IMG/VR virus record: IMGVR_UViG_3300036859_000369
Coordinates: 1 to 63,656 of that record
From: a virus
Lineage: Duplodnaviria > Caudoviricetes
DNA: 63,656 bases
Strand: one strand, 5' to 3'
Shown here: piece after piece, positions 1 to 63,656 of the stretch
Layout: each line of letters begins with the position of its first letter
Position numbering within the stretch: position 1 is the stretch's first letter
Made by a program: the position numbers and the translations under genes
Notes under the pieces: model-generated
The model's input: only the letters and a program-made list of their open reading frames with translations
Told to the model about the DNA's origin: nothing
Databases searched by the model: none

Positions 1-179
1 GCTGTCACAATCAACCCCTCGCACTGCATAAATGGTTTTCTATCCCTCAGACATGCTAGACACGTTTTCTTACCGGGCACTCTGGCTCTTTCGCTCGTCA
101 ACTTGAAACCGACAATCAAGTACCAGTGCCCATTCCGGCAGATATCAGATTTTGTCTGCCCCCTTTCTACGCGATCCCT
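1..179. repeat. Terminal direct repeat, left copy (circular overlap)
   Basis: Identical to 63478-63656 except for one mismatch (T127 vs G63604). Confidence 0.97.
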
Positions 180-530
180 CGCATTATCTAATGCCGTACC
201 CGGTTCAATATGACTCGGACGCACACACCCTATGCGCCCGTTATCACATTTATGGCGAGTATGATGTTTCCTGCCTTTGGGTTGCGGCCCATAATACAAC
301 CGACAGACAAACTGATGGGCGTATATCCGTTCCCTATGAACACTAAAAACTCCGTACCCGCGTCCGTTTGTTCCCGCTGTCCATATCCAGCACGGCCCGA
401 GATCCGGCCGAAGTGTCGGCAGCGGTCCATCCTTACGAACCTTGGACCAGAATAACGGGATGATCTGGTCATCCGGAATTCTCCGTCTGGAATACCCCAT
501 TAGCGCCGGGTCGCCCTTCCTACTTACCAT
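1..530 (-). CDS. HNH endonuclease, 5' part; continues across the junction to 63399
   Basis: Hand translation from ATG at 530 gives ...LFWSKVRKDGP...GPCWIWTAG...GYGVF...YAHQFV...RHKCDNGRIGCVRPSHIEPGTALDNARD...CRNGH; it joins in frame with ORF 63399-63596. Confidence 0.85.
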   Translation of the reverse strand, partial: MVSRKGDPALMGYSRRRIPDDQIIPLFWSKVRKDGPLPTLRPDLGPCWIWTAGTNGRGYGVFSVHRERIYAHQFVCRLYYGPQPKGRKHHTRHKCDNGRIGCVRPSHIEPGTALDNARDRVERGQTKSDICRNGHWYLIVGFKLTSERARVPGKKTCLACLRDRKPFMQCEGLIVT

Positions 531-859
531 CAGAATGCATCCGTGAGCGAATGCTGATTCTTTGGCTCCGATGCCTTGCGTGCCATCTTACGTCGTTCTT
601 GTGCTATTTCCATTTGGACCGATAGCCAGTGCGAGCACACGCCACCGTGATACTCGAATCCGGGGCAGCTACACCACGTCTCCATGGTCTGGTAGACGAG
701 TGGGCGCCCTTCTGCATCCTTTTTGCTCGACGCGAACGTAATCACGTACCGGGTCGGACGGCCAGCGACCCGCACGTGCAACCGTACCCAGGTGGCCCGT
801 TCTTCGTAATGCTTCAGCGCGGATGCCAGCATCGATGGGGTGTAGGTCCGCTTCGCCAT
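530..859 (-). CDS. SWIM-type zinc-finger protein
   Basis: CSCP...CSH motif; start overlaps the upstream stop. Confidence 0.65.
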   Translation of the reverse strand: MAKRTYTPSMLASALKHYEERATWVRLHVRVAGRPTRYVITFASSKKDAEGRPLVYQTMETWCSCPGFEYHGGVCSHWLSVQMEIAQERRKMARKASEPKNQHSLTDAF

Positions 860-1125
860 CAGTCCGGCCCCCAGTTGATATCTTCGTACCGGAGCAGTGG
901 TTTCGGCAGTCGCACGCGGTTGACCTTGCCGACCTTGACGCGCGACAGATGCGATTTCTCCTGGCCCGGCACGTGGGGGTACCCGAGATCGCAAGTGTCC
1001 GCGCCCGTGCATCCTGTCTTGACCACAACAATCGTTTTGTTGGGCAGCTCGTGGACAGTACCGCGCCGGATACCAATGCCGTCTATCACAACGTCTACTT
1101 CGTCGCCTACACTCAATTTCGCCAT
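859..1125 (-). CDS. Hypothetical protein
   Basis: Coupled start/stop overlaps on both sides. Confidence 0.6.
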   Translation of the reverse strand: MAKLSVGDEVDVVIDGIGIRRGTVHELPNKTIVVVKTGCTGADTCDLGYPHVPGQEKSHLSRVKVGKVNRVRLPKPLLRYEDINWGPD

Positions 1126-1457
1126 CACTCGTGCCCCCCTAGACACTTGCCCATCCCGTGACACCGACCAGCACAGCGACAGTCACAGGACCGCTTGCCG
1201 CTCGTGCAGGCGCCGCCACATGCCTTTGGCGCCACGCCGTACCCGTTGCGCTTGACCAGTTGAATCGTCCGCACGTTGGACAGGACCGTCTTGACAAACG
1301 ATGGCATCCCGTCTGGCCGCGTTCGCTTCGTCTTGCAGCAGATCCCGCAGACCGTCGCGGCGGACCCGTCGTCCAGGTTTGTCCGGAATGTCTGTTCGAT
1401 CGCCTGACCGTGAATCGGGCAGTCCCCGAACGTCTTGTAACCGGTCGTCGTTGCCAT
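1125..1457 (-). CDS. Cys-rich hypothetical protein
   Basis: First gene after the promoter at 1493; CPIHG, CGIC and CDCRCAGRCHG motifs. Confidence 0.65.
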   Translation of the reverse strand: MATTTGYKTFGDCPIHGQAIEQTFRTNLDDGSAATVCGICCKTKRTRPDGMPSFVKTVLSNVRTIQLVKRNGYGVAPKACGGACTSGKRSCDCRCAGRCHGMGKCLGGHE

Positions 1458-1492
1458 CTGCGTGCCCCCGTGCGGTGTTCCTGTCTGATATG

Positions 1493-1521
1493 AATATACC
1501 ACGGTGGTATTGATCTGTCAA
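1493..1521 (-). promoter_or_regulatory. sigma70 promoter P1 with operator palindrome in the spacer
   Basis: TTGACA-17-TATATT with extended -10 TG; ATACCACCGTGGTAT palindrome. Confidence 0.85.
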
Positions 1522-1564
1522 GGGGTTTCCGGGGGAATTTCCAGAATTCCCCCGGATTCGTCAG

Positions 1565-2143
1565 TCAGAAGGCGAGCTCAGGATTGAGGAATGCTGTATC
1601 CTGGTCACTCTGTTGGGTGTCTGCGATATCGTCCAGCAACATGTCGCCGTAGCACCCGGGGTGCCGCGCGCCATCACCGTAAGCGATCGTCTTGCCCTTC
1701 GAGATATCGCCGGCGCAGTAGCGGCAGGAACCGTTATAGGCGCTCGTCATGATCTTGGGGGCACGACGACTCATCGGGGGAATCTGGCAGCCGATCCCGG
1801 CCAGGATGCGGGACTCTTCGTCCAGTCGTGTGGCTGCTTCCTTTTCCTGACGCGCTTGCTTCCGTACAGCATCTCTCTCGCGTGCGACGGCCCGCTTCGC
1901 TTCCTGCGCGGCGACTTCATCAGGTGTCCCGGGCACAGCGACCATACCGGCCCCCATGCACCCGTAGCACTTATCCATATCCATCAAGTTGAAGGAATAC
2001 CGACCACATCCGCCGCAACGTCCACAGGTCCGGAGGGTATATGTCTGGCCGTTGCTTGTGAAGAATTCTCGCCCGGCCTGTTCACACTGTCGGACCGTTG
2101 CTGCCGTAACGAGCTTTGCGCCACGCACCCCTGTCGTTGCCAT
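1565..2143 (-). CDS. Hypothetical protein with DnaJ-like CxxCxGxG zinc finger
   Basis: CGRCGGCG and CYGCMGAG; GGAGG RBS. Confidence 0.7.
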   Translation of the reverse strand: MATTGVRGAKLVTAATVRQCEQAGREFFTSNGQTYTLRTCGRCGGCGRYSFNLMDMDKCYGCMGAGMVAVPGTPDEVAAQEAKRAVARERDAVRKQARQEKEAATRLDEESRILAGIGCQIPPMSRRAPKIMTSAYNGSCRYCAGDISKGKTIAYGDGARHPGCYGDMLLDDIADTQQSDQDTAFLNPELAF

Positions 2144-2176
2144 GTCATTGCCTCCGTAGTGATGTGCTGTACCTAG

Positions 2177-2205
2177 AATATACCACCATGGTATGTAGGT
2201 GTCAA
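2177..2205 (-). promoter_or_regulatory. sigma70 promoter P2 with operator
   Basis: TTGACA-17-TATATT; ATACCATGGTGGTAT. Confidence 0.85.
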
Positions 2206-2260
2206 GGGTTTTTCGCGGCAATGTCTGGAATTCACCACAATCGGGTCATTCTGAAATGAC

Positions 2261-2298
2261 AGAAACCCCCCATCAGGTGCACCTGATGGGGGGTTTCT
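2261..2298. terminator. Perfect 38-bp palindrome, probable terminator ending the late/ncRNA region
   Basis: agaaaccccccatcaggtg|cacctgatggggggtttct. Confidence 0.65.
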
Positions 2299-2317
2299 CA
2301 ACAATGGGGGTGTCCTG

Positions 2318-2395
2318 TGGAAGTGTCGGGCCGGCAGGGGATTTCAGCCCGCGTCATCCGCCGAAGCGGCGCTCTCGTCTGAACTACAACCCGAC
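2318..2395 (-). ncRNA. tRNA-like RNA with a UUCG tetraloop in place of the anticodon loop
   Basis: Acceptor-like stem GTCGGGTTG/CGGCCCGAC, TA-GTTC..GAGC D-arm, CCGC-TTCG-GCGG hairpin, degenerate T-arm; own promoter upstream. Confidence 0.55.
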
Positions 2396-2401
2396 CTTGT
2401 C

Positions 2402-2430
2402 AGTATAGCAGCGGCCCCCGCATTCTGCAA
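2402..2430 (-). promoter_or_regulatory. sigma70-like promoter for the tRNA-like RNA
   Basis: TTGCAG-17-TATACT with extended -10 TG, ending 6 nt upstream of the stem. Confidence 0.6.
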
Positions 2431-2564
2431 TACGGGGGCCGGCGTTCCATGGTCTGGATGGCTGGTAGCTGTTACTGTCGTCTACCCCGGCGCATGGCCG
2501 TTGTCACCCCCTCTGCACTCTCAGCCAACGACCTGTTGGCATGGCGTCTCTGGGAGACTCTTGT

Positions 2565-2593
2565 AGTCTAGCACGAGCCGCCCATGTCGTCAA
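2565..2593 (-). promoter_or_regulatory. sigma70-like promoter upstream of a second putative small RNA
   Basis: TTGACG-17-TAGACT with extended -10 TG. Confidence 0.55.
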
Positions 2594-2724
2594 CGGGGTG
2601 TACGCAGATACCGCCAGATGGACGCGAGTCCGCACAGAAACAAGCAGGGTATCGCAATCGCCAGGGCTGCCAGGATCTCGGCATCGGTATCATCGATCCA
2701 TGGTCGCCGTTCCCGTGTCGCCAT
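2590..2724 (-). CDS. 44-aa single-TM protein next to the endolysin (possible lysis accessory)
   Basis: Hand translation MATRERRPWIDDTDAEILAALAIAIPCLFLCGLASIWRYLRTPR; G-rich RBS. Confidence 0.5.
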   Translation of the reverse strand: MATRERRPWIDDTDAEILAALAIAIPCLFLCGLASIWRYLRTPR

Positions 2725-2736
2725 CCGATCCCCCCG

Positions 2737-3363
2737 TCAGGCAGCTTGCAGTGCGTGAATCGACATGATGTAATCGTCCCACCCGGTCAATCCGCCATTG
2801 ACGAGGATGCGGGTATTCTCCCAATCCCCCAGCCGGGCCGCATCCGGGATGCCATAACCTGACTGGTACCGGTGATGTTGGAAGTACAACGCCAGTACGG
2901 CCGCCGATACGTCGTTCAGCAGTGCGTCATCAGGCCGGGCGATCAAGTCCACGCCCCGACCCAGGAGCGCGCTCGTCATCTCGCCGTATGTCCGGTAGTT
3001 ACCCGCATGGGTCAATTGGATCAGTCCTCGCCCGAACCACGGCCAGTACCAGAGGTTATTCCGTCGCCAGGTTTCGGCTGGCTCCGGTTCTCCCAGGTAG
3101 TACGCCTCACGGACAGGCCAGAATGCCCCGGCTTCAACGCCAATCGTCGCTAGTGCGGCAATCTGCACCGGTCGATCCGCGATCCCCAATCCGTGCAACG
3201 CGGATACCACGAGCGGCCACTGTATCTCGACGTTGACAAGGGGCGATCCGAGAATCCGGCTGATGGTCCGGGCATCCCAGAATTCCCATGGATTGCCGAT
3301 CGGATCGGGTGGAACGAGTTGCAGTCGTCGTCGTTGCTGTTGGATGATAGCCGCACGCATCAC
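2737..3363 (-). CDS. Endolysin, glycoside hydrolase family 19-like
   Basis: ATIGVEAG, FGRGLIQLTHAGNY and ILVNGGLTG motifs. Confidence 0.85.
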   Translation of the reverse strand: MMRAAIIQQQRRRLQLVPPDPIGNPWEFWDARTISRILGSPLVNVEIQWPLVVSALHGLGIADRPVQIAALATIGVEAGAFWPVREAYYLGEPEPAETWRRNNLWYWPWFGRGLIQLTHAGNYRTYGEMTSALLGRGVDLIARPDDALLNDVSAAVLALYFQHHRYQSGYGIPDAARLGDWENTRILVNGGLTGWDDYIMSIHALQAA

Positions 3364-3463
3364 CAGGTACCCCTGGTTGCCCCTGTGCGCAACATAGGAC
3401 GCTCCGGACGACTGTCAGGCTGTTCTGATGCACCCGGCTGTTTCAGGCCGTTTCTCGTCAATC

Positions 3464-4558
3464 TCATGCCAGTCGTTCCACGGCCGTCCCGTTCCACCGG
3501 AGCATGGCCGACGCAAACGCCTGACGGGTCGGACCACCCCCTTCCGGGATCTCGTGGCCGAGTGGGCTGCCGATCTCGGCGTAGTGCTCGCGCCAATAGG
3601 TCGGTATCGCCCAGGTGTGAATGGTAGCGTTGTACTCCAGGGTTGGCGCAATCGCGGTCCATGCTTGCCGCCACATCTCCAGCTCGGCCGCTTCGGGAGT
3701 CTCGGGCACCTTCGGCGGCTCCGGGATTTCGCCACCACCATCAGGAGTCGGCAACGGCACCGGGATAGCGAGTGTGGACGCGAAGGCGTACGCATCGGCC
3801 GATGGCTTCGGGCTACCATCGTTGCGATACAGCCCGAAGCCATCCACCATGTCGTCAGTCATGCAGAACCACTGCACGGCGATGATGTCGGTCCGCCGGG
3901 CCATCGCGTTGCACATCCGCTCGACATACTGCCCCTGGAACGCTTCGTCAACTTCCTGCGTCGAGAGTCCGATCTCTGTCACCATGATCGGCTTGCCATA
4001 GGCGGCGTAACCGTCGATCAGATCTCCGATATACCCAGTACCCCAGGTGGGTGACGGCCAGTTTGGTTCTGGTCGCTTTCCATACGGATGGACACCTACA
4101 ACGCTCATCCACGAGAGATCCTGGCCGTCTAGCCAGGATGGTTGCCCCGAGACCAGTCCGCCGCAGATGATCGTTTTCCCTGGCAGTCCCGCACGGGCTG
4201 CCTTGCCCATCGTCTGGAAATCCGCTTTGCTCATGCTCCAGGACGACGGGGACACATGGTCCGGCTCGTTCCCCACGATCCACGCGACCGCGTAGCGGTC
4301 ATACCTGGTGGCGTAGACGGTGATCGCTCGACCGGTTGATGCCGCGATATGCGCCGAATCGACCGGTCCGAACGCCTCGATGCTCAGACGATCCAAGAGC
4401 AGTAACGGATAGATATCATGCGCGAGATAGTCCGCCAATGTGCCGCCAACGTCCTCGTCACGACGGGCAACAACGATCGCCCACCGTGCCCCGATATGCG
4501 CTAGCGATGCACCGGTTGTTCCGCCATCTTCGCGGACATTCATACCAAGGGTTGCCAT
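3464..4558 (-). CDS. Clan GH-A (TIM-barrel) glycoside hydrolase with a C-terminal putative cell-wall-binding segment
   Basis: GNEPD acid/base, VHPY, MVTEIG nucleophile, FGLY; Pro-rich linker followed by IGSPLGHE...RQAF. Confidence 0.75.
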   Translation of the reverse strand: MATLGMNVREDGGTTGASLAHIGARWAIVVARRDEDVGGTLADYLAHDIYPLLLLDRLSIEAFGPVDSAHIAASTGRAITVYATRYDRYAVAWIVGNEPDHVSPSSWSMSKADFQTMGKAARAGLPGKTIICGGLVSGQPSWLDGQDLSWMSVVGVHPYGKRPEPNWPSPTWGTGYIGDLIDGYAAYGKPIMVTEIGLSTQEVDEAFQGQYVERMCNAMARRTDIIAVQWFCMTDDMVDGFGLYRNDGSPKPSADAYAFASTLAIPVPLPTPDGGGEIPEPPKVPETPEAAELEMWRQAWTAIAPTLEYNATIHTWAIPTYWREHYAEIGSPLGHEIPEGGGPTRQAFASAMLRWNGTAVERLA

Positions 4559-4644
4559 CAGATACCCCCATACACCGATCCTGCACAGTCTACCATATCG
4601 ATCGTCATTTCAGAATGACGTGTCGTCAGATCGGGGTGCCCGTA

Positions 4645-5451
4645 TCAGCCAAACGCGACATATCCGTACGTGATGCCGGATGTATTCGTATCGTCTGAGG
4701 CACCGACAACAAATCCAGCAGCATCACAGGCGGCAACCAGGGCCGGTGTATTGATGCCCGGAGAGCCCTGTATATGCACCATGTTATTAGCCGCCGTTGT
4801 ACTGGTGAGTATGGCGTGTTTGAGGAGTCCGCCACTGGTCCAATAGAGAGCAACGAATTTACACACAAATCCGGGGCTGATCGCGCGTGACCCGGCATTA
4901 TTCCCCGCGTAACTACTCGATACATATTTAGGGTAACTGGCGATAGCTACCCCGCCGATTGACGTCGTCACGTTCCCGGCGTTCGTAGCCGTCGTCGCGC
5001 TCGTCGCACTGTCCGCCGTGGATGCGTGGCCGGCCGTTGTGGCGTTGACCGCGTTTGTGGCCGTTGTGGCGTTGACCGCGTTTGTGGCCGTTGTGGCGTT
5101 GACCGCCGATGCAACCGACAGTGTGGCCGGGTTCAGCCAGGCGAGTGCGGCGCCGGCCATCCCCAAGAGATACCCGGCTGTTCCGACACCAGGACTCAAC
5201 TTGCCAGCCGTCACGCCCAGGTCAGCAAGCAGAACGGTGGTGATCGCACCCGGCGCTATCGCATCGGAAGGGACTTTCTGCCAGGATGTGCCGGTGGTGG
5301 ATGTAGAAACGACGACGTAGCTTGACCCCGGTGGATCAGCGTTGCCTGTCAAAATGCGTAACCACCGGATCGGGTCTAGCAGATTCGTGACCGCATAGGC
5401 GACGGTGATAACCGTGCCCCCAACGGGGTCAGCCGGTGTACCGTAGGCCAT
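4645..5451 (-). CDS. Tail fibre / receptor-binding protein
   Basis: A/T/G-rich with ATTATNAVN repeats; end of the tail module. Confidence 0.7.
   Translation of the reverse strand: MAYGTPADPVGGTVITVAYAVTNLLDPIRWLRILTGNADPPGSSYVVVSTSTTGTSWQKVPSDAIAPGAITTVLLADLGVTAGKLSPGVGTAGYLLGMAGAALAWLNPATLSVASAVNATTATNAVNATTATNAVNATTAGHASTADSATSATTATNAGNVTTSIGGVAIASYPKYVSSSYAGNNAGSRAISPGFVCKFVALYWTSGGLLKHAILTSTTAANNMVHIQGSPGINTPALVAACDAAGFVVGASDDTNTSGITYGYVAFG
5032..5106. repeat. 27-bp coding tandem repeat (about 3 copies) in the tail fibre
   Basis: ggccgttgtggcgttgaccgcgtttgt repeated. Confidence 0.85.
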
Positions 5452-5453
5452 TG

Positions 5454-6032
5454 CTACACTCCCAGCATGCGGCGGAATCGGTTGAGGGTATCCCGTGGCG
5501 CCGCCCGACCGTGGATCACGGCTGATGGCGGGAATGGCGCGACGCCTTCATCCAGGAACGGCCCATGCACCGGACCCAGACGGACACCGTCCAGGTCCGG
5601 GACCGGATCGCCATGAGCCCAATTCTCGGCCATCAGCATCTCAACTGTTTCGCCCGGTGACCAGTTGCGATCGGCTGGATTGCCTCGACACGACAAGACC
5701 GCTTCGATCTCTCGACGCTCTCCTTCGCCTGGCACGACGATCCAGCGCCAGCCGCCGCCCCAGGCCCGGTTGCCGCACCGGACGCACCAGCCGAGCGGGC
5801 TGTCCAGGAAGACGACGCAGCCGGGCGTTGGAAGGCCCTTCGCGCCGCACGAGCACGAGGCGATCCACATGCCGTGATTGACGCGGGCCACCAGCGGGGC
5901 GGCCGTCAGGACGACGTGGTCCATCGGCGGGATCTCGGCCTTCGGGTAGCAGGTCAGCAGGTAGGCCCTGAGATCGTCGACCGGCGTGGTCAGGCTGGTC
6001 GCCGCGATGGCCCGCCCGTCCTGGATCATCAT
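5454..6032 (-). CDS. Tail-module hypothetical protein with Cys pairs
   Basis: ARVNHGMWIASCSCG...CVRCG...RNWSPGE; ATGA overlap. Confidence 0.6.
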   Translation of the reverse strand: MMIQDGRAIAATSLTTPVDDLRAYLLTCYPKAEIPPMDHVVLTAAPLVARVNHGMWIASCSCGAKGLPTPGCVVFLDSPLGWCVRCGNRAWGGGWRWIVVPGEGERREIEAVLSCRGNPADRNWSPGETVEMLMAENWAHGDPVPDLDGVRLGPVHGPFLDEGVAPFPPSAVIHGRAAPRDTLNRFRRMLGV

Positions 6033-6619
6033 GACAGCCCCGATGGTCGGATGCGGATGTACTCGCCCGAGAGCATCCAATCGATCTCGCGGCTGGCCAG
6101 CCCGGTCACGGTGATGACGATGTCGTTGCCGCTCGCCGTGAGCGCGAAGGCCGTGGCCGCCACCGGAGACCCCGCCCCAGACGCGATGTTGCCGATCACG
6201 GTCTGTCCGATCACGCTGGCTCCCCCGTTCAGGCGCTGGACGACTGCCACCACCCAGACCGTCCGCTGGGCGCCGTTGTCGAGCGCGATGCCAGACGCAA
6301 CCATGCTGACGTTGAACTGCGACTGCGTCGGGAGCGTGGCACGGAACATCTCGGCCGACGTCGCCCCGCTGGTATGTGCGTCGCCACCAAGCAATCCTCT
6401 GGCCTGCTTCAGCACGACGGGCTGAGGCGCCGGCAGGGCCGCGATGGTCCCGTCTGCTGCGAGCGTGACGCCGCCGTTCGGCTGCGCAAGCGCGGCCCGA
6501 ATCGCCGTCGCCTGAGCGTCTTCGAGGTCGACGATCACACAGCCGTCGCGCTCGCCGAGTCCCTGGCCGGATTGGAGGACCAGGCGGTCGGAGGTCTGTA
6601 CCTGTGCCTGCATGCCCAT
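6029..6619 (-). CDS. Putative tail fibre-associated protein
   Basis: Beta-rich composition; position in the tail module. Confidence 0.6.
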   Translation of the reverse strand: MGMQAQVQTSDRLVLQSGQGLGERDGCVIVDLEDAQATAIRAALAQPNGGVTLAADGTIAALPAPQPVVLKQARGLLGGDAHTSGATSAEMFRATLPTQSQFNVSMVASGIALDNGAQRTVWVVAVVQRLNGGASVIGQTVIGNIASGAGSPVAATAFALTASGNDIVITVTGLASREIDWMLSGEYIRIRPSGLS

Positions 6620-6622
6620 CTC

Positions 6623-7225
6623 CTACCCGATCCGGATAGCCCTCATGTGGCTGGCGTTGTTGCCCTGGCTGGCCGTCGGCGTCGCAGCCAGGATCTTGCC
6701 GCTGGCCGACGTGAAACCCCGACAACTGATTTTGTAGGTGGTGGTTGTCCCCGGACTGACAACGCCGGCCAGGGTGATCGTCTCGTTGTAGTTCGCGCCG
6801 CCTATGGTCACCTGATCCGAGCTCTCCACAGTCGTGCCATCCCAGAGCTTCGCGATGACGCCGGCAAGGCCCGCAGTGTCCGTGACTAGCACCGTCCCCA
6901 CGATGAGCCACGTGCCGGCCGCCAGAGACACGCTCGGCCCGTCGAAGAAATTGGCGATGTTGTTCAGCGCGACGTCGGCCGCGAGATCCGCCTTGGCGGT
7001 CGAGAGGATGGGGTAGCCGAAGATCGTCGCCCCGGCTCCAGTGACCCGCAGGACGTGGCCGACCGTCGTGGGCACACTGGCGCCGATCCCGAGCTTCGTC
7101 TCCAGCGCCTCCGCAATGTCGTTGAGGGTCGAAATAACCACGTCAAGGAAGAGGCCAGTATCGTCGGTGAACGAGTCCTCACCCGGATTCGTCAGGCTGT
7201 CGAGGGCTCCCGGAAAATTGACCAC
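6623..7225 (-). CDS. Putative minor tail / fibre protein
   Basis: NFPGALD...EALETKLG N-terminus and beta-sandwich-like C-terminus; RBS. Confidence 0.65.
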   Translation of the reverse strand: MVNFPGALDSLTNPGEDSFTDDTGLFLDVVISTLNDIAEALETKLGIGASVPTTVGHVLRVTGAGATIFGYPILSTAKADLAADVALNNIANFFDGPSVSLAAGTWLIVGTVLVTDTAGLAGVIAKLWDGTTVESSDQVTIGGANYNETITLAGVVSPGTTTTYKISCRGFTSASGKILAATPTASQGNNASHMRAIRIG

Positions 7226-7334
7226 GTGTCACCCCTCCCTATACGCCCGCAACAGGTATACTGCGCAAATAAACACCCGGCGCCGCTAGAGACGGCCTGG
7301 GCTCGTCATCAGGGATACCTGGAGGATCTCCCCA

Positions 7335-7958
7335 ATGCCATCGAATCATACCACGCTCCTGTGCCGCTGTGGCTGTGGCGTGCGTGCACACACTGACACT
7401 GGGCTTGCTCGCGGCAAGAATCCATGCCTCGGCACCTTGTCGCAGCAGTTTATCGCCCGGACCCATAAGACTGCTGCGTGTTAGGGGTGGGTCGGGTCGC
7501 TGAAAGAACGCGGCAGTTACGGCCGATTCCTGGTCAATGGGCACTGGGTCCGCGCTCACCGCTATGCATGGACGCTGGCAACCGGCCAACCTGTCCCCGC
7601 CGGTTTTGATGTGCTGCATACGTGCGATGTGCGTCATTGTGTACGGAATGACAATCCTGGTATCTATGTCGTTCGCGGCATCGCTCGTCCCAGATTCGGT
7701 CACCTGTGGCTCGGCACGCACGCCGATAATATGGCTGACATGCATGCCAAAGGAAGAAACAGTCGGTATCGTGATCTGATCCCCCGCCCTGCAATCATCC
7801 CGAAGGTTGTCGGCAAGTTGACCCCAGATGATGTATGGGAAATCCGCCGACTGCTCACCGACAACGTCCCACACAGAAAAATCGTTGCGATATTCGGAGT
7901 TTCTAAAGGGCCAATCACCGCTATCTCTCGTGGGATAGTTTATAAGGATTGCACCTAA
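7335..7958 (+). pseudogene. HNH endonuclease interrupted by an in-frame TAG at 7482-7484
   Basis: GGAGG RBS at 7321 and ATG at 7335; ...KTAAC*GWVG...YGRF...RAHRYAW...VLHTCDVRHCVRN...HLWLGTHADNMAD. Confidence 0.75.
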
Positions 7959-7968
7959 TATTTGCATC

Positions 7969-9588
7969 CTATACACCCCAGAGTGTCGACAGGCCATCCC
8001 AGAGAGCTGTCACGTCGTCCCAGATGGCACCGGTGAGGCTGTCTGCTTGCTCACACGAATACCGAGCGGTCACCGTGCGCCCTTGCGCATCCTGTACGCG
8101 TCGGTCTATGGCATTGATCCAGACATCCCCGCTCAATCCGCTATTCGCCTCGATGAGCGTTATCCGGTCGGATGGCCTGCGCCGTAGGATCTGCTCCAGG
8201 TTCTCGGCATCTCCATTCTGGACCGTGAACGACACCACCGGACGGGGGTACTGCTGCCGCAACACCCAGGAGTCACACACGGCAATGGCCTGCACCGGGT
8301 CGATCTCGGACCAGCCCTGCACCGGATAGGTCAGGGGGATACTCTGCCCAGGAATGGGCGAGAATGCCGCGATGGACAATGACGCGTCTACAGAATTCTC
8401 GACGGTCGTTTCCGAGACCACGGCAATGGATTTTGCCCGCAGTTGCATACCGGTGATGGTTGCGCCGGACCCGCCGGCCGTTATCCGAATGATCGCCAGG
8501 AACCCGGACGTATAGGTCAGCGTGACGGTGGCCGACCCGGCCGACACAGTGTAATCTGTTGCCGCAACCGGCGACACGGCATCGGTAAACAGATCGGTCG
8601 GACGCACAAACAGTGTCCGCACCTGGCCGGCCGTCAGCGTGATGTCAGCGCCATAGGCCCAGATGACCACCACCGATCCGGCCGCCGCGCGCCGACGCGT
8701 CGTGTAGGTTGCCCGGTTGTACACCGACCGGAAGCCTGGGTCATACTGGAAGTCCGACAGGGTCAGGCTCGACGTGCGGCCACGATACAACCGGTGCGCC
8801 CGGTACAGCACATGGTCTCGGTACCGGGTCCGGTTGCCAAACTGTCGATCCCAGAATGACGCCTGACTGGTATTCGATCGTGCTTGTGTGATGCGATAGT
8901 TGCGATTCTCCCAGCGGAACACCCCGTCACGATCGACGTAGAATGTGCCCGGCCCTTCGGATACCGTGAGCTCCAGAAGGGCCGCCCACGGATCGCGCTC
9001 ATCGCACCACCAGTACAGCAGTGTCGTGTCTGAAACCGAGATGTCCCGCATATCTGTCGGCCACGACACCGCATCCAGGATCGCGGACACGCACTGATCG
9101 ATACGCGGCGCTGTCATCAATGGCACCGTCACCGGTGTCCGACTGAGAACAACCTCATAGCCGATGGTGTCCATGCGGACGTTACGATTGCCGATCGCCG
9201 TGGTCTGGCTGATCTCTCGGATCACGTGCCGTCCGAATTGCCAGACGCTTTTGCCACGATAATACACATGATCGCGGTAGCCAGTGTGCGACCGGTAGGG
9301 CCGTCGTTCGCCGTGGGCCACTTCGTACAGGACCGGCCGACCAGGAATAACCCGCTGATAGACCGGACTGGACGGATTCTCCTGGGAATACTTGCCGCGT
9401 TCGTTGCGGAGCGGGAATTCCCCCTCCTGAATCTTGGGGGGATTCAACTGCTGGGCGCCATCTCGCCCCTCGGTAACCGTAAATCCCTCGCGGACATCGG
9501 GGGTCACGCGGTCGAATTCACCGTCAAAATCGCCTGACCCGCCCCACGAGACGTACACTTCTGGTTCGACCGTGCGCGGCAGCGTCAT
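7969..9588 (-). CDS. Minor tail protein
   Basis: Directly downstream of the tape measure gene, coupled overlap. Confidence 0.75.
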   Translation of the reverse strand: MTLPRTVEPEVYVSWGGSGDFDGEFDRVTPDVREGFTVTEGRDGAQQLNPPKIQEGEFPLRNERGKYSQENPSSPVYQRVIPGRPVLYEVAHGERRPYRSHTGYRDHVYYRGKSVWQFGRHVIREISQTTAIGNRNVRMDTIGYEVVLSRTPVTVPLMTAPRIDQCVSAILDAVSWPTDMRDISVSDTTLLYWWCDERDPWAALLELTVSEGPGTFYVDRDGVFRWENRNYRITQARSNTSQASFWDRQFGNRTRYRDHVLYRAHRLYRGRTSSLTLSDFQYDPGFRSVYNRATYTTRRRAAAGSVVVIWAYGADITLTAGQVRTLFVRPTDLFTDAVSPVAATDYTVSAGSATVTLTYTSGFLAIIRITAGGSGATITGMQLRAKSIAVVSETTVENSVDASLSIAAFSPIPGQSIPLTYPVQGWSEIDPVQAIAVCDSWVLRQQYPRPVVSFTVQNGDAENLEQILRRRPSDRITLIEANSGLSGDVWINAIDRRVQDAQGRTVTARYSCEQADSLTGAIWDDVTALWDGLSTLWGV

Positions 9589-12500
9589 CAGATGGTCCCC
9601 AGCGGCGCCCGGCGCGTCTCTACGGCCACGTCCCGCCCACGGATGTACCATTCGGCCAGAACGCGCCCGGACGGATCTCTGAGGACGAATTCATGCCGTT
9701 GTAACGGAGCCGGCTGTCGTCCCTGATTGCCGACGTTCATCCAGTCAGGTAGTGGGGCTACAACTTCCCGGTGTGTCCCCTCGCCCACGCGGACAACGGT
9801 ACCGCCCGGAGTCGGACTGATGATGCCGCCGTTCTGTAGCCCCAGGATGTCCCGCAGATAGGTCCGTGTCTCGCCCGGCAGGTCACCCAGGTTGCCCGAC
9901 CACGAACGGACGTTGCCTGGCCCCCAGTTGTACGCGGCCAACATCCGGACAACATCGCCACGAAACATAGTCAGCATCTGTCGATCGTAATGAGCCGCGC
10001 CGCGTAACTGGTTGGCTGGATTGCCCATCAGTGCGGCCACAGACATGCCAAGCTGACGGGCGATCTCAACGGCCGTCCCCGGCATGAACTGTCCGAGTCC
10101 GGCCGCGCCGGATCTCGGGTTGACCGCTGTGGGATCGAAATTCGACTCGCGCTTGATCTGACGGACAAAGATGTCCGGATCGATGCCGTACTCACCGGCC
10201 ATCATCCGGGCAATATCCACCAGTGCGCCGGTCGGCATCGAAATCGCTCCTGGCCCGCCAATGGTGCCGAATAATCCCTGTGCCGCTGCCAGCAGCTCGC
10301 CAGACTTGCTCTGCATACCGCCAATCAGTCCCGCGATCAGATTCGATCCGATTTCGTGAAACACCGTCGACGGGCTATGGATACCGAGCAGTTTTTGCAT
10401 CCATTCGGGCAGCTTTTTCCCGATGTTGTCCGTGATCCACTGCTGGAGACTGCCCCAGTTATCGGACAGCCCCTTCTGTATCCCTGTGAGCATGCCGGCC
10501 CCAAGAGCGGCCGCCTTCCCAACAATACCATCAGCATTCGATGGGTTGACCTGATTGGCAATCCACGTACCGATCTCCAGGGTGATCAGCACCAGTTTCG
10601 CCACAAGATGCGGGACAACATCCGTCGCGATCCACCCGAGAAATGCCAGTCCCCACTTTCCGAGTGCTTGCGCAAACCCGTTCGGATTCGTCACGTCTGC
10701 CTGTTGAGTAATCCAGAGCTTGATACTGTCGGACAGCTCGCCCAGTTTCAGCAGTAAGCGCGCCCAAACCGGCACGACCCACTGGACAAACTCAACGGCC
10801 CATTGTGCCAGTTGCGTGACGATGGCCGGCAACGCGTCCGTAACGATCCAGTTGCCAACCGACAGGAGTAGCTTGCCGAGCTCAGTCAGCAACGGCTGGA
10901 TGCGCGGGCCGACCCAATCTACGATCGCGCTGCCCCATTCCAGGAGCTTACCTGCAATGGCCGGCAACGCATCCTTGATCACCCAGTCCGTCAACGACAC
11001 CAGGAGTCGCCCGAGCGCGGCCAGCAGTGGCGGAATCTTTGGCCCAACCCAGTTGACGAATTCAACCGCCCATCTGCCGATCGCATCCAGCAATTCGCCG
11101 GTGTGCTGGCCCATCCATTCGACCGTACGGGCGATCAGTTTGCCGAATTCGGTGAGTAATTTCGGAATGACCGGTCCAACCCAGGTGATAAATTCGGTTG
11201 CCCATTCCAACAGTTTGCCGGCCAGTTTCGTTGCGTTCGCGCCGATCCAATTGAGTACATCGCCGGCGAGGGCGGCCAGCTTGCTCAACAGATCCAGGCC
11301 GGCAGTTCCGATCCACTGCACAAAGGCAATCTGCCACGCAACCAGTTTTTGACCGATCGGGCCGGCGTTTGTCTCAATCCAGCGGTACACACCATCAATG
11401 ATCGCCTGTAGTCCATTGAAGAACGGCGGGGCAGCGTTACGAACCCAGTCCAGCAACACCGTTGACCATTGCGTCAGGAGTCCGCCGATACGCGGGGCAG
11501 CCTCGCCCAGTGTGCGCAGAACCGCTGTCACGATCCCGCCGAAACCGTCCTCGTTGAACGCGCGCCGGATCTCCATAAACCGAGTGGCTACGGCGGTCAT
11601 GATCGGTTGACCGATGATCGCTTCTATTTTGGCCTGCAACTGACCGGCCAGTTGTCCAACCGCGATACCGCCGATGGCCGCCCCGATGCCGGCTCCGAGT
11701 ATGCCGCCGATGGCTGTACCGATCACCGGAACGACTGACCCCAACGACGCGCCAATCGCGGCCCCCCGGCCGGCTCCGAACAACATGCCGGCCAGGGTCG
11801 CTCCGGTGACGATCGGATTTGCCGTGATCCACTCGACAAACCCATCACGCAACTGACCGGCCAGGCGGGCACCATTCTCTTTTGCTTTGGCAATCGCCTG
11901 TTCGGCTATGGCGTCGGGAGTGAATGACTTATCGGTGGGCGCCTTCGGAGCCGCGTCTCGCGCTTCTTTCGCGGCCTTTGCGGCTGCTTTCGTTGCCGAT
12001 TCGGCATCCCGGATGGCCGATGCCTGTGCCTGAATCTCGGCCTTGATCTCCTGTTGTACCTGTTTCTGTTCGGTCAGGGTCGATTTCTGGCGCGTCAGAC
12101 TGTCGAGCTGCTCCTGGAGTGGCGCCAGTCGGTCCTTTTCCTCCTGTTTGATCGCTTCGATTTGCTGTTTGATCGGCAAGGCCGCCATGTCGCGACGCAG
12201 TTTGTCCTCTCTTTGCGCCGTGTCCAGGATGTCCTTACGCTCTTTCAGCTCGGCTTGCGCATCCTTGATGGCAGCCAACCTGGGCTTATCGACCAGGTTC
12301 GCTTTCTGTTGGTTGAGATCCAGGATTTCGCGATCGATACCGGCTAACACCTGTTGCCGCTTCGCTTCGGCCATCTGCGCCTGACGCTTTTCGTCACGCA
12401 CGACCCGTTCGGCATCATCGATTTCTTTCTGTCGGGACCGTTGTGTGTCCTGATCTTTCTGCTTTTCGGCCGCGATCTGCTTTTCTAGCTTCGCTGCCTT

Positions 12501-14675
12501 ATCCTTACGTTGCTCCTCTTTCTTATCGTCGTCCTCTTTTTCCTGGCGGACCTGCTTCTCTAATGCGGCGATGGCCTGTTGCCGCCTGACTTCGTCGGCC
12601 GCGTCCTGTTTCTTCTGGGCATACTCTTTGATGGAAAGGGCTAATTGCGCTTCATCAATACCGAGCTGTTGCAAGTCGAACGAGACATCCTCGCCCTTGC
12701 GCTGCCGGTCTAGCAGTTTCTGGCGCTTTTCCTGGAGCGATAGGCGAGCCTCCTGGACCCGTAGCCCTTCCTTTTCGTCGTCCAGGGCCGCGCTCCCTGA
12801 TCCGCCCGAGCGGCCGGCGCTCCGGATCTCTTCTAGCCGCCGTTCCGCTTCAGACTTCCCCCTGGACCGACTTCCGCCCCTGACGGACTCCAGTTGCTTC
12901 TCTAGCGCTTTGACGCGGTCCGAGTCGCCCCCACCACGGGTGTCCTTCTGGCGGTCTCGCAAGCGTTCCAGGCGGTCCTCAGCGGCCGACCGTTCGCCCC
13001 GGGCTTTTTTGTCAAGCTCGTCGCGCTTCTGGGCCTGTTCAATGCCCTTTTTCTGGAGATTCAGCTCTTCGATCTGATCGTCTATCCGAGCGCGTATCTC
13101 GCGGCTACCCTGGGCCGCGTTCTCGGCCCGCTTCAGTTCGCTCTCTTCAAGCTGCAACAGAAGCGATTGTTCCTCGTATTCGTAGTCCTTGCGTTGGGTA
13201 ATCACGTCTAATTGCTGCTGGAGTGGCTCTAACTGATCCTTATAGCCCTCTTTGAGATCATCAATGCTGAATTTGACATCCTTCGTGATGGCGTCAATGT
13301 CGTGAATCGCCTTGCCGATGTCGCGGATAGACTCGTCAACACCACGGGCGGCTGTCTTGAGATCCTGGAGTCCGCCGGCCACTTTGGCAACAGCCGGCTT
13401 GACCGCTTCGTCTGCTGCATCAGCCGCGCCCTTCCCCCATGCCTGGATCGTGTTGGCTCCGCCCTGTTCAATCTGGGCCAATGGTCCGGCTGACGGCGGG
13501 CTGTTGCCGATAAAGAACGACGCGATCAGATTAGCGACCGTATCAATGGCCGCCTGCAACACACCGTTCGCCCCGTTGAGGATGCCGGTCGCGAATTCCC
13601 CGACGATGTTCTCGCCGGCCCCGACCATCCGAGACGCAAACGCCGTCACACCGTCCATCATACCCATGAGCACGGTGGTAAACGTCCGCCCAATCAACTG
13701 GAATCCGGCTGCGAAATTCCCCTCGGTAAAGAATCCGAACGCTGCGCTTATCGCGGCCCCTATCGGGGCCAATGATTCCATGCCGCCCTTGATGGCCGAG
13801 ACCAGCCCGGAAACCGCAACAACCCCGGCTTGCACCCAGGTCTGGAATTGCTCGGACGACAGCAGTTTCGCTAACTGATTGGCGCCCTCGGTTGCCAGTT
13901 CATAGATCGACCGGCCCATCTCGGCAAACGCTTGCGTACCCACATCGCGGATAGTGGACAGCGCTCCGGTCAATGACTTGCTCGCCTGTTCCATCAGGCC
14001 GGCATGCTCATACGACGACCGCAACGCCTTGACCATCGTTTCGCCCGCAATCAGCCCTTGCTCGGACATTTTGCGGACTTGCGCCTCGGTGACCCCTACC
14101 TCTTTAGCTAGAATCTGCCAGGCGTTCGTGACGCCACCTTCAATCAACTGGTTCATTTCTTCAGCAGACACTTTGCCCTTACCGATCATCTGCTGAATGG
14201 CAAGTCCGATGCGTCCGAGCGCTTCCTGCGAGAGCGACCCTGATGCTGATGCCGCATTCCCGATCGCTTTGATGGTCGGGATGATGTCGTTTGCGGCAAT
14301 ACCGACCGATTGCAACCGGACAGACAACGACGAAAGATCCTTGAATTCAAACGGTGTTTCGGCTGCGAAGCGTTTGAGACTGTTGAGGAACGCATCCGCA
14401 ACCTTCGTATTGCCTTCGAAGTACCTGGTAAAGATGTTCCGCGACATATCCAGCTGCTGGTTGAAATCGATAACCGATGCTTTGAGTGCCCCGATCCCAT
14501 CTCCGATAACTTTGAGGCCGGCCCCGAACGCAGCAACACCAGCCCCGATGCCCAACCCTTCGGAGAATTGCTTGCCGAACGCCGATACCCGCTGATCCAG
14601 GGCAGATAGCCCTTTATCAGCGGGTGATGTATCAACATCCACGACTCCGCGTAGGCGGAACGCTTCACCTGGCAT
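9588..14675 (-). CDS. Tape measure protein with C-terminal lytic transglycosylase (SLT) domain
   Basis: 1695 aa; FAAETPF tape-measure N-domain, coiled coil, Trp-periodic repeats; RESNF..GLGQFMPGT..AAYNWG. Confidence 0.93.
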   Translation of the reverse strand: MPGEAFRLRGVVDVDTSPADKGLSALDQRVSAFGKQFSEGLGIGAGVAAFGAGLKVIGDGIGALKASVIDFNQQLDMSRNIFTRYFEGNTKVADAFLNSLKRFAAETPFEFKDLSSLSVRLQSVGIAANDIIPTIKAIGNAASASGSLSQEALGRIGLAIQQMIGKGKVSAEEMNQLIEGGVTNAWQILAKEVGVTEAQVRKMSEQGLIAGETMVKALRSSYEHAGLMEQASKSLTGALSTIRDVGTQAFAEMGRSIYELATEGANQLAKLLSSEQFQTWVQAGVVAVSGLVSAIKGGMESLAPIGAAISAAFGFFTEGNFAAGFQLIGRTFTTVLMGMMDGVTAFASRMVGAGENIVGEFATGILNGANGVLQAAIDTVANLIASFFIGNSPPSAGPLAQIEQGGANTIQAWGKGAADAADEAVKPAVAKVAGGLQDLKTAARGVDESIRDIGKAIHDIDAITKDVKFSIDDLKEGYKDQLEPLQQQLDVITQRKDYEYEEQSLLLQLEESELKRAENAAQGSREIRARIDDQIEELNLQKKGIEQAQKRDELDKKARGERSAAEDRLERLRDRQKDTRGGGDSDRVKALEKQLESVRGGSRSRGKSEAERRLEEIRSAGRSGGSGSAALDDEKEGLRVQEARLSLQEKRQKLLDRQRKGEDVSFDLQQLGIDEAQLALSIKEYAQKKQDAADEVRRQQAIAALEKQVRQEKEDDDKKEEQRKDKAAKLEKQIAAEKQKDQDTQRSRQKEIDDAERVVRDEKRQAQMAEAKRQQVLAGIDREILDLNQQKANLVDKPRLAAIKDAQAELKERKDILDTAQREDKLRRDMAALPIKQQIEAIKQEEKDRLAPLQEQLDSLTRQKSTLTEQKQVQQEIKAEIQAQASAIRDAESATKAAAKAAKEARDAAPKAPTDKSFTPDAIAEQAIAKAKENGARLAGQLRDGFVEWITANPIVTGATLAGMLFGAGRGAAIGASLGSVVPVIGTAIGGILGAGIGAAIGGIAVGQLAGQLQAKIEAIIGQPIMTAVATRFMEIRRAFNEDGFGGIVTAVLRTLGEAAPRIGGLLTQWSTVLLDWVRNAAPPFFNGLQAIIDGVYRWIETNAGPIGQKLVAWQIAFVQWIGTAGLDLLSKLAALAGDVLNWIGANATKLAGKLLEWATEFITWVGPVIPKLLTEFGKLIARTVEWMGQHTGELLDAIGRWAVEFVNWVGPKIPPLLAALGRLLVSLTDWVIKDALPAIAGKLLEWGSAIVDWVGPRIQPLLTELGKLLLSVGNWIVTDALPAIVTQLAQWAVEFVQWVVPVWARLLLKLGELSDSIKLWITQQADVTNPNGFAQALGKWGLAFLGWIATDVVPHLVAKLVLITLEIGTWIANQVNPSNADGIVGKAAALGAGMLTGIQKGLSDNWGSLQQWITDNIGKKLPEWMQKLLGIHSPSTVFHEIGSNLIAGLIGGMQSKSGELLAAAQGLFGTIGGPGAISMPTGALVDIARMMAGEYGIDPDIFVRQIKRESNFDPTAVNPRSGAAGLGQFMPGTAVEIARQLGMSVAALMGNPANQLRGAAHYDRQMLTMFRGDVVRMLAAYNWGPGNVRSWSGNLGDLPGETRTYLRDILGLQNGGIISPTPGGTVVRVGEGTHREVVAPLPDWMNVGNQGRQPAPLQRHEFVLRDPSGRVLAEWYIRGRDVAVETRRAPLGTI

Positions 14676-14707
14676 CGGTCATTCCGAAATGACGCACGAC
14701 GGCCCCG

Positions 14708-14989
14708 TCAGGCGTTCCGCCGTGCGTCGCGTGCCGCCCGTGCATCCTCGAAGGTTTTGGCATTCCGCTTCCATTCGGCACGCGCCCGGGTGATCGCATC
14801 GGTGTAATCATCCAGCCAGTACCGCCAGATCGGACATCGGCCCCATTCCGGGTGTCCTAGATAGTCCCACGGGAGATACCCGCCAGATTCCCCGCCTGCC
14901 CGTTCTGCTCGGAGGCAGGCGTCTGCCCAGTCCGGCCATTCTCCGTCGTCGCCCCCGAGAAGACTTTCGAGGAGATCATCCGGTTTGGG
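14708..14989 (-). CDS. Tail assembly chaperone -1 frameshift extension (gpGT-like)
   Basis: Slippery heptamer C CCA AAC at 14983-14989; the -1 frame is open to TGA at 14708 (PDDLLESLLGGDDGEWPDW...RRNA). Confidence 0.7.
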   Translation of the reverse strand, partial: PKPDDLLESLLGGDDGEWPDWADACLRAERAGGESGGYLPWDYLGHPEWGRCPIWRYWLDDYTDAITRARAEWKRNAKTFEDARAARDARRNA

Positions 14990-15465
14990 CGGTCAAGGTA
15001 GTCCGCCATGATGGCCAGCACGATCGCGACTCGCAAGCCCGGTTCCATGTTCGCGACGATCGCCTCGCGCGTAATCGGCATCGGCTCGCCGGACAGCCGG
15101 ACGTCCCACGCCTTGACAAGCCTGACAATATAGTCGGCATAGGCGGCCCGACTGTTCTCCTGGGCAACCTGTGGGGGGACGGCATCGGCCCGCCGGGCCT
15201 GTCGGTCTCTGGCTCGACGTTGCGCCCGATTCTCTTCAGGCGGTACTGCCGGCAAGTCCGGAATGCGTTTCAGGTCAATCAGCCGGGCCGTTTCGATCTG
15301 AGAGAGGAATTCGACATCCTCATCAGACAAGGCGGCCGGCGTATACGCCACGCGCGCCGTAAAATTCGGTGGCGCTTCATAGTCGTCCGGGGCGTTATTG
15401 TCTGGCTCTTGCGCATATTCAACCTTGATCCAGACGAGTGCGCTTCGGAAGTCAGATAGGTCCAC
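14857..15465 (-). CDS. Tail assembly chaperone (gpG-like)
   Basis: Between the major tail and tape measure genes; VKAWDV motif. Confidence 0.75.
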   Translation of the reverse strand: MDLSDFRSALVWIKVEYAQEPDNNAPDDYEAPPNFTARVAYTPAALSDEDVEFLSQIETARLIDLKRIPDLPAVPPEENRAQRRARDRQARRADAVPPQVAQENSRAAYADYIVRLVKAWDVRLSGEPMPITREAIVANMEPGLRVAIVLAIMADYLDRPNRMISSKVFSGATTENGRTGQTPASEQNGQAGNLAGISRGTI

Positions 15466-15580
15466 GGTACTGCCTCCGGAGGGCTACAGGGCCATCCGTT
15501 GCTCGCGGGTGACCCTGTTGGCGTCCTGTGGGTTTCGTGACCCCTGTTGGCCCTGTGGGGACCTCTGGGGGCCTGTTCCG

Positions 15581-16900
15581 CTACATGCTAGTGAGGATGT
15601 TACGCAGGACAGCCGAGAATCCGCCGGAGAACACCGTACTGTCCGAGATGATCGTGAGTGGGAACGGCATCGTCTCCGAACCGCCCTCATCCCCGAATTG
15701 CCCGACGTTCTCCGATGCCTGCACGGCGCAATCCACGCGTAGCAGATACCGCAACGTCCCCTCACCGGTCAGTGGGCCGACTGCTTCGTACCGGACCAGA
15801 TACGTGTCACCTTCCATCAGATCGGCGTAAACCTGACGGGCTGTCGCGTCGTTCCGCATGACGACGTTGAGACTCAGGTCCGGCACCTGGAGCACGTCGT
15901 CGTCATACGATTCGGTCGCCGCATCGATCACCCAGTCCGGATTCACCAGACCGTCAAAGGCGAATTCGCCCGTATAGGGGCGCACCTTCGTGGTCCCGAT
16001 CGTGCCGCCAGATGTCAGGTTGTCCATGTACATGGTCCACTGCGGCGCTTCAACAGCTTCCACCGGGATGGTCGTGATGCCACCTGCCTGGAGCACGGTG
16101 TAGACGACCGACCCGCCGGTCAACCCGGCGCTGTTGATGGACAACGCGGCGACATCGGTATTCGCCAATGTGCCGCCGCTCACGGTGATCGTGGCACTCT
16201 GGGCCGGCAACGTGCCGCCGGTCAACGTCAGATTCGCCGTACCGCCAGCCCCCAGGGCTGTGTTGACAGCCGTCAACAGTGACCCGTTCGTGGCGTTGAA
16301 TACCACATTGACGGTGCCGGCCGCCCCGGTCACAACGAATGTACCCGCTGTGATGGACCCGGGCGGCGTCGGTGCGAGGGTAAACGATTCGTTGACCCCG
16401 AGCGTCGCCGCGAAATCGAGATCCCGCGCGTATCCGCTGCCGGAGATCCCCGGACTTGCCGTCCGGCTGAATGTAAACCCGAACGACTGGAATACCGTGC
16501 GGATCGCCTCTTCGGCTGTCCCGTTGCGGTAGCCCTGGGCGATGGTGAACGTGGGCCGGGTGTTCAGCCCATCCGAACTGTAGGTGTAGGTGTGGTCGTG
16601 GGTGACCGTGCCACCTGATGGGACCGTCGTCGTCGGCACACCCATCAGGGCCGACAGCAGATAGATCACCGAATTGAAATCCAGATACGACCCGTCGCCC
16701 AGGGTGAACGTCGACCAGTTCTGAATCAACGGTCGGGCGGTCCGCATGGTCGATCCGCTGGGGCGGACTTCGGACCGGGTGCTATTCGGGGTCAGTCGAA
16801 AATTGAGACCCTCCAGGAATTTGTTCGGGGGCTGTCGTGTCCCTGAAACATCTTCCCTGGCAATATACACACGTTTGGAAACGATGCTTGCTACAGGCAC
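15581..16900 (-). CDS. Major tail (tube) protein with a G/T-rich inserted domain
   Basis: Position; HDHTYT...TFTIAQG pattern. Confidence 0.75.
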   Translation of the reverse strand: MPVASIVSKRVYIAREDVSGTRQPPNKFLEGLNFRLTPNSTRSEVRPSGSTMRTARPLIQNWSTFTLGDGSYLDFNSVIYLLSALMGVPTTTVPSGGTVTHDHTYTYSSDGLNTRPTFTIAQGYRNGTAEEAIRTVFQSFGFTFSRTASPGISGSGYARDLDFAATLGVNESFTLAPTPPGSITAGTFVVTGAAGTVNVVFNATNGSLLTAVNTALGAGGTANLTLTGGTLPAQSATITVSGGTLANTDVAALSINSAGLTGGSVVYTVLQAGGITTIPVEAVEAPQWTMYMDNLTSGGTIGTTKVRPYTGEFAFDGLVNPDWVIDAATESYDDDVLQVPDLSLNVVMRNDATARQVYADLMEGDTYLVRYEAVGPLTGEGTLRYLLRVDCAVQASENVGQFGDEGGSETMPFPLTIISDSTVFSGGFSAVLRNILTSM

Positions 16901-17007
16901 AATGATGCAACCTTTCCAGCGCGCACCGTTGGGCTTGCGCTATAATCACGGCGCAAAGAGTCCCCGCAAGTGCTGAGAACACTCCGGGGACTGAGACATC
17001 GAGACAC

Positions 17008-17592
17008 ATGGGAGTTACGTCGATGCCTACCAGTGTTTATACACGAACGCACGCCCCGATTGACGTCCAATTCTGGTCCCGCGTTGACCGAAATGGACCG
17101 ACACACCCGACGCTGCCGGACCCTGGTGTCTGCTGGGAATGGACCGGACCCCTGGAATGTGGCGGCTACGGGGCATTCCGCAGTCGGAAGTACGGGCGGT
17201 ATCAGGCGCACCGTCTGGCATGGAAAATGGCTACTGGAGACAGCACGGCTATCGCCATCTTCCATTCTTGTGACAACCGGCGATGCGTCCGCAATGACTC
17301 GGAAGGTTGCTACACAGTCAACGGGATTGCGCTCCCGAGACGAGGGCACCTTTTCCGTGGGGATCGCACCATCAATGCCCACGACAAGATCGCTAAGGGG
17401 AGAGGACGATACGGAGTCGTGCGGGGTAGTCGAGTCGGCACATCCAAGGTTACCGAGTCTGACATTCCCGCCATCATTGAAATGGTTGATAGCGGTATTC
17501 CACGTAAGGTCATTGGCGCACAGTTCGGCATCACCGACACAATGGTCGGGTACATCTATAACCGCAAGTGCTGGCAGCACGTCAAGGTCTAG
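17008..17592 (+). CDS. HNH endonuclease with C-terminal HTH
   Basis: FWSRV..CWEWTG..GYG..AHRLAW..HSCDNRRCVRN..HLFRG. Confidence 0.9.
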   Translation: MGVTSMPTSVYTRTHAPIDVQFWSRVDRNGPTHPTLPDPGVCWEWTGPLECGGYGAFRSRKYGRYQAHRLAWKMATGDSTAIAIFHSCDNRRCVRNDSEGCYTVNGIALPRRGHLFRGDRTINAHDKIAKGRGRYGVVRGSRVGTSKVTESDIPAIIEMVDSGIPRKVIGAQFGITDTMVGYIYNRKCWQHVKV

Positions 17593-17728
17593 ATGGAATC
17601 CATATCCCCGATACGGACTCGATGCAACTGGCAAGGTCGTACCCTCCTACCGAATCGGAGCGAGCACGGCTTACCGTGGGGGCTCATCGAGCGCGTTCTA
17701 TGGGCGATGTCCAGGTGACGGTATTGTA

Positions 17729-17926
17729 CTACACCTGGGGTGACGATTCACGTGGGATAATCTGTACGTCAAGGGTGTGCGTTGCGCCGGGGACCGACCG
17801 GTGAATTGACGCCACAATGGACAACACGGCCCGGCGCAAGTCCGTCCAGTGTTTCATCTCCCACTCGTTGGAATCGACCAGGCCATTTGATCGGTCGTCT
17901 GTTCCGGGATTCGCCTGTTGGTTCAT
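17729..17926 (-). CDS. Hypothetical protein
   Basis: ATGA overlap with the upstream gene. Confidence 0.45.
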   Translation of the reverse strand: MNQQANPGTDDRSNGLVDSNEWEMKHWTDLRRAVLSIVASIHRSVPGATHTLDVQIIPRESSPQV

Positions 17927-18369
17927 GCCGGTTCCGCCTCGGTTTCCCAGCGTAATTGCCGATACTGGTACCGCTGGCCATTCACGTATTCGGATGGACG
18001 CGGGATCACTTCCACAGGGCGTAGTCTATGGATGTAGACGCCACTGACCGTCACGTCGCCATACTGATCCAGCCGGGCGATCAAGCGACTGTTGATCGCG
18101 ATGACACTGGCGTAGCTTTGACTCCGATCGGTCACAGTGGTCAATATCTGGACATCCTGCCAGACGTGCTCGCGATTGGCCGTCATCAAGTTGGGGGCTG
18201 CCAGGACCGATACCGTCACCATCGGATAGACCGGTGTCTCGTTGGGCGCAACATCCTGATAGATCCGGCCAGATACCAACGTATTGACACCACCGGCTAC
18301 GGTGTCTGCCTTCAAGTAGGCAATCACCGCGTCCGTGACGCCATCAGCTTCGTTGACCGTGAGTGTCAC
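17923..18369 (-). CDS. Tail terminator / completion protein
   Basis: LVSGRIYQDVAP...YPMVTV; position. Confidence 0.75.
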   Translation of the reverse strand: MTLTVNEADGVTDAVIAYLKADTVAGGVNTLVSGRIYQDVAPNETPVYPMVTVSVLAAPNLMTANREHVWQDVQILTTVTDRSQSYASVIAINSRLIARLDQYGDVTVSGVYIHRLRPVEVIPRPSEYVNGQRYQYRQLRWETEAEPA

Positions 18370-18803
18370 TGGCCCAACGTCCTCAGTCGCTTTTCGGTGT
18401 TGTCCTTGAACGGCCCGCTTGCCATGGCCCCGGCCGGTGTCATGAACGGACGGGGCGCAAGATTCCGGGCCGGCGCTCCGTATTCCAGTGGGGCCGCTGC
18501 TTCGTGATCCGTGTGCACGATGCCAACCGGCCCGGTCGGGGTCATGGCGACGCCTACCTCTATCGACGCCATCAGTCCGCCGGTCTCGGCGGCTGGCGCC
18601 TGCCCTGGAGCTGATGCCTGATGCATCAGCCCGTTGTGCACGTAGATCCGCCCTCGGCCTGGCTCATGCACCCTCCGGAGAATGTCAACGTGGATGTCAT
18701 CCATGGTCTCGCGTGTTGCATCGAACGCCAGCCCACGTAATTGACCCTGGAGTGCTCCCAGGTTGTTTGAGACCACCTGAAACTTGACGCCGCTATCTGC
18801 CAT
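18366..18803 (-). CDS. HK97 gp10-like neck protein
   Basis: HQASAPGQAPAAETGGL...LEYGA..APRPFMTPA. Confidence 0.8.
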   Translation of the reverse strand: MADSGVKFQVVSNNLGALQGQLRGLAFDATRETMDDIHVDILRRVHEPGRGRIYVHNGLMHQASAPGQAPAAETGGLMASIEVGVAMTPTGPVGIVHTDHEAAAPLEYGAPARNLAPRPFMTPAGAMASGPFKDNTEKRLRTLGQ

Positions 18804-18829
18804 CGGTCTCCCCCATCATTCTGAAATGA

Positions 18830-19036
18830 CTACCAGAGCCCCACGTTGATATCGAACACCTTGATAACCGCGAGTATCCAGAGCAGTCCCCCGATACACC
18901 AGACAAACCATTCCCAATCGCCGGTGCCGCCAAAGAATTTCCGCATTATGCGGATGATGATGTAGCACACCAGCGCAATCAGTCCGGCTGCGAAGAGTAG
19001 GGCAATGATACCCTTGACGAGTGTGGCGAGATCCAT
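18830..19036 (-). CDS. Small 2-TM membrane protein
   Basis: Two hydrophobic helices; GGAGG RBS. Confidence 0.7.
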   Translation of the reverse strand: MDLATLVKGIIALLFAAGLIALVCYIIIRIMRKFFGGTGDWEWFVWCIGGLLWILAVIKVFDINVGLW

Positions 19037-19077
19037 GTTGTCCCTCCGGATGCCTCTGAGGCGTTCTGGGCGCCCCG

Positions 19078-19536
19078 CTAGAGGGCTGTTTCGGTCGGTC
19101 GGGTCGTCTGACCCATCCGCGCCCGTTCCATGCCTCTGACGATGTTTTCGTGGGGGGCATCCTGTACACCGATGGTCTCTTGTTCGCGTATCCGTTCCTG
19201 GATCTCGTCAACGATGGCCGTCGCCGTCGTCGTATCGGTTGACGGATTCGTCCGAGACTGCAACGCCGTAGATCCAATGGCAATGGCTGTGCCGATGATC
19301 GCCAGCAGGACGCCCTGTGCAACCAGTTGCATGGTCGCCGGGATACCGAGCGCCAGCATCACCAGCAGAATCAGAACGGTGGTCGATCCGAAGCAAATGG
19401 CCGGTGGCGCCCACTTCGGCAACGTAGCTGCCGTCCGGAGCCAGTCAATCCCCATCTTGCTCATCAGGATGATCCATCCGAGCACGGCGGCCAGGCGTGG
19501 ATCGAACTGGCTGACAATACTACTGATGTCGTTCAT
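19078..19536 (-). CDS. Putative holin (3 TM)
   Basis: Three hydrophobic segments and a hydrophilic C-tail. Confidence 0.55.
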   Translation of the reverse strand: MNDISSIVSQFDPRLAAVLGWIILMSKMGIDWLRTAATLPKWAPPAICFGSTTVLILLVMLALGIPATMQLVAQGVLLAIIGTAIAIGSTALQSRTNPSTDTTTATAIVDEIQERIREQETIGVQDAPHENIVRGMERARMGQTTRPTETAL

Positions 19537-20161
19537 GGCTCCTATCCTCCCGCAAGAGCTCGATATCTGCGGTCTGGCTCCGGATCAACGCGTGGGCCGC
19601 ATCCTGCATCTTCGCTGTCTCAATCAAGACCGCAATTGATTGCCCGATCTGTTCGCGAGTCATAAACGACATACCTGTGTCTTGTAATGACAGCTCTAAT
19701 GTACCCACGACCACACCCATACTGGTGTGGATGTCGTGCAGGATATCCCTGGCATCAAGTGACGCCTGTACCACCGTCTGGTCCGAATCAGGTTGCAATG
19801 GTGTCCGTCCAACAACCGCCTCCGTCCCAACCCAACCTATCGAAAACATCACGATCAACAACATCAAGTCAAGCATCACGACCATCATAACGTAACTGAC
19901 CGCCATGCCGGCAGCCGTAATCACTGGCGGATCGGGTACTAACGCTGCCGAAACCGTCTGACCGCCAATAGCCAGAAAGATGACCAGATACCCATACATC
20001 TGGACGCGCCGACGCCAGACCATGCGCGGGCGTATTGGGGACGCGAACACCATAGAACCGTTATGCGCAGAAATCGCTGCGTACGCAGACAGCAGAATGC
20101 CGCATCCAGCCAGAACCAGCCGGATACCTTCCAGGTTGCTCATGGTCCCGTGTGTCAGCAT
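19520..20161 (-). CDS. 3-TM membrane protein with a HisKA-like C-terminal segment
   Basis: TM helices followed by ILHDIHTSMGVVVGTLELSL. Confidence 0.6.
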   Translation of the reverse strand: MLTHGTMSNLEGIRLVLAGCGILLSAYAAISAHNGSMVFASPIRPRMVWRRRVQMYGYLVIFLAIGGQTVSAALVPDPPVITAAGMAVSYVMMVVMLDLMLLIVMFSIGWVGTEAVVGRTPLQPDSDQTVVQASLDARDILHDIHTSMGVVVGTLELSLQDTGMSFMTREQIGQSIAVLIETAKMQDAAHALIRSQTADIELLREDRSHERHQ

Positions 20162-20162
20162 A

Positions 20163-20558
20163 TCAGCGCCCCCCCCGGCGTATTCTCTGTCGTCCGGTCA
20201 TGCCCCAGAGCCGCGCATCCGTCGACAGGTCCAGGAGGCTGAATACCGTAAACACCAGTCCGACAAGCAATCGTAACCACATCGCCGTAACCGCGTATGG
20301 TGACCCCGAGTCTGGTAACGACATCGCCCAGATGCCGAGTCCTAATGACGACACGTGATAGATGATCCGCCCGGCTTCGCAACGAATGTGCCGCCAGCCT
20401 GCCATGATCTCGCGTCCGGTCGGGAACCGCGACGGCTGGGCATGCACCGCGCGCAACCGTCGCACCGTAAAGTACAGCATGGCCCCGGCTGCGACGATGC
20501 CGATCACATTGATGATCGACGCCAGGATCTCCAGAAGGCTGGCGGTCTGGTCTGTCAT
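20163..20558 (-). CDS. 3-TM membrane protein
   Basis: Hydrophobic helices. Confidence 0.65.
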   Translation of the reverse strand: MTDQTASLLEILASIINVIGIVAAGAMLYFTVRRLRAVHAQPSRFPTGREIMAGWRHIRCEAGRIIYHVSSLGLGIWAMSLPDSGSPYAVTAMWLRLLVGLVFTVFSLLDLSTDARLWGMTGRQRIRRGGR

Positions 20559-20730
20559 CGGTCCGCACGGTCCAGGTTGGTATCAATACCCAACATGTCC
20601 GCCTCGCGTCGTAACGCTTCGATCTGCCGCCGTTGCCACCGGATATCCTCCGGCGTGGACATCGGCCGGTTCGGTGTGGGCGGGGGCGGGGCGAGTCGCG
20701 CAACGATGCTCGCAAATATGTCTGACAATC

Positions 20731-20976
20731 TCAACTCCCCCGCCTTCCGGTGTGCTCTCGTGGCACTTTTTTGAGTGCCCCGCCCGCAATCCCCACGGAT
20801 TCTCGATTCAGCTCTGTCAGATCGGCGTTGACATCCTGTGCGTACTGAATGTGTGCATCTTTACCCTTGACAACCTGCCAGAACAGCGTCCCGAACCCGG
20901 CTGCAATCGCCCCACCGAGACCGGACGCCAACACAACGAACGACGCGTTGAGTGTGATGACCGTACACCCTTCCAC
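20731..20976 (-). CDS. Small protein with N-terminal TM
   Basis: Hydrophobic N-half; start uncertain. Confidence 0.5.
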   Translation of the reverse strand: MEGCTVITLNASFVVLASGLGGAIAAGFGTLFWQVVKGKDAHIQYAQDVNADLTELNRESVGIAGGALKKVPREHTGRRGS

Positions 20977-21341
20977 TAGGATATCGCCCGACAGATCACG
21001 CGCCGTCTGGATTCATACGATCGTGGTGGTGCAACGCCGACCACTTCGTACTGTTGTGACCCGACGAAAATCAGATCCGTGTTTTTCACATCGGTACCTC
21101 GCGGGACAGTGATCGTTACGCCAACATACCCCTGCAACGCATCGGCAACCGACCGTTCTACCGGTTCCTCAATCGACCCGACGCCACACGCAACTGTCGC
21201 GATCGTCACCCACTGTTCAACCTGTCCGCCGTGCCCGTCATCCACCGGGCCGGTGTCACGGCTGATCACCGCCACGTTGGGCGACGATTCCGCCACCAGT
21301 GCGTCGAATTCCGCTATGTCGAGCGCATCGAACATCGTCAC
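20976..21341 (-). CDS. Head closure protein (SPP1 gp16-like)
   Basis: DDGHGGQVEQW.TIATV...PRGTDV..TD...GSQQYEV. Confidence 0.8.
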   Translation of the reverse strand: MTMFDALDIAEFDALVAESSPNVAVISRDTGPVDDGHGGQVEQWVTIATVACGVGSIEEPVERSVADALQGYVGVTITVPRGTDVKNTDLIFVGSQQYEVVGVAPPRSYESRRRVICRAIS

Positions 21342-21787
21342 GCGTCGTCCTCGGTTTCGGTATCAATGAGTGGACTATCTGAATACTCCATGCTATCGCG
21401 ACGGAAAAACGGCTGGATCATCGTGTCATCGTCGGCCCGTGTGTCGCGATCCGCTGTGTAGACACCGCCCACGAACAGGGCCGGCACGATCGCACCATCC
21501 ACGGCCGATGATGCCTGGGTATCCAGTTCTTTGGCCCGGTCGGCATACGCCTTTGCTCTGTCGGACAGGTCCTTGCGCAAGTCGTCCCGGGCCTGTGTGA
21601 CCTGACGACTGTACTTCGCTGCCAGGTGCCGACAGACAGCAGCCGCCGTACGAAACACATTGCCAAACATGAGCAGCATGCCGGAGATTTCCTCGTCTGA
21701 AATCTGCTGGTCTGCTGTCAGGACATCACCAGACAAGAGCCTGACCTTATCCTTGTCCGTGGAAAGACTTGTGTTATAACTCCACAC
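21338..21787 (-). CDS. Head-tail adaptor protein
   Basis: WSYN....DKVRLLSGD....ISDEEI; GTG start with RBS. Confidence 0.75.
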   Translation of the reverse strand: MWSYNTSLSTDKDKVRLLSGDVLTADQQISDEEISGMLLMFGNVFRTAAAVCRHLAAKYSRQVTQARDDLRKDLSDRAKAYADRAKELDTQASSAVDGAIVPALFVGGVYTADRDTRADDDTMIQPFFRRDSMEYSDSPLIDTETEDDA

Positions 21788-21815
21788 GTCACATCCCCCA
21801 CTCAAAGGAATCGGT

Positions 21816-22649
21816 ATGCCTGTCTCCCAGGCTTGCGCCCAGTGCGATCGTCCATTCATGGCCCGTACCGCTGCCGTCGAGGCCGGGCGCGGACTGTTCT
21901 GCGGACGAACCTGCTACGCCATCTCGCGCCAGAATAGAATAACCGCTGCATGTGCCCTGTGCTGTCGGCAATATACGCGTCCTAAGTCCCAGGTCGGCGC
22001 GTTTTGTAGCCAGCGGTGTGCCGATACATCGAGATCCGTACAGATGATCGTGCAGTGCCAGGCATGCACTACTGAGTTTGCAGCCAATCCGAACCAAAAG
22101 AGGAAGTTTTGTAGTGTCTCCTGTGCTCGTATGGCAGCCACGAAAGAAGATATCCCGTGGCTGTTGTGGCGTAACGTTGACAAAACAGATACTTGCTGGT
22201 TGTGGAAGAAGCGCCCGGGGGCTCATGGGTACGGCTCGCTGTCGTACGGTAATGATACTGCGCGACTGCTGGTACACCGCATCAGCCTTGAATTGGCTAT
22301 AGGGCGCCCACTGCTGAAACACGAACGAGCCTGCCATGTCTGCGATATCCGTCTGTGCGTCCGCAATGATGGTGTCGGCACCTACGCTGTGAGCGGCATC
22401 GACTATCCGCGATACGGTCACTTGTGGTTGGGCACTGATGCCGCCAACCTTGCCGATATGGTCGCTAAGGGGCGATCTGCAAAGGGTAGCGCACATAGCC
22501 AAAGCCGATTGACCGAATCTGACGTTATCCATATGCGCGCCATCGCAGAGCAAAGCGACATCAATCAACGACAGATTGCTGATATGTTTCACATCAGCCC
22601 GTCTGCCGTAAGTGTCATCTTGGGCCGCAAACGCTGGGCACATATCTAA
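21816..22649 (+). CDS. HNH endonuclease with N-terminal CxxC...FCSxxC repeats and C-terminal HTH
   Basis: CWLW..GYG..VHR..CHVCDIRLCVRN..HLWLGT. Confidence 0.9.
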   Translation: MPVSQACAQCDRPFMARTAAVEAGRGLFCGRTCYAISRQNRITAACALCCRQYTRPKSQVGAFCSQRCADTSRSVQMIVQCQACTTEFAANPNQKRKFCSVSCARMAATKEDIPWLLWRNVDKTDTCWLWKKRPGAHGYGSLSYGNDTARLLVHRISLELAIGRPLLKHERACHVCDIRLCVRNDGVGTYAVSGIDYPRYGHLWLGTDAANLADMVAKGRSAKGSAHSQSRLTESDVIHMRAIAEQSDINQRQIADMFHISPSAVSVILGRKRWAHI

Positions 22650-22672
22650 GCGTCCGACCACGTCATGATCGA

Positions 22673-22822
22673 CTAGTCCCCCGGAGATACGAGGTTACGG
22701 TGCCAGGCATCCGGCTGTTGCCTGTGCCGCCGGGCCTGTCGTTGACCTTCCCGGACCCACTCCAGGATCAAGATACCGAGCGCCAGAACGGCGAACAGCA
22801 CCGCGCCACCACGCTTACCCAT
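22673..22822 (-). CDS. 49-aa single-TM protein
   Basis: Hand translation MGKRGGAVLFAVLALGILILEWVREG...; GAGGGTG RBS. Confidence 0.45.
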   Translation of the reverse strand: MGKRGGAVLFAVLALGILILEWVREGQRQARRHRQQPDAWHRNLVSPGD

Positions 22823-22843
22823 GTTCACCCTCGCGGTGTTGCG

Positions 22844-23830
22844 TCATTTCGGAATGACGCAGTCGGCCGGGGCTACAACGGCGTACGCTTCGGCCACCTT
22901 TCTATCCACGAATCCACCAGTTTCCGTGCGGTAATTCGGCTGGAAATACTGACGGGCCATCAGGTAACGCAGCGTATCAACCATGCCCGGTGTCCACTCC
23001 GCGATATCCCAGAGTCGCGAACCGATCAGCCGCGATCGGGCCGGCTCTTCCAGGTGCATCACGAACTGTGCTGCCTGCGTCATGATGTCTCTGCGCCAAT
23101 CCCGATCTAGCACCGTCCTTGACGCGCTACCATCATGGACACGGACCCATCCGAACGCATTCGGGGTGTAGACCGCGCCGTACCGACAGGCGGCAATGTG
23201 CCAGGTCAGCGTCTCCGAGTACGGCCAGAATGCCGGATCCCAGCCACCATGCTGGTCCCATGCTCGCTGGCTGATAACACACCCGGCCGCATGAATGATG
23301 CCACGCACACCCAGCAGTCTAGCTACAGCATCGGGCGACAGATAGCGCGGGGCCATCGTCACGCCGTCAACCTGGTTGTTCGACTCTGGTCCCCAACCGA
23401 GATGGATGCCAGCCACGTCGCCCACAATCACATCAATCTGCCTGTCCGGCAAGCTGCTCTGTCGTGGGTGAAATGCTTCGATCGCCTCGAAGATGGACGC
23501 GATTGCGCGCGGCTCCATGACATCGTTGGCGCTCGCAATGTAGAAATAATCACCCCTGGCGATCCGGGCGCCTTCGTTCGTCGCTTTCGCGCACCCCTGG
23601 TTGCCATCCGCCGACACCACAATCTGCATCGATGGCATCATATTGCGCCGGAATGCACACGCAATGTCAAACGTTGTATCCGTCGATCCGTCGTCCATGA
23701 CGATGACTTCTACGTCCGATTCATAGCGGGACGTACAGACCTGTCGCGCGATGCTGCGCAACTGTTCCGGCAGGTGCCGCTGCTCGTTATAGGCGGCAAT
23801 GATGATGCTAAGTCGCGGCGACATGGACAT
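22844..23830 (-). CDS. Glycosyltransferase family 2
   Basis: LSIIIAAYNE...VIVMDDGSTD...NQG. Confidence 0.92.
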   Translation of the reverse strand: MSMSPRLSIIIAAYNEQRHLPEQLRSIARQVCTSRYESDVEVIVMDDGSTDTTFDIACAFRRNMMPSMQIVVSADGNQGCAKATNEGARIARGDYFYIASANDVMEPRAIASIFEAIEAFHPRQSSLPDRQIDVIVGDVAGIHLGWGPESNNQVDGVTMAPRYLSPDAVARLLGVRGIIHAAGCVISQRAWDQHGGWDPAFWPYSETLTWHIAACRYGAVYTPNAFGWVRVHDGSASRTVLDRDWRRDIMTQAAQFVMHLEEPARSRLIGSRLWDIAEWTPGMVDTLRYLMARQYFQPNYRTETGGFVDRKVAEAYAVVAPADCVIPK

Positions 23831-24176
23831 CTCCCGATCGCACCATCAGATCTGGGATTGGAAACCACGCGCGTTTCCAATCATCCCCCGATAGGATGAT
23901 GCCCGTATGCCGCGCCATGGCTTCCCGCACGACCGGCAGATACCGCGCCGGTGCGCAGTGAATAACTGCCCGGATAGGATCGTCAGACGGCGACAGGTTG
24001 CCGAGTGCATACGCGTACCGTTCGTTCGACAGATCCATGCAATGCCACGTGTACCGCTCGTGATCGATGTCGGCCGGAGTCCGCGAGATCCCGACCACGG
24101 TGTGCCCCTGACCCAGTAATTCCGAAATGACCCTGTCACCCTCGAAGCTGCTGGCACCTGTCACCAGGACTCTCAT
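23808..24176 (-). CDS. Short NAD(P)-dependent epimerase/dehydratase-like Rossmann protein (N-domain only)
   Basis: MRVLVTGASSFEG...GHTVVGISR...AVIHCA. Confidence 0.65.
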   Translation of the reverse strand: MRVLVTGASSFEGDRVISELLGQGHTVVGISRTPADIDHERYTWHCMDLSNERYAYALGNLSPSDDPIRAVIHCAPARYLPVVREAMARHTGIILSGDDWKRAWFPIPDLMVRSGDVHVAAT

Positions 24177-24784
24177 GGTCCGGCCTCCGGCCTCGGTGCT
24201 TTCTGCATCACGACACAGATGTCTCCGAGATGCGGCCATCTCGGATCGGCGTTGCCGCGCTCGACGGTCTGGAGATTGAACCACGGGCCATCCGGAAAAT
24301 AGATCCGGCCATAGTCCTGATACAACGGATGCAACGGCCAGAAGTAACAGAACGTCTCTTCGTGAAACACTCGACGGTGGGTCGGATCGCGGAACGACAC
24401 CGGGTTATTCCAGGCTGCCACCCGAATGACCAGTTGTCCGTCGTCCGTCAGGATGCGCCAGCATTCGCGCAACCAGACATCCACGTCTGCCCGCAAGTGC
24501 TCGAACACATCAAGTGCCACAATCTTCTGAAATCGGCCGTCTGGAATCGGCCAGTTCAGATGCCGATTGCCACCGACCACGTCGAGATCAATCACGATAT
24601 CCACATAATCGGCATGCTTGCGGATATCGTGATTGACGGCCCCTTCTATCGGTCGATTGCCGCACCCGAGATGCAACACTTTCCGGTTGGCCAGCGCTTC
24701 GAGTTGTTCGGCCACGATCGCCCCGGACACCGTCATAGGCTTCGTGATGTACTCTGTGACCTTATCCACGGATAGCCTCCTCAA
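24173..24784 (-). CDS. Class I SAM-dependent methyltransferase
   Basis: LHLGCG...DVFEHL...ECWRIL...DPTH; start uncertain. Confidence 0.85.
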   Translation of the reverse strand: MRRLSVDKVTEYITKPMTVSGAIVAEQLEALANRKVLHLGCGNRPIEGAVNHDIRKHADYVDIVIDLDVVGGNRHLNWPIPDGRFQKIVALDVFEHLRADVDVWLRECWRILTDDGQLVIRVAAWNNPVSFRDPTHRRVFHEETFCYFWPLHPLYQDYGRIYFPDGPWFNLQTVERGNADPRWPHLGDICVVMQKAPRPEAGP

Positions 24785-25976
24785 AGCGGCTGACAGGCTT
24801 CTGGGAACGTTCTAGCCGTCCTTCTATCTCGGTCAGTGCCGGTGCCCAGAATTCCCGGGTCACGGTGTCCGCATCGTACGACATTGCGCCACTGCGACTG
24901 TCAAAAGATCGATCGCTGTACCGCCCATGGCCGGTCAAGTACGCTTCCCGCATGCGCTGGTAGATAGCGTCCTCGTGGCCCCACCACTGATACGCGGCTA
25001 GCGGGTTGTGGTACCGGGTTGCCTCATCCTTCGAGACTTTCCAACCGGCGAAACAGAGCTCGGACATCGCCGTCCAATCGCCCACGATCGACGGGATACC
25101 ACAGGCGGCTGCCTCCAGGATCGGGATACCGAATCCCTCGCCCATGCTGACCGATGTCAGGACGTTGAAGCTGCAATACAACGCCCGCATCTCTTCAGCT
25201 TCTAGCCCGAAGTGATAGGCGTCCGGCTGGGTCCAGGAAACGGCATCCCCAACGCCCAGTTGCTCGACGTACTCGGCCAGGTTCTCGCCGCCGATGTTGC
25301 GTAGCCCGGATGTGTCGGCCCGGGTATGCAGGTACATCCGTGTATCGGGGTGCTCTTTGTGCAGACGGGCGAATGCTGCAAGCTGGGGTTTGAACGCCTT
25401 ACGGGATGGCGTGCCAACGTTGGCAGCGACCATCCCGATGATAAAGTCGTCTCGCGGGAGACCGATCAGTGCGCGGGCCTCCTGTCGATCCATTGGCGTG
25501 TACGCGTTCGTGTCCACACCATGCGGAATGTACAGCGGCTCAATGCCGGCATCCCGACACATCCGCTCAGCGAACCGTGAAAACACCATCGGCACAACGA
25601 CCGGCAGGATATTCGGATTCGTCAATCGCATCTTGATGCAATTTGGCAATGGCTCCGAATCAACCGGGAACCATGGGGCGATCGATATACCGCCAGTGAC
25701 ACCCTGGGGTAACGCCCAGATATCCATCAGACTGATGATCACATCGGCGTTGTGATGCTTCGCCGGTACCGCCATCGATTCGTAATCGATGCCACCGGAT
25801 GCCGCCGCCGGATAGATCGTGATGCCGTCCGATTCGACGCGTCCGCCCTGGATGCCCCAGTACGCGGCTATCGCGATGTCATGGCCGAGATCCCGGATAC
25901 GCTTGACAAACAGCTCGGTTTGATTGCCGTATCCAGATCCCGCGTGTGGGGCGTTGGAATACCAGAGGATGCGCAC
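24762..25976 (-). CDS. Glycosyltransferase family 4 (GT-B)
   Basis: SGYG..IPHGVD..EGFGIPILEAAACGIP. Confidence 0.92.
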   Translation of the reverse strand: MRILWYSNAPHAGSGYGNQTELFVKRIRDLGHDIAIAAYWGIQGGRVESDGITIYPAAASGGIDYESMAVPAKHHNADVIISLMDIWALPQGVTGGISIAPWFPVDSEPLPNCIKMRLTNPNILPVVVPMVFSRFAERMCRDAGIEPLYIPHGVDTNAYTPMDRQEARALIGLPRDDFIIGMVAANVGTPSRKAFKPQLAAFARLHKEHPDTRMYLHTRADTSGLRNIGGENLAEYVEQLGVGDAVSWTQPDAYHFGLEAEEMRALYCSFNVLTSVSMGEGFGIPILEAAACGIPSIVGDWTAMSELCFAGWKVSKDEATRYHNPLAAYQWWGHEDAIYQRMREAYLTGHGRYSDRSFDSRSGAMSYDADTVTREFWAPALTEIEGRLERSQKPVSRFEEAIRG

Positions 25977-26024
25977 GGATGATGTCCTTTCGTGGGCCGA
26001 ATGAATCGGGAGACGATTCGGGCG

Positions 26025-26354
26025 CTAGAGATCCCCTCCAGTATATCCGTAGTGGATGGTGCCGGCAGTCCCGATGGTCTGCATATTGAGTGTGCCACCG
26101 GACGGTGTGACTCCGAGCCTGTGCGTCATATTGGGCGCGAGCGGAATGCCGACGAGTGTGCCGTCCGTCGCTTCACCGACCGCGACACGATGGGGGACTG
26201 TCGAATATGTCCACAATGTCGTCGCGTAGGCCGGAATAGTGCCGGCTGCTGCATTGGACCCGGCGTTCGCGTGCACAAGCTGATTGCCACCCTGCATCCC
26301 CGATGCTAAGACGGCCGTGGTGTCAGCCACGATGCGCTGATTCCGCGTGGTCAT
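26025..26354 (-). CDS. Hypothetical virion-associated protein
   Basis: Head module, same strand. Confidence 0.55.
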   Translation of the reverse strand: MTTRNQRIVADTTAVLASGMQGGNQLVHANAGSNAAAGTIPAYATTLWTYSTVPHRVAVGEATDGTLVGIPLAPNMTHRLGVTPSGGTLNMQTIGTAGTIHYGYTGGDL

Positions 26355-26362
26355 GGCGGCGC

Positions 26363-26707
26363 CTACGCAGTCAGGTCAAGATGTGCATACGTCATCGAAA
26401 ACGTACCCGGCTGCACCGTGCCACTGGTCGGGTTGGTCAGGTAGGCGGTCAGGGTGCCGGCCCCCGGCTTGACCCCGGTCAGTACCAGGCCGGCTGTCGG
26501 TGTCAGGATGTTCGGTGTGACGATGTCGGTTGCGGCAACACCGGCAAGCGCGGTATTGACGGTCCCGATACCCCCCGGTAGGATCGTCCCGTGCACGGCG
26601 TTGAGAGTGCCATAATTGACACCCCGCATGGTCGCACCGGACCCGATCTGTAATTGCGTCGTGGCAAGGACGCCAAAGAGCCCTTTGCCTTTCGTCAGTC
26701 GGTTCAT
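26363..26707 (-). CDS. Putative capsid decoration / head fibre protein
   Basis: G/T/A-rich beta composition, downstream of the capsid gene. Confidence 0.55.
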   Translation of the reverse strand: MNRLTKGKGLFGVLATTQLQIGSGATMRGVNYGTLNAVHGTILPGGIGTVNTALAGVAATDIVTPNILTPTAGLVLTGVKPGAGTLTAYLTNPTSGTVQPGTFSMTYAHLDLTA

Positions 26708-26806
26708 AGTGCCTCTCGCCCTTTCTCGCCGTCTGTTGCCCCTGTGGGAACGTCTGGGGGCTATCTGACGGGGCCACCGTCCCGGCAAGGACGATGCAGG
26801 AGGGGG

Positions 26807-27190
26807 TTACGTGGTCGGTACGCGGATGCGCTTGCCGCCCGCGATCTGACGGGATGCCTTGCTGTTCTCGACAAAGAGCGGCGCTTCCTGTTCTAGCCGT
26901 CGCTCTCGCCGTTCGGCCCGTTCGTCCTCAGACAGCGGGTTATCGTCGCGTTCGCGATGTCGTTCTGATCCGTGGGCTGCCCGTTCGGCATCTCCGACGA
27001 ATCGGGCCGGACACTCGCCGCAATCGGCTACGTCTGCCCTGGCGTCCAGTTTCATCAAATAGCCCAGCCGGACCAGTTTCTCGTCGTTCTGGACGCCCAA
27101 CAACGGGACAACCTGTCCACGATCCAGGTTGCCGTGCCGACCATAGCCGAACGGTCGCCGCGCGTAATAGAGATCAGCCGCGCCTGCCAT
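26807..27190 (-). CDS. Hypothetical protein (C2H-type zinc motif)
   Basis: CGECPARF...H; follows the capsid gene. Confidence 0.65.
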   Translation of the reverse strand: MAGAADLYYARRPFGYGRHGNLDRGQVVPLLGVQNDEKLVRLGYLMKLDARADVADCGECPARFVGDAERAAHGSERHRERDDNPLSEDERAERRERRLEQEAPLFVENSKASRQIAGGKRIRVPTT

Positions 27191-27198
27191 CGTACCCC

Positions 27199-28158
27199 CT
27201 ACTGTACCGCCGAACTGAGGAAGGTTCCGGCGCGCGTGGCAGTGGCGGCCTGATCAAAATAGGTGTTGCCCTCGATGATGTCAACCTCGCGCTCTTCGTC
27301 CCGCATCCGCTTGATGTACTGGAGCGCGTTCGGGACCACCTGCCAGACGAACGTGTAACCAGCCGCCGGCTGCTTCAAGCTCGGCCGCTCCGGCACGTAC
27401 AGGAACAACGCGTTCTTTCCCCAGATCCGGGTATAGGTGACGGACCCTTCGGCCGTCCCCTCTGGATCGGTCGTATAGATCGCCCGGCCAATCAGCAGCT
27501 TCGGAACCTCGAAGAGGCTGGCCGCCAGATCGATCGACATCACGCCGCGTTGTGTGTACTTGATAGTGTCGATCAGGTCCGGATGCCATTTGAGGGAATT
27601 CCAGACCTGTTTGCCGAGCACGACGGTGTTGGGCGCACGGCCGATCCGCGACTCGATTTCATCTTCGTAGGTTGTGAAGTCGGTCAACGGACTACTGCTA
27701 GCGTAGTCGTCCCAGCGGGTGAAATCGGTCCCGCCGGCCTCGTCGTCGCCCCAGACGCCCGTTTTGAAAAAGTCGGTCGCAAAGGCGATTTCGCGCCTCA
27801 TGGCGACCTTGTCTGAGACGAAATCGACGGCATCCGCCTCCAGGTTCTGGAACGGGCCGTCTGCGTTCTTCCGCTCCTCGTCCGAGATTTCGTCTCGGAA
27901 TGAGTAGCGGGGGCAGTAGTAGGTCTGCGTCTTGTCGATCGACCAGCCGCCCCCCTCTGACTTCGATCGCGGCAACCGCAACCGGGCGCCGTCACGGAAC
28001 CAGTGGCTCTGGTCGTACTTCGGGACGATGTCCGACTGCTTGTTCACCATCAAGATCGGGAAAATCTGGTCCGCGATGTAGTTGAGATTGGAATAGCCAA
28101 TGCTCATGTTCGTGAGCATGGCGTCAACATGCAGATCACTCGCCAACGGTCCGGGCAT
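27199..28158 (-). CDS. Major capsid protein (HK97 fold, lambda gpE-like)
   Basis: HVDAMLTNMSIGY.N..YIADQIFP...PNTVVLG..VW..LK.HP. Confidence 0.88.
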   Translation of the reverse strand: MPGPLASDLHVDAMLTNMSIGYSNLNYIADQIFPILMVNKQSDIVPKYDQSHWFRDGARLRLPRSKSEGGGWSIDKTQTYYCPRYSFRDEISDEERKNADGPFQNLEADAVDFVSDKVAMRREIAFATDFFKTGVWGDDEAGGTDFTRWDDYASSSPLTDFTTYEDEIESRIGRAPNTVVLGKQVWNSLKWHPDLIDTIKYTQRGVMSIDLAASLFEVPKLLIGRAIYTTDPEGTAEGSVTYTRIWGKNALFLYVPERPSLKQPAAGYTFVWQVVPNALQYIKRMRDEEREVDIIEGNTYFDQAATATRAGTFLSSAVQ

Positions 28159-28186
28159 TACGTGACCCCCTCTCTATGGATGTGGG

Positions 28187-28585
28187 CTAGAATGCCCGCT
28201 TTGGCGCACCGGTCGCATCGATGTCCACAGTACCGATCAGGTCGGCCACGTTGACACCTTCTTCCACGAAACAGACCGGGTACGCTGCCGTGCCGCCGAC
28301 ACCAACCGCATGTACCGTGCCTTTGCCGGCGCCATCGGTGCCGACCATATTCGTGCCGGTCGCGATCGATCCGCCGAAAATCAAACGGCTGACCCCGGCC
28401 CGCATCACGAGCGCGGGCTGGAGACTGCCCGGGGCGTTCTGGAGAATGCCGTACGGGACATCCGTGGTCGCTGCACACAGGACAGCCTGACCGCTGCTGT
28501 TCAGCTTGACAAACTTGTACTTGTGTGTGGACAGATCAGCCCCAGCCTGCCGCGTCACGCTGTACCGGTCCTTTTCAAACGCCAT
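28187..28585 (-). CDS. Capsid cement/decoration protein
   Basis: AGADL...YKFVKL...GILQNAP; between the protease and capsid genes. Confidence 0.7.
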   Translation of the reverse strand: MAFEKDRYSVTRQAGADLSTHKYKFVKLNSSGQAVLCAATTDVPYGILQNAPGSLQPALVMRAGVSRLIFGGSIATGTNMVGTDGAGKGTVHAVGVGGTAAYPVCFVEEGVNVADLIGTVDIDATGAPKRAF

Positions 28586-28663
28586 GACCTGACCCTCCTG
28601 TCCCGAACAACGGAGCCTTCCTGGCTACGCCGTCCTTTGTGTCATTCTGAAAGGACGAGACTG

Positions 28664-30739
28664 CTAGACCTTGACGCGGGCAGCCTCGCCGGCTCGCTTT
28701 GCCAGGTCCGGATGCTCCGATGCAATCTGACGCTGGGCCTCGCCAATACCGATACCCTTTTCAGCGGCGCGCTTCGTGGCCAGGGCCGTAATCTGTTCCT
28801 GGGGATCAGCGCTCGTCTCGGCGGATGACGTGCCGGCCTCCCCGAACAGGTTCGACGTACGCAACTGCTCGGCCAGCGCTCGCTGCTGGGCGACATAGCC
28901 AGTGAAGAGCTCGTGGTCCTCGCCCACCGTGGATGACAGGTGTTCCAGGTGCGCAACATGGGCGGCCGGCTCACCGAACCAACGCGGCCCGCCGCTTTCA
29001 GCCTTGCCGGTTACTTCCTCAGTAAACCGCTTGCGCCGGGCATCGCGCTCCATGGTCTGGACGCGCTCAGCCAGTTGTGTCGCCTGTGTGGCGGACTGCT
29101 CGGCCGTCGCCTTGCTGGCTTCAAGCTCGGCCGCGATCCGCTTGTTTTCGGATTCCAGCTCGCTCATGCGCCGCGACTGTTCCTCAGTCATCGCAACCGG
29201 GGTGCTCTCCGGCTTCGGGTTGGGACTGGCCATCGGACTCGCCTCCTCTGTGCTGTGTGGCGCATCTTCCGATGCCGCCAGGGATCGCAGCGCCGCTGGC
29301 TTGAAAAACGGGCGCGTGGTCAACGCTGCGCCCATCAAGATGTTTTCATGCGTCTCACCGTTGATCGGGTCTCGCCATTCGTCATACCAGGCCGGACTGA
29401 TGTAGAAGAACCGATCATCGCGCAAGGCGTCGGCCCCGCGCTCGTTCCATTCCACAACCGCGTCAACCGACCCGTCCGTATTCGTTACGAGATCCGTAAT
29501 CCACCCGGCTGCCCCACCCAGCAACGTCTCGTGCTCCAGGTCAATTGGCAGCCGGTCCTGGTACACGTGGTCCTGGAAATTCTGCACGAACGACGCGATC
29601 CGATCCGGGCTCATATCGATCTTGCCGTAAGCCGGATGCGCGTACGACCCCGGGACCGGCAAGATCGGAATGGTCGCCGGCGGTTCTATGTACTGCCGTT
29701 CAGACATCACGAGCGGCATGTCTCGGTACGGCACACCCCGGAGCGCGAACGTCTCGCGACCAGCCTCGTCCCGGCTGGACGATACCGTCAGGTTGTCCAG
29801 TGGGACCGTCACATCCGGTAGCGCCACTGTCATGGCGCGCCCCGGTTCAACGTAGGCGAGTGTCACGTGCGGGGTAAACGCATGATCGGATCGCGGCGAC
29901 AGGCCGGCTTCATACAGGGCCATGCACAGGCGCCAGCGAAAATCCTGGAGTCCTCCACAGTCCACGACCGCATAGATGACGTCCTTACCGTCGCTGCCAT
30001 GCTCCGCGCTAAACCGACTCACGCCACACAGGCGCAGCTCGATCGGCTGCACCGTCAGTGCGAACGCCTGTACCGCGATCCGTAGCCGCTCAGTGGCATC
30101 GCCCGGCAACTCGTCTGACTTGCCGAGATAGGCGAGTGTCAGGTGCAAGTCGCCGGGCAGCTCGCCTCCGGGAATGGCGATCTCGTTTGCCACATCGGAC
30201 GGCAGCCAGAATCCGACCCACAGGCTATCGCCTTCGGCTGCCGTGAATGCTTCGGCGGTTACGCGGTTGCGGGCTTTCGCCACGCCGCCTGCATAGCCGG
30301 CCGCCGCTCTGATGATCGCTTTGAGATCCGCATCCGACAAGTCGCCGTCCTTGATCTTGGACTTGATCAGGTCGCGCAGTTTGCCCAGATAGTCGGCATT
30401 CGGCTCGGCCAGGTACTCCGGCTTGATGGCCTGCATCGCCAGTCGTTGCGCCAGATCCGTCACACCATCCGCGCGTTGATCATCCGGCCAGCCGATCTCG
30501 TCCAGGCACAAGTCCGCGATATCCTGGGTCGTCACGCCTTCCAACATGGTCGGCATGGATTCGGTGCCCATGACGACGCCATTGGCCTGCGCGAATGCGG
30601 CCGACTCGGCATCCTTGTCGGACTTGCCGTCCTTTTTGGCTCGTGCATATGCCGAATTCCACACAGCAACCCATTTGCGCTGGTCCTTTTTGTCCAGCTT
30701 CTTGACGGCATCGGGCACCGTGGCTAATGTGTACGGCAT
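28664..30739 (-). CDS. Fusion: ChaB-like + 2H phosphoesterase + Mu-like prohead protease + scaffold
   Basis: PDAVKKL..QRKWVAVWNSAY..AFAQAN; HLTL and HVTL; PIDLEH..AAGWI..VEWNERG..YISP..ALTTRPF; coiled-coil tail. Confidence 0.85.
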   Translation of the reverse strand: MPYTLATVPDAVKKLDKKDQRKWVAVWNSAYARAKKDGKSDKDAESAAFAQANGVVMGTESMPTMLEGVTTQDIADLCLDEIGWPDDQRADGVTDLAQRLAMQAIKPEYLAEPNADYLGKLRDLIKSKIKDGDLSDADLKAIIRAAAGYAGGVAKARNRVTAEAFTAAEGDSLWVGFWLPSDVANEIAIPGGELPGDLHLTLAYLGKSDELPGDATERLRIAVQAFALTVQPIELRLCGVSRFSAEHGSDGKDVIYAVVDCGGLQDFRWRLCMALYEAGLSPRSDHAFTPHVTLAYVEPGRAMTVALPDVTVPLDNLTVSSSRDEAGRETFALRGVPYRDMPLVMSERQYIEPPATIPILPVPGSYAHPAYGKIDMSPDRIASFVQNFQDHVYQDRLPIDLEHETLLGGAAGWITDLVTNTDGSVDAVVEWNERGADALRDDRFFYISPAWYDEWRDPINGETHENILMGAALTTRPFFKPAALRSLAASEDAPHSTEEASPMASPNPKPESTPVAMTEEQSRRMSELESENKRIAAELEASKATAEQSATQATQLAERVQTMERDARRKRFTEEVTGKAESGGPRWFGEPAAHVAHLEHLSSTVGEDHELFTGYVAQQRALAEQLRTSNLFGEAGTSSAETSADPQEQITALATKRAAEKGIGIGEAQRQIASEHPDLAKRAGEAARVKV

Positions 30740-30753
30740 CTGCTCGCCTATGC

Positions 30754-30791
30754 AAAAGGGCGGCCCCGGTGCACGTGCACCGGGGCCGCCC
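30754..30791 (-). terminator. Intrinsic terminator in the leader of the protease/capsid operon
   Basis: Perfect 34-bp palindrome 30758-30791 followed by TTTT on the minus strand. Confidence 0.7.
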
Positions 30792-30976
30792 TGCGTTCCT
30801 CGGACGGGAGAGCGTATAAGGGTGGGCCGGTTGGCGAACCTACTCGGGCAACGGGTCCGCGCGTCCCGTACGGTCCTTTTCACATTCGCCAACGAGCCCA
30901 GGAAAGCGGATTGGCGGTGTCCCAAGATATAAGGCCGGCGCCGGCCCCTTGTTCGACCACCGTTCCGCTATCAGTC

Positions 30977-31006
30977 AGTGTACTCTAGTTCTCTCCAGGT
31001 TGTCAA
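30977..31006 (-). promoter_or_regulatory. Putative promoter upstream of the head operon leader
   Basis: TTGACA-18-TACACT. Confidence 0.5.
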
Positions 31007-31053
31007 AGCGTCGGTATCGGTCACAAACAATGGAACCTCTTCTGTTCTCCGTG

Positions 31054-31233
31054 TCATTTCGGAATGACGCCATTTGATGCTACCTGTATGGACATCTTGA
31101 CTTGCTTGACCTGACCGGCCGCGTCAAGTTGTACGGTGAACTGCACCGACCCGCCGGCCGACTGATCGATCAGTGTTCGACGCGCTGCGATCTCCTGGGC
31201 TATTCGGTCTGACAATCGGTCGGCTATGTTCAT
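31054..31233 (-). CDS. Small hypothetical protein
   Basis: MNIADRLSDRIAQEI...; ends in a GTCATT palindrome. Confidence 0.5.
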   Translation of the reverse strand: MNIADRLSDRIAQEIAARRTLIDQSAGGSVQFTVQLDAAGQVKQVKMSIQVASNGVIPK

Positions 31234-31274
31234 GGTCCACGCCTTGCTGTAGAATTGTCTCGGAGGTATCGACC

Positions 31275-31652
31275 ATGCCCGATCAGCGAAAGCCATCCGA
31301 GACCGACCACGCCCCCGTCACGCGCACTGCGCACCAGTCCGACAAGGACGCAGAACCGGACAACCCGGCCGACAATCCCGACCATCCCGTGCAGCCAGCC
31401 GGCCAGGCAACCTCGCCCGCGTCGGATGCCGACGCGAAAGAGCATCAGCGGACCGGTGAGCCCGGTGTGGACCCCAACGAGAGCGGCGACGACGCAAGCG
31501 ACACTCAGCGGATAGCGTTGACCTTGCCCCGTTCGACCGTCGATCGCATTCGCGCACACGCTGACGCCAACGGCATGAACCAGTCCGACGCCGCTGCCGA
31601 CTTGCTCAAAGCGCCGGCTGGTGGTGGTCCCGGCTTCCACCAGAACTACTGA
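31275..31652 (+). CDS. Ribbon-helix-helix DNA-binding protein with an acidic disordered N-terminus
   Basis: GGAGG RBS; QRIALTLPRSTVDRIRAHADANGMNQSDAAADLL. Confidence 0.7.
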   Translation: MPDQRKPSETDHAPVTRTAHQSDKDAEPDNPADNPDHPVQPAGQATSPASDADAKEHQRTGEPGVDPNESGDDASDTQRIALTLPRSTVDRIRAHADANGMNQSDAAADLLKAPAGGGPGFHQNY

Positions 31653-31815
31653 TCGGAACGCGCGTTCAGCCGGTGGCATGCATGCCACCGGCTTTTCTGT
31701 GTTCATCACATCGTCAACCGAAACCAGAAACACCGCAGCAGATCCCGCCACCGATCATGCACCCATCCATCGCTCGCGCCGGAACGGTGCATGTGCCCTC
31801 CACAGCATGCACAGG

Positions 31816-32433
31816 TCATGCAGCATCCTTCCGGTTGCCGCGCATCTCCAGTGTGCATCGGCACCGCGACAGGCATTGACGCGCACCGATCGGCACCATG
31901 TCGTCGGGGTCGACCCAACCTCTCGCCGTAATCCCCTTACACTGCTCGCAGCTCTCCTGTGCATGCAGGATGTTGCGAACCTGCGTGATGCCCCGTCGTT
32001 TGCCCTCGCGCAATCGGATCATTTCGTATGTCGTTCGACCGGCTTCGGCATACATCGCAACCCGTACATCAATCCGGCCGTTCAGCGCTTGCTTACCACT
32101 GATGATATCGGTCAGGAATCCACGCATATACTGGTACTGCTCTTTGATCAGATGTCCGGTGTACCCGTATCGTTCGGGTGTCATGGCGTTCTTGCCGCCA
32201 TAGGCTGCTAACGCCGATGCGATGTGGACGTCCTTGATAACACGGAACATGCCATCTCGGAATGCGTCGATACCGATCTTCCCCTCTCGGAGATCCTGGG
32301 CTAGACTGACCGCGCGTGCCGATGCCGCGTTGACGGTTGCGTCTACGCCGTCACGGACGCTCGCTTCCGGCACAAACCGGCCGCGCCCATCACGGAAACG
32401 GCCGGCCGACTCTGACCAGGAAAAATCAGCCAC
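31816..32433 (-). CDS. Minor head protein (Mu gpF / SPP1 gp7-like)
   Basis: RFRDGRGRFV N-terminus; SCEQC...CLSRCRC C-terminus. Confidence 0.75.
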   Translation of the reverse strand: MADFSWSESAGRFRDGRGRFVPEASVRDGVDATVNAASARAVSLAQDLREGKIGIDAFRDGMFRVIKDVHIASALAAYGGKNAMTPERYGYTGHLIKEQYQYMRGFLTDIISGKQALNGRIDVRVAMYAEAGRTTYEMIRLREGKRRGITQVRNILHAQESCEQCKGITARGWVDPDDMVPIGARQCLSRCRCTLEMRGNRKDAA

Positions 32434-32460
32434 GATCGTCCATCATCATTTCATAATGAC

Positions 32461-32871
32461 TCATGCGCTCACTGCCACCGTGCCGGCCTGTTCTATCAGT
32501 CGGTACGCCTGCGTTTTCCCACGACAGACCGGAGCCGACCAGGGTGCATCCCGGACCGCAGGCACATACCCCAGAACGCGCAGACGATGGATCATCATGC
32601 GGATCGCATGCGTCTCGGCCGCATCATCATACCCGTAGACCCAGATAGCGAGATCAGATATCGTCATCCACCAGCCGGTGTTGCCCCGGAGTATCGCTAA
32701 CACCTGGTGAGCGCGCGGAATCATCCGTGGCTTTGTGATGCGTCTCGATAGACCCCAACACCTGATAGAACAGAATCGCGTACGCTTGCACGGTTTCAGT
32801 TGCACCCGCGTCAATGGTGTGCTGCACTGCGCGCAGTCGCGCGGTACACGTGCGATCCAACGGTTTGCCAT
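32461..32871 (-). CDS. Zinc finger + winged-HTH regulator
   Basis: CAQC..FCSIRC; DLAIWVYG...IRMMIHRLR. Confidence 0.6.
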   Translation of the reverse strand: MANRWIARVPRDCAQCSTPLTRVQLKPCKRTRFCSIRCWGLSRRITKPRMIPRAHQVLAILRGNTGWWMTISDLAIWVYGYDDAAETHAIRMMIHRLRVLGYVPAVRDAPWSAPVCRGKTQAYRLIEQAGTVAVSA

Positions 32872-32897
32872 CGGTCTACCCCTGCCATGGTTCCAAC

Positions 32898-33479
32898 CTA
32901 CGGCCGGCAACACGCCGGACACTGTCCGTTGCACAGGCCAACGTTCATACAATCGTGAGGATCACTCACCTGTTCGCCGCAATCCGCACAACGGTACCGT
33001 TCAATATCAACATAGTCACCACCGTCTACCCGTGATGACGGACGCCTGCCGGATGACGGTTTCGGCACGCCCAATACCCTCGAAACACCCTCACGAAAGT
33101 CAGATGCCGTGGGTTTATCCTTCCCAGATCTGACTTCAGCAGCCGTTTTCCGCAACACTGCCGGATTATGCTTCAGTGGTGACAAGGCGCGTGCGTGGGA
33201 CTCTTTGAGGGGTGATGGTATAGCCGGTGTAGATGCGTCCGGTAGCATGAGAATAGCGTTTATCTTCGCTCCTTCGAGCAGTTGGTAGGCTCGCACCCGA
33301 GTGATTCCTAATTCTTTCTGCATGCACGCATGGAAAGAATCATACCCGAGAGCCTTCCACCCCTCACGGTCATGCAATGCAAGAACCAGGGCCGCAATTT
33401 CTTCGGCATCTTTCATCACGGTATCAATCGCCTTACGCGCCTCTTCCATGGTCATCAGAACTGTTACTATCGCTGACAT
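32898..33479 (-). CDS. Hypothetical DNA-associated protein
   Basis: WKALGYDSF....ELGI...RAYQL...ESHARAL; GGAGGG RBS. Confidence 0.65.
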   Translation of the reverse strand: MSAIVTVLMTMEEARKAIDTVMKDAEEIAALVLALHDREGWKALGYDSFHACMQKELGITRVRAYQLLEGAKINAILMLPDASTPAIPSPLKESHARALSPLKHNPAVLRKTAAEVRSGKDKPTASDFREGVSRVLGVPKPSSGRRPSSRVDGGDYVDIERYRCADCGEQVSDPHDCMNVGLCNGQCPACCRP

Positions 33480-33584
33480 GACCGCCCTCCAGTGTAGCAA
33501 TTTTATACACCTATAACGGTGCCTGTCAATCTGGTAGGGGCGCATCCGTCATGTAGCAAATTTTGACACATAGCGCAGCAGCAA

Positions 33585-33848
33585 TCAACCGCCTTGCACC
33601 CGGGCATCCAGTAATCCGTCTAATCCGGTTTCGGCATCCTTCTGCGCATCATCCCACGTCTTGACAGCTGCCGCGATGTCGTCGTCGGTGATTTCGGACA
33701 GCCCGTCCAGCGCGCTCACCGGTGGAACCGTACGGGCCGCAAACAGGCGAGACAGCCTGTTGACCGCCTTCTGGAGTGCGATGCCCCTCACGTCGTCCTC
33801 AGACGCCCTGGGAAGCTGTTCTGGTTGCTTGCGTCGACGGATTCTCAT
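33585..33848 (-). CDS. Hypothetical protein
   Basis: ATGA-coupled chain downstream of the portal gene. Confidence 0.55.
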   Translation of the reverse strand: MRIRRRKQPEQLPRASEDDVRGIALQKAVNRLSRLFAARTVPPVSALDGLSEITDDDIAAAVKTWDDAQKDAETGLDGLLDARVQGG

Positions 33849-34021
33849 GGCGTCGGGTCCGGATCAACGTCAAGATCGAAAACCTCGATGTCGTAGCTCA
33901 GTCCGTCCTCGTCGCTGTTGTAGTAGATCCAGGCGCCCACCTTTGTTTTGTCGGTATACACAGCGACCGTATCCCCCTTGACACCATCGTAGTAGGCCAC
34001 CAGCGCATACACCTGTGTCAT
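33845..34021 (-). CDS. Hypothetical protein
   Basis: ATGA-coupled. Confidence 0.5.
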   Translation of the reverse strand: MTQVYALVAYYDGVKGDTVAVYTDKTKVGAWIYYNSDEDGLSYDIEVFDLDVDPDPTP

Positions 34022-34257
34022 GGGACGACCTTGCACGCGGTATCCTCGCACGCTTTCACGTCGATATAGGTCACACTCTTGTCGGTTGACGTGATGTTCC
34101 AGCCGGTCGCCCCGACCGGTGTTGCCGCCCACTTGAACGCCTGTGCGCCTCGGAGCCAGACGTTCATCATGTTGCGCGCTCGCGCCCGGGTCGGATAGAC
34201 GCACAACGCGGCATCGTCAGGGGACAGTGACTCGTTCACCGCGTGCCAATGTGTCAT
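34018..34257 (-). CDS. Hypothetical protein
   Basis: ATGA-coupled. Confidence 0.5.
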   Translation of the reverse strand: MTHWHAVNESLSPDDAALCVYPTRARARNMMNVWLRGAQAFKWAATPVGATGWNITSTDKSVTYIDVKACEDTACKVVP

Positions 34258-34577
34258 GGCGCCCTCCCGCGTTTCGCCGCGCGCTCATTCCATTTCAACG
34301 TACCAACGCGATCCCGCTCTCTCATCTCGATGTCGGCATAGTTGCCGAGTTTCACGGCGCGGATGCTGTAGCGCGCACGTGTCCCGTGTGGCAGTCGTCT
34401 CCGTGGGACCACGCGCCTGATATCTCGCACCCAGTAGACCGTACCCCCGCCGTTACCGCGTGTGGTCAGTGTGCGCAGGTATCGGATAGGCCGCATCGGG
34501 TCGTCGGGCAATGCATCATCCGATCGCCAGTCATACGGACTGATCGTCACGACATCACCCACGGCTGCGCGTTTCAT
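34254..34577 (-). CDS. Hypothetical protein
   Basis: ATGA-coupled to the portal gene. Confidence 0.5.
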   Translation of the reverse strand: MKRAAVGDVVTISPYDWRSDDALPDDPMRPIRYLRTLTTRGNGGGTVYWVRDIRRVVPRRRLPHGTRARYSIRAVKLGNYADIEMRERDRVGTLKWNERAAKRGRAP

Positions 34578-37042
34578 GGCGCCGTCACGTCCTCTAGTGG
34601 GGGCAGCTCCATCGTCTCACGGATGGCGTTCTCTAGTCCGTTATCCGGGGTCAAGCCGCCGGCCGTTAGCAGTTTGGATACCGAGTCCGAAAATTCCCGG
34701 ACGTCCTTGCTACTGATGTCCTCATGGGCGAGGGTCGGATTGAGATCCGGCGCCATGCCATTCAGACGGATCAATCGGGGGATACCGTGTGTATTGACCA
34801 CGTCGCAGATCCCGTCAACCCAGGCTCCGAGTGCCACGGCAAACAGATCGGTTTTATCCGAGCTCAATGCCCATGACCCATGCTGTTGCGCGCCCAACAG
34901 CATAAAATCAGCCAGCACAGACATCAACATCCGCTGGTCGTACCGCGTGATGATCGCGCCGGTATCAAACTGACGCGTTCCGCCGGTTGAAAGCAGGGTC
35001 ACGTCAAACAGCTTGTTGCCATTGGCATCATACGCCTGTGGCATGACCGCGCCCTCCCACTCATCCCGGCGCATCGCGGTCACCATCTTTTTGGCGTATT
35101 CGTAGACGGCCGTCTGCCCGGCTGTTGCGGTTGAGGCGTCCATGTAGGACGGGGGTAGCCAGGCAACCGGATAGCCGACAAGGTCACGTTCGACACCGAT
35201 CGCCTCGATGTTCTCAATTCTGGACTTATACCGCCAGGGTCGGTACGCCGTTCTCAGAATCGAAAGTCCCTCCGGGTTACCTCGGTTGCTCTCTGTCCGG
35301 AACAGCAACGCCTTTTCAATCGGGATAATCCTGGTTGTGTAGTCAGGTGGGGCACTCTGAACAAACGCCTGTGTCCCGCCGTTTTCGTCAAACTGCCATT
35401 CCCAGAGCGTATCTTGTGAGCGGATCGGCCATTTCCGCCAGCCAATCCGTCCATCCGTGAATCTCGACCGGTGCGACGGATCGCGGCTGTCGCCATCCCG
35501 GATCTTGTAGACGGTCTCGTGATACGAATTCGAGACGACCACCGGCCCGGCGCAGAACGTGTGATCCTGCTCTATTTCCAGATCATAGACCGTGCCCGTA
35601 TACTCCTCGTGATCCACACTCTGGATAACGTGCTCGACTGCACCGTCACGCACATGGCACTGCAACCCATGTGGTGAAACACTTCGCTCCCGGAATAGCC
35701 ATGACCGTACGGCCGCAATGGTCACGCCGTACTTTTCGGCGATCATACGCCACGGCTTACCGTCTGCCCGCATAGACCGTGCATCATCTCGCTGCTCCTG
35801 CGAAACCCTCAGCGGGTGCGTAACAAATCGCTCCGGCACTGCCCCTACTTGCCAGTAACTCGGCCCGGTGATCTCTCGCCCCTTCAGCACTGACGTATAA
35901 CCACCCTTACGCCATACAAGCGGAGACGGGTACCCCAGCGCGCCCCCTATCAACTGCATCTGGTGAGCCAGGGTACGACTGACTGTTGCCGCCGACGCAA
36001 CCCGATAATCTCGGCCGGCGCGTGTAATCGTCGCCTCATGACCGTCGCCCCAGATCCACCCTTCCCAGATCCCCCGTGCAAATTCTGACGAATCCGGCAT
36101 TTTCCGTAAGTGCTTATTCGTCGCACGATCGCCGCCCACCCATTCCTCGATCATCTGACGGATGTGAGGGCTGGAGACGGTCACCGACCCTCCGTTAGGC
36201 TTTCGTATCGCCGTCCGTGCACGGGGGGTTTCCCCATATCGGTTGATGAGTTGATTGGCCTCGGAGAATCGGTCAATCTCAGCGGCCAAGATGTCCAGCT
36301 CCTTACGATGCACGGCAAAATGAACCAGGTGGCGTTTATCCTTCGGGAGATGCCCCTCGGCAAGGTACACCCCCACGATCCACCCGGCATCGTAGTCCCC
36401 ATCCGGTAGCATTTTGGGCCGTGGGCGCAACAATGTGTCTCCCACCGACAGATCCCCTGCCTGTTTCCACCCGTCCAACGTCGGAACACGATGCTCCGGT
36501 GTCATACGAACAGGATGCGGATAGCCTCGCATTTTTAGTGTGACCATCGAACCGGCATGTCGTCTTGTAAATACATGGGACACACGTCGCGCTCGCCCCC
36601 TGCCAGTCAGAACCAGGTCGCCAACGGAGATGTCTGCTATTGGCCTCGGTTCGCCGTTCCCCATAAGCACCAACTGGTCTGGGGGCAAGCAGTATCCGTA
36701 CCATAGAAACGACACGATGTCCGATATCGTTTCTTTCCAGGACATGGACATATCATGGAACATCGCGCCGTCGATAAACTCGGCTATCTCTAGCGCTGCG
36801 TTGTCCTGAGATGCGGGATCGATGCGGAATTTCATCTGTCGAATGAGCATTTTGAATGCAAAGGTCAGTGCGCCAATCACCGGATCATTCTGCGTCATTT
36901 GTTTGATAACGTTGATCTTATTGCGACCACGTAATTCCGGGAGCTGCTCGTCGTCAACCTGGCCGGCCGACCGGACGATACCGGTCACGCCGATCTCTTC
37001 TAACGGCGCGGTTGTGTGTCGGCCGGTCCCGTTGACAACCAT
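34574..37042 (-). CDS. Portal protein (Mu gp29-like) containing an intein
   Basis: GNPEGLSILRTAYRPW.YK...EAIGVER; IITRYDQRM...GSWALS; follows the terminase gene. Confidence 0.9.
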   Translation of the reverse strand: MVVNGTGRHTTAPLEEIGVTGIVRSAGQVDDEQLPELRGRNKINVIKQMTQNDPVIGALTFAFKMLIRQMKFRIDPASQDNAALEIAEFIDGAMFHDMSMSWKETISDIVSFLWYGYCLPPDQLVLMGNGEPRPIADISVGDLVLTGRGRARRVSHVFTRRHAGSMVTLKMRGYPHPVRMTPEHRVPTLDGWKQAGDLSVGDTLLRPRPKMLPDGDYDAGWIVGVYLAEGHLPKDKRHLVHFAVHRKELDILAAEIDRFSEANQLINRYGETPRARTAIRKPNGGSVTVSSPHIRQMIEEWVGGDRATNKHLRKMPDSSEFARGIWEGWIWGDGHEATITRAGRDYRVASAATVSRTLAHQMQLIGGALGYPSPLVWRKGGYTSVLKGREITGPSYWQVGAVPERFVTHPLRVSQEQRDDARSMRADGKPWRMIAEKYGVTIAAVRSWLFRERSVSPHGLQCHVRDGAVEHVIQSVDHEEYTGTVYDLEIEQDHTFCAGPVVVSNSYHETVYKIRDGDSRDPSHRSRFTDGRIGWRKWPIRSQDTLWEWQFDENGGTQAFVQSAPPDYTTRIIPIEKALLFRTESNRGNPEGLSILRTAYRPWRYKSRIENIEAIGVERDLVGYPVAWLPPSYMDASTATAGQTAVYEYAKKMVTAMRRDEWEGAVMPQAYDANGNKLFDVTLLSTGGTRQFDTGAIITRYDQRMLMSVLADFMLLGAQQHGSWALSSDKTDLFAVALGAWVDGICDVVNTHGIPRLIRLNGMAPDLNPTLAHEDISSKDVREFSDSVSKLLTAGGLTPDNGLENAIRETMELPPLEDVTAP
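35528..36691 (-). mobile_element. Intein (388 aa) with LAGLIDADG homing endonuclease, in the portal
   Basis: N-splice Y|CLPPDQLV, block B TPEHRV, GVYLAEG / EGWIWGDG, VYDLEIEQDHTF...VVSN|S. Confidence 0.92.
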
Positions 37043-37089
37043 GGTGCTACCCCTGTGTCCGGAATGTCATCAGTATACCACGAACCGAT

Positions 37090-37563
37090 TTACTCATCTG
37101 ACCAGTACCATGACGTTACCCGTAAAATAGACTGTCCGGGGCGAAATACAACGAGCACTGACGGAAATGGTGCCGGGGCTCCAGCCCCCACGTACACAAC
37201 CCGGCGCGATATAAACCGTATCTCGTGCGCACGCATAACGAAATCGTGCCACCATCGCGTATCTGTCCTCGCTGGCAGCAGACAGACGACCGTTGCGCCT
37301 GACTGTGCCTGTCGGTACGCTTTGGCAACCCAACGCCAGATCGTTGCGCCAAACGGCGGATTCATCCAACATATACCACGCCAACACACGCCACTCGATA
37401 AACTGTCGTTGTCCTCTCCTAAAAACTCCCTGACCTTCCTGTTGGAAGCATTGGCACACACATCCAAAGTGAATTGGAATTCATCATTGATGGATTCAAA
37501 CAGCGCAGCCGGCGTTTCCCAGTCTGCTTTCTTTGACATGAACAGCACATTCGTTGTCGGCAT
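37090..37563 (-). CDS. Phage DNA N6-adenine methyltransferase (Dam-like)
   Basis: WETP..LF...FTLDVCA...WMNPPF...LPARTDTRWW. Confidence 0.9.
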   Translation of the reverse strand: MPTTNVLFMSKKADWETPAALFESINDEFQFTLDVCANASNRKVREFLGEDNDSLSSGVCWRGICWMNPPFGATIWRWVAKAYRQAQSGATVVCLLPARTDTRWWHDFVMRAHEIRFISRRVVYVGAGAPAPFPSVLVVFRPGQSILRVTSWYWSDE

Positions 37564-37781
37564 GCTCCTCATCCTGCACCACGACGAATATCACGGGCCA
37601 TTCGGTCAACCCGTGCCGTTCCATCAACCATGCTCGATGTGATCGCAAGTCCGCCGTACTATCGGGATACGGCTGCGTCTCACACCGGCGGATCATCGCG
37701 TCTAACTGCGCCACCAGTACCTCCGGTGGTGTCGGTCCCTCGGTCAGCACACCCCGTCGTCTCGTCATTCTGAAATGACCC

Positions 37782-39395
37782 TCACCGCATCCATGGCTCA
37801 TCCGATCGCGGAATACCTGTCGGTGTCGGGATCTCTACCTCACGGTCGGCTGGCTCCCAGAATGCCTGTATGACGCTGTCACCATCATCGGTCGACCGCC
37901 CGAGTCGTTCTGGTTTCCGCAGTTCATCCTTTGACTCGACCTTGATTTTCCCGGTCCCCTGCACCCGATATTTCGGGGCAGTCAGGTCGCCTGTCAAGGT
38001 GTCGTCAGGTGGCAGCGCGATGTTCTCCCCGTACGTTGGGTCCAAGAGCTCTCTCAAGTGCCACCACGCTGCGCTCCGGGTGTCTGCCGCTCCGAGCTCA
38101 CCAGACCGGTCCCGCCAGTCCTCGCCGGTTGGTTGCTTCGGACTGGCACCCGCGATGAACGCGTAGACGTTGCGGACCTTTTCTTCACGGAGTCGATGCA
38201 ACGTGCCAGCCCCGATGCCGATCGCGTCAATCATCGCCCGTCCGCCATGGGCGTCCAGTATCCCCTTGATGCGACCGGCCGTCTCCATCGTGTCGGCCCG
38301 CTGGAATCGGCGGATCTCCGAGATGATGTGCATCTGCCGGAGCGCGAATGTTGTTTTGTCGGCCCGGTCGGACCCGCTACCCACGTCGACACCCAGCGCG
38401 GTAAAGGGCGGCCAGATGTACTCTGGGTCATCCATGATCTCGCGCCAGCGGTCCTGGGCCGCTTCCACCCACGCCAGCGGTATCACGCTGTCCTCGTCAG
38501 ATGCCGCGAATTCTCCGAGTACGCGATTCTGATAGACCGCGCTCCCGGTCCCCCACTGCTTTGCCCGTTGCTCGGCCCACTCACGAGACATCCGTCCGGC
38601 CACTATCGCCTCTTCCATAGTCACATGCCGGACGTACCAGTCCTCGGTACCGGGGGCTCGACGGTGGATCTCATAAAACCGGCCAACCGGTTCCCCCGGG
38701 GTACTGCCGGCCATGGCAAACGCTTCCCCCTGGCCAGACAGTGCCCCTTCGAGCGCATCAAACGTTTCGGCCGGGATCGTTTTCGACTCATCGAACAGGG
38801 CCAGCAGTCGGTCCGCGTGCGCCCCTTCCATGTTCTCGGGGGTGTCTGACGCCATTGCGAACGCCTCGCCCGTCCGCAGTTTGAGTGAATGCATGAGCAG
38901 CTCGGTGCGCCGGTCGAACGGGTCGCGACCGATCTTATCCCAACGCAGCCGTCGTGCCCATTTCCGTATCTCGGGCCAGAGGTATTTCGTCAACTGGCGC
39001 CAGGCTGATGCCGTGGTCGGGATCTTCCAGTCCTCACCATCCCGGGTCAACGCGTACCATAAGGTGACCCACGCCATCATCGCCGTTTTCCCCATGGTAT
39101 GCGGCCCACGAAATGAGACGCGCTTATGGACCGGGACCGCCGCCATGATCTCGTCTTGATACCCGGCCGGCCCCTCACCGTCGCGCCAGTCGATCATGTC
39201 GTGAACCCAGGCAACCGGATCGTCCTTATAGATCCGCCAGACAGTTGACTGTTGCCGGGCCTGTTCCTGGGTGCGCTGATCTTCAGTCAGCCGGGCGATC
39301 CGCTCGCGTTCGCGTTCTGCTTCCTGCGTCGCTTCCCATTCGAGCTCGGCCAGGAACGCGACTTCTGGTGTGTACGGTGCCCGTCGTACCATCAA
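37782..39395 (-). CDS. terL: Terminase large subunit
   Basis: GPHTMGKT Walker A, LFDES Walker B, LGVDVG nuclease motif, RSTDDGDS. Confidence 0.93.
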   Translation of the reverse strand: MMVRRAPYTPEVAFLAELEWEATQEAERERERIARLTEDQRTQEQARQQSTVWRIYKDDPVAWVHDMIDWRDGEGPAGYQDEIMAAVPVHKRVSFRGPHTMGKTAMMAWVTLWYALTRDGEDWKIPTTASAWRQLTKYLWPEIRKWARRLRWDKIGRDPFDRRTELLMHSLKLRTGEAFAMASDTPENMEGAHADRLLALFDESKTIPAETFDALEGALSGQGEAFAMAGSTPGEPVGRFYEIHRRAPGTEDWYVRHVTMEEAIVAGRMSREWAEQRAKQWGTGSAVYQNRVLGEFAASDEDSVIPLAWVEAAQDRWREIMDDPEYIWPPFTALGVDVGSGSDRADKTTFALRQMHIISEIRRFQRADTMETAGRIKGILDAHGGRAMIDAIGIGAGTLHRLREEKVRNVYAFIAGASPKQPTGEDWRDRSGELGAADTRSAAWWHLRELLDPTYGENIALPPDDTLTGDLTAPKYRVQGTGKIKVESKDELRKPERLGRSTDDGDSVIQAFWEPADREVEIPTPTGIPRSDEPWMR

Positions 39396-39847
39396 CGTTC
39401 CTGTTGCTCGATATATGACAGGGCTGCCCGACAGATCGCTTCGGCCGGGTGGCCGGCCCGTGCTTCGTGGAATGGGCTGAATACCTCACCCGGCTTCGGG
39501 ACCGGTGCCCACCCGAAGAAACAGTAATATACCCCGTGCGACATGCTGTACAGGCTGACCGTGGTCCGATCCCGCGTGAACATCTCGTCAACGATCGTCC
39601 ACGCCGCTGCAATGTCAGCGCTGTAGTGCGGCAACCTGCCCGCCGTTGCGCTGTGCCAGTCTGACTGCCCGCGCTGCCAGAATGATGCGGCGTCCGGTGG
39701 TCCCATGAATCGTCGCACATCCTCCGGACTGTGAAGCACTGACCGCCCATACATCTCAGACGGTCCCACGAATGTCAACCATTCCCAGCCCATGACCCGC
39801 GTGGCGACCTCAATATCCAGGGACCGGTCGTCTGCCTGATCGTCCAT
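39392..39847 (-). CDS. Phage ABA-sandwich (BC1872-like) protein
   Basis: LDIEVATRVMGW...PHYSADIAAAWTIV...AEAICRAAL. Confidence 0.75.
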   Translation of the reverse strand: MDDQADDRSLDIEVATRVMGWEWLTFVGPSEMYGRSVLHSPEDVRRFMGPPDAASFWQRGQSDWHSATAGRLPHYSADIAAAWTIVDEMFTRDRTTVSLYSMSHGVYYCFFGWAPVPKPGEVFSPFHEARAGHPAEAICRAALSYIEQQER

Positions 39848-40056
39848 CAGTGATCCTGATTCTCTGCGTGAATCTTCTTACCGATCGCATGCAGGTCGGA
39901 TGCTGCCGTCCCGCTCACCGGTTCCAGCATGCCGTCGTGTCGGAACACATAGGCCGGTGCCTGATTGCGCACACCCCCGTCATAGTTAGCTACCGGTGTC
40001 CGGGTGATCCGCTGGCCACACACGCCGCACGGTCCTTCGTACGCTATCAAGCTCAT
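39847..40056 (-). CDS. Hypothetical protein
   Basis: GGAGGG RBS, coupled overlaps. Confidence 0.5.
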   Translation of the reverse strand: MSLIAYEGPCGVCGQRITRTPVANYDGGVRNQAPAYVFRHDGMLEPVSGTAASDLHAIGKKIHAENQDH

Positions 40057-40280
40057 CGTACCCTCCTGATGGCCGGTTGTGTCCGCCCCGTCCTCGGTTT
40101 CGCCCGGATAGTCGCCTCCCGCAATGCCGCCTGTGCGTCTGTGCACGGGTCCGAACATGGAAACCACCGGGAATTCACCCGGGCATTACGGCAGGAATCC
40201 AGGTGCCGCGTTCCGTTGGCTCGGGGCATCATCGCTCGATGCAACGCCAGTCGATACCGCTCCCACGCCAGATCGGTCAT
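40053..40280 (-). CDS. Hypothetical protein
   Basis: ATGA-coupled. Confidence 0.5.
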   Translation of the reverse strand: MTDLAWERYRLALHRAMMPRANGTRHLDSCRNARVNSRWFPCSDPCTDAQAALREATIRAKPRTGRTQPAIRRVR

Positions 40281-40738
40281 ACCTTCACCCGCTTGACTGA
40301 TGCCTGTGTCTGGCCGGTCCGTTCGACCGTCTCCGCTGTACTCTCAATGACCACACCGTCCACCATCTGCCGAGCAGACAGCATCCGCGACCGTTCGCGT
40401 ATCCAGGCCAACGGCGCACCGGTCCGGGCCGCGATATCCTGGATCGCCTGTTCGTACTGAATTTCTACGGTTTGCTGGGGCATCCCTTCGAGATACTTCC
40501 AGATCAATTCGATCATCTTGATAGACTCCTTTGGCTCCGCGTTCAGTGCAATATCAAACATTCGCCTGACCAGTGCGACCCTATGTGTCTCGCGTCCGCC
40601 GCGCTTGACCATCAGGTCTAATTGCACCATCACGGCACTGGTGATAGGCTTGCGTCGCGGGCGCCCATTCGGATTGCCGGTCTGGCCCGGCTTCCAGGCT
40701 GTTGACGGGAGTCTGCGCGTTTCTGTGTGTTGCGCCAT
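40277..40738 (-). CDS. Probable terminase small subunit (DUF5681-like N-terminus)
   Basis: WKPGQTGNPNGRP; upstream of terL. Confidence 0.7.
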   Translation of the reverse strand: MAQHTETRRLPSTAWKPGQTGNPNGRPRRKPITSAVMVQLDLMVKRGGRETHRVALVRRMFDIALNAEPKESIKMIELIWKYLEGMPQQTVEIQYEQAIQDIAARTGAPLAWIRERSRMLSARQMVDGVVIESTAETVERTGQTQASVKRVKV

Positions 40739-40754
40739 CTGATATCACGCTATC

Positions 40755-41150
40755 TCAGAACGGCAGGGAATTGTCCGGAATATCGCCGTAATCCTTGCCG
40801 TAGGTATCCGAGTCATCGTCCTCACGTCGTCTGACCGTCATCATCTCGACACTGTCCGCGATGACTTCGAGTCCGGCCCGTGGGTTGTTGCCCCGGTCCG
40901 TCCATGGCCTGACTGCCAGTCTACCGTCAACGTAGACCCGCATGCCTTTCTCCAGGATCTCCTGGAGTGATTCGGCCCGTTTGCCAAACAACACCACTGA
41001 TATCCACTCGGTTGTATGCTCCCAGGTGCCCTCACGGTCTCGGACGCCAAACTGGGCCGCCACGCTGAACCGCAGCACCGGATCGCCGTTCGGGGTGAAT
41101 CGCAGCTCCGGGGCGCCGCCCAGATTGCCGATGAACGCTAGCCGTAGCAT
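40755..41150 (-). CDS. ssb: Single-stranded DNA-binding protein
   Basis: IGNLG..PELRFTPNG...KGMRVYVDGRL; acidic tail ending LPF. Confidence 0.95.
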   Translation of the reverse strand: MLRLAFIGNLGGAPELRFTPNGDPVLRFSVAAQFGVRDREGTWEHTTEWISVVLFGKRAESLQEILEKGMRVYVDGRLAVRPWTDRGNNPRAGLEVIADSVEMMTVRRREDDDSDTYGKDYGDIPDNSLPF

Positions 41151-41247
41151 GTCGTTTCCTCATCCGGCGCTCATGATTCCAGAGCGCCCGCTGTGTGCGG
41201 TGGTCTCGGTTACAGCACTGGCAGACAAGTGGGATATACATGGATAC

Positions 41248-41313
41248 CTCCGGGGGTCACGAACGGTGGAGCCTCTTGCATTCTCCACGTCATTTCAGAA
41301 ATGACCCCCGGAG
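41248..41313 (-). other. Extended stem-loop at the 3' end of periodic tract A
   Basis: ctccgggggtca pairs with tgacccccggag; inner gtggag/ctccac; contains the 17-bp GTCATT variant. Confidence 0.65.
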
Positions 41314-41324
41314 CATACCACACT

Positions 41325-41686
41325 GGACGTGTGCGCGGGTGGCTGTTTGCATGAACGATCGTTCGTCCGTACGCATGCTGTGAGCGTGAGCGCGGCTGTA
41401 CGCTGGTACGCTAGCGGGTGAGAATGTCTGTCGGTTCGGCTGCGTTGACCGCATGTCTGTTCGGAGAGTGTTCGTCCGGTTGCTGGTACGGGTGTCGGTA
41501 CGCATGCGTGAATGTGTGGGTGGTTGTGGGCCGGCGGGTGGGTACGTTGGACCGTTGGCCTGGATGTGGGTGAATCTGGATGTACGAACGTCGGTAGGCA
41601 TGCGGGATGGGCTGTACGCATGAATGATGGTTGGTATGGATGTTCGGGTGATCTGACCGACTGTTAGACTGACGGATCGTCTGCCT
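41325..41686 (-). ncRNA. Periodic tract A (period 4, sense CRNN), putative guide-RNA array
   Basis: Plus strand parses as ggac gtgt gcgc gggt ggct gttt gcat gaac gatc gttc... with a few phase slips. Confidence 0.7.
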
Positions 41687-42005
41687 CAATCGTGTATGGG
41701 ATCGGGTAGTCATCCGAATGCTCGTCATTCTGAAATGACGCGTACCTGGGCTCCGGTCGCCCTATCGCCTGCATGTCCGCCTGGGTTGCGCGTCGTTCAG
41801 TCAATGGCAAGTACACGCACCGTTCCGGGTGACTGGCCGATAGTAAGCAGGTCCGGATGGTCCATGCCCCGAACCTGATCGACGTTCGCCCACAGATCTC
41901 CTGATCGATGCCAGCCCGGAATGCATGTCGTCCGAAATGTGGTTTCGCACGTGTACACCGCTCCGGGGTGCCTTCAGTCAGATCGATCACGTCGCAACGG
42001 TTCAT
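41664..42005 (-). CDS. Cys/His-rich hypothetical protein
   Basis: ATGA overlap; C..C...H.G.H pattern. Confidence 0.5.
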   Translation of the reverse strand: MNRCDVIDLTEGTPERCTRAKPHFGRHAFRAGIDQEICGRTSIRFGAWTIRTCLLSASHPERCVYLPLTERRATQADMQAIGRPEPRYASFQNDEHSDDYPIPYTIEADDPSV

Positions 42006-42778
42006 GCCATAAACCCCCGTACTTTCGCCCGTTTGATGGTCTGCACCACCCGTCCGCCACGCCCCCGGATGATCAGGGTCGCGTTGTCCCGATCGATCAT
42101 ACACCGCAAACAGACCGGCACCAGACACCACTGATGCAGGAGATCCACGACCCCCCAGGTGTGCAGGCTGTTGCCGGCGAAGGTATTCCAGAGCGCATCC
42201 CGATCGGATGGGCGCGGGACGTACACTTCGATGGCAGACACGCCCGCATCGCGCAGCATCGCCCAATGGTCCAGCCATGCGATTTGATCCCAGGTCAGGA
42301 CGCCGTCCTCTTTCTTCGCTTCCAGAAACAACGTCCGTCCGTTCGGGTGGGCGAAAACATCATCCGGCCAGCCGGGGTCACTATGGTCTGATCGGTTCGT
42401 GTGATACTGCAACCGAAACCCGCACTCAAAGGCATAGGTCCGGATCTGTCTGCGCCAGGTGTTCTCAGTCAACCCTCGGTTGGCGATGTCGTCCCACTGT
42501 TCGCGGGTGATCTCGCCCCGGTCGTTCGTCACGACAGGGCGCCTGTTTGTGGCCGGACGTGGTTCTGGTCGGGTTATGGGTTTGTCGCCCCGGATTCGAC
42601 GCTCCGGGCCTTTGGGGGGCATCTGTGTCGGCAGCATCGACCAGTAATCCTCGCACCGGCACCGACTGATGGTACAGGGCCGCCTGCGCCGGCGCGACAC
42701 CGGCAAGGTGTGGGACGCTTCGGCGTGCCCACAATGGCACTCCGGATGCGGCTTGACACGACGGACCGGCTGCACCAT
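42002..42778 (-). CDS. VRR-NUC (PD-(D/E)XK) nuclease domain protein
   Basis: TE..W...SDPGWPD...LFLEAK...Q..WL. Confidence 0.75.
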   Translation of the reverse strand: MVQPVRRVKPHPECHCGHAEASHTLPVSRRRRRPCTISRCRCEDYWSMLPTQMPPKGPERRIRGDKPITRPEPRPATNRRPVVTNDRGEITREQWDDIANRGLTENTWRRQIRTYAFECGFRLQYHTNRSDHSDPGWPDDVFAHPNGRTLFLEAKKEDGVLTWDQIAWLDHWAMLRDAGVSAIEVYVPRPSDRDALWNTFAGNSLHTWGVVDLLHQWCLVPVCLRCMIDRDNATLIIRGRGGRVVQTIKRAKVRGFMA

Positions 42779-42981
42779 TACTCCGTGCGCTTCAGTTGCA
42801 GGATCGTCCGACCGCCGGCCTGTTCGGCAGCCTGTTGCGCCGCTTCCTCGTTCGGATAGACCGGCAAGTAGCCAACCATGTGATCCTCGCGGGTGCTCGA
42901 TGAAATGTCCCACGGTCTGACGGCCAGGATTGCCCATAGGTGCCCGTTCGCATCTGTTTCGATGTCGAGATCACTACTCAT
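42778..42981 (-). CDS. Hypothetical protein
   Basis: GGAG RBS, coupled. Confidence 0.55.
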   Translation of the reverse strand: MSSDLDIETDANGHLWAILAVRPWDISSSTREDHMVGYLPVYPNEEAAQQAAEQAGGRTILQLKRTE

Positions 42982-42983
42982 CG

Positions 42984-43409
42984 TTACTCCGGGAGTGGCC
43001 GTTGTTCGATCGGATCGGACCACGGCCAGCGCCAGCCGCAACCAGTAGCCAGTGTCGTCGGTCCCCAGTCGATCGGGCAATGATACACGTAGTTGCCGTC
43101 CCCGAGAATCATCTGTATCCGGATGCGTGGTCCGCCGCAGTTCGGGCACCCGGACGGGTGTGGGTGTTTCGCTGTGTTGGCTTCCATCCGGGCCATCAGT
43201 GCACGGACAGACGGCTGCATCCACCAGGAGACTTCGGGTGATGTTCTGACGTGCGGCGGTTCAGGTCCAGGTGCTGTGCGTCGAACGGCTGTCTGTGTCT
43301 GGCCGGTCGCCCGTTGATTGTGCGCGGACAATTTCTTCAGTTCGTCGGCGCGCTGCTTTGCGATCTGTTTGTCACGTGCTCGCCGGTAGGCGGCTCCCCC
43401 GTCTGCCAT
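42984..43409 (-). CDS. Hypothetical zinc-ribbon protein
   Basis: GGAGG RBS just after the hairpin; CPNCG...C...CGW. Confidence 0.6.
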   Translation of the reverse strand: MADGGAAYRRARDKQIAKQRADELKKLSAHNQRATGQTQTAVRRTAPGPEPPHVRTSPEVSWWMQPSVRALMARMEANTAKHPHPSGCPNCGGPRIRIQMILGDGNYVYHCPIDWGPTTLATGCGWRWPWSDPIEQRPLPE

Positions 43410-43420
43410 GCTGTCCTCCG

Positions 43421-43456
43421 CGCCCGCCCGGTCATTCTAGAATGACCGGGCGGGCG
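43421..43456. other. Perfect 36-bp palindrome at the 3' end of tract B
   Basis: cgcccgcccggtcattct|agaatgaccgggcgggcg. Confidence 0.9.
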
Positions 43457-43920
43457 GTTGTCTGTACGGCCGGTTGTGCGTTCGTCCGGATGGTCGCATG
43501 CGCGCCGGTCTGGTGGTCCGGAAGATCGGATGTTCGTTTGTTCGCACGATTGGTTGCAGGTTCGGCCGGCGGTTCGGCTGATCGTATGGCCGAACGTATG
43601 GGCGCATGTACGATCGGTGGGCCGAAGGTGTGCCCGGAGGGTGGGGTTGATCGCCGGTCGGTGCGGGCTGTCTGGCTGTCCGGTTGCCTGATGGTCGGTA
43701 CGCTCGCCGGTGCGAGTGAATGGGCAGGTTGATCGTGCGGCTGCCTGTGGGGCTCGCTGGTTGGTGTGGTCGTTTGAACGACTCGCCTGCACGCATGCGC
43801 GAGGGAATGTCGGAGCGGATGTCCGCCGGAATGCGGGGTCGATCGAATGTCGGTATGAGGGGCAGAACGTCTGTACGTGCGGGTGATCGGCTGTGCGCAG
43901 GTACGTGTGAGCGCGGGCTA
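43444..43920 (-). ncRNA. Periodic tract B (period 4), putative guide-RNA array
   Basis: 51 consecutive G-initial tetramers at 43444-43647 and 30/30 at 43801-43920 (hand count). Confidence 0.75.
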
Positions 43921-44433
43921 TGACGCTTGTTCGTTGACCTGGACAGACCGCCGGCCCTCGGTGATGCCGCCTCGGACCGCGTCGCCCACCGCTTCGGCTG
44001 CCTGACGGGCTACGAGCTCGCCGTCTATCGTTGGGTCCAACGCCGCCAGCAGTTGCGCCTGACTCCGGTAGGCGGCTGGCCCCTCCATGTTCATGAACCG
44101 TTGGATTGACCGGATCGCCTCGCGCCGGTTCACGTCGTCCAGTTCTGCGATACGTCGGGCCGTGCGGTTGATCCGACCGCCCCGGCGATCGGGCGCAAAC
44201 TGTCGGATGCCATCCTCAGTCCGGGCGCGAGCCGTGTACGCCTGAAGTCCGGCCCGGACGGCCATACGTTGCAGCGCGTCTCCGTCCGGCTCGATGCGGA
44301 TCAGGCCGGCCCGTTGGGCTGCCAGAAGACGGCTCATCATGTCGTCAATCGATTCGTACCCATCCTCTCCGAGAGACAACGCCTGATCGATGGGTATCAC
44401 GTCGTTCGTGGTGGTATCGATGATTCGGAGCAT
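43918..44433 (-). CDS. Hypothetical protein between tracts B and C
   Basis: AAGGGG RBS; 171 aa, helical. Confidence 0.7.
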   Translation of the reverse strand: MLRIIDTTTNDVIPIDQALSLGEDGYESIDDMMSRLLAAQRAGLIRIEPDGDALQRMAVRAGLQAYTARARTEDGIRQFAPDRRGGRINRTARRIAELDDVNRREAIRSIQRFMNMEGPAAYRSQAQLLAALDPTIDGELVARQAAEAVGDAVRGGITEGRRSVQVNEQAS

Positions 44434-44453
44434 CGGTGCCCCTTTCGGGTTGG

Positions 44454-44489
44454 GGTGCCCGGGGTCATTCTGGAATGACCCCGGGCACC
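44454..44489. other. Hairpin with 17-bp arms at the 3' end of tract C
   Basis: ggtgcccggggtcattc-tg-gaatgaccccgggcacc. Confidence 0.9.
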
Positions 44490-44490
44490 T

Positions 44491-44824
44491 GATGGTGTGC
44501 GTTGACCGCTAAGCCGTCTGTACGAATGTACGTGCGGCCGGTGGAATGCCGGGACTGTGTGCCGGCTCGGCTGCGTGTCTGGCCGTTCGTCTGCGAGACG
44601 GATGGAATGCTCGTTTGAGGGTCAGCCCGGGTGTCCGGTCGTATGCCTGTCTGTCCGCCTGCTTGTTTATCTGTACGGCTGAGCGCTTGCGGGAAGGCTC
44701 GGTTAGACCGTCCGCTGGCATGTGCGGTTGTTCGTAGGAATGGTCGCCTGTGCGGTTAGGATGGGGGAATGAACGATCGGATGCGCGGTTAGGCGCGTTC
44801 GTGAGTCCGATCGTGGGATCGGTC
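44491..44824 (-). ncRNA. Periodic tract C (period 4), immediately downstream of the RAMP-like gene
   Basis: 30/31 G-initial tetramers at 44581-44704; phase slips often at ggtta. Confidence 0.75.
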
Positions 44825-45962
44825 AGCGCTGGCCGTTGGCGCCCTGCACGGTCCGGATGGTCTCGGGCTTGACGCGGTCGCGTGGGTCGTCGTCGTCGTT
44901 GTTCATCGGCAGGTCCATCGGCTCGGGCGGCATCGGCACGTGCTCGCCGTTCGACATGGTCACCCAGGACTCGCCCGTAGACGTTGACACAAGCACAGCG
45001 TCGGCCGGTGCCTCGTTCGGGGCAGATGCGTACTTCTGGGCCTTCGTGACGGTGTCCGCATGGCCCGGCCAGACCTGTCGGCCATTGATTAGCAGACTGC
45101 TGACCACGCCGACTCCCCAGATGCCGCCCTTGCCGGTGCCGGCGCTGCTGATCCCGACATCCTGCACCTGCTCAAACAGGTTGATCAGGTAGCCCTCGGA
45201 AAAGTGGGACAGCGGGAAGTTTGCCCGGATGGTGATCTGGGTCCCGCCCGGCAGCGCTTCGTGCACGATCTCGCCAATCGCCTGTCCCCGGATGTTCGTC
45301 GGCCGGCGGGATGCCCGGATCAACACCTGATCCACCGGCATCAGGATGGTGCCGACCCGGACCCGGTGCCAGGCCACATCCGGCAGAACCCGGCGCACAC
45401 CGGCCGCGTCAATCGTGACGGTCGGGTCGCCCTTTTTCGCTGCCTTCTGAAACGCCGTCAGAATCCAGCCGCCCAGGAGCGCCACCCGGCCCGGCGTGAT
45501 GATGTGCCGCTCGTTGGCGACTTCGGTGATCCGCTTGCCACCACGCCCGGTCCGTTCGATCGTCCGCTCCCGCATCTCGAACGTTTCGCCCACCCGGGGG
45601 AACCGTGAGATGCCGACGCCACCCGGATCGGTGAAACAACCCAGGGTCGGGGTGAGGAACGTCCAGACCGCTTCCACCGGCGCCCACGTACTGTACGGCG
45701 CGATGTAGCGGGCTTCCATCTTGGACCGCAGACCGTCAAGGGCGGACCGCCCGGTCGCCGTGATCTGGTAGCCGGAATCGCTGTTCTGCCGGGTGATCGT
45801 GCCGGCCCGGTCCAGCTTCGTGATCATCTTCCGGATCGCGGACTCTTCTGCTTCGTCGTCCTGCTCCTGGACAGCCAGGATGATCTCGTCGTCCTTGAGC
45901 TCGCCACCATCGGCCACAGCGGCGAAAATCGCCAGTTCAATCGCCTGATTCTTCCCTGCCAT
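44823..45962 (-). CDS. Winged-HTH + RAMP/Cas7-like protein
   Basis: N-terminal wHTH-like (AIRKMITKLDRAGTITR...YQITATG); RAMP-like order: WTFLTPTLG, RFPR, LLGGWILTAFQKAA, HEALPGGTQITI, G-rich loop VGISSAGTGKGGIWGVG. Confidence 0.65.
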   Translation of the reverse strand: MAGKNQAIELAIFAAVADGGELKDDEIILAVQEQDDEAEESAIRKMITKLDRAGTITRQNSDSGYQITATGRSALDGLRSKMEARYIAPYSTWAPVEAVWTFLTPTLGCFTDPGGVGISRFPRVGETFEMRERTIERTGRGGKRITEVANERHIITPGRVALLGGWILTAFQKAAKKGDPTVTIDAAGVRRVLPDVAWHRVRVGTILMPVDQVLIRASRRPTNIRGQAIGEIVHEALPGGTQITIRANFPLSHFSEGYLINLFEQVQDVGISSAGTGKGGIWGVGVVSSLLINGRQVWPGHADTVTKAQKYASAPNEAPADAVLVSTSTGESWVTMSNGEHVPMPPEPMDLPMNNDDDDPRDRVKPETIRTVQGANGQR

Positions 45963-45985
45963 CGAAAACCCCTTTCGTGTCGGTG

Positions 45986-46186
45986 CTACAGGATGTGGGT
46001 GCGCTGCAATCGTCGAATGACGCCTTGCAACCGCTTGACAGCGGTCCGTCCGACCGCGTCACGTTGTGTGCGGGTCAGGTGGTTTTTGTAGATCCGCTCC
46101 CCTTCCTTGAATGCACGGCTGATGATCTGTTGCTGGCGCTCGTCGTACCCGTCCAGCAGGTCGTCAATCGTCGCCGCCGCTGCCAT
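45986..46186 (-). CDS. Small hypothetical protein upstream of the RAMP-like gene
   Basis: GGAGGGG RBS right after the hairpin. Confidence 0.65.
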   Translation of the reverse strand: MAAAATIDDLLDGYDERQQQIISRAFKEGERIYKNHLTRTQRDAVGRTAVKRLQGVIRRLQRTHIL

Positions 46187-46198
46187 CTCCCCCTCCGG

Positions 46199-46230
46199 CC
46201 GGGTGGGTCATTTGGGAATGACCCACCCGG
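46199..46230. other. Hairpin with 14-bp arms at the 3' end of tract D
   Basis: ccgggtgggtcatt-tggg-aatgacccacccgg. Confidence 0.9.
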
Positions 46231-46437
46231 AATGTATGCACGATCGCTCTCGTGGTCGCTGGTTCGCCTGGCTGAATGCCTGCCGGTACGGGTGTCCCGG
46301 TGAATGACTGTTCGCTTGCGTGCGGGTGTGGATGCCCGACTGCTCGTGGGTACGATCGCCCGGATGCTCGATGGGCGGTGTGAGGGTCTGTACGTACGGA
46401 CGTTCGATCGTCCGCCGGCCCGGTCGATCGGTGGTCA
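46230..46437 (-). ncRNA. Periodic tract D (period 4), putative guide-RNA array
   Basis: 52 in-phase tetramers; 50 start with G and 42 end in C/T on the plus strand (hand count). Confidence 0.75.
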
Positions 46438-47613
46438 GTCCTCGGTCGCGGCCGTTGCTGCTGCTTTGTCGCGCTTGCTGGGCCGACCGCGCTTTTTACC
46501 GGCCGGCTTCGGCACCGGCATCAGTGGCTTACCGGCCGGCTTCGGGAGGCTGTCCACGACCTTGCCCAGCCATTCGTACAAGGCGACCGTCCGGGTTACC
46601 GTCAGTCCGGACAGGTTGCTCGCCACCAGGTGGGCGTCAAGGTTGACCAGGTATGGCACGGTACCGAGCACATCCGCGAATGACAGCCCATGTGGTGCCG
46701 TTGTATCGCCTTCGTCCTCCTCATCCGGAGCTACATCCTGGTCAGCCGGTGTAATCACGGTGCCCGACACGGCTGCCGGATCGGCCAGCGTCTCGCCTGC
46801 CTGCTCGGGGCAGTGCGGGCAGGCATCCAGGTCCGGCGAGAAATGGGCGCCACAGTCCAGGCAGTGCTCGACCGGCTCCAGGAATCCCACGTCGGCGCAA
46901 CTGCCGTTCGGGCACTCGTAATACTCGGTACCGGCCGGGATGTCCTCCAGCGCCACCGGCTGCACCCCGACCGGCTCGGACGGCACCGTGGTTGCCCGGC
47001 GTGATCCACTGATCGGCGTCGGTTCGTCGTCATCCTCCTGGGCTGGTCCCTCCAGGTACTCCCGGACGGCTGCCCGCACATCGGCAACCGCCCAGTTTTC
47101 GCGCTCGGCCTGATTGAGGATGTCCTCCGCGACGTCGGCGTGGTCCGGCATCAGTGGGGCGACTGCGACGTGATGCGTAAAGGTCAACTTTTCGCGGCGC
47201 TGCTCAGGCGCAAATTTGCCGCAGATGGACATCAGGTTCTTCAATGAACCGTAGTTCTCGCCTTCGAGAAACTGGCTGTACTTCTGTTCGTACTTCTCGT
47301 TGTCCATGGCAAAGCGCAACAGGTCGCCCCGCCACCACTTGGACATGTCCGCGATGTTGTTGGCCCCGGCGAACGACCTGGACCAGCCGTCCCAGGAGAG
47401 ATTCTCCGGGATGATCGCGGCCGTGGGGGTAAACGTCGTCCGGATGCCCGGCAGACGAATCGGCCCACGGACCAGCGCGCGCCCGGTGCTGTCTGACTGC
47501 TCGGTACCGTCGTCCTGGCCGTCCTGATCGTCTGGTGTGTCGTTCTGGTCGTCCGGCGCCTCCGGGGTGCCCTGTGCCTCTTCGAGCTCGGTCGTATCGA
47601 TTGCCACGATCAT
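46435..47613 (-). CDS. LmbU-like DNA-binding protein with a double zinc ribbon
   Basis: WWRGDLL...RREKLTFTHHVAVA...AERENW...VRAAVR; CLDCG...CPHC; GGAGG RBS. Confidence 0.65.
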   Translation of the reverse strand: MIVAIDTTELEEAQGTPEAPDDQNDTPDDQDGQDDGTEQSDSTGRALVRGPIRLPGIRTTFTPTAAIIPENLSWDGWSRSFAGANNIADMSKWWRGDLLRFAMDNEKYEQKYSQFLEGENYGSLKNLMSICGKFAPEQRREKLTFTHHVAVAPLMPDHADVAEDILNQAERENWAVADVRAAVREYLEGPAQEDDDEPTPISGSRRATTVPSEPVGVQPVALEDIPAGTEYYECPNGSCADVGFLEPVEHCLDCGAHFSPDLDACPHCPEQAGETLADPAAVSGTVITPADQDVAPDEEDEGDTTAPHGLSFADVLGTVPYLVNLDAHLVASNLSGLTVTRTVALYEWLGKVVDSLPKPAGKPLMPVPKPAGKKRGRPSKRDKAAATAATED

Positions 47614-47675
47614 TCCTCCGTTGTGCTGCGTGCCGCGACACCATACCACGGATGGCATCGCGGCACAATCGCCAA

Positions 47676-47897
47676 TTAGTTGCCGGACTGCCTGCGTGCG
47701 GCGATGTCCGATGACATCCGATCCTGTGTCGTGGTCCGCAAACGCCGCAACTGCGTCAGGATCGCATCAAGCTCGACGGCCGAATCGTCATGCCCGAATC
47801 GCTTCAGATCCATGTAGGCCAGCGACAGGACGTCTCTAGCCATCGTCATTCGCGCTTCGATCTGTCCGAGCTCGCGAGCCGTTGCCTTGTCTGCCAT
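47676..47897 (-). CDS. Hypothetical protein
   Basis: AAGGGG RBS. Confidence 0.6.
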   Translation of the reverse strand: MADKATARELGQIEARMTMARDVLSLAYMDLKRFGHDDSAVELDAILTQLRRLRTTTQDRMSSDIAARRQSGN

Positions 47898-47914
47898 CTG
47901 TCCGCCCCTTCGTT

Positions 47915-48076
47915 CTAGTTCGCGCCGCGCGGGCAATCGTCGTTGTGATCCTCCGGCGAACTGACTTCCATCGGCCCCTCGGTGTCCAGGTCAATCGTGA
48001 CGGTTGCGCCACAGTCGGTACATTCGACATTCTCGTATCGGGACCGGATCGAAATCGGTCGGATCTGCCTTGCCAT
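47915..48076 (-). CDS. 53-aa zinc-binding protein, first gene after P3
   Basis: Hand translation MARQIRPISIRSRYENVECTDCG...HNDDCPRGAN; conserved RBS. Confidence 0.6.
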   Translation of the reverse strand: MARQIRPISIRSRYENVECTDCGATVTIDLDTEGPMEVSSPEDHNDDCPRGAN

Positions 48077-48117
48077 CTCGTTACCCCTTCGGCGCCTGCC
48101 GTTCGTGTTCTGTGTCT

Positions 48118-48146
48118 ACCATACCACGGTGGTATGCAGGTGTCAA
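48118..48146 (-). promoter_or_regulatory. sigma70 promoter P3 with operator (heads the RAMP/array operon)
   Basis: TTGACA-17-TATGGT; ATACCACCGTGGTAT. Confidence 0.8.
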
Positions 48147-48192
48147 GGAGTTTTCGAGGCAATTTCTGGCAATCTGCGAAATCCGTGTCCGG

Positions 48193-48756
48193 TCATTCCA
48201 GAATGACGCGGGCGCCTCGGTTCGCCATTGCCACAAGGTACTGGATCGCGGCGCAGTTCTCGCGCCAGTTACGCGGACTCAGTACAGGCACGCCGTTGGC
48301 GTCAAGGATATTCCCGTAAAAACCCGCGTCCTCCGGCCATGGCTGCCGATCGGCCGGACTTGACCACGGCAACGGCGGCAGATCCGGACTGGTCAACAGT
48401 GGGTGTGGTGCCATCCCCCGATCGATGCTCTCGTGCAAGCGGTTGATATCGTCCAGCAGCACCGGCACGAATCCGGCGATATGTGTCACCGGGTCGCCTT
48501 CCGTCAATGCGTCCGGGTGTGTTCTCCGTACGGCGTTCGTGCTGCACCACTCGCGCATGGACGCGCGGTCACTCCCAGTCAGGAAAACGCGCGATCGATA
48601 CGCCTGCACGATCTCGTTGCGAACGTCGGCACCAGTGTACACCGGTGCGTCCGCGTCGAATACCATCCGGTCCAGAATCGCGCTCGTTGCCTTGAAACCT
48701 TCGGGTGTTTCCGACCACGCGCGGATATGGTCCGCTTCGCTGTCTGTGCCTGCCAT
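48193..48756 (-). CDS. Hypothetical protein
   Basis: AAGGGGTAC RBS; ends in a GTCATT palindrome. Confidence 0.6.
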   Translation of the reverse strand: MAGTDSEADHIRAWSETPEGFKATSAILDRMVFDADAPVYTGADVRNEIVQAYRSRVFLTGSDRASMREWCSTNAVRRTHPDALTEGDPVTHIAGFVPVLLDDINRLHESIDRGMAPHPLLTSPDLPPLPWSSPADRQPWPEDAGFYGNILDANGVPVLSPRNWRENCAAIQYLVAMANRGARVILE

Positions 48757-48768
48757 CGGTGTACCCCT

Positions 48769-49587
48769 TCAGTGTGCGTGCGGGATATCCCGGAGATCCG
48801 GACCGTCCATCTCAATCGGTTCAGCCATCCGCTTGACCCGGCCCCAGATGCGCGGCCCGAAATACTCGGCCATTTCGGCGTGTCCGTGCTCGTCTACGGT
48901 CGCCAGGTTGCTCGTAATGATGGTCGGCAGATGGTGGTCGTGCCGGTACCCCAGGATTTCGTACAGGAATTCGCCAACCCAATCCTTTGGCACTTCTGTG
49001 CCCATGTCGTCCAGGAACAACCAGCGCACGGCTCGCAGTGACTTACGCAACGCTTCCTGTTCCTCGGAATTGCCAAACGTCGCCCGCACATCCGCCAGCA
49101 ACGACGGCACCGTCCGGAACAGAACGGACTCGCCGCGCTCGGCCAGTTCGGCCGCCATGCCGCCGGCCAGGGTGGTTTTCCCTCTCCCGCTCGGACCATA
49201 CAGCAACAGCCAGTGATGACTGTCGTGGTCCACCTTCGGATCGTCAAGCCAGCGGACCGCTCGTCTGACGGCCGCATGGTCCGGATGCTCTCGCCACGGA
49301 TAGGTCCGGTACTCCGGCGGCAGTTGCGCCTCTCCGAACCTCCGGCGGATCGCTCGCTGCACCCGCTCCTGGCCAGCCGGGCACGCGCATTCGACGGTCT
49401 GCCCGAATCGGTCGTCCGTGGGTGGCACATCCAGCCGGAGTAGCCCGACCCCGAGACACCGGATGCATGTCGCTTCGTCCGGCTGGTAGTCATCATCGGG
49501 CCGGGGGTTGATCGTGACATACCGGGCAACCCAGTCGGCCGCCTGATCCGGTGTCAGCTTCGAAATGACCGCCCCGACCTTCCTCAT
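48769..49587 (-). CDS. DnaC/IstB-like AAA+ ATPase (helicase loader)
   Basis: GPSGRGKT, LFLDDMGTE, PTIITSNL, N-terminal Zn motif. Confidence 0.92.
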   Translation of the reverse strand: MRKVGAVISKLTPDQAADWVARYVTINPRPDDDYQPDEATCIRCLGVGLLRLDVPPTDDRFGQTVECACPAGQERVQRAIRRRFGEAQLPPEYRTYPWREHPDHAAVRRAVRWLDDPKVDHDSHHWLLLYGPSGRGKTTLAGGMAAELAERGESVLFRTVPSLLADVRATFGNSEEQEALRKSLRAVRWLFLDDMGTEVPKDWVGEFLYEILGYRHDHHLPTIITSNLATVDEHGHAEMAEYFGPRIWGRVKRMAEPIEMDGPDLRDIPHAH

Positions 49588-50999
49588 ATCCCGCGCTCCC
49601 GGCCCTCTGCTTCGATCTCAGCCAGAATCTCGGCTTTGATCGCCTGTTCCCGCGCTTTCATCCGCTTGATGTTCTCGTATTCGGACGGGGCGAGCTGTCC
49701 GCCCATCCGGAATCGGTCGCCTGGCCGCCCCTGTTGCGTGCCCCCACGTGCAGGTGCACCCGCGTGCCCGTTCGTCTGTTTCGGCCGACCTTGCACGACC
49801 CATGCCGTGTAATCGTTGATCCGATCACAGATATACCACACAGAGAGATTGCCCTGCACGCCATTGCCGCCCCACTCACGTCGGTATGCGGCAATGTAGG
49901 CGGCTGCGATCGCCTCGGCATCGGCCCCGCATTTCTTCACAGCACCCGCGTCCCGGGCTGATGGGGTGTACGGCACATCGGCCGCGCGGATACCGTCGAT
50001 CACAGCGGCATATTTGTTGGGTGTCTTTTCGGGGGGTGCTGCGCGTCGATTCTGGACGCCTGATTTCGTGGGGGGTGTACTTTGACGCAACCGGGGCACC
50101 GGACGCGCCTGACGCGCCGCTCCGGGGCTCTGGAGGGCACTCCTGACCTTCCGTGTCAACCACGGTTTGGCCGGGTCTGGCCCCGGGGTGGCTAATTGAG
50201 ACTGATTCTCACGTGGACTAGCCAGAGGTCCTGACGGTTCTTTCACTAAGGCAGGTGGTGTGTCGGTCGCCGGTTCGATCAGTTGTTTGGCATATGGACC
50301 CAGGATGATGTCAGACCACGCGGCTAAACTGTTTTCTTCGGTTTTGACCGATGGCGTCCGATCCGGAATGAGCGTAGCGAATGTAGGATCGGAACGGGGG
50401 TCCGGGGGCAGCGCCCCCGAAGTACCTTCTACTTTTTCTTGTAATACTATTCTTTGTGACCGTACAGTTTTGCTGGTCCCCCCTCCGTACAGTTTTGCTG
50501 GTCCCCCCTCCTGGTCATTTTCGGGGGGGACCGTACCGTTTTGCTGGTCCGGGTAGGCAAAACTTTCCGGAGCATCGGAAACATGCAAACTGTATCGAGT
50601 CGGAAGGCTCCCGCCATCGGGCGCCGTCATGGTCGTGGCGCGAATCATGCCCATGGATCTCAGGTCGCGAATGGCTTGCAACAGCGACCGCTCAGACAGG
50701 CCAGTCCCGTGGTCTAATCGAGTGCCGTCCCTCCGAGTGATGCCGTGCATCAGTTGATCTAAACTGATGGTGTCGCCGTCAGGCTGTCCGAATCCGTAGG
50801 TGCGCCGTGTGATGTAGAGAATCACGCGCAATTGAGACAGCGTAAGCGATACCATCCACTGATCGATGATCGTGTTTGGGACCGGCGTCGTATTCGGCGC
50901 GGTCAACCATTTCGGCGCACCATCCGTCTCACCCGTCACGTATTCCGGCGATTCTTCGCGGACACGGCGCGGCGCGGATGTGCTAAACTGTCTACGCAT
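49584..50999 (-). CDS. Replication initiator (lambda O-like N-terminal domain)
   Basis: PNTTPVPN.IID...LRVILYITRRTYGF...ISLDQL..GTGLS; upstream of the DnaC-like gene. Confidence 0.8.
   Translation of the reverse strand: MRRQFSTSAPRRVREESPEYVTGETDGAPKWLTAPNTTPVPNTIIDQWMVSLTLSQLRVILYITRRTYGFGQPDGDTISLDQLMHGITRRDGTRLDHGTGLSERSLLQAIRDLRSMGMIRATTMTAPDGGSLPTRYSLHVSDAPESFAYPDQQNGTVPPENDQEGGPAKLYGGGTSKTVRSQRIVLQEKVEGTSGALPPDPRSDPTFATLIPDRTPSVKTEENSLAAWSDIILGPYAKQLIEPATDTPPALVKEPSGPLASPRENQSQLATPGPDPAKPWLTRKVRSALQSPGAARQARPVPRLRQSTPPTKSGVQNRRAAPPEKTPNKYAAVIDGIRAADVPYTPSARDAGAVKKCGADAEAIAAAYIAAYRREWGGNGVQGNLSVWYICDRINDYTAWVVQGRPKQTNGHAGAPARGGTQQGRPGDRFRMGGQLAPSEYENIKRMKAREQAIKAEILAEIEAEGRERGI
50427..50550. 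repeat. Putative replication origin: iterons plus AT-rich tract inside the initiator gene
   Basis: ccgtacagttttgctggtcccccct twice in tandem (50460, 50485), a third variant at 50531, AT-rich 50427-50459. Confidence 0.7.
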
Positions 51000-51092
51000 C
51001 GAGCCAACCTCCCAGATAATCTCGATGCCGTGCCCAGAACGTTGACAGCGTTGCTGGGCATTTTCTATGGCATCGCGGCAGTATAGCACGGT

Positions 51093-51656
51093 CTAGCGCG
51101 TCACCTTCCGTGTTGTCATCGTTCGGCACGGTAACAGCGATTGCGGCATATCGGCCGGGTGCATCTGCACAGCTACGAGCCCGGCTTTCGTCCGGCTCTG
51201 ACATGCGGCACAGTCCGGCAATATCAGGTCTATACCTGCGTGCATAGGGCAGTATGCCGGTTCGAATCCAGCACGGTAGTAGCACCTGCCGGGGTCGCGC
51301 TTGCGCCGCGTCTTTGTGGTGTCGATGAACGTAACGAGCCCCAGGTCCGGCGGATGGGGCCAGATTGATCGCGTCACGGCTATGGCATCACGGACCAGCG
51401 TGGATGACAGGATATCGGATTCGTTCCGAAACAGTGAATTGACCCACGCGCCGGCCCATGCGTGGCGAACGTAGGCGGCAAACGGCCACGACGTAACCCA
51501 GAGCGCCCGGCCGTCGCGCGACAGCAGTGTGACACAGCGCCCCGGTGGTACAAACCTCTGACTACCGACTTTCTGTCGGTTGTAGTGACGATCCGCAATC
51601 GCCCGCGCGTCCGCCGCGCTAGAATGCGAGAGTGTCCAGTATCTCGACTCTGTCAC
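51093..51656 (-). CDS. Putative Mom-like/GNAT-fold DNA modification protein
   Basis: ADRHY.R...LFRNES...SS.LV...LVTFID....PG.CY.RAGF. Confidence 0.5.
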   Translation of the reverse strand: MTESRYWTLSHSSAADARAIADRHYNRQKVGSQRFVPPGRCVTLLSRDGRALWVTSWPFAAYVRHAWAGAWVNSLFRNESDILSSTLVRDAIAVTRSIWPHPPDLGLVTFIDTTKTRRKRDPGRCYYRAGFEPAYCPMHAGIDLILPDCAACQSRTKAGLVAVQMHPADMPQSLLPCRTMTTRKVTR

Positions 51657-51850
51657 TGTGGAGTCACCCAGACGGACGCATTATTCGGATCGGTCGGCAC
51701 GATCACACCGGCCGTATTGAGTGCGCACAGGATGGACGGAGAAATCATACGAGCGGCGACGCCGTCGTCTAGGTAGGCTTCGCCGTGCCAGCAGTAGATG
51801 GCAGCGTCCGGATTACTTCGGAGAATCTTGCGGACCTGTGCCTGCGTCAT
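51653..51850 (-). CDS. Hypothetical protein
   Basis: First gene after P4, conserved RBS. Confidence 0.6.
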   Translation of the reverse strand: MTQAQVRKILRSNPDAAIYCWHGEAYLDDGVAARMISPSILCALNTAGVIVPTDPNNASVWVTPQ

Positions 51851-51881
51851 CTCGGTACCCCCTTGCGTGTGATCTATGGTC

Positions 51882-51910
51882 ACTATACCACCGTGGTATA
51901 GTGCTGTCAA
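51882..51910 (-). promoter_or_regulatory. sigma70 promoter P4 with operator
   Basis: TTGACA-17-TATAGT; TATACCACGGTGGTATA. Confidence 0.85.
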
Positions 51911-51942
51911 GGGGTTTCCGGGGCAATTTCCAAAAGTCGTGG

Positions 51943-52182
51943 TCATTCCAAAATGACCGGTGGAACGTACCGATCCGCCCGCCAGCGTCCGAGCGCCCGT
52001 TGCGCCAGCCCCATAGCGTACGCGCTGGTTGGGGCGCCTGCCAGGATCTCTAGCGCGGCGGCGCATTCTCTCAGAATGTCGATCGATCGCTCCGGATTGT
52101 CCCAATGCTGGTCGCATGCCTCGGTTGCCACGACCGTCAGTCCGTTATCAGTCAACTGCCCGCAGAATCGGCACGGACTCAT
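51943..52182 (-). CDS. Hypothetical protein
   Basis: CRFCG; ends in a GTCATT palindrome. Confidence 0.55.
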   Translation of the reverse strand: MSPCRFCGQLTDNGLTVVATEACDQHWDNPERSIDILRECAAALEILAGAPTSAYAMGLAQRALGRWRADRYVPPVILE

Positions 52183-52279
52183 GAGTGTGCCCGTATCTGC
52201 CAGTGGATCAATACGGTTTGACCGACAATTACGACCAGCAGAATGATGATCGTCAGAATAGCAAGCATGCGACTCTCAC

Positions 52280-52768
52280 TCATCGCCGATTGCCTCCATT
52301 CGGAAACTGGATGTGCACGTGCACCTGTTTCCATGCCTGCCGGGCCAGTCTGACCGTCTGCCAGGTGCCTGACCGCAACGACTTGCCAGCATGCTCCGGG
52401 AATTCGGGCACCGCGAACAGGTCACACGTCGCCAGTACCACGATACGGGCGTTCCGGTCTGGGTACGTCGTTCCGGGCGGCATCTCTTCGTAGGTCGTGC
52501 AGTGCTCGCGCCAGTGCGGGTCAACGCGGCTCCGGTCGGCCGGCAGGATGGTATGGACGTGTAGTCCGAGTGCATGCGCCTTTTTGGCCACGTAGGCATC
52601 CGTGCCGACACATCCGCCCGTAATAATCCAGACGGCCGAGTGCAGCTTTTCTAGCGCGGCGTCGACGTGGCGTTTCGCGTCGTCGGTGATGCGACGCGAT
52701 CCCGTCCAACCAACACCGGTCCAACCCTGCCCGGTCGGTCGGATCATCGCCGGTGCGTTCGCCATCAT
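52280..52768 (-). CDS. SLOG-superfamily (DprA/YspA-like) nucleotide-binding protein
   Basis: VGWTGSR...ITGGCVGTD...RNARIV...SGTWQTVRLA. Confidence 0.7.
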   Translation of the reverse strand: MMANAPAMIRPTGQGWTGVGWTGSRRITDDAKRHVDAALEKLHSAVWIITGGCVGTDAYVAKKAHALGLHVHTILPADRSRVDPHWREHCTTYEEMPPGTTYPDRNARIVVLATCDLFAVPEFPEHAGKSLRSGTWQTVRLARQAWKQVHVHIQFPNGGNRR

Positions 52769-52769
52769 G

Positions 52770-53774
52770 TCACCCGGTCCATATCAGCCAGCTCTGGAAG
52801 GGATCGACCATCAGGAGTCCGCCAGAACGGGTGTCGATCTCTCTTCCTGTGAATCGGTCCCACAGTCGGCCATACCCGGCCCAGTTGTAGAGTCCATGTC
52901 CGTTGCCGGTGTTGACGACGATGAGCCCGCGAGCGAAATGCCGCACCCAGACGGTGTCGTTGATCCGCTGGTATGTGCCCAATGGCGGGCCGAGCTCACG
53001 AACGTTATGCCAGTCATCCTCCCAATGCACCAGGAGGTTTAGTGGCTCGGTATACACGTCCCAGGCATAGTACGGAACGAACGGATGCAATCCATAATGC
53101 GTGTATGGTGGTTCCATAGCAAGCAGGTACACGCCGAAATGGAATCGGTGATCGTCTATGATCGCCTGTGGACTTGATTCGTTCGGTGGTGGATCACCGG
53201 TCAGAATAGCCGTTCTCGGCAACACGAACCAGTGGACCTCTCGCCGCTTCGTCGTGACGGCTGTTACCGCATCGAGCGCGTTCTGCAAGTAGACAGGATT
53301 CGCCTTGCACCGGTGCGGCATCTCAAACAACATGCCGGAAGCATACTCGGCTGCATTGACCCGGGCATACCCCAGCGCCCCATGCATCTCTCCGGGGGCA
53401 ATGCCGTTGACGATGTAGGTAAAGCCTTCCTCTTCCAGTCGGTAGCGGATCGAGTCGGTTGACGTGGTCAACGCCTCCTCCCACCACGCAGTTGTGTGGG
53501 CCGGACCCTCTCGGCAACCGATATCTGGATTCCCGTACCACTCCTGACCCATGTTTCGGACGTGGGATGCCCACTCGTTCGGCGCGAACGAGTCTGCCGC
53601 TATGCCGTGCCAGCCTTTGGTACGCAGGAATTCTGCATACCGGTCGGCCAGATCCCATACAACCGTCTTGCTCATGTGATTGATGAGCTTGCCAGGATCG
53701 GGTTTCTCGACGGGGCGGCCGTCCGGGAAGTGCAACTGAAAGTCATCTCGAATCCATGGGTAGGCCATGTCCAT
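52770..53774 (-). CDS. Putative glycoside hydrolase-like protein
   Basis: WHGIAAD; LGPPLG...VWVRHFARGLIVVN C-terminal motif. Confidence 0.5.
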   Translation of the reverse strand: MDMAYPWIRDDFQLHFPDGRPVEKPDPGKLINHMSKTVVWDLADRYAEFLRTKGWHGIAADSFAPNEWASHVRNMGQEWYGNPDIGCREGPAHTTAWWEEALTTSTDSIRYRLEEEGFTYIVNGIAPGEMHGALGYARVNAAEYASGMLFEMPHRCKANPVYLQNALDAVTAVTTKRREVHWFVLPRTAILTGDPPPNESSPQAIIDDHRFHFGVYLLAMEPPYTHYGLHPFVPYYAWDVYTEPLNLLVHWEDDWHNVRELGPPLGTYQRINDTVWVRHFARGLIVVNTGNGHGLYNWAGYGRLWDRFTGREIDTRSGGLLMVDPFQSWLIWTG

Positions 53775-53777
53775 CGT

Positions 53778-54011
53778 TCACTGGGCGGCTACTCCGCCCA
53801 TGAACCAGCCGGTTTTGTGATTCGGATTGATACTCCTGAGACGATTCGACAGCGTCACGAACGCTGCATAATCAACACTCCCATCAGGCAGAAACGGTCC
53901 ATTTGGGGAGCTCAGGTAGCCCCAATCGTACCGGGCTGCATTGGCGGCCTGAGCATCCGATAAGACGTGATGCGCGACCGGAACCCAGAGCAGAAACATC
54001 GTCTGTGTCAC
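53778..54011 (-). CDS. Hypothetical protein
   Basis: GGAG RBS; possibly the detached N-terminal part of the downstream hydrolase. Confidence 0.45.
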   Translation of the reverse strand: MTQTMFLLWVPVAHHVLSDAQAANAARYDWGYLSSPNGPFLPDGSVDYAAFVTLSNRLRSINPNHKTGWFMGGVAAQ

Positions 54012-54029
54012 GGGGGAATCTCCTGTGGC

Positions 54030-54485
54030 TCAGTCGTCGTCGGTCAGGTCGTTCGCGATCAACACCTGTTGATGGGTAGACGACAGGAAGTCCGCCAACC
54101 CCTCTAAGGCCGCCTCGCGGGTCGGGTAGGTGTCCTCGGATTCGTAACAGATATACGCGAATGTCCAGACGCCCTCATCGGCATCGTACTCTACCGACCA
54201 TGCCCGGTCAGATACGTTCGGGTGCGGCACCCGTAGCCATGGGTCCAGTTCTTCGTCTGTCCCACGGGCCACGATCGGGCCGGGCGGCCCCTGCCTCGGT
54301 TCGTCTTGATTGCACGTCCGGACCTTCCAGGTGTCGGATGGGCTAAATCCGATCGACATCACATCAGATGGCATCTCACACAGCATGCCGAGTAGCCGAA
54401 TTCGAGCATTGCCGGCCGCTCCCTGCGGCGTATCACCATGCGCGACAAGCTCGATCCCGTTCCCCATGTGGACCAGGTATCGCAT
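54030..54485 (-). CDS. Hypothetical protein
   Basis: Start at MRYLVH, adjacent to the upstream stop. Confidence 0.55.
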   Translation of the reverse strand: MRYLVHMGNGIELVAHGDTPQGAAGNARIRLLGMLCEMPSDVMSIGFSPSDTWKVRTCNQDEPRQGPPGPIVARGTDEELDPWLRVPHPNVSDRAWSVEYDADEGVWTFAYICYESEDTYPTREAALEGLADFLSSTHQQVLIANDLTDDD

Positions 54486-54487
54486 GG

Positions 54488-54700
54488 CTACCCTGCCTTC
54501 CTGGGGCCGGCCGCTCGCCCCTCCAGTGAACGCAAGCGCGTGTCCAGCCATTCCGATCGCGCTTGCGTGATGCGGATACTGTCGTTCTCCCAGCGGGCGA
54601 TATGCGCCTGCCGGGCCGGATCGTTCCAGAGTCGCTCGGCTAACTCTGTCTGCGTCATTCCGAGCGCCACGCGTCGCCGGCGTAGTTCTTTTCCGGTCAT
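54488..54700 (-). CDS. XRE/Cro-like HTH regulator
   Basis: ELRRRRVALGMTQTELAERL...IARWEN. Confidence 0.85.
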   Translation of the reverse strand: MTGKELRRRRVALGMTQTELAERLWNDPARQAHIARWENDSIRITQARSEWLDTRLRSLEGRAAGPRKAG

Positions 54701-54897
54701 GTATCACCCCCTGTCGTCAATAGGCACTCTGCCGCCGCGAGTACGGCATCGTTGGCCGCTTCCATGTCGTTCGCCGCCTCGATGTACGCCTGAGACGAAT
54801 AGTCAAGGTCCGGAGCAGCGATAAGCGCGTTATACACCCGTACTCGCTGGGCGTATACCTTCCACGCTTTTAGTGCCGCCTTTTCGTGGTCGTTCAT
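54697..54897 (-). CDS. Hypothetical protein
   Basis: Coupled overlap. Confidence 0.55.
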   Translation of the reverse strand: MNDHEKAALKAWKVYAQRVRVYNALIAAPDLDYSSQAYIEAANDMEAANDAVLAAAECLLTTGGDT

Positions 54898-54902
54898 GAC
54901 AC

Positions 54903-55178
54903 CTACGGTTCATCGCAATACAACGATTCCTGATACGATTCGGTTGCCGATCGTTCCATCCGCTCGACATCATCAGGGCTGAACGTGTGCCCCTCGGAGC
55001 ATTGCTGATCGTCGGCACTCATCATGAGATAGATCCAGGTCTGGTATGACCCATCCGCATACGGGCCGTTCTCGCCCTCTTCAGTGAAATAAGTGACTTC
55101 GCCTTCGCATTCATCCACCGGACAGTCCCGTTGGATCTCTTCCTGCCTATACATGCTGGCCTCCTGAGTGGCCGACAT
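54903..55178 (-). CDS. Acidic hypothetical protein
   Basis: Start may be the internal Met. Confidence 0.5.
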   Translation of the reverse strand: MSATQEASMYRQEEIQRDCPVDECEGEVTYFTEEGENGPYADGSYQTWIYLMMSADDQQCSEGHTFSPDDVERMERSATESYQESLYCDEP

Positions 55179-55368
55179 AGAACCAGTTATCTAACTCGCC
55201 CGGTGAGTCGGCGGAACCACCATTCGTGGGTCCAGTAGTGCCGCCAGTAACGTAGCCACGTCCCCAGTCTGGAGCTGTCCCCCAGGAAGAGGTAGCACAC
55301 TCCACAGTACAGGTCGTACATCAGTCCTCCAGTGGCGAACATTCGGGTGCTTATGTCGGTCGCCCCGC

Positions 55369-55674
55369 CTATCGACCTGTCTGCCACAGTCGCCGCACGA
55401 CTGCATCCACATCGACATCCGGAACATGCTCGACCGTTGCTTCCGTGTAGATATCGGCGCACATACCCTGCCGGCCGATAAACACGGAACAGCCGTCGCC
55501 TGTGCGCTTGACTACCAGGTAGCACCGTCCGGTGTCACTGACGAACGGCGGCCGGTTGACCTGCCACTGCACGCGATCACCAGTCAAGGTGTACCGGTCT
55601 TTACCGCGCGCCCCGATCAGTCGTACCGTTTCGGATGACACCAGATCGGCCACCGGTGCCTGTGTCGTTTCCAT
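55369..55674 (-). CDS. Hypothetical protein
   Basis: AGGAG RBS. Confidence 0.55.
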   Translation of the reverse strand: METTQAPVADLVSSETVRLIGARGKDRYTLTGDRVQWQVNRPPFVSDTGRCYLVVKRTGDGCSVFIGRQGMCADIYTEATVEHVPDVDVDAVVRRLWQTGR

Positions 55675-55723
55675 TTTCGTACTCCTGTGTGTGATGGGGG
55701 CCGAGTTATCAGCCCCCACGGTG

Positions 55724-55927
55724 TTAGCGGACTGGTCGGCACAAAGCCGGGTCCGCGCGCCGGGTCCCGGCGTCCAGCTTTGCCCCGATTTCTCGGAGCT
55801 GGACGCCGCGCTCGGGATCGATGTCGAGAACGCGGGTGATTGCCCCGAAATCCTCGACTATGTCCCCGACCTTCGGCGACCAGTCAGCCAGGACCGTGTA
55901 GTCAGGGAGTGCGAGCGGTGTATACAT
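55724..55927 (-). CDS. Hypothetical protein
   Basis: First gene after P5, conserved RBS. Confidence 0.6.
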   Translation of the reverse strand: MYTPLALPDYTVLADWSPKVGDIVEDFGAITRVLDIDPERGVQLREIGAKLDAGTRRADPALCRPVR

Positions 55928-55968
55928 CTCGGTACCCCTTTTGGCGAGACTGTCCGCCCCGCACCCAG

Positions 55969-55997
55969 ACTATACCACGGTGGTATTAGACTGCCAA
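55969..55997 (-). promoter_or_regulatory. sigma70 promoter P5 with operator
   Basis: TTGGCA-17-TATAGT; ATACCACCGTGGTAT. Confidence 0.8.
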
Positions 55998-56030
55998 GGG
56001 GGTTTTCGGGTGAATATCAGAAAGTCGCGG

Positions 56031-56513
56031 TCATTTCGGAATGACTCGGACAGCCATGCCGGTGATACCACTCATCATCATCTGGAGACCCTGTGCACCG
56101 GTCGGGTACGGCACGATCTCGACGCCCAACGCGTCCAGGTGGGCAACCCAGTCGGCCAGTTGCAGGATGGCTGCATCGTACGCCGCCTGCACCGGCCGGC
56201 CAGTCGTGTCGTCGCGCTCGCCCTGCACAAGGACGGCAATACACTCATCCTTGTGGTAGGCGTCCGTCACGCTATCGGGCGGATAGACGCGATCATCCTC
56301 GAAACCCGGTATCCGGACGATATCCGAGATGTTGATGTCGAACGGCGACGCGTACACGTACCGCGTCGGCCGGTAAGCGATGTGGTGATCACCATGTCGC
56401 AACCCGACGCATGGTCGCATGATACCGATCTCGCCCTGATCCTCGAATACGATCCTATGCGCCTGTGCGAACGCCTCGATGCGTTGCCGTGCGAGCGCTA
56501 CTATTACTGCCAT
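56031..56513 (-). CDS. Hypothetical protein
   Basis: AAGGGG RBS; ends in a GTCATT palindrome. Confidence 0.6.
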   Translation of the reverse strand: MAVIVALARQRIEAFAQAHRIVFEDQGEIGIMRPCVGLRHGDHHIAYRPTRYVYASPFDINISDIVRIPGFEDDRVYPPDSVTDAYHKDECIAVLVQGERDDTTGRPVQAAYDAAILQLADWVAHLDALGVEIVPYPTGAQGLQMMMSGITGMAVRVIPK

Positions 56514-56533
56514 GGGGCACCCCTTTCTATGCG

Positions 56534-57757
56534 TCAGTCGTGGACGCAGACGATACACGGACACGTCGGACCGCCAAATGCTTCATGCCAAAGATATCTC
56601 AAGGCAATTTCAGCTTGGGCAGGTACGACCGCGTTCCCCGCTTGCCGGAGGCGGTCAGTGCGTGGGCAGTTGCACCCCGGCACGTCCAGCCGATGCCATT
56701 GTTCCGAAACATCAGCCAATCCGTAAACCACGGATTCAGGCGTAGCAGGCGCCAGCCATGGGCTAGATCCGATGATGTCGCGCCATCTGTCAGGGTCGCC
56801 GGGTCCGGGCGGCCAATCAGGTCCGGGGTTGCTCGAACTGCCTGCCGTCCGAGCAACCCGTTCGTCGGTACGTTCACGTCCTGACAGGCGCCGTCCTTCC
56901 AGTCCCGTGACGTTGCCGTCATCCAGTGGCGAGCCTGCGATGACAGGTCCACCTGCCGCTTGCCACGATCCGTCATCCCCTTTGCTGCTACGTCCCGCGC
57001 GTTCATCAGGCGGCCGCCGTTCGGTACATTGGCCGTCATCCATAGGCGTTGTGACACTTCCTGTGCCACGATCCCCAACGGCCCCTGACCGACCCGTCCT
57101 GTGTGGTGCATGTTGCGCGCATGCCATCCGTCCGGATGTTCCGACTGATTGAACAGACCGGCGTCCGGTGTGGGCCATGTCTGGCCGCCATCCGAATATG
57201 AAGAGTCGGATCCGGCGGTGTGGCGCGCCTGCGTCAGACGCTTTGACCACCGCGCACGTAAACCGGTAGCCCAGCGCTTGAAGATCCTGGCCGATTCTTC
57301 CGAGTCCGTCCGGGTGTCCGATGAGGTTGCTAACGTTCTCAATGAACACCAGGGGAGGGCGCATTTCTCCCAGGACGCGGGCCGTCTGTGCCCACAGATC
57401 CCGCGTATCAGCGGCACCGGCCTGTCGCCCTGCCACTGAGTACGGCTGGCATGGAATTCCGCCGACCAGTAGGTCAGCACGGCCGCGCAACGGTCGTCCG
57501 TCGAACGTGCGAAGGTCGCTCCAAACAGGTGCCGCAGGTAGGCGTCCGCTTTCCATATGCGACGCCAGGACGACGACGTTTGTAAGCTCGATTTCCACAT
57601 ACACGAGCGGGACAATGCCACGGATAACCCGGTGAATGGCGAGATCAAGTCCACCGACCCCGCTACAGACGCTAACGACGGTTGCAGGACGGTTTCGGGC
57701 ACATAGACGAACATCGGTGCACGGACCCCCTCTGACGGCTCGCTCAGACCGTCTCAT
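56534..57757 (-). CDS. DNA (cytosine-5) methyltransferase, main chain
   Basis: CSGVGG, GGIPCQPYS, FIENV, APHRRIRLF, QAGNAVVP. Confidence 0.92.
   Translation of the reverse strand: MRRSERAVRGGPCTDVRLCARNRPATVVSVCSGVGGLDLAIHRVIRGIVPLVYVEIELTNVVVLASHMESGRLPAAPVWSDLRTFDGRPLRGRADLLVGGIPCQPYSVAGRQAGAADTRDLWAQTARVLGEMRPPLVFIENVSNLIGHPDGLGRIGQDLQALGYRFTCAVVKASDAGAPHRRIRLFIFGWRPDMAHTGRRSVQSVGTSGRMACAQHAPHRTGRSGAVGDRGTGSVTTPMDDGQCTERRPPDERAGRSSKGDDGSWQAAGGPVIAGSPLDDGNVTGLEGRRLSGRERTDERVARTAGSSSNPGPDWPPGPGDPDRWRDIIGSSPWLAPATPESVVYGLADVSEQWHRLDVPGCNCPRTDRLRQAGNAVVPAQAEIALRYLWHEAFGGPTCPCIVCVHD
56599..57714 (-). CDS. Nested alternative-frame ORF, probable second MTase subunit
   Basis: 371 aa open inside the MTase gene; WPTPDA, WMTATSRDWK, RLNPWFTDWLM. 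Confidence 0.6.
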   Translation of the reverse strand: MFVYVPETVLQPSLASVAGSVDLISPFTGLSVALSRSCMWKSSLQTSSSWRRIWKADAYLRHLFGATFARSTDDRCAAVLTYWSAEFHASRTQWQGDRPVPLIRGICGHRRPASWEKCALPWCSLRTLATSSDTRTDSEESARIFKRWATGLRARWSKRLTQARHTAGSDSSYSDGGQTWPTPDAGLFNQSEHPDGWHARNMHHTGRVGQGPLGIVAQEVSQRLWMTANVPNGGRLMNARDVAAKGMTDRGKRQVDLSSQARHWMTATSRDWKDGACQDVNVPTNGLLGRQAVRATPDLIGRPDPATLTDGATSSDLAHGWRLLRLNPWFTDWLMFRNNGIGWTCRGATAHALTASGKRGTRSYLPKLKLP

Positions 57758-58506
57758 GATCTGTCCTGGGCGGGCTTGTGTCGCCAGATGCAGCCCGTAC
57801 AACGACCGTGGCTAGCGTACGCATAGTCCGTCGTTCCGCAATCCTCACAGACCGTGTAAAATCGCGACCAGCGCGGGGTTGGTGCGTCGATCCGGTAGGT
57901 ATCTGTCGCCGGACGCGCTACCAGTCGATACCCAACACCCGAGCACGACAGGAACAGATCGCCACATGGATGCAACCGTCTACGCACACGCGACATATGC
58001 GAACGCAGGAACGCAAAGATCCCGTTTTTTGGTACACGGTCAACGGGATCGTCGCGCCCCCATACGGCAGCAACTATGTCCCCGACTGGCACGGCTGCAT
58101 CCAGATGCTCAGCCAGATACAACACAGTCCGGATCTCTAGCGGCCCCAGGTGAATGTCCCGTCCATTGACCAGCACGGTTGCCCGTGTCGGATCGATCAC
58201 CAGTCCGCCGGTCCGGACCACCTGTCCGCGTTGTGGGCCGGGGGACAGGGACATGCCGTATTCTTCGTGGGTAAGCGGATCGTGCAGCACCACATACCGC
58301 GAAAATACCTGCCCGATAATGAGTACCCGGACTCGCCGGCACGTCTCGCCGCAACCCGCTCCGCGCCATTCCCGGTCTGTCAGCGCGTCGCCCGGATCGG
58401 TCCCGCGTGTGCTATACTGATCGTGCTGCTGACCTGCCATCGGCAGTACCCCTTTGACAACGCCCGGACGGATGGTGTGTCCGGGCGTTGTTGTGTTCGC
58501 CGTCAT
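57754..58506 (-). CDS. OmpR/PhoB-type winged-helix protein (no receiver domain) with C-terminal Zn motif
   Basis: GGLVIDP...IHLGPLE..VLYLA...AVWG...LRSHMSRVRRRL...GVGYRL; start may be 58440. Confidence 0.75.
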   Translation of the reverse strand: MTANTTTPGHTIRPGVVKGVLPMAGQQHDQYSTRGTDPGDALTDREWRGAGCGETCRRVRVLIIGQVFSRYVVLHDPLTHEEYGMSLSPGPQRGQVVRTGGLVIDPTRATVLVNGRDIHLGPLEIRTVLYLAEHLDAAVPVGDIVAAVWGRDDPVDRVPKNGIFAFLRSHMSRVRRRLHPCGDLFLSCSGVGYRLVARPATDTYRIDAPTPRWSRFYTVCEDCGTTDYAYASHGRCTGCIWRHKPAQDRS

Positions 58507-58724
58507 AGCGTCGGCATCGCATTGACGGCTCGTTCCAGTCGGTCGGCCGCCTCAGACATCACGTCGCCGGTTGCGCTCGCCCGCAACACCATCACCGCGT
58601 GCTGGGCTGCCTCTCGGAGCTCTTTCCACTGTCGAATGCGGGCTGTGCGGCCCAGGTCGCCAGCCATCTCCGGTAGCACCATCTGGCCCGTCTTCGTGCG
58701 CCTGACCGATCGTTGTGCAGCCAT
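58503..58724 (-). CDS. Hypothetical protein
   Basis: Tightly packed ORF. Confidence 0.5.
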   Translation of the reverse strand: MAAQRSVRRTKTGQMVLPEMAGDLGRTARIRQWKELREAAQHAVMVLRASATGDVMSEAADRLERAVNAMPTL

Positions 58725-58725
58725 G

Positions 58726-59049
58726 CTAGAGCTGTCCGTTGGCCCGCATGCCCAGAATGGTGGATACGATCAACGCAACCGTATAGACCCAGAACATAAA
58801 CGTCATACCTCGGACAAACGGACTGACTTCGGCTGCTGTCAACGGGAACGCCCGGCGGATCGACTCCAGGATCGGCCGCACAATCGCCCTACGGGAAGAT
58901 GCATTCGCAGTCAGTCCGGGGTTTTCGACAATTCCAACACGCCCGGCCCAGCCATGCGCGCGCCTCCGGAGGCAAGCTGCTGATGTCGATCGCCCCGTCT
59001 CGATTGAAAGCATCGGCCATTGCTTGAATCTCCTGGTTGGTTGGTTCAT
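58726..59049 (-). CDS. Hypothetical protein with C-terminal TM
   Basis: Hydrophobic C-terminus. Confidence 0.5.
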   Translation of the reverse strand: MNQPTRRFKQWPMLSIETGRSTSAACLRRRAHGWAGRVGIVENPGLTANASSRRAIVRPILESIRRAFPLTAAEVSPFVRGMTFMFWVYTVALIVSTILGMRANGQL

Positions 59050-59240
59050 CCATCAATCCCCCCTGCCGTCATTCCAGAATGACATCACGATCCGATACGT
59101 GATGTCGCGGTCGGACTCGCGGACCCAGATGTCCGCGACGGCCGAATTGACGATCCGGCAGACCGCGCGGGCACCCTGGTCGGTCGCCAGCCGGACAACT
59201 TGACGGGCAAACTGGTGTGTTACCCCTTTGGCAACCCAGA

Positions 59241-59618
59241 TCATGGCTTCTGTCGGTTCGCTGTTCGTTCGGCCAGCGTCCGCAACCGAAAATCCCGCAC
59301 AAATGCCGTCACTCCTTCCATGGTGACGAATGGAGCGCCTTCCCGGGCTTTCCAGGCGCCCCACATCGCATCGCCGGCGACCGTCAGGGCGTCAATCGTC
59401 CAGATTCCGGCTGCATCGACCTTTGCGACGTCCTGCGTCCCACCTTTCCAGTCCTGATAGGTCAGGCACGATCCCCGCAGATCCACAGTCAGAACCAGCC
59501 CCAACCCGTAATACTCTAACGTCTGCTCCCCGGCTTCCTTGTATCGGCGCTTCCGGCGCACCATGATGACGAGATAGTCGTCCTTTTTGAGTGGCACAAA
59601 CGTCCGGTCGTCGGCCAT
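59241..59618 (-). CDS. Hypothetical protein
   Basis: GGAG RBS. Confidence 0.55.
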   Translation of the reverse strand: MADDRTFVPLKKDDYLVIMVRRKRRYKEAGEQTLEYYGLGLVLTVDLRGSCLTYQDWKGGTQDVAKVDAAGIWTIDALTVAGDAMWGAWKAREGAPFVTMEGVTAFVRDFRLRTLAERTANRQKP

Positions 59619-59986
59619 TTATCGCTCCACATACCCTGGTATCCGCCCAAATGGGAACCGATCCGCGATCATCTCGGCAACATGTGTGGCCGGTTTTCGG
59701 GCAACTGCCTGCAATAGATCCGCATCGATCAGATGGGCGTACGTTGCTGACCGCACGACGGCCGATGCGGCTGCGAGTCGCCGGCCCTTCCGGATGCACG
59801 TGTGTCCGTCCGGATCCTGGCTTTCTAGCTTTGCGCGCCCGAGCCGTTGCCACCACGCCCCGGACTCGGCCAACCGGTGCGCCAGGATCACCCGCCCGCG
59901 CTTCAATCGTTCGTCATCACCGCTGCTGTCTGCCACCAGTCTACCCCTTCGGACAGGCCGGCGGGGTCTCCCGCCGGCCTGTCCGT

Positions 59987-60574
59987 CTACATCCCAGACC
60001 CGTCCATCCGTGCCGTTGACGAAAGTGGCCACCACGCGCGCAGATTGGCGTCGATCATCGGCGACGGCAACAGACATGCCGGACGGTGCCCGTACACCGT
60101 GTGCGGCCCCATCTCCGGCATGATGGCGTACCGGATGCATGCGCAGTTGCCCGGGGTCACGGACGCCTGGTCGCCGGTGTCCTCCGGTTCTTCGTCAGAG
60201 GGCGCCTGATTCTCGCCGGACAACTCTATGGTTGTCTCAGCCGTTTCCGCGCCCCCACGTCGCGCTCCGGGCCTCTGGGGGGCATCCTGGAAGATGTACG
60301 CGCGGCGCTCGGCATAGGCCACGGCCATCTCGTGCAGCTTTTCGGCCGCTACCACCCGGGCCTGGGCCTTGCAAACAGTCCGCCGGGCCGCCCTGACCGA
60401 CTCTGGCCCGATGCGACCGGCGAACCGCTGATTCGGCCAGTTCTGGAAATCAGACTCCGCATCGCTCAATGCCTGCGACTCCCGCTCGACAATGTCTCGG
60501 GCCAGGGCAACGATCGCGGCCCGTGGGTCGGTGTTCGGACCGATCGTCGTTCGATTCAGATGCTTCCCTGCCAT
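59987..60574 (-). CDS. Hypothetical protein
   Basis: AAGGGGTAC RBS. Confidence 0.55.
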   Translation of the reverse strand: MAGKHLNRTTIGPNTDPRAAIVALARDIVERESQALSDAESDFQNWPNQRFAGRIGPESVRAARRTVCKAQARVVAAEKLHEMAVAYAERRAYIFQDAPQRPGARRGGAETAETTIELSGENQAPSDEEPEDTGDQASVTPGNCACIRYAIMPEMGPHTVYGHRPACLLPSPMIDANLRAWWPLSSTARMDGSGM

Positions 60575-60586
60575 GGGGTACCCCTT

Positions 60587-60949
60587 TCAGTACGGAAAAT
60601 CATCGACGTCGTCACCGGTGTCGGCTCCAGATACCGCGTGCCTGTTCTTTGGTACGCGTTGCGCCGGCATCACGACACGGGCGCTGGCTGGCCGACAGAT
60701 GATGCAGTAGCGCGGTAGATTCTTATGGGTTTTGAGTCTCCTTTCATCCGTCCGGGTCAACCCCTGCCAGATCCCGGCAACGGTAAATGTGATCCCCTGA
60801 CGGAACGCTTCGGCCATGAACGCGGACCCGGTGCCGTTGGCGTGCTGGGCGATCCGCTTGTCTGCCGCCCCTTTGACCCAGCCCAGATAGTGCCTGTTCA
60901 GGCTCCCGGCCAATGGGCGCGACAGATGCAACAGGTACACGGACGCCAT
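60587..60949 (-). CDS. GIY-YIG-like nuclease
   Basis: VYLLH...HYLGW...RIAQH..G...ERRLK. Confidence 0.75.
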   Translation of the reverse strand: MASVYLLHLSRPLAGSLNRHYLGWVKGAADKRIAQHANGTGSAFMAEAFRQGITFTVAGIWQGLTRTDERRLKTHKNLPRYCIICRPASARVVMPAQRVPKNRHAVSGADTGDDVDDFPY

Positions 60950-60951
60950 GA

Positions 60952-61530
60952 TCAGAACGGCCTCAACGACTGCCGGGCCGCATCACGCGCTGCGATCTCG
61001 TCGGGTGTGAGCCAGCGATCCTCGTTCGCGTGCTCGCAGGCGTACTGATGCATGCTGCTTTCTGTGAAGCCAGTAGTCGCGTTCATCGCCCATGCGTACG
61101 TCCGCTGGAATCCGATCCAGTGCAGATGATCCAGGATGGCCGTATGATCGCCAATCAGCAGATCTAGCCCGTTCAGATCTGGCCATGCGTTCTGGGCCAG
61201 GTGGCGCTTTGCCGACCTGATAGCATCCTCACGGTTGACCTGACCGCACTCGATGACTGCGCCCACCGGAGAGAACATTGTCAGATGCTCCCAGTACCGA
61301 TAGCACCATCCGTTGATCGTACGGTACATCAGGACGCGCGCAGTCCCGTAGGCCATCATGGCTGGCTCCCACGACCCGCTGATGGCCTGCTCGATGGCAA
61401 CCAGCAACCTGTCGCGAGCGTCCGTTTTGAGTGGCGCTATCGCTTCCATCGGCCCCAGCGCAGCGCGATACGTACGGTGGCCCTGGCGCACTGAATAGCC
61501 GGTCCGTACTGGTTCGACCGTCAGTCCCAT
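60952..61530 (-). CDS. Hypothetical protein
   Basis: GGGAG RBS. Confidence 0.6.
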   Translation of the reverse strand: MGLTVEPVRTGYSVRQGHRTYRAALGPMEAIAPLKTDARDRLLVAIEQAISGSWEPAMMAYGTARVLMYRTINGWCYRYWEHLTMFSPVGAVIECGQVNREDAIRSAKRHLAQNAWPDLNGLDLLIGDHTAILDHLHWIGFQRTYAWAMNATTGFTESSMHQYACEHANEDRWLTPDEIAARDAARQSLRPF

Positions 61531-61531
61531 G

Positions 61532-61819
61532 TCAGACTCCCTTGACCGCTACAAGCGTGGTCGCCCGTCGCGGCGTGGTCCCGTACACCTTGCCATCTCG
61601 GCCGTTGCGATCGATGGACACCACGGTCATAGCCACCGATCTACCGGACGCATTCGGGCGGACGTCCTGCACCCGGGCTGTTGCCCCGTAGTTGTAGACC
61701 AGGATGTCGCCCATGGCCACGTCTCCGAGTGGTTTGGCCGCGTGCCAGCCGATGCCCTGGAGCCAGATGCACTGTCGCCCGTCAATCACGGTTGGTGCAT
61801 AGTCACTGCTTGCCATCAT
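61532..61819 (-). CDS. Hypothetical protein
   Basis: ATGA overlap. Confidence 0.55.
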   Translation of the reverse strand: MMASSDYAPTVIDGRQCIWLQGIGWHAAKPLGDVAMGDILVYNYGATARVQDVRPNASGRSVAMTVVSIDRNGRDGKVYGTTPRRATTLVAVKGV

Positions 61820-62022
61820 CGCCCCCTGTCGAACGTATTGCCGCAGTAGTAGCAGCGACGGATGGTGTTGCCCGATGGGAAATGGTGCCCGGTGGCACAC
61901 ACCGGACACGTCCAGGGCTGAACATTCGCCCGCTTGCACGACGCGCAATAGGAATCGTTGGGGCGGCGCATGTTTTCGCACCCATTCGCCGGACAGGGGA
62001 TTCGCTGCATCGTCGTTGCCAT
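61816..62022 (-). CDS. Small Cys-rich protein, first gene after P6
   Basis: Four Cys pairs; conserved RBS. Confidence 0.6.
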   Translation of the reverse strand: MATTMQRIPCPANGCENMRRPNDSYCASCKRANVQPWTCPVCATGHHFPSGNTIRRCYYCGNTFDRGR

Positions 62023-62065
62023 CTCGGTACCCCTTCGTTGTGTGGGCTGTCCGCCTCACACCCAC

Positions 62066-62094
62066 ACTATATCATGGTGGTATGTGGGTGTCAA
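62066..62094 (-). promoter_or_regulatory. sigma70 promoter P6 with degenerate operator
   Basis: TTGACA-17-TATAGT; ATACCACCATGATAT. Confidence 0.8.
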
Positions 62095-62136
62095 GGGGTT
62101 TTCAGGCAATTTCCGATCAGTTTTCAAAAGTCGTGG

Positions 62137-62376
62137 TCATTTCGGAATGACCCCTGCCGCGCGCAACTGCTGGGCGACGTTGTCAAGGATCATGATTTCA
62201 TTACCCAGGTGTCCGAGTTGCGTCGCCAGCGTGCCCGCGCTCCGGCCATCCGGCTGGTAGTGTTGGAGATCGGCGGCCAGCGCATCGTGCTTGCTGCGCT
62301 GAATGGTCAGCATGGCTTCCGTCTGCGTCAGGAGGGCTGACAGCTTGCCCGCGTCGATCGATGGCTGATCGTTCAT
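62137..62376 (-). CDS. Hypothetical coiled-coil protein
   Basis: ATGA overlap; ends in a GTCATT palindrome. Confidence 0.55.
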   Translation of the reverse strand: MNDQPSIDAGKLSALLTQTEAMLTIQRSKHDALAADLQHYQPDGRSAGTLATQLGHLGNEIMILDNVAQQLRAAGVIPK

Positions 62377-62969
62377 GATCCACCATCCTGGCCGGCCCAT
62401 GATTGCCCCGACAGAATACGCCTAATGGTGTTCTTTGACACCTTGTACTCTGCCACTAGGACACGAATTTTTACACGTTCCTCCGACCTTAGAAATCGGA
62501 TCTCATCGACTTCTTGTTTCGTCAGCTTTGCGCTAGGGTTACTCCCTCCTGTGCGTTGAACAGCGTGCAGTTTCGCATGCTCTGATTTTGTCAGAACTAC
62601 GAGGTTTGCAGGGTGATTGTCGTCAGACTGCCTATTGTCGTGGTGCACATCCTCATCGTCTCGCAGTGGGCGCCCGATTTCCCTTTCTGCTACATGCCTG
62701 TGCTCCAGGACAGTGCGCCCTTCAATACTTAGTCGAACGTACCCGCTCGGCAACACTACCCGCCCACCCTTCCAGTTATGGTGTCGCGCTCCGGTAAAAT
62801 GGACCTTACCTACCGGCCTAGACTCAATGCCGGCTTTCTTTAGTCTCAGAAAAACCGTACGCACCGCGCAAGCTAAATCGGCGGCAATCTGCTTCGAGGA
62901 CTCCCCCAGAAGATACCGATATACGATGTCGTCAGTATCTATGTCGTCGCGCCTATTCGTCCGTGTCAT
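62373..62969 (-). CDS. HNH endonuclease flanked by HTH motifs
   Basis: WKGGR...EHRHV....GRPL..DEDVHH.N....DNHPANL. Confidence 0.88.
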   Translation of the reverse strand: MTRTNRRDDIDTDDIVYRYLLGESSKQIAADLACAVRTVFLRLKKAGIESRPVGKVHFTGARHHNWKGGRVVLPSGYVRLSIEGRTVLEHRHVAEREIGRPLRDDEDVHHDNRQSDDNHPANLVVLTKSEHAKLHAVQRTGGSNPSAKLTKQEVDEIRFLRSEERVKIRVLVAEYKVSKNTIRRILSGQSWAGQDGGS

Positions 62970-63288
62970 GCTTGCCGCCGGACATTTGCGTCACGACCTC
63001 GTTGTACACACGTATTGCATCGCGTGCAGCATCATCAATAGATGCGCCATAAGATTTCACGGTCACAGCCGGCGGCCCCTTCTGACGGCCTGCAATCTCA
63101 ACGGACGACATTGGGGCCGGCGCTTCGAACACAGCAACGGACGACATGACCGCCTGTTCTGCCATGGCGTCACGTGTGGCGATTTCCAAGAGCTCATCGC
63201 ACGACTTCTGTATGTCCGTGCGGTAGGCGCCCGGTGCGTGTTCGGCATCCGCGTAAATTCGCCCAATAAGGTCACTGACGGTGCTCAT
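62953..63288 (-). CDS. Hypothetical protein
   Basis: AAGGGGTACC RBS. Confidence 0.55.
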   Translation of the reverse strand: MSTVSDLIGRIYADAEHAPGAYRTDIQKSCDELLEIATRDAMAEQAVMSSVAVFEAPAPMSSVEIAGRQKGPPAVTVKSYGASIDDAARDAIRVYNEVVTQMSGGKHDTDE

Positions 63289-63398
63289 TTTCGGTACCCC
63301 TTTTAGAATGCCGACACAAGGTCGGTTCGTTCGGTCTGTCGTGGTCGGCGCGCCATCGCTCGGCGGGCCTGCCCGATCTCCAGTTGCACGGCCAGCCT

Positions 63399-63656
63399 TC
63401 ACTCGTGTCGGTAACAATACTTCTGGGCTGCTGGAATTTTTCGTTTGCACTGACTCCCGATGACGTTATTGTGACCCGCTGTCACAATCAACCCCTCGCA
63501 CTGCATAAATGGTTTTCTATCCCTCAGACATGCTAGACACGTTTTCTTACCGGGCACTCTGGCTCTTTCGCTCGTCAACTTGAAACCGACAATCAAGTAC
63601 CAGGGCCCATTCCGGCAGATATCAGATTTTGTCTGCCCCCTTTCTACGCGATCCCT
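63399..63656 (-). CDS. 3' part of the junction-spanning HNH endonuclease
   Basis: In frame with the ORF starting at 530. Confidence 0.8.
   Translation of the reverse strand, partial: RDRVERGQTKSDICRNGPWYLIVGFKLTSERARVPGKKTCLACLRDRKPFMQCEGLIVTAGHNNVIGSQCKRKIPAAQKYCYRHE
63478..63656. repeat. Terminal direct repeat, right copy
   Basis: Matches 1-179. Confidence 0.97.

Follow-up and report, generated by a model that had tools for sequence, protein, structure and literature searches.

Intergenic period-4 tracts around a predicted winged-helix-RAMP gene in a phage contig: candidate VIPR-like arrays with a tetranucleotide unit

What could hold one base fixed at every fourth position over hundreds of nucleotides of intergenic phage DNA while two of the remaining positions vary almost freely? 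This question is raised by a tract in the IMG/VR viral contig IMGVR_UViG_3300036859_000369, which we analyzed over its whole length (63,656 bp, 60% GC; hereafter, the window). Almost all genes of the window lie on the - strand. In the direction of that strand, they encode an O-like initiator, a DnaC-like loader, a 187-aa protein, and a 407-aa protein, followed by tract D, a 379-aa protein, tract C, a 171-aa protein, tract B, a 141-aa protein, an endonuclease-like open reading frame (ORF), tract A, SSB, a DUF5681 protein, the large terminase, and the portal. The four tracts, A to D, are located between the replication and packaging modules. With Actinoplanes phage phiAsp2 (52%) and, next to it, Streptomyces phage TurkishDelight (51%) carrying the closest terminases, an actinomycete is the probable host. 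The tract region had no DNA match among 50,697 phage records, and no relevant family for the tract was found in Rfam. A sigma-70 scan, whose consensus is poorly suited to actinomycetes, gave no promoter-like site on either strand between positions 41000 and 47800.

One possible answer comes from the systems called Viral Interference Programmable Repeat (VIPR), which were described in 2026 as types I to VII and which, according to the accessible part of the original preprint, are mostly phage encoded (10.64898/2026.04.26.720920). Below, we describe the tracts, the proteins encoded around them, and a related locus and weigh this answer against four others.

The four-base register of the tracts

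Tract B (43440 to 43917) fills the space between a hairpin and the stop codon at the end of the 171-aa gene and is a period-4 array that reads NNYG on the + strand and CRNN on the - strand, which is the gene strand. A sequence-only reading of the window had described G at every fourth base up to position 43644, in 51 tetramers; this description held, except that the run starts at 43440 and not at 43444, giving 52 Gs on the + strand, or 51 full tetramers. That reading had also counted about five single-base phase slips followed by 30 of 30 positions in phase. We found exactly five phase changes, each of +1 (43644/45, 43665/66, 43722/23, 43751/52, and 43780 to 43785), and after them 34 in-phase Gs (43785 to 43917), which include the 30 noted before (43801 to 43917). 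The 114 units of tract B are thus grouped into blocks of about 51, 5, 14, 7, 7, and 33, and tiling placed C at the start of the unit in 114/114 units.

The G signal of tract B had a period-4 power of z = 24.5, while periods 3, 5, and 6 were not significant. No base recurred at period 4 in a run longer than 14 when the window was shuffled (n = 200) or longer than 16 in shuffles of tract composition (n = 2,000), against 52 observed, and a chance origin of the register is excluded. The tetramers themselves were diverse, as had been claimed, with 30 distinct ones among the 51 units of the long block, and the tract is not a microsatellite, the only hit of Tandem Repeats Finder in it being a 16-mer in 2.4 copies. 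Families of direct repeats within the tract showed about 63 to 83% identity, which is the level expected from the common register alone. Neither strand folded significantly better than shuffled sequences (z = -0.85 and -0.59), and the gene strand folded weakly (-127.5 kcal/mol over 461 nt versus -209.5 kcal/mol for the other strand).

The three other tracts follow the same pattern. Tract A (41325 to 41683) has about 91 units with the fixed base in 89/91 (z = 15.3), tract C (44516 to 44821) lies directly after the stop codon of the 379-aa gene and has about 76 units with the fixed base in 75/76 (z = 16.3), and tract D (46254 to 46438) abuts the stop codon of the 407-aa gene and has about 47 units with the fixed base in 46/47 (z = 14.6). 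All four tracts are intergenic and carry the G on the + strand, and period-4 strength comparable to theirs was found nowhere else in the window. Together, they amount to about 328 NNYG units (or CRNN units when read on the gene strand) over about 1.3 kb, or about 2% of the genome, and the fixed base is present in 324/328 tiled units (98.8%). No higher-order repeat was found in any of them.

Composition was evaluated over the 312 units that are strictly in phase. Position 3 was C in 39%, T in 36%, G in 21%, and A in only 4% of these units, so that the strand asymmetry proposed from tract B (G fixed, its partner C or T, sometimes G, and rarely A) extends to all tracts. Positions 1 and 2 were near uniform, and 55 different tetramers occurred. 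The variable positions had a GC content of 44 to 49%, compared to 60% for the genome, a value that is not obviously expected of guides directed at GC-rich coding DNA.

Tiling permitted units of 3 to 6 nt, and yet 315 of the 328 units were 4 nt long, with 11 of 5 nt, 1 of 6 nt, and 1 of 3 nt. Among the 11 phase changes in all tracts, 10 were by +1 base and 1 was by +2, and none shortened a unit; in 7 cases, the change was a single extra G. Phase changes that only lengthen are compatible with the idea that slips separate guide units.

Spectral power in the four tracts was restricted to period 4 (z = 14.6 to 24.5); the z value for period 5 did not exceed 0.7, and periods 3 and 6 gave no power. 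Flanking genes, unlike the tracts, showed period 3. This bears on the reading of the tracts as protein-coding sequence, that is, as unusual repetitive ORFs, which could be proposed since ORFs of 119 to 153 aa span tract B, frames are open on both strands, and none of the - strand frames is interrupted by a stop codon in tracts B and D. The missing stop codons are explained by the low T content of these tracts, the one-base slips break every frame, and the 3-base periodicity of the flanking genes is lacking. In addition, tblastx against the related locus described below (L121) yielded no consistent frame. We give a coding function almost no credence.

The protein encoded between tracts C and D and its neighbors

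The gene between tracts C and D (44823 to 45962, - strand) encodes a 379-aa protein that is our candidate for a Vipr-like filament subunit. Its predicted architecture consists of a winged helix (residues ~1 to 85), a RAMP/Cas7-like core (~88 to 306), and a disordered tail, with a conserved glycine-rich loop, GTGKGGxWG, at residues ~275 to 283. The protein belongs to a small family. Eight homologues were found among 5.8 billion clustered proteins, and when 1.84 billion representatives were searched with a profile, only 21 proteins came up, all of the winged-helix-RAMP family. The winged helix, the motifs RRPxN, GExxHE, and SHF, and a glycine-rich loop, VGFSPAGxGxxGG, were common to 20 family members.

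An AlphaFold2 model built from nine sequences had a pLDDT of 68.5. When this model was compared to the PDB with Foldseek, almost all of the best 50 matches listed were chains of the Cas7 family (RAMP backbone) or complexes containing them, including Cas7-11, type VII Cas7, Csm3, type IV Csf2, and type I-A Cas7. The best E value was 8e-7, the target TM score reached up to 0.55, and 125 matches had an E value of at most 1e-3. The ESM Atlas model of the protein, which is independent of ours, gave TM scores of 0.57 to 0.60 to PF03787 RAMP clusters and also matched several clusters of unnamed viral proteins, and the best match in BFVD was a phage protein whose annotation reads "Cas system-associated RAMP superfamily protein." At the sequence level, only weak matches of the N-terminal winged helix were obtained (HTH_12, MarR-like), with no detectable similarity to RAMPs, and alignment of the single SUSP1 Vipr sequence to the family alignment with hhalign gave a probability of 0.2. 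Because similarity to RAMPs or to SUSP1 Vipr is not detectable in sequence, the RAMP assignment rests on predicted structures, and models of moderate confidence thus predict a winged helix fused to a Cas7/RAMP fold. RAMPs are stated by the VIPR authors, in the part of their preprint that was accessible, to have little sequence similarity to each other (10.64898/2026.04.26.720920). Searches of cultured phage records by tblastn gave no match for either the RAMP or the 171-aa protein.

Two neighboring genes could encode accessory proteins. The 407-aa protein (46435 to 47658, - strand), encoded upstream of the RAMP gene, has Cys-rich motifs and a domain resembling LmbU-family regulators (residues 82 to 210), which matched NF038070 with an E value of 9.2e-20, under the curated cutoff; it is a candidate DNA-binding accessory protein. 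The 171-aa protein (43918 to 44433, - strand), which is encoded next to the RAMP gene in L121 as well, is another accessory candidate, with eight homologues and an AlphaFold2 model (pLDDT of 74.5) that matched no PDB fold (best E value, 1.3). Sequence searches of the PDB with the 407-aa and 171-aa proteins returned nothing. Downstream of tract B, the Cys-rich 141-aa protein (42984 to 43409, - strand) had no homologue in L121 and no family match.

Neither a CRISPR array nor cas genes accompany the RAMP gene. Tandem Repeats Finder reported four small unrelated repeats only, and seven neighboring proteins had no match to cas families in PADLOC and NCBIfam. The repeat-spacer array and cas gene set that characterize class 1 CRISPR-Cas are thus both missing.

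The same neighborhood invites a reading in which the tracts act as DNA, single or double stranded, to which a protein filament with a 4-nt footprint binds, serving as assembly or nucleation sites and not as guides. The filament could be formed by the RAMP protein itself, which carries a winged-helix domain, or by a replication or recombination protein of the neighboring module. In favor of this reading, the tracts fall within the replication module, where SSB, the DnaC-like loader, and the O-like initiator are encoded. A constraint that is strand asymmetric and tolerates 5-nt units, not 3-nt ones, is what a subunit footprint would produce, and a fixed base at the subunit register has a precedent in the origin of assembly of tobacco mosaic virus (TMV), where G is fixed at every third base and each coat subunit covers 3 nt. 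The TMV origin is, for its part, the packaging signal of an RNA virus, measures a few dozen nucleotides, and involves no RAMP protein; four arrays of about 1.3 kb together exceed what nucleation sites need. No single-strand-annealing recombinase was identified among the neighboring proteins, and RAMP and Vipr proteins bind RNA in every case described in the accessible parts of the sources. Overall, we regard a DNA-binding array as unlikely.

A related locus and the ends of the tracts

Profile searches with the family alignment and with an alignment of the 171-aa protein led to one relative at the level of the locus, L121, which is a contig of IMG/VR (57,620 bp). Searches with the single 379-aa and 407-aa proteins, and a search of metagenome and genome contigs with the family alignment, found no related locus, and searches with one of the homologues and with two other alignments came back empty as well. 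The gene order of L121 is DnaC-like loader, homologue of the 407-aa protein (33% identity), RAMP (41%), and homologue of the 171-aa protein (56%). Each of the three intergenic regions that surround the L121 RAMP gene had period-4 C power on the gene strand (z = 6.0, 16.8, and 13.1), with no power at periods 3, 5, or 6, and their unit consensus is C-R-N-N as in the window, T being rare at position 2. The L121 arrays are more degenerate, with the fixed base in 285/356 tiled units compared to about 65% when the same tiling is applied to coding DNA. The tracts of the window and of L121 did not align. Since the period-4 rule is kept despite this, the pattern of the tracts is conserved while their sequence is not, and period-4 tracts lie beside the RAMP gene in both of the two loci examined. 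A conserved reading frame in a relative, the finding that the sequence-only reading had named as speaking against it, was not seen in L121, where the period-4 constraint alone is kept.

Conservation of the rule between loci whose proteins are only 33 to 56% identical is difficult to reconcile with a mutational origin, in which the tracts would be decayed tetranucleotide microsatellites or a by-product of mutation with no function. Period-4 arrays do occur in other viral contigs. A wider scan of viral contigs for (GNNN)x25, which neither found nor excluded further diverse cases, gave at least 118 other stretches, and all those listed were ordinary tandem repeats of low diversity; they had at most 0.46 distinct tetramers per unit, though, versus 0.59 to 0.82 here. 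The 7 of 11 phase changes that add a G after a G likewise resemble slippage in a homopolymer. Decay would, however, erode all four positions alike, and here one is kept in 98.8% of the units and two are nearly random, the slips all go in one direction, and a compact phage genome spends about 2% of its length on the tracts. We therefore consider decayed repeats very improbable.

In the direction of the genes, each tract of the window has the same anatomy: it begins where the upstream gene stops, at the stop codon or adjacent to it, reads (C-R-N-N)n, and ends in a strong GC-rich hairpin just ahead of the ribosome-binding site of the next gene. In tract B, this hairpin is the perfect 36-bp palindrome that the sequence-only reading had pointed out; it occupies 43421 to 43456 (arms 43421 to 43438 and 43439 to 43456, 100% matched; -35.9 kcal/mol, z = -5.5) at the low-coordinate tract end, ahead of the 141-aa gene with its ribosome-binding site and ATG. 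The hairpin of tract C, also at the low end (44454 to 44489), is 36 nt long, with perfect arms of 17 nt and a 2-nt gap (-38 kcal/mol, z = -6.4), and that of tract D is a 32-bp palindrome (46199 to 46230; -29.4 kcal/mol, z = -3.0) between the tract and the ribosome-binding site of the RAMP gene. The palindromic hairpins of tracts C and D have perfect arms around a loop of 2 or 4 nt. Tract A has a composite hairpin at its low-coordinate end (41250 to 41311; -40.2 kcal/mol, z = -4.4), which includes a palindrome at 41289 to 41305, and a second, bare palindrome at its opposite end (41724 to 41739).

The hairpins of tracts B, C, and D share the core GTCATT-N4-AATGAC. This 16-bp motif occurs in 17 copies in the window, versus 0.02 expected, and 9 to 11 additional stem pairs are present only in the three copies adjacent to tracts. 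Overall, a hairpin stands at the gene-sense 3' end of 4/4 tracts in the window and of 2/3 tracts in L121, where it is likewise GC rich and ahead of the next gene.

This anatomy, together with the base composition, recalls Rho-dependent termination. Rut sites are C-rich, G-poor, poorly structured stretches of untranslated RNA between genes, followed by a pause hairpin, and lambdoid phages keep Rho-dependent terminators between their replication and packaging modules. The tracts could accordingly be cis-acting transcription elements, namely, Rho-loading (rut-like) leaders followed by a hairpin that acts as a pause site or terminator, which would time the expression of downstream genes and to which the RAMP gene would be unrelated. 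The gene strand, with about 40% C and 22% G and its weak folding, fits such leaders, as do the stop codons at one end, the hairpins ahead of ribosome-binding sites at the other, and the location between the two modules. The register does not follow from this reading. Rut sites need C-richness and, to our knowledge, have neither an invariant 4-nt register nor a rule for a second position; a C fixed in 324/328 units is far stricter, and the purine rule at the next base and the lengthening-only slips go beyond what the model needs. Nor does Rho loading account for the presence of this rule around a RAMP gene in L121 as well as in the window. We judge it quite unlikely that the tracts are Rho leaders.

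Other candidates were dropped. Mutagenesis of the diversity-generating retroelement (DGR) type had no A-rich template, and quadruplet decoding, an array of primase or topoisomerase sites, and arrays of RNA polymerase pauses failed to account jointly for the register and the RAMP neighbor. None of the rival readings explains both the invariant register and the association with the RAMP gene.

A guide-array reading and its relation to VIPR systems

Starting from what the analysis shows, namely, the periodic constraint, its conservation without conservation of sequence, the prediction of a RAMP fold, and the synteny, we consider it probable, by analogy to VIPR, that tracts A to D are tetranucleotide VIPR-like guide-RNA arrays and that the 379-aa winged-helix-RAMP protein is their Vipr-like partner. 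By analogy to VIPR and to Cas7 filaments, the tracts would be transcribed, and RAMP protomers would polymerize on the transcript, one per 4-nt unit. Each protomer would sequester the invariant base and its restricted neighbor (YG in + strand notation, CR in that of the gene strand) and present the two variable bases, which together might form a noncontiguous code for recognizing DNA or RNA that belongs to a rival phage, to some other mobile element, or to the host. As for the GC-rich hairpin found at one tract end, it may be a structured end or handle of the RNA, and the fused winged helix and the LmbU-like neighbor could make those contacts to DNA for which known VIPR types have separate Vap proteins. 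The sequence-only reading had proposed selection on a single strand, most likely as RNA, with guide-like units. This proposal gains partial support from the context, through the RAMP/Cas7-fold gene between the tracts and the VIPR precedent.

Either strand could provide the RNA. In favor of a gene-sense RNA (CR/NN), the RAMP gene would be co-oriented with its arrays as in SUSP1, no separate promoter would be needed, and the hairpin would lie at the 3' end like the tail of a vrRNA, the guide RNA of VIPR systems. In favor of a + strand RNA (YG/NN), the fixed letters would be a G and a pyrimidine, the same ingredients as in the GGY of VIPR. A search for targets with 2 or 3 informative bases and skips of 0 to 3, in which guides of the window were compared to the window and L121 and guides of L121 to the window, gave no match above those of shuffled guides.

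If this guide-array reading is correct, the roughly 328 units would be enough for 20 to 30 guides across four intergenic regions, and RAMP filaments would not be locked to 5- or 6-nt registers. Since the spacing of protomers would differ, a 4-nt register would entail a different guide-target helix, and both the spacing rule on the target side and the geometry may differ from those of the published triplex with its 1-nt skip. A natural 4-nt register, combined with another order of the fixed letters and a fused DNA-binding domain, would widen the known design space of noncontiguous RNA-guided recognition and would offer a test of how RAMP geometry sets the code. It would also extend VIPR-like systems to phages of probable high-GC actinomycete hosts. 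The candidate guides of the locus form a natural library of unusual size, and comparison with matching metagenomes or host pangenomes could show against whom these phages compete.

Among known systems, Cas7 filaments (Csm3/Cmr4, Csf2, Cas7-11, and type VII Cas7) provide the best structural matches of the modeled 379-aa protein. As described in the accessible parts of two preprints, Cas7 proteins bind RNA periodically, with one subunit per register and a thumb that disrupts pairing at regular intervals (10.64898/2026.04.26.720920, 10.64898/2026.04.26.720927). They differ from the present locus in their 6-nt register on repeat-spacer crRNAs and in their Cas5, Cas6, Cas8, Cas10, or Cas11 partners, whereas here the register is 4 nt and includes a base-specific position.

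The closer likeness is to VIPR. In the accessible part of its description, a VIPR locus encodes a minimal RAMP, Vipr, of about 20 kDa and in most cases a single accessory protein, some of these having winged-helix or HTH domains, and the intergenic regions that flank it are long and encode vrRNAs; the vrRNA has 9 to 16 YNNGG repeats and, 3' to them, a structured tail that is conserved, with Vipr holding the GGY bases while NN pair with DNA so that every third target base is skipped (10.64898/2026.04.26.720920). The cryo-electron microscopy companion preprint, as far as accessible, reports one protomer per repeat (10.64898/2026.04.26.720927). All seven types are pentanucleotide in the text available, with NNNGG, YNNNG, and NNNNG as alternatives, and staggered arrays with no tail are mentioned for some of them (10.64898/2026.04.26.720920). 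The Vipr family is given there as a PSI-BLAST cluster seeded by X1U2U4. Later VIPR-related preprints were also compared (10.64898/2026.10.21.760802, 10.64898/2026.10.15.759431). The accessible part of a language-model survey lists periodic arrays at 60 to 79, 18, and 5 nt and minor groups at 10, 8, and 7 nt, with noncanonical 5-mers such as CAC/NN and TGH/NN; no 4-nt array appears in that part. Further 5-nt units of VIPR are GAC/NN and WGT/NN. Tetranucleotide, four-nucleotide, or pentanucleotide repeats are not mentioned in the corresponding part of a third VIPR preprint, and our literature search for a RAMP guide of tetranucleotide repeats found nothing.

As a positive control, the SUSP1 VIPR locus gave period 5 in the same spectral test (z = 15.3). 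There, vipr and vap share their strand with the YNNGG arrays, and the G-bearing strand is thus the gene strand in SUSP1, in contrast to the present locus, where it is antisense to the genes. Therefore, either the fixed base of the RNA is C here or the RNA is antisense.

As far as the accessible VIPR text allows comparison, the present locus resembles VIPR in several respects. A phage protein with a predicted RAMP fold lies outside any CRISPR-Cas context, the likeness being one of fold, and is flanked by intergenic arrays of short units: tracts C and D adjoin the gene, tracts A and B follow further downstream, and L121 has the same arrangement. Fixed positions alternate with two hypervariable ones in a pattern that is kept while the sequence is not, a structured element that may compare with the vrRNA tail stands at one end of the array, and winged-helix or DNA-binding functions are predicted nearby or in fusion. 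On the same basis, the differences are a unit of 4 nt (YG/NN or CR/NN) in place of 5 nt (GGY/NN), with no period-5 power in any of the four tracts, fixed letters ordered Y-G (or C-R) and not G-G-Y, blocks that range from 5 to 52 units and follow each other with no intervening tail compared to 9 to 16 repeats per vrRNA, and a RAMP of 379 aa with a fused winged helix compared to a Vipr of about 20 kDa. The architecture is thus the one that defines VIPR systems, but the pentanucleotide unit, which is also a defining trait, is lacking. Because of this, and because the size and fusion of the protein, the length of the arrays, and the order of the fixed letters differ, we place the locus outside VIPR types I to VII, as a variant. 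In our judgment, the chances are about even that it represents an undescribed VIPR-like class, in which a tetranucleotide code would combine two fixed bases with two variable ones, each 4-nt unit would be bound by one RAMP protomer with its fused winged helix, and the arrays would be very long and continuous.

A palindrome repeated across the window

The 16-bp palindrome GTCATT-N4-AATGAC, which forms the core of the hairpins at the low-coordinate ends of tracts B, C, and D (three of the intergenic period-4 G arrays), was found 17 times in the window versus 0.02 expected, with copies, for example, at 2245-2260, 22843-22858, 48192-48207, and 62136-62151. The majority of the 17 copies were bare and lay at minus-strand gene junctions. 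The motif is probably an operator or terminator of the window phage, and it represents a candidate site for a winged-helix or LmbU-like protein of this phage.

At five sites (2190-2275, 48137-48222, 51887-51972, 55975-56060, and 62081-62166), the palindrome closed an approximately 60-nt element that is conserved among them, with the consensus GGTGTCAAGGGGTTTTCGGGGCAATTTC.GAAAGTCG. Since TTGACA is present on the minus strand of this element, about 35 nt past the palindrome, the five copies look like repeated promoter and operator units.

Other repeats, periodic runs, and a composite ORF

Perfect repeats were also present inside ORFs, namely, a 25-bp direct repeat of 2.1 copies (50460-50511) within the O-like replication initiator ORF (49584-51089), where the repeats are candidate origin iterons, and a 27-bp tandem repeat of 2.8 copies (5032-5106) within ORF 4645-5451. 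The 1695-aa ORF at 9588-14675 harbored both the strongest AT skew of the window (-0.44, at 12001-13000) and a run with T at each third base (12511-12544). Ten further in-phase period-4 Gs formed a short run at 42798-42834, between the gene for the Cys-rich 141-aa protein and an endonuclease-like ORF; the ORFs called in this region overlap one another, and their calls are doubtful. The 753-aa ORF at 28664-30925 combined an RNA-ligase-like segment (residues 228 to 379) with a head-maturation-protease-like segment (447 to 706).

The VIPR locus of SUSP1

In the published VIPR phage SUSP1 (NC_028808.2), our period-5 control, the RAMP gene vipr (agp039, 195 aa) and the accessory gene vap (agp038, 146 aa) are both still annotated as hypothetical proteins. 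At this locus (27.6 to 29.3 kb), a single strand carries the YNNGG arrays, vipr, and vap alike.
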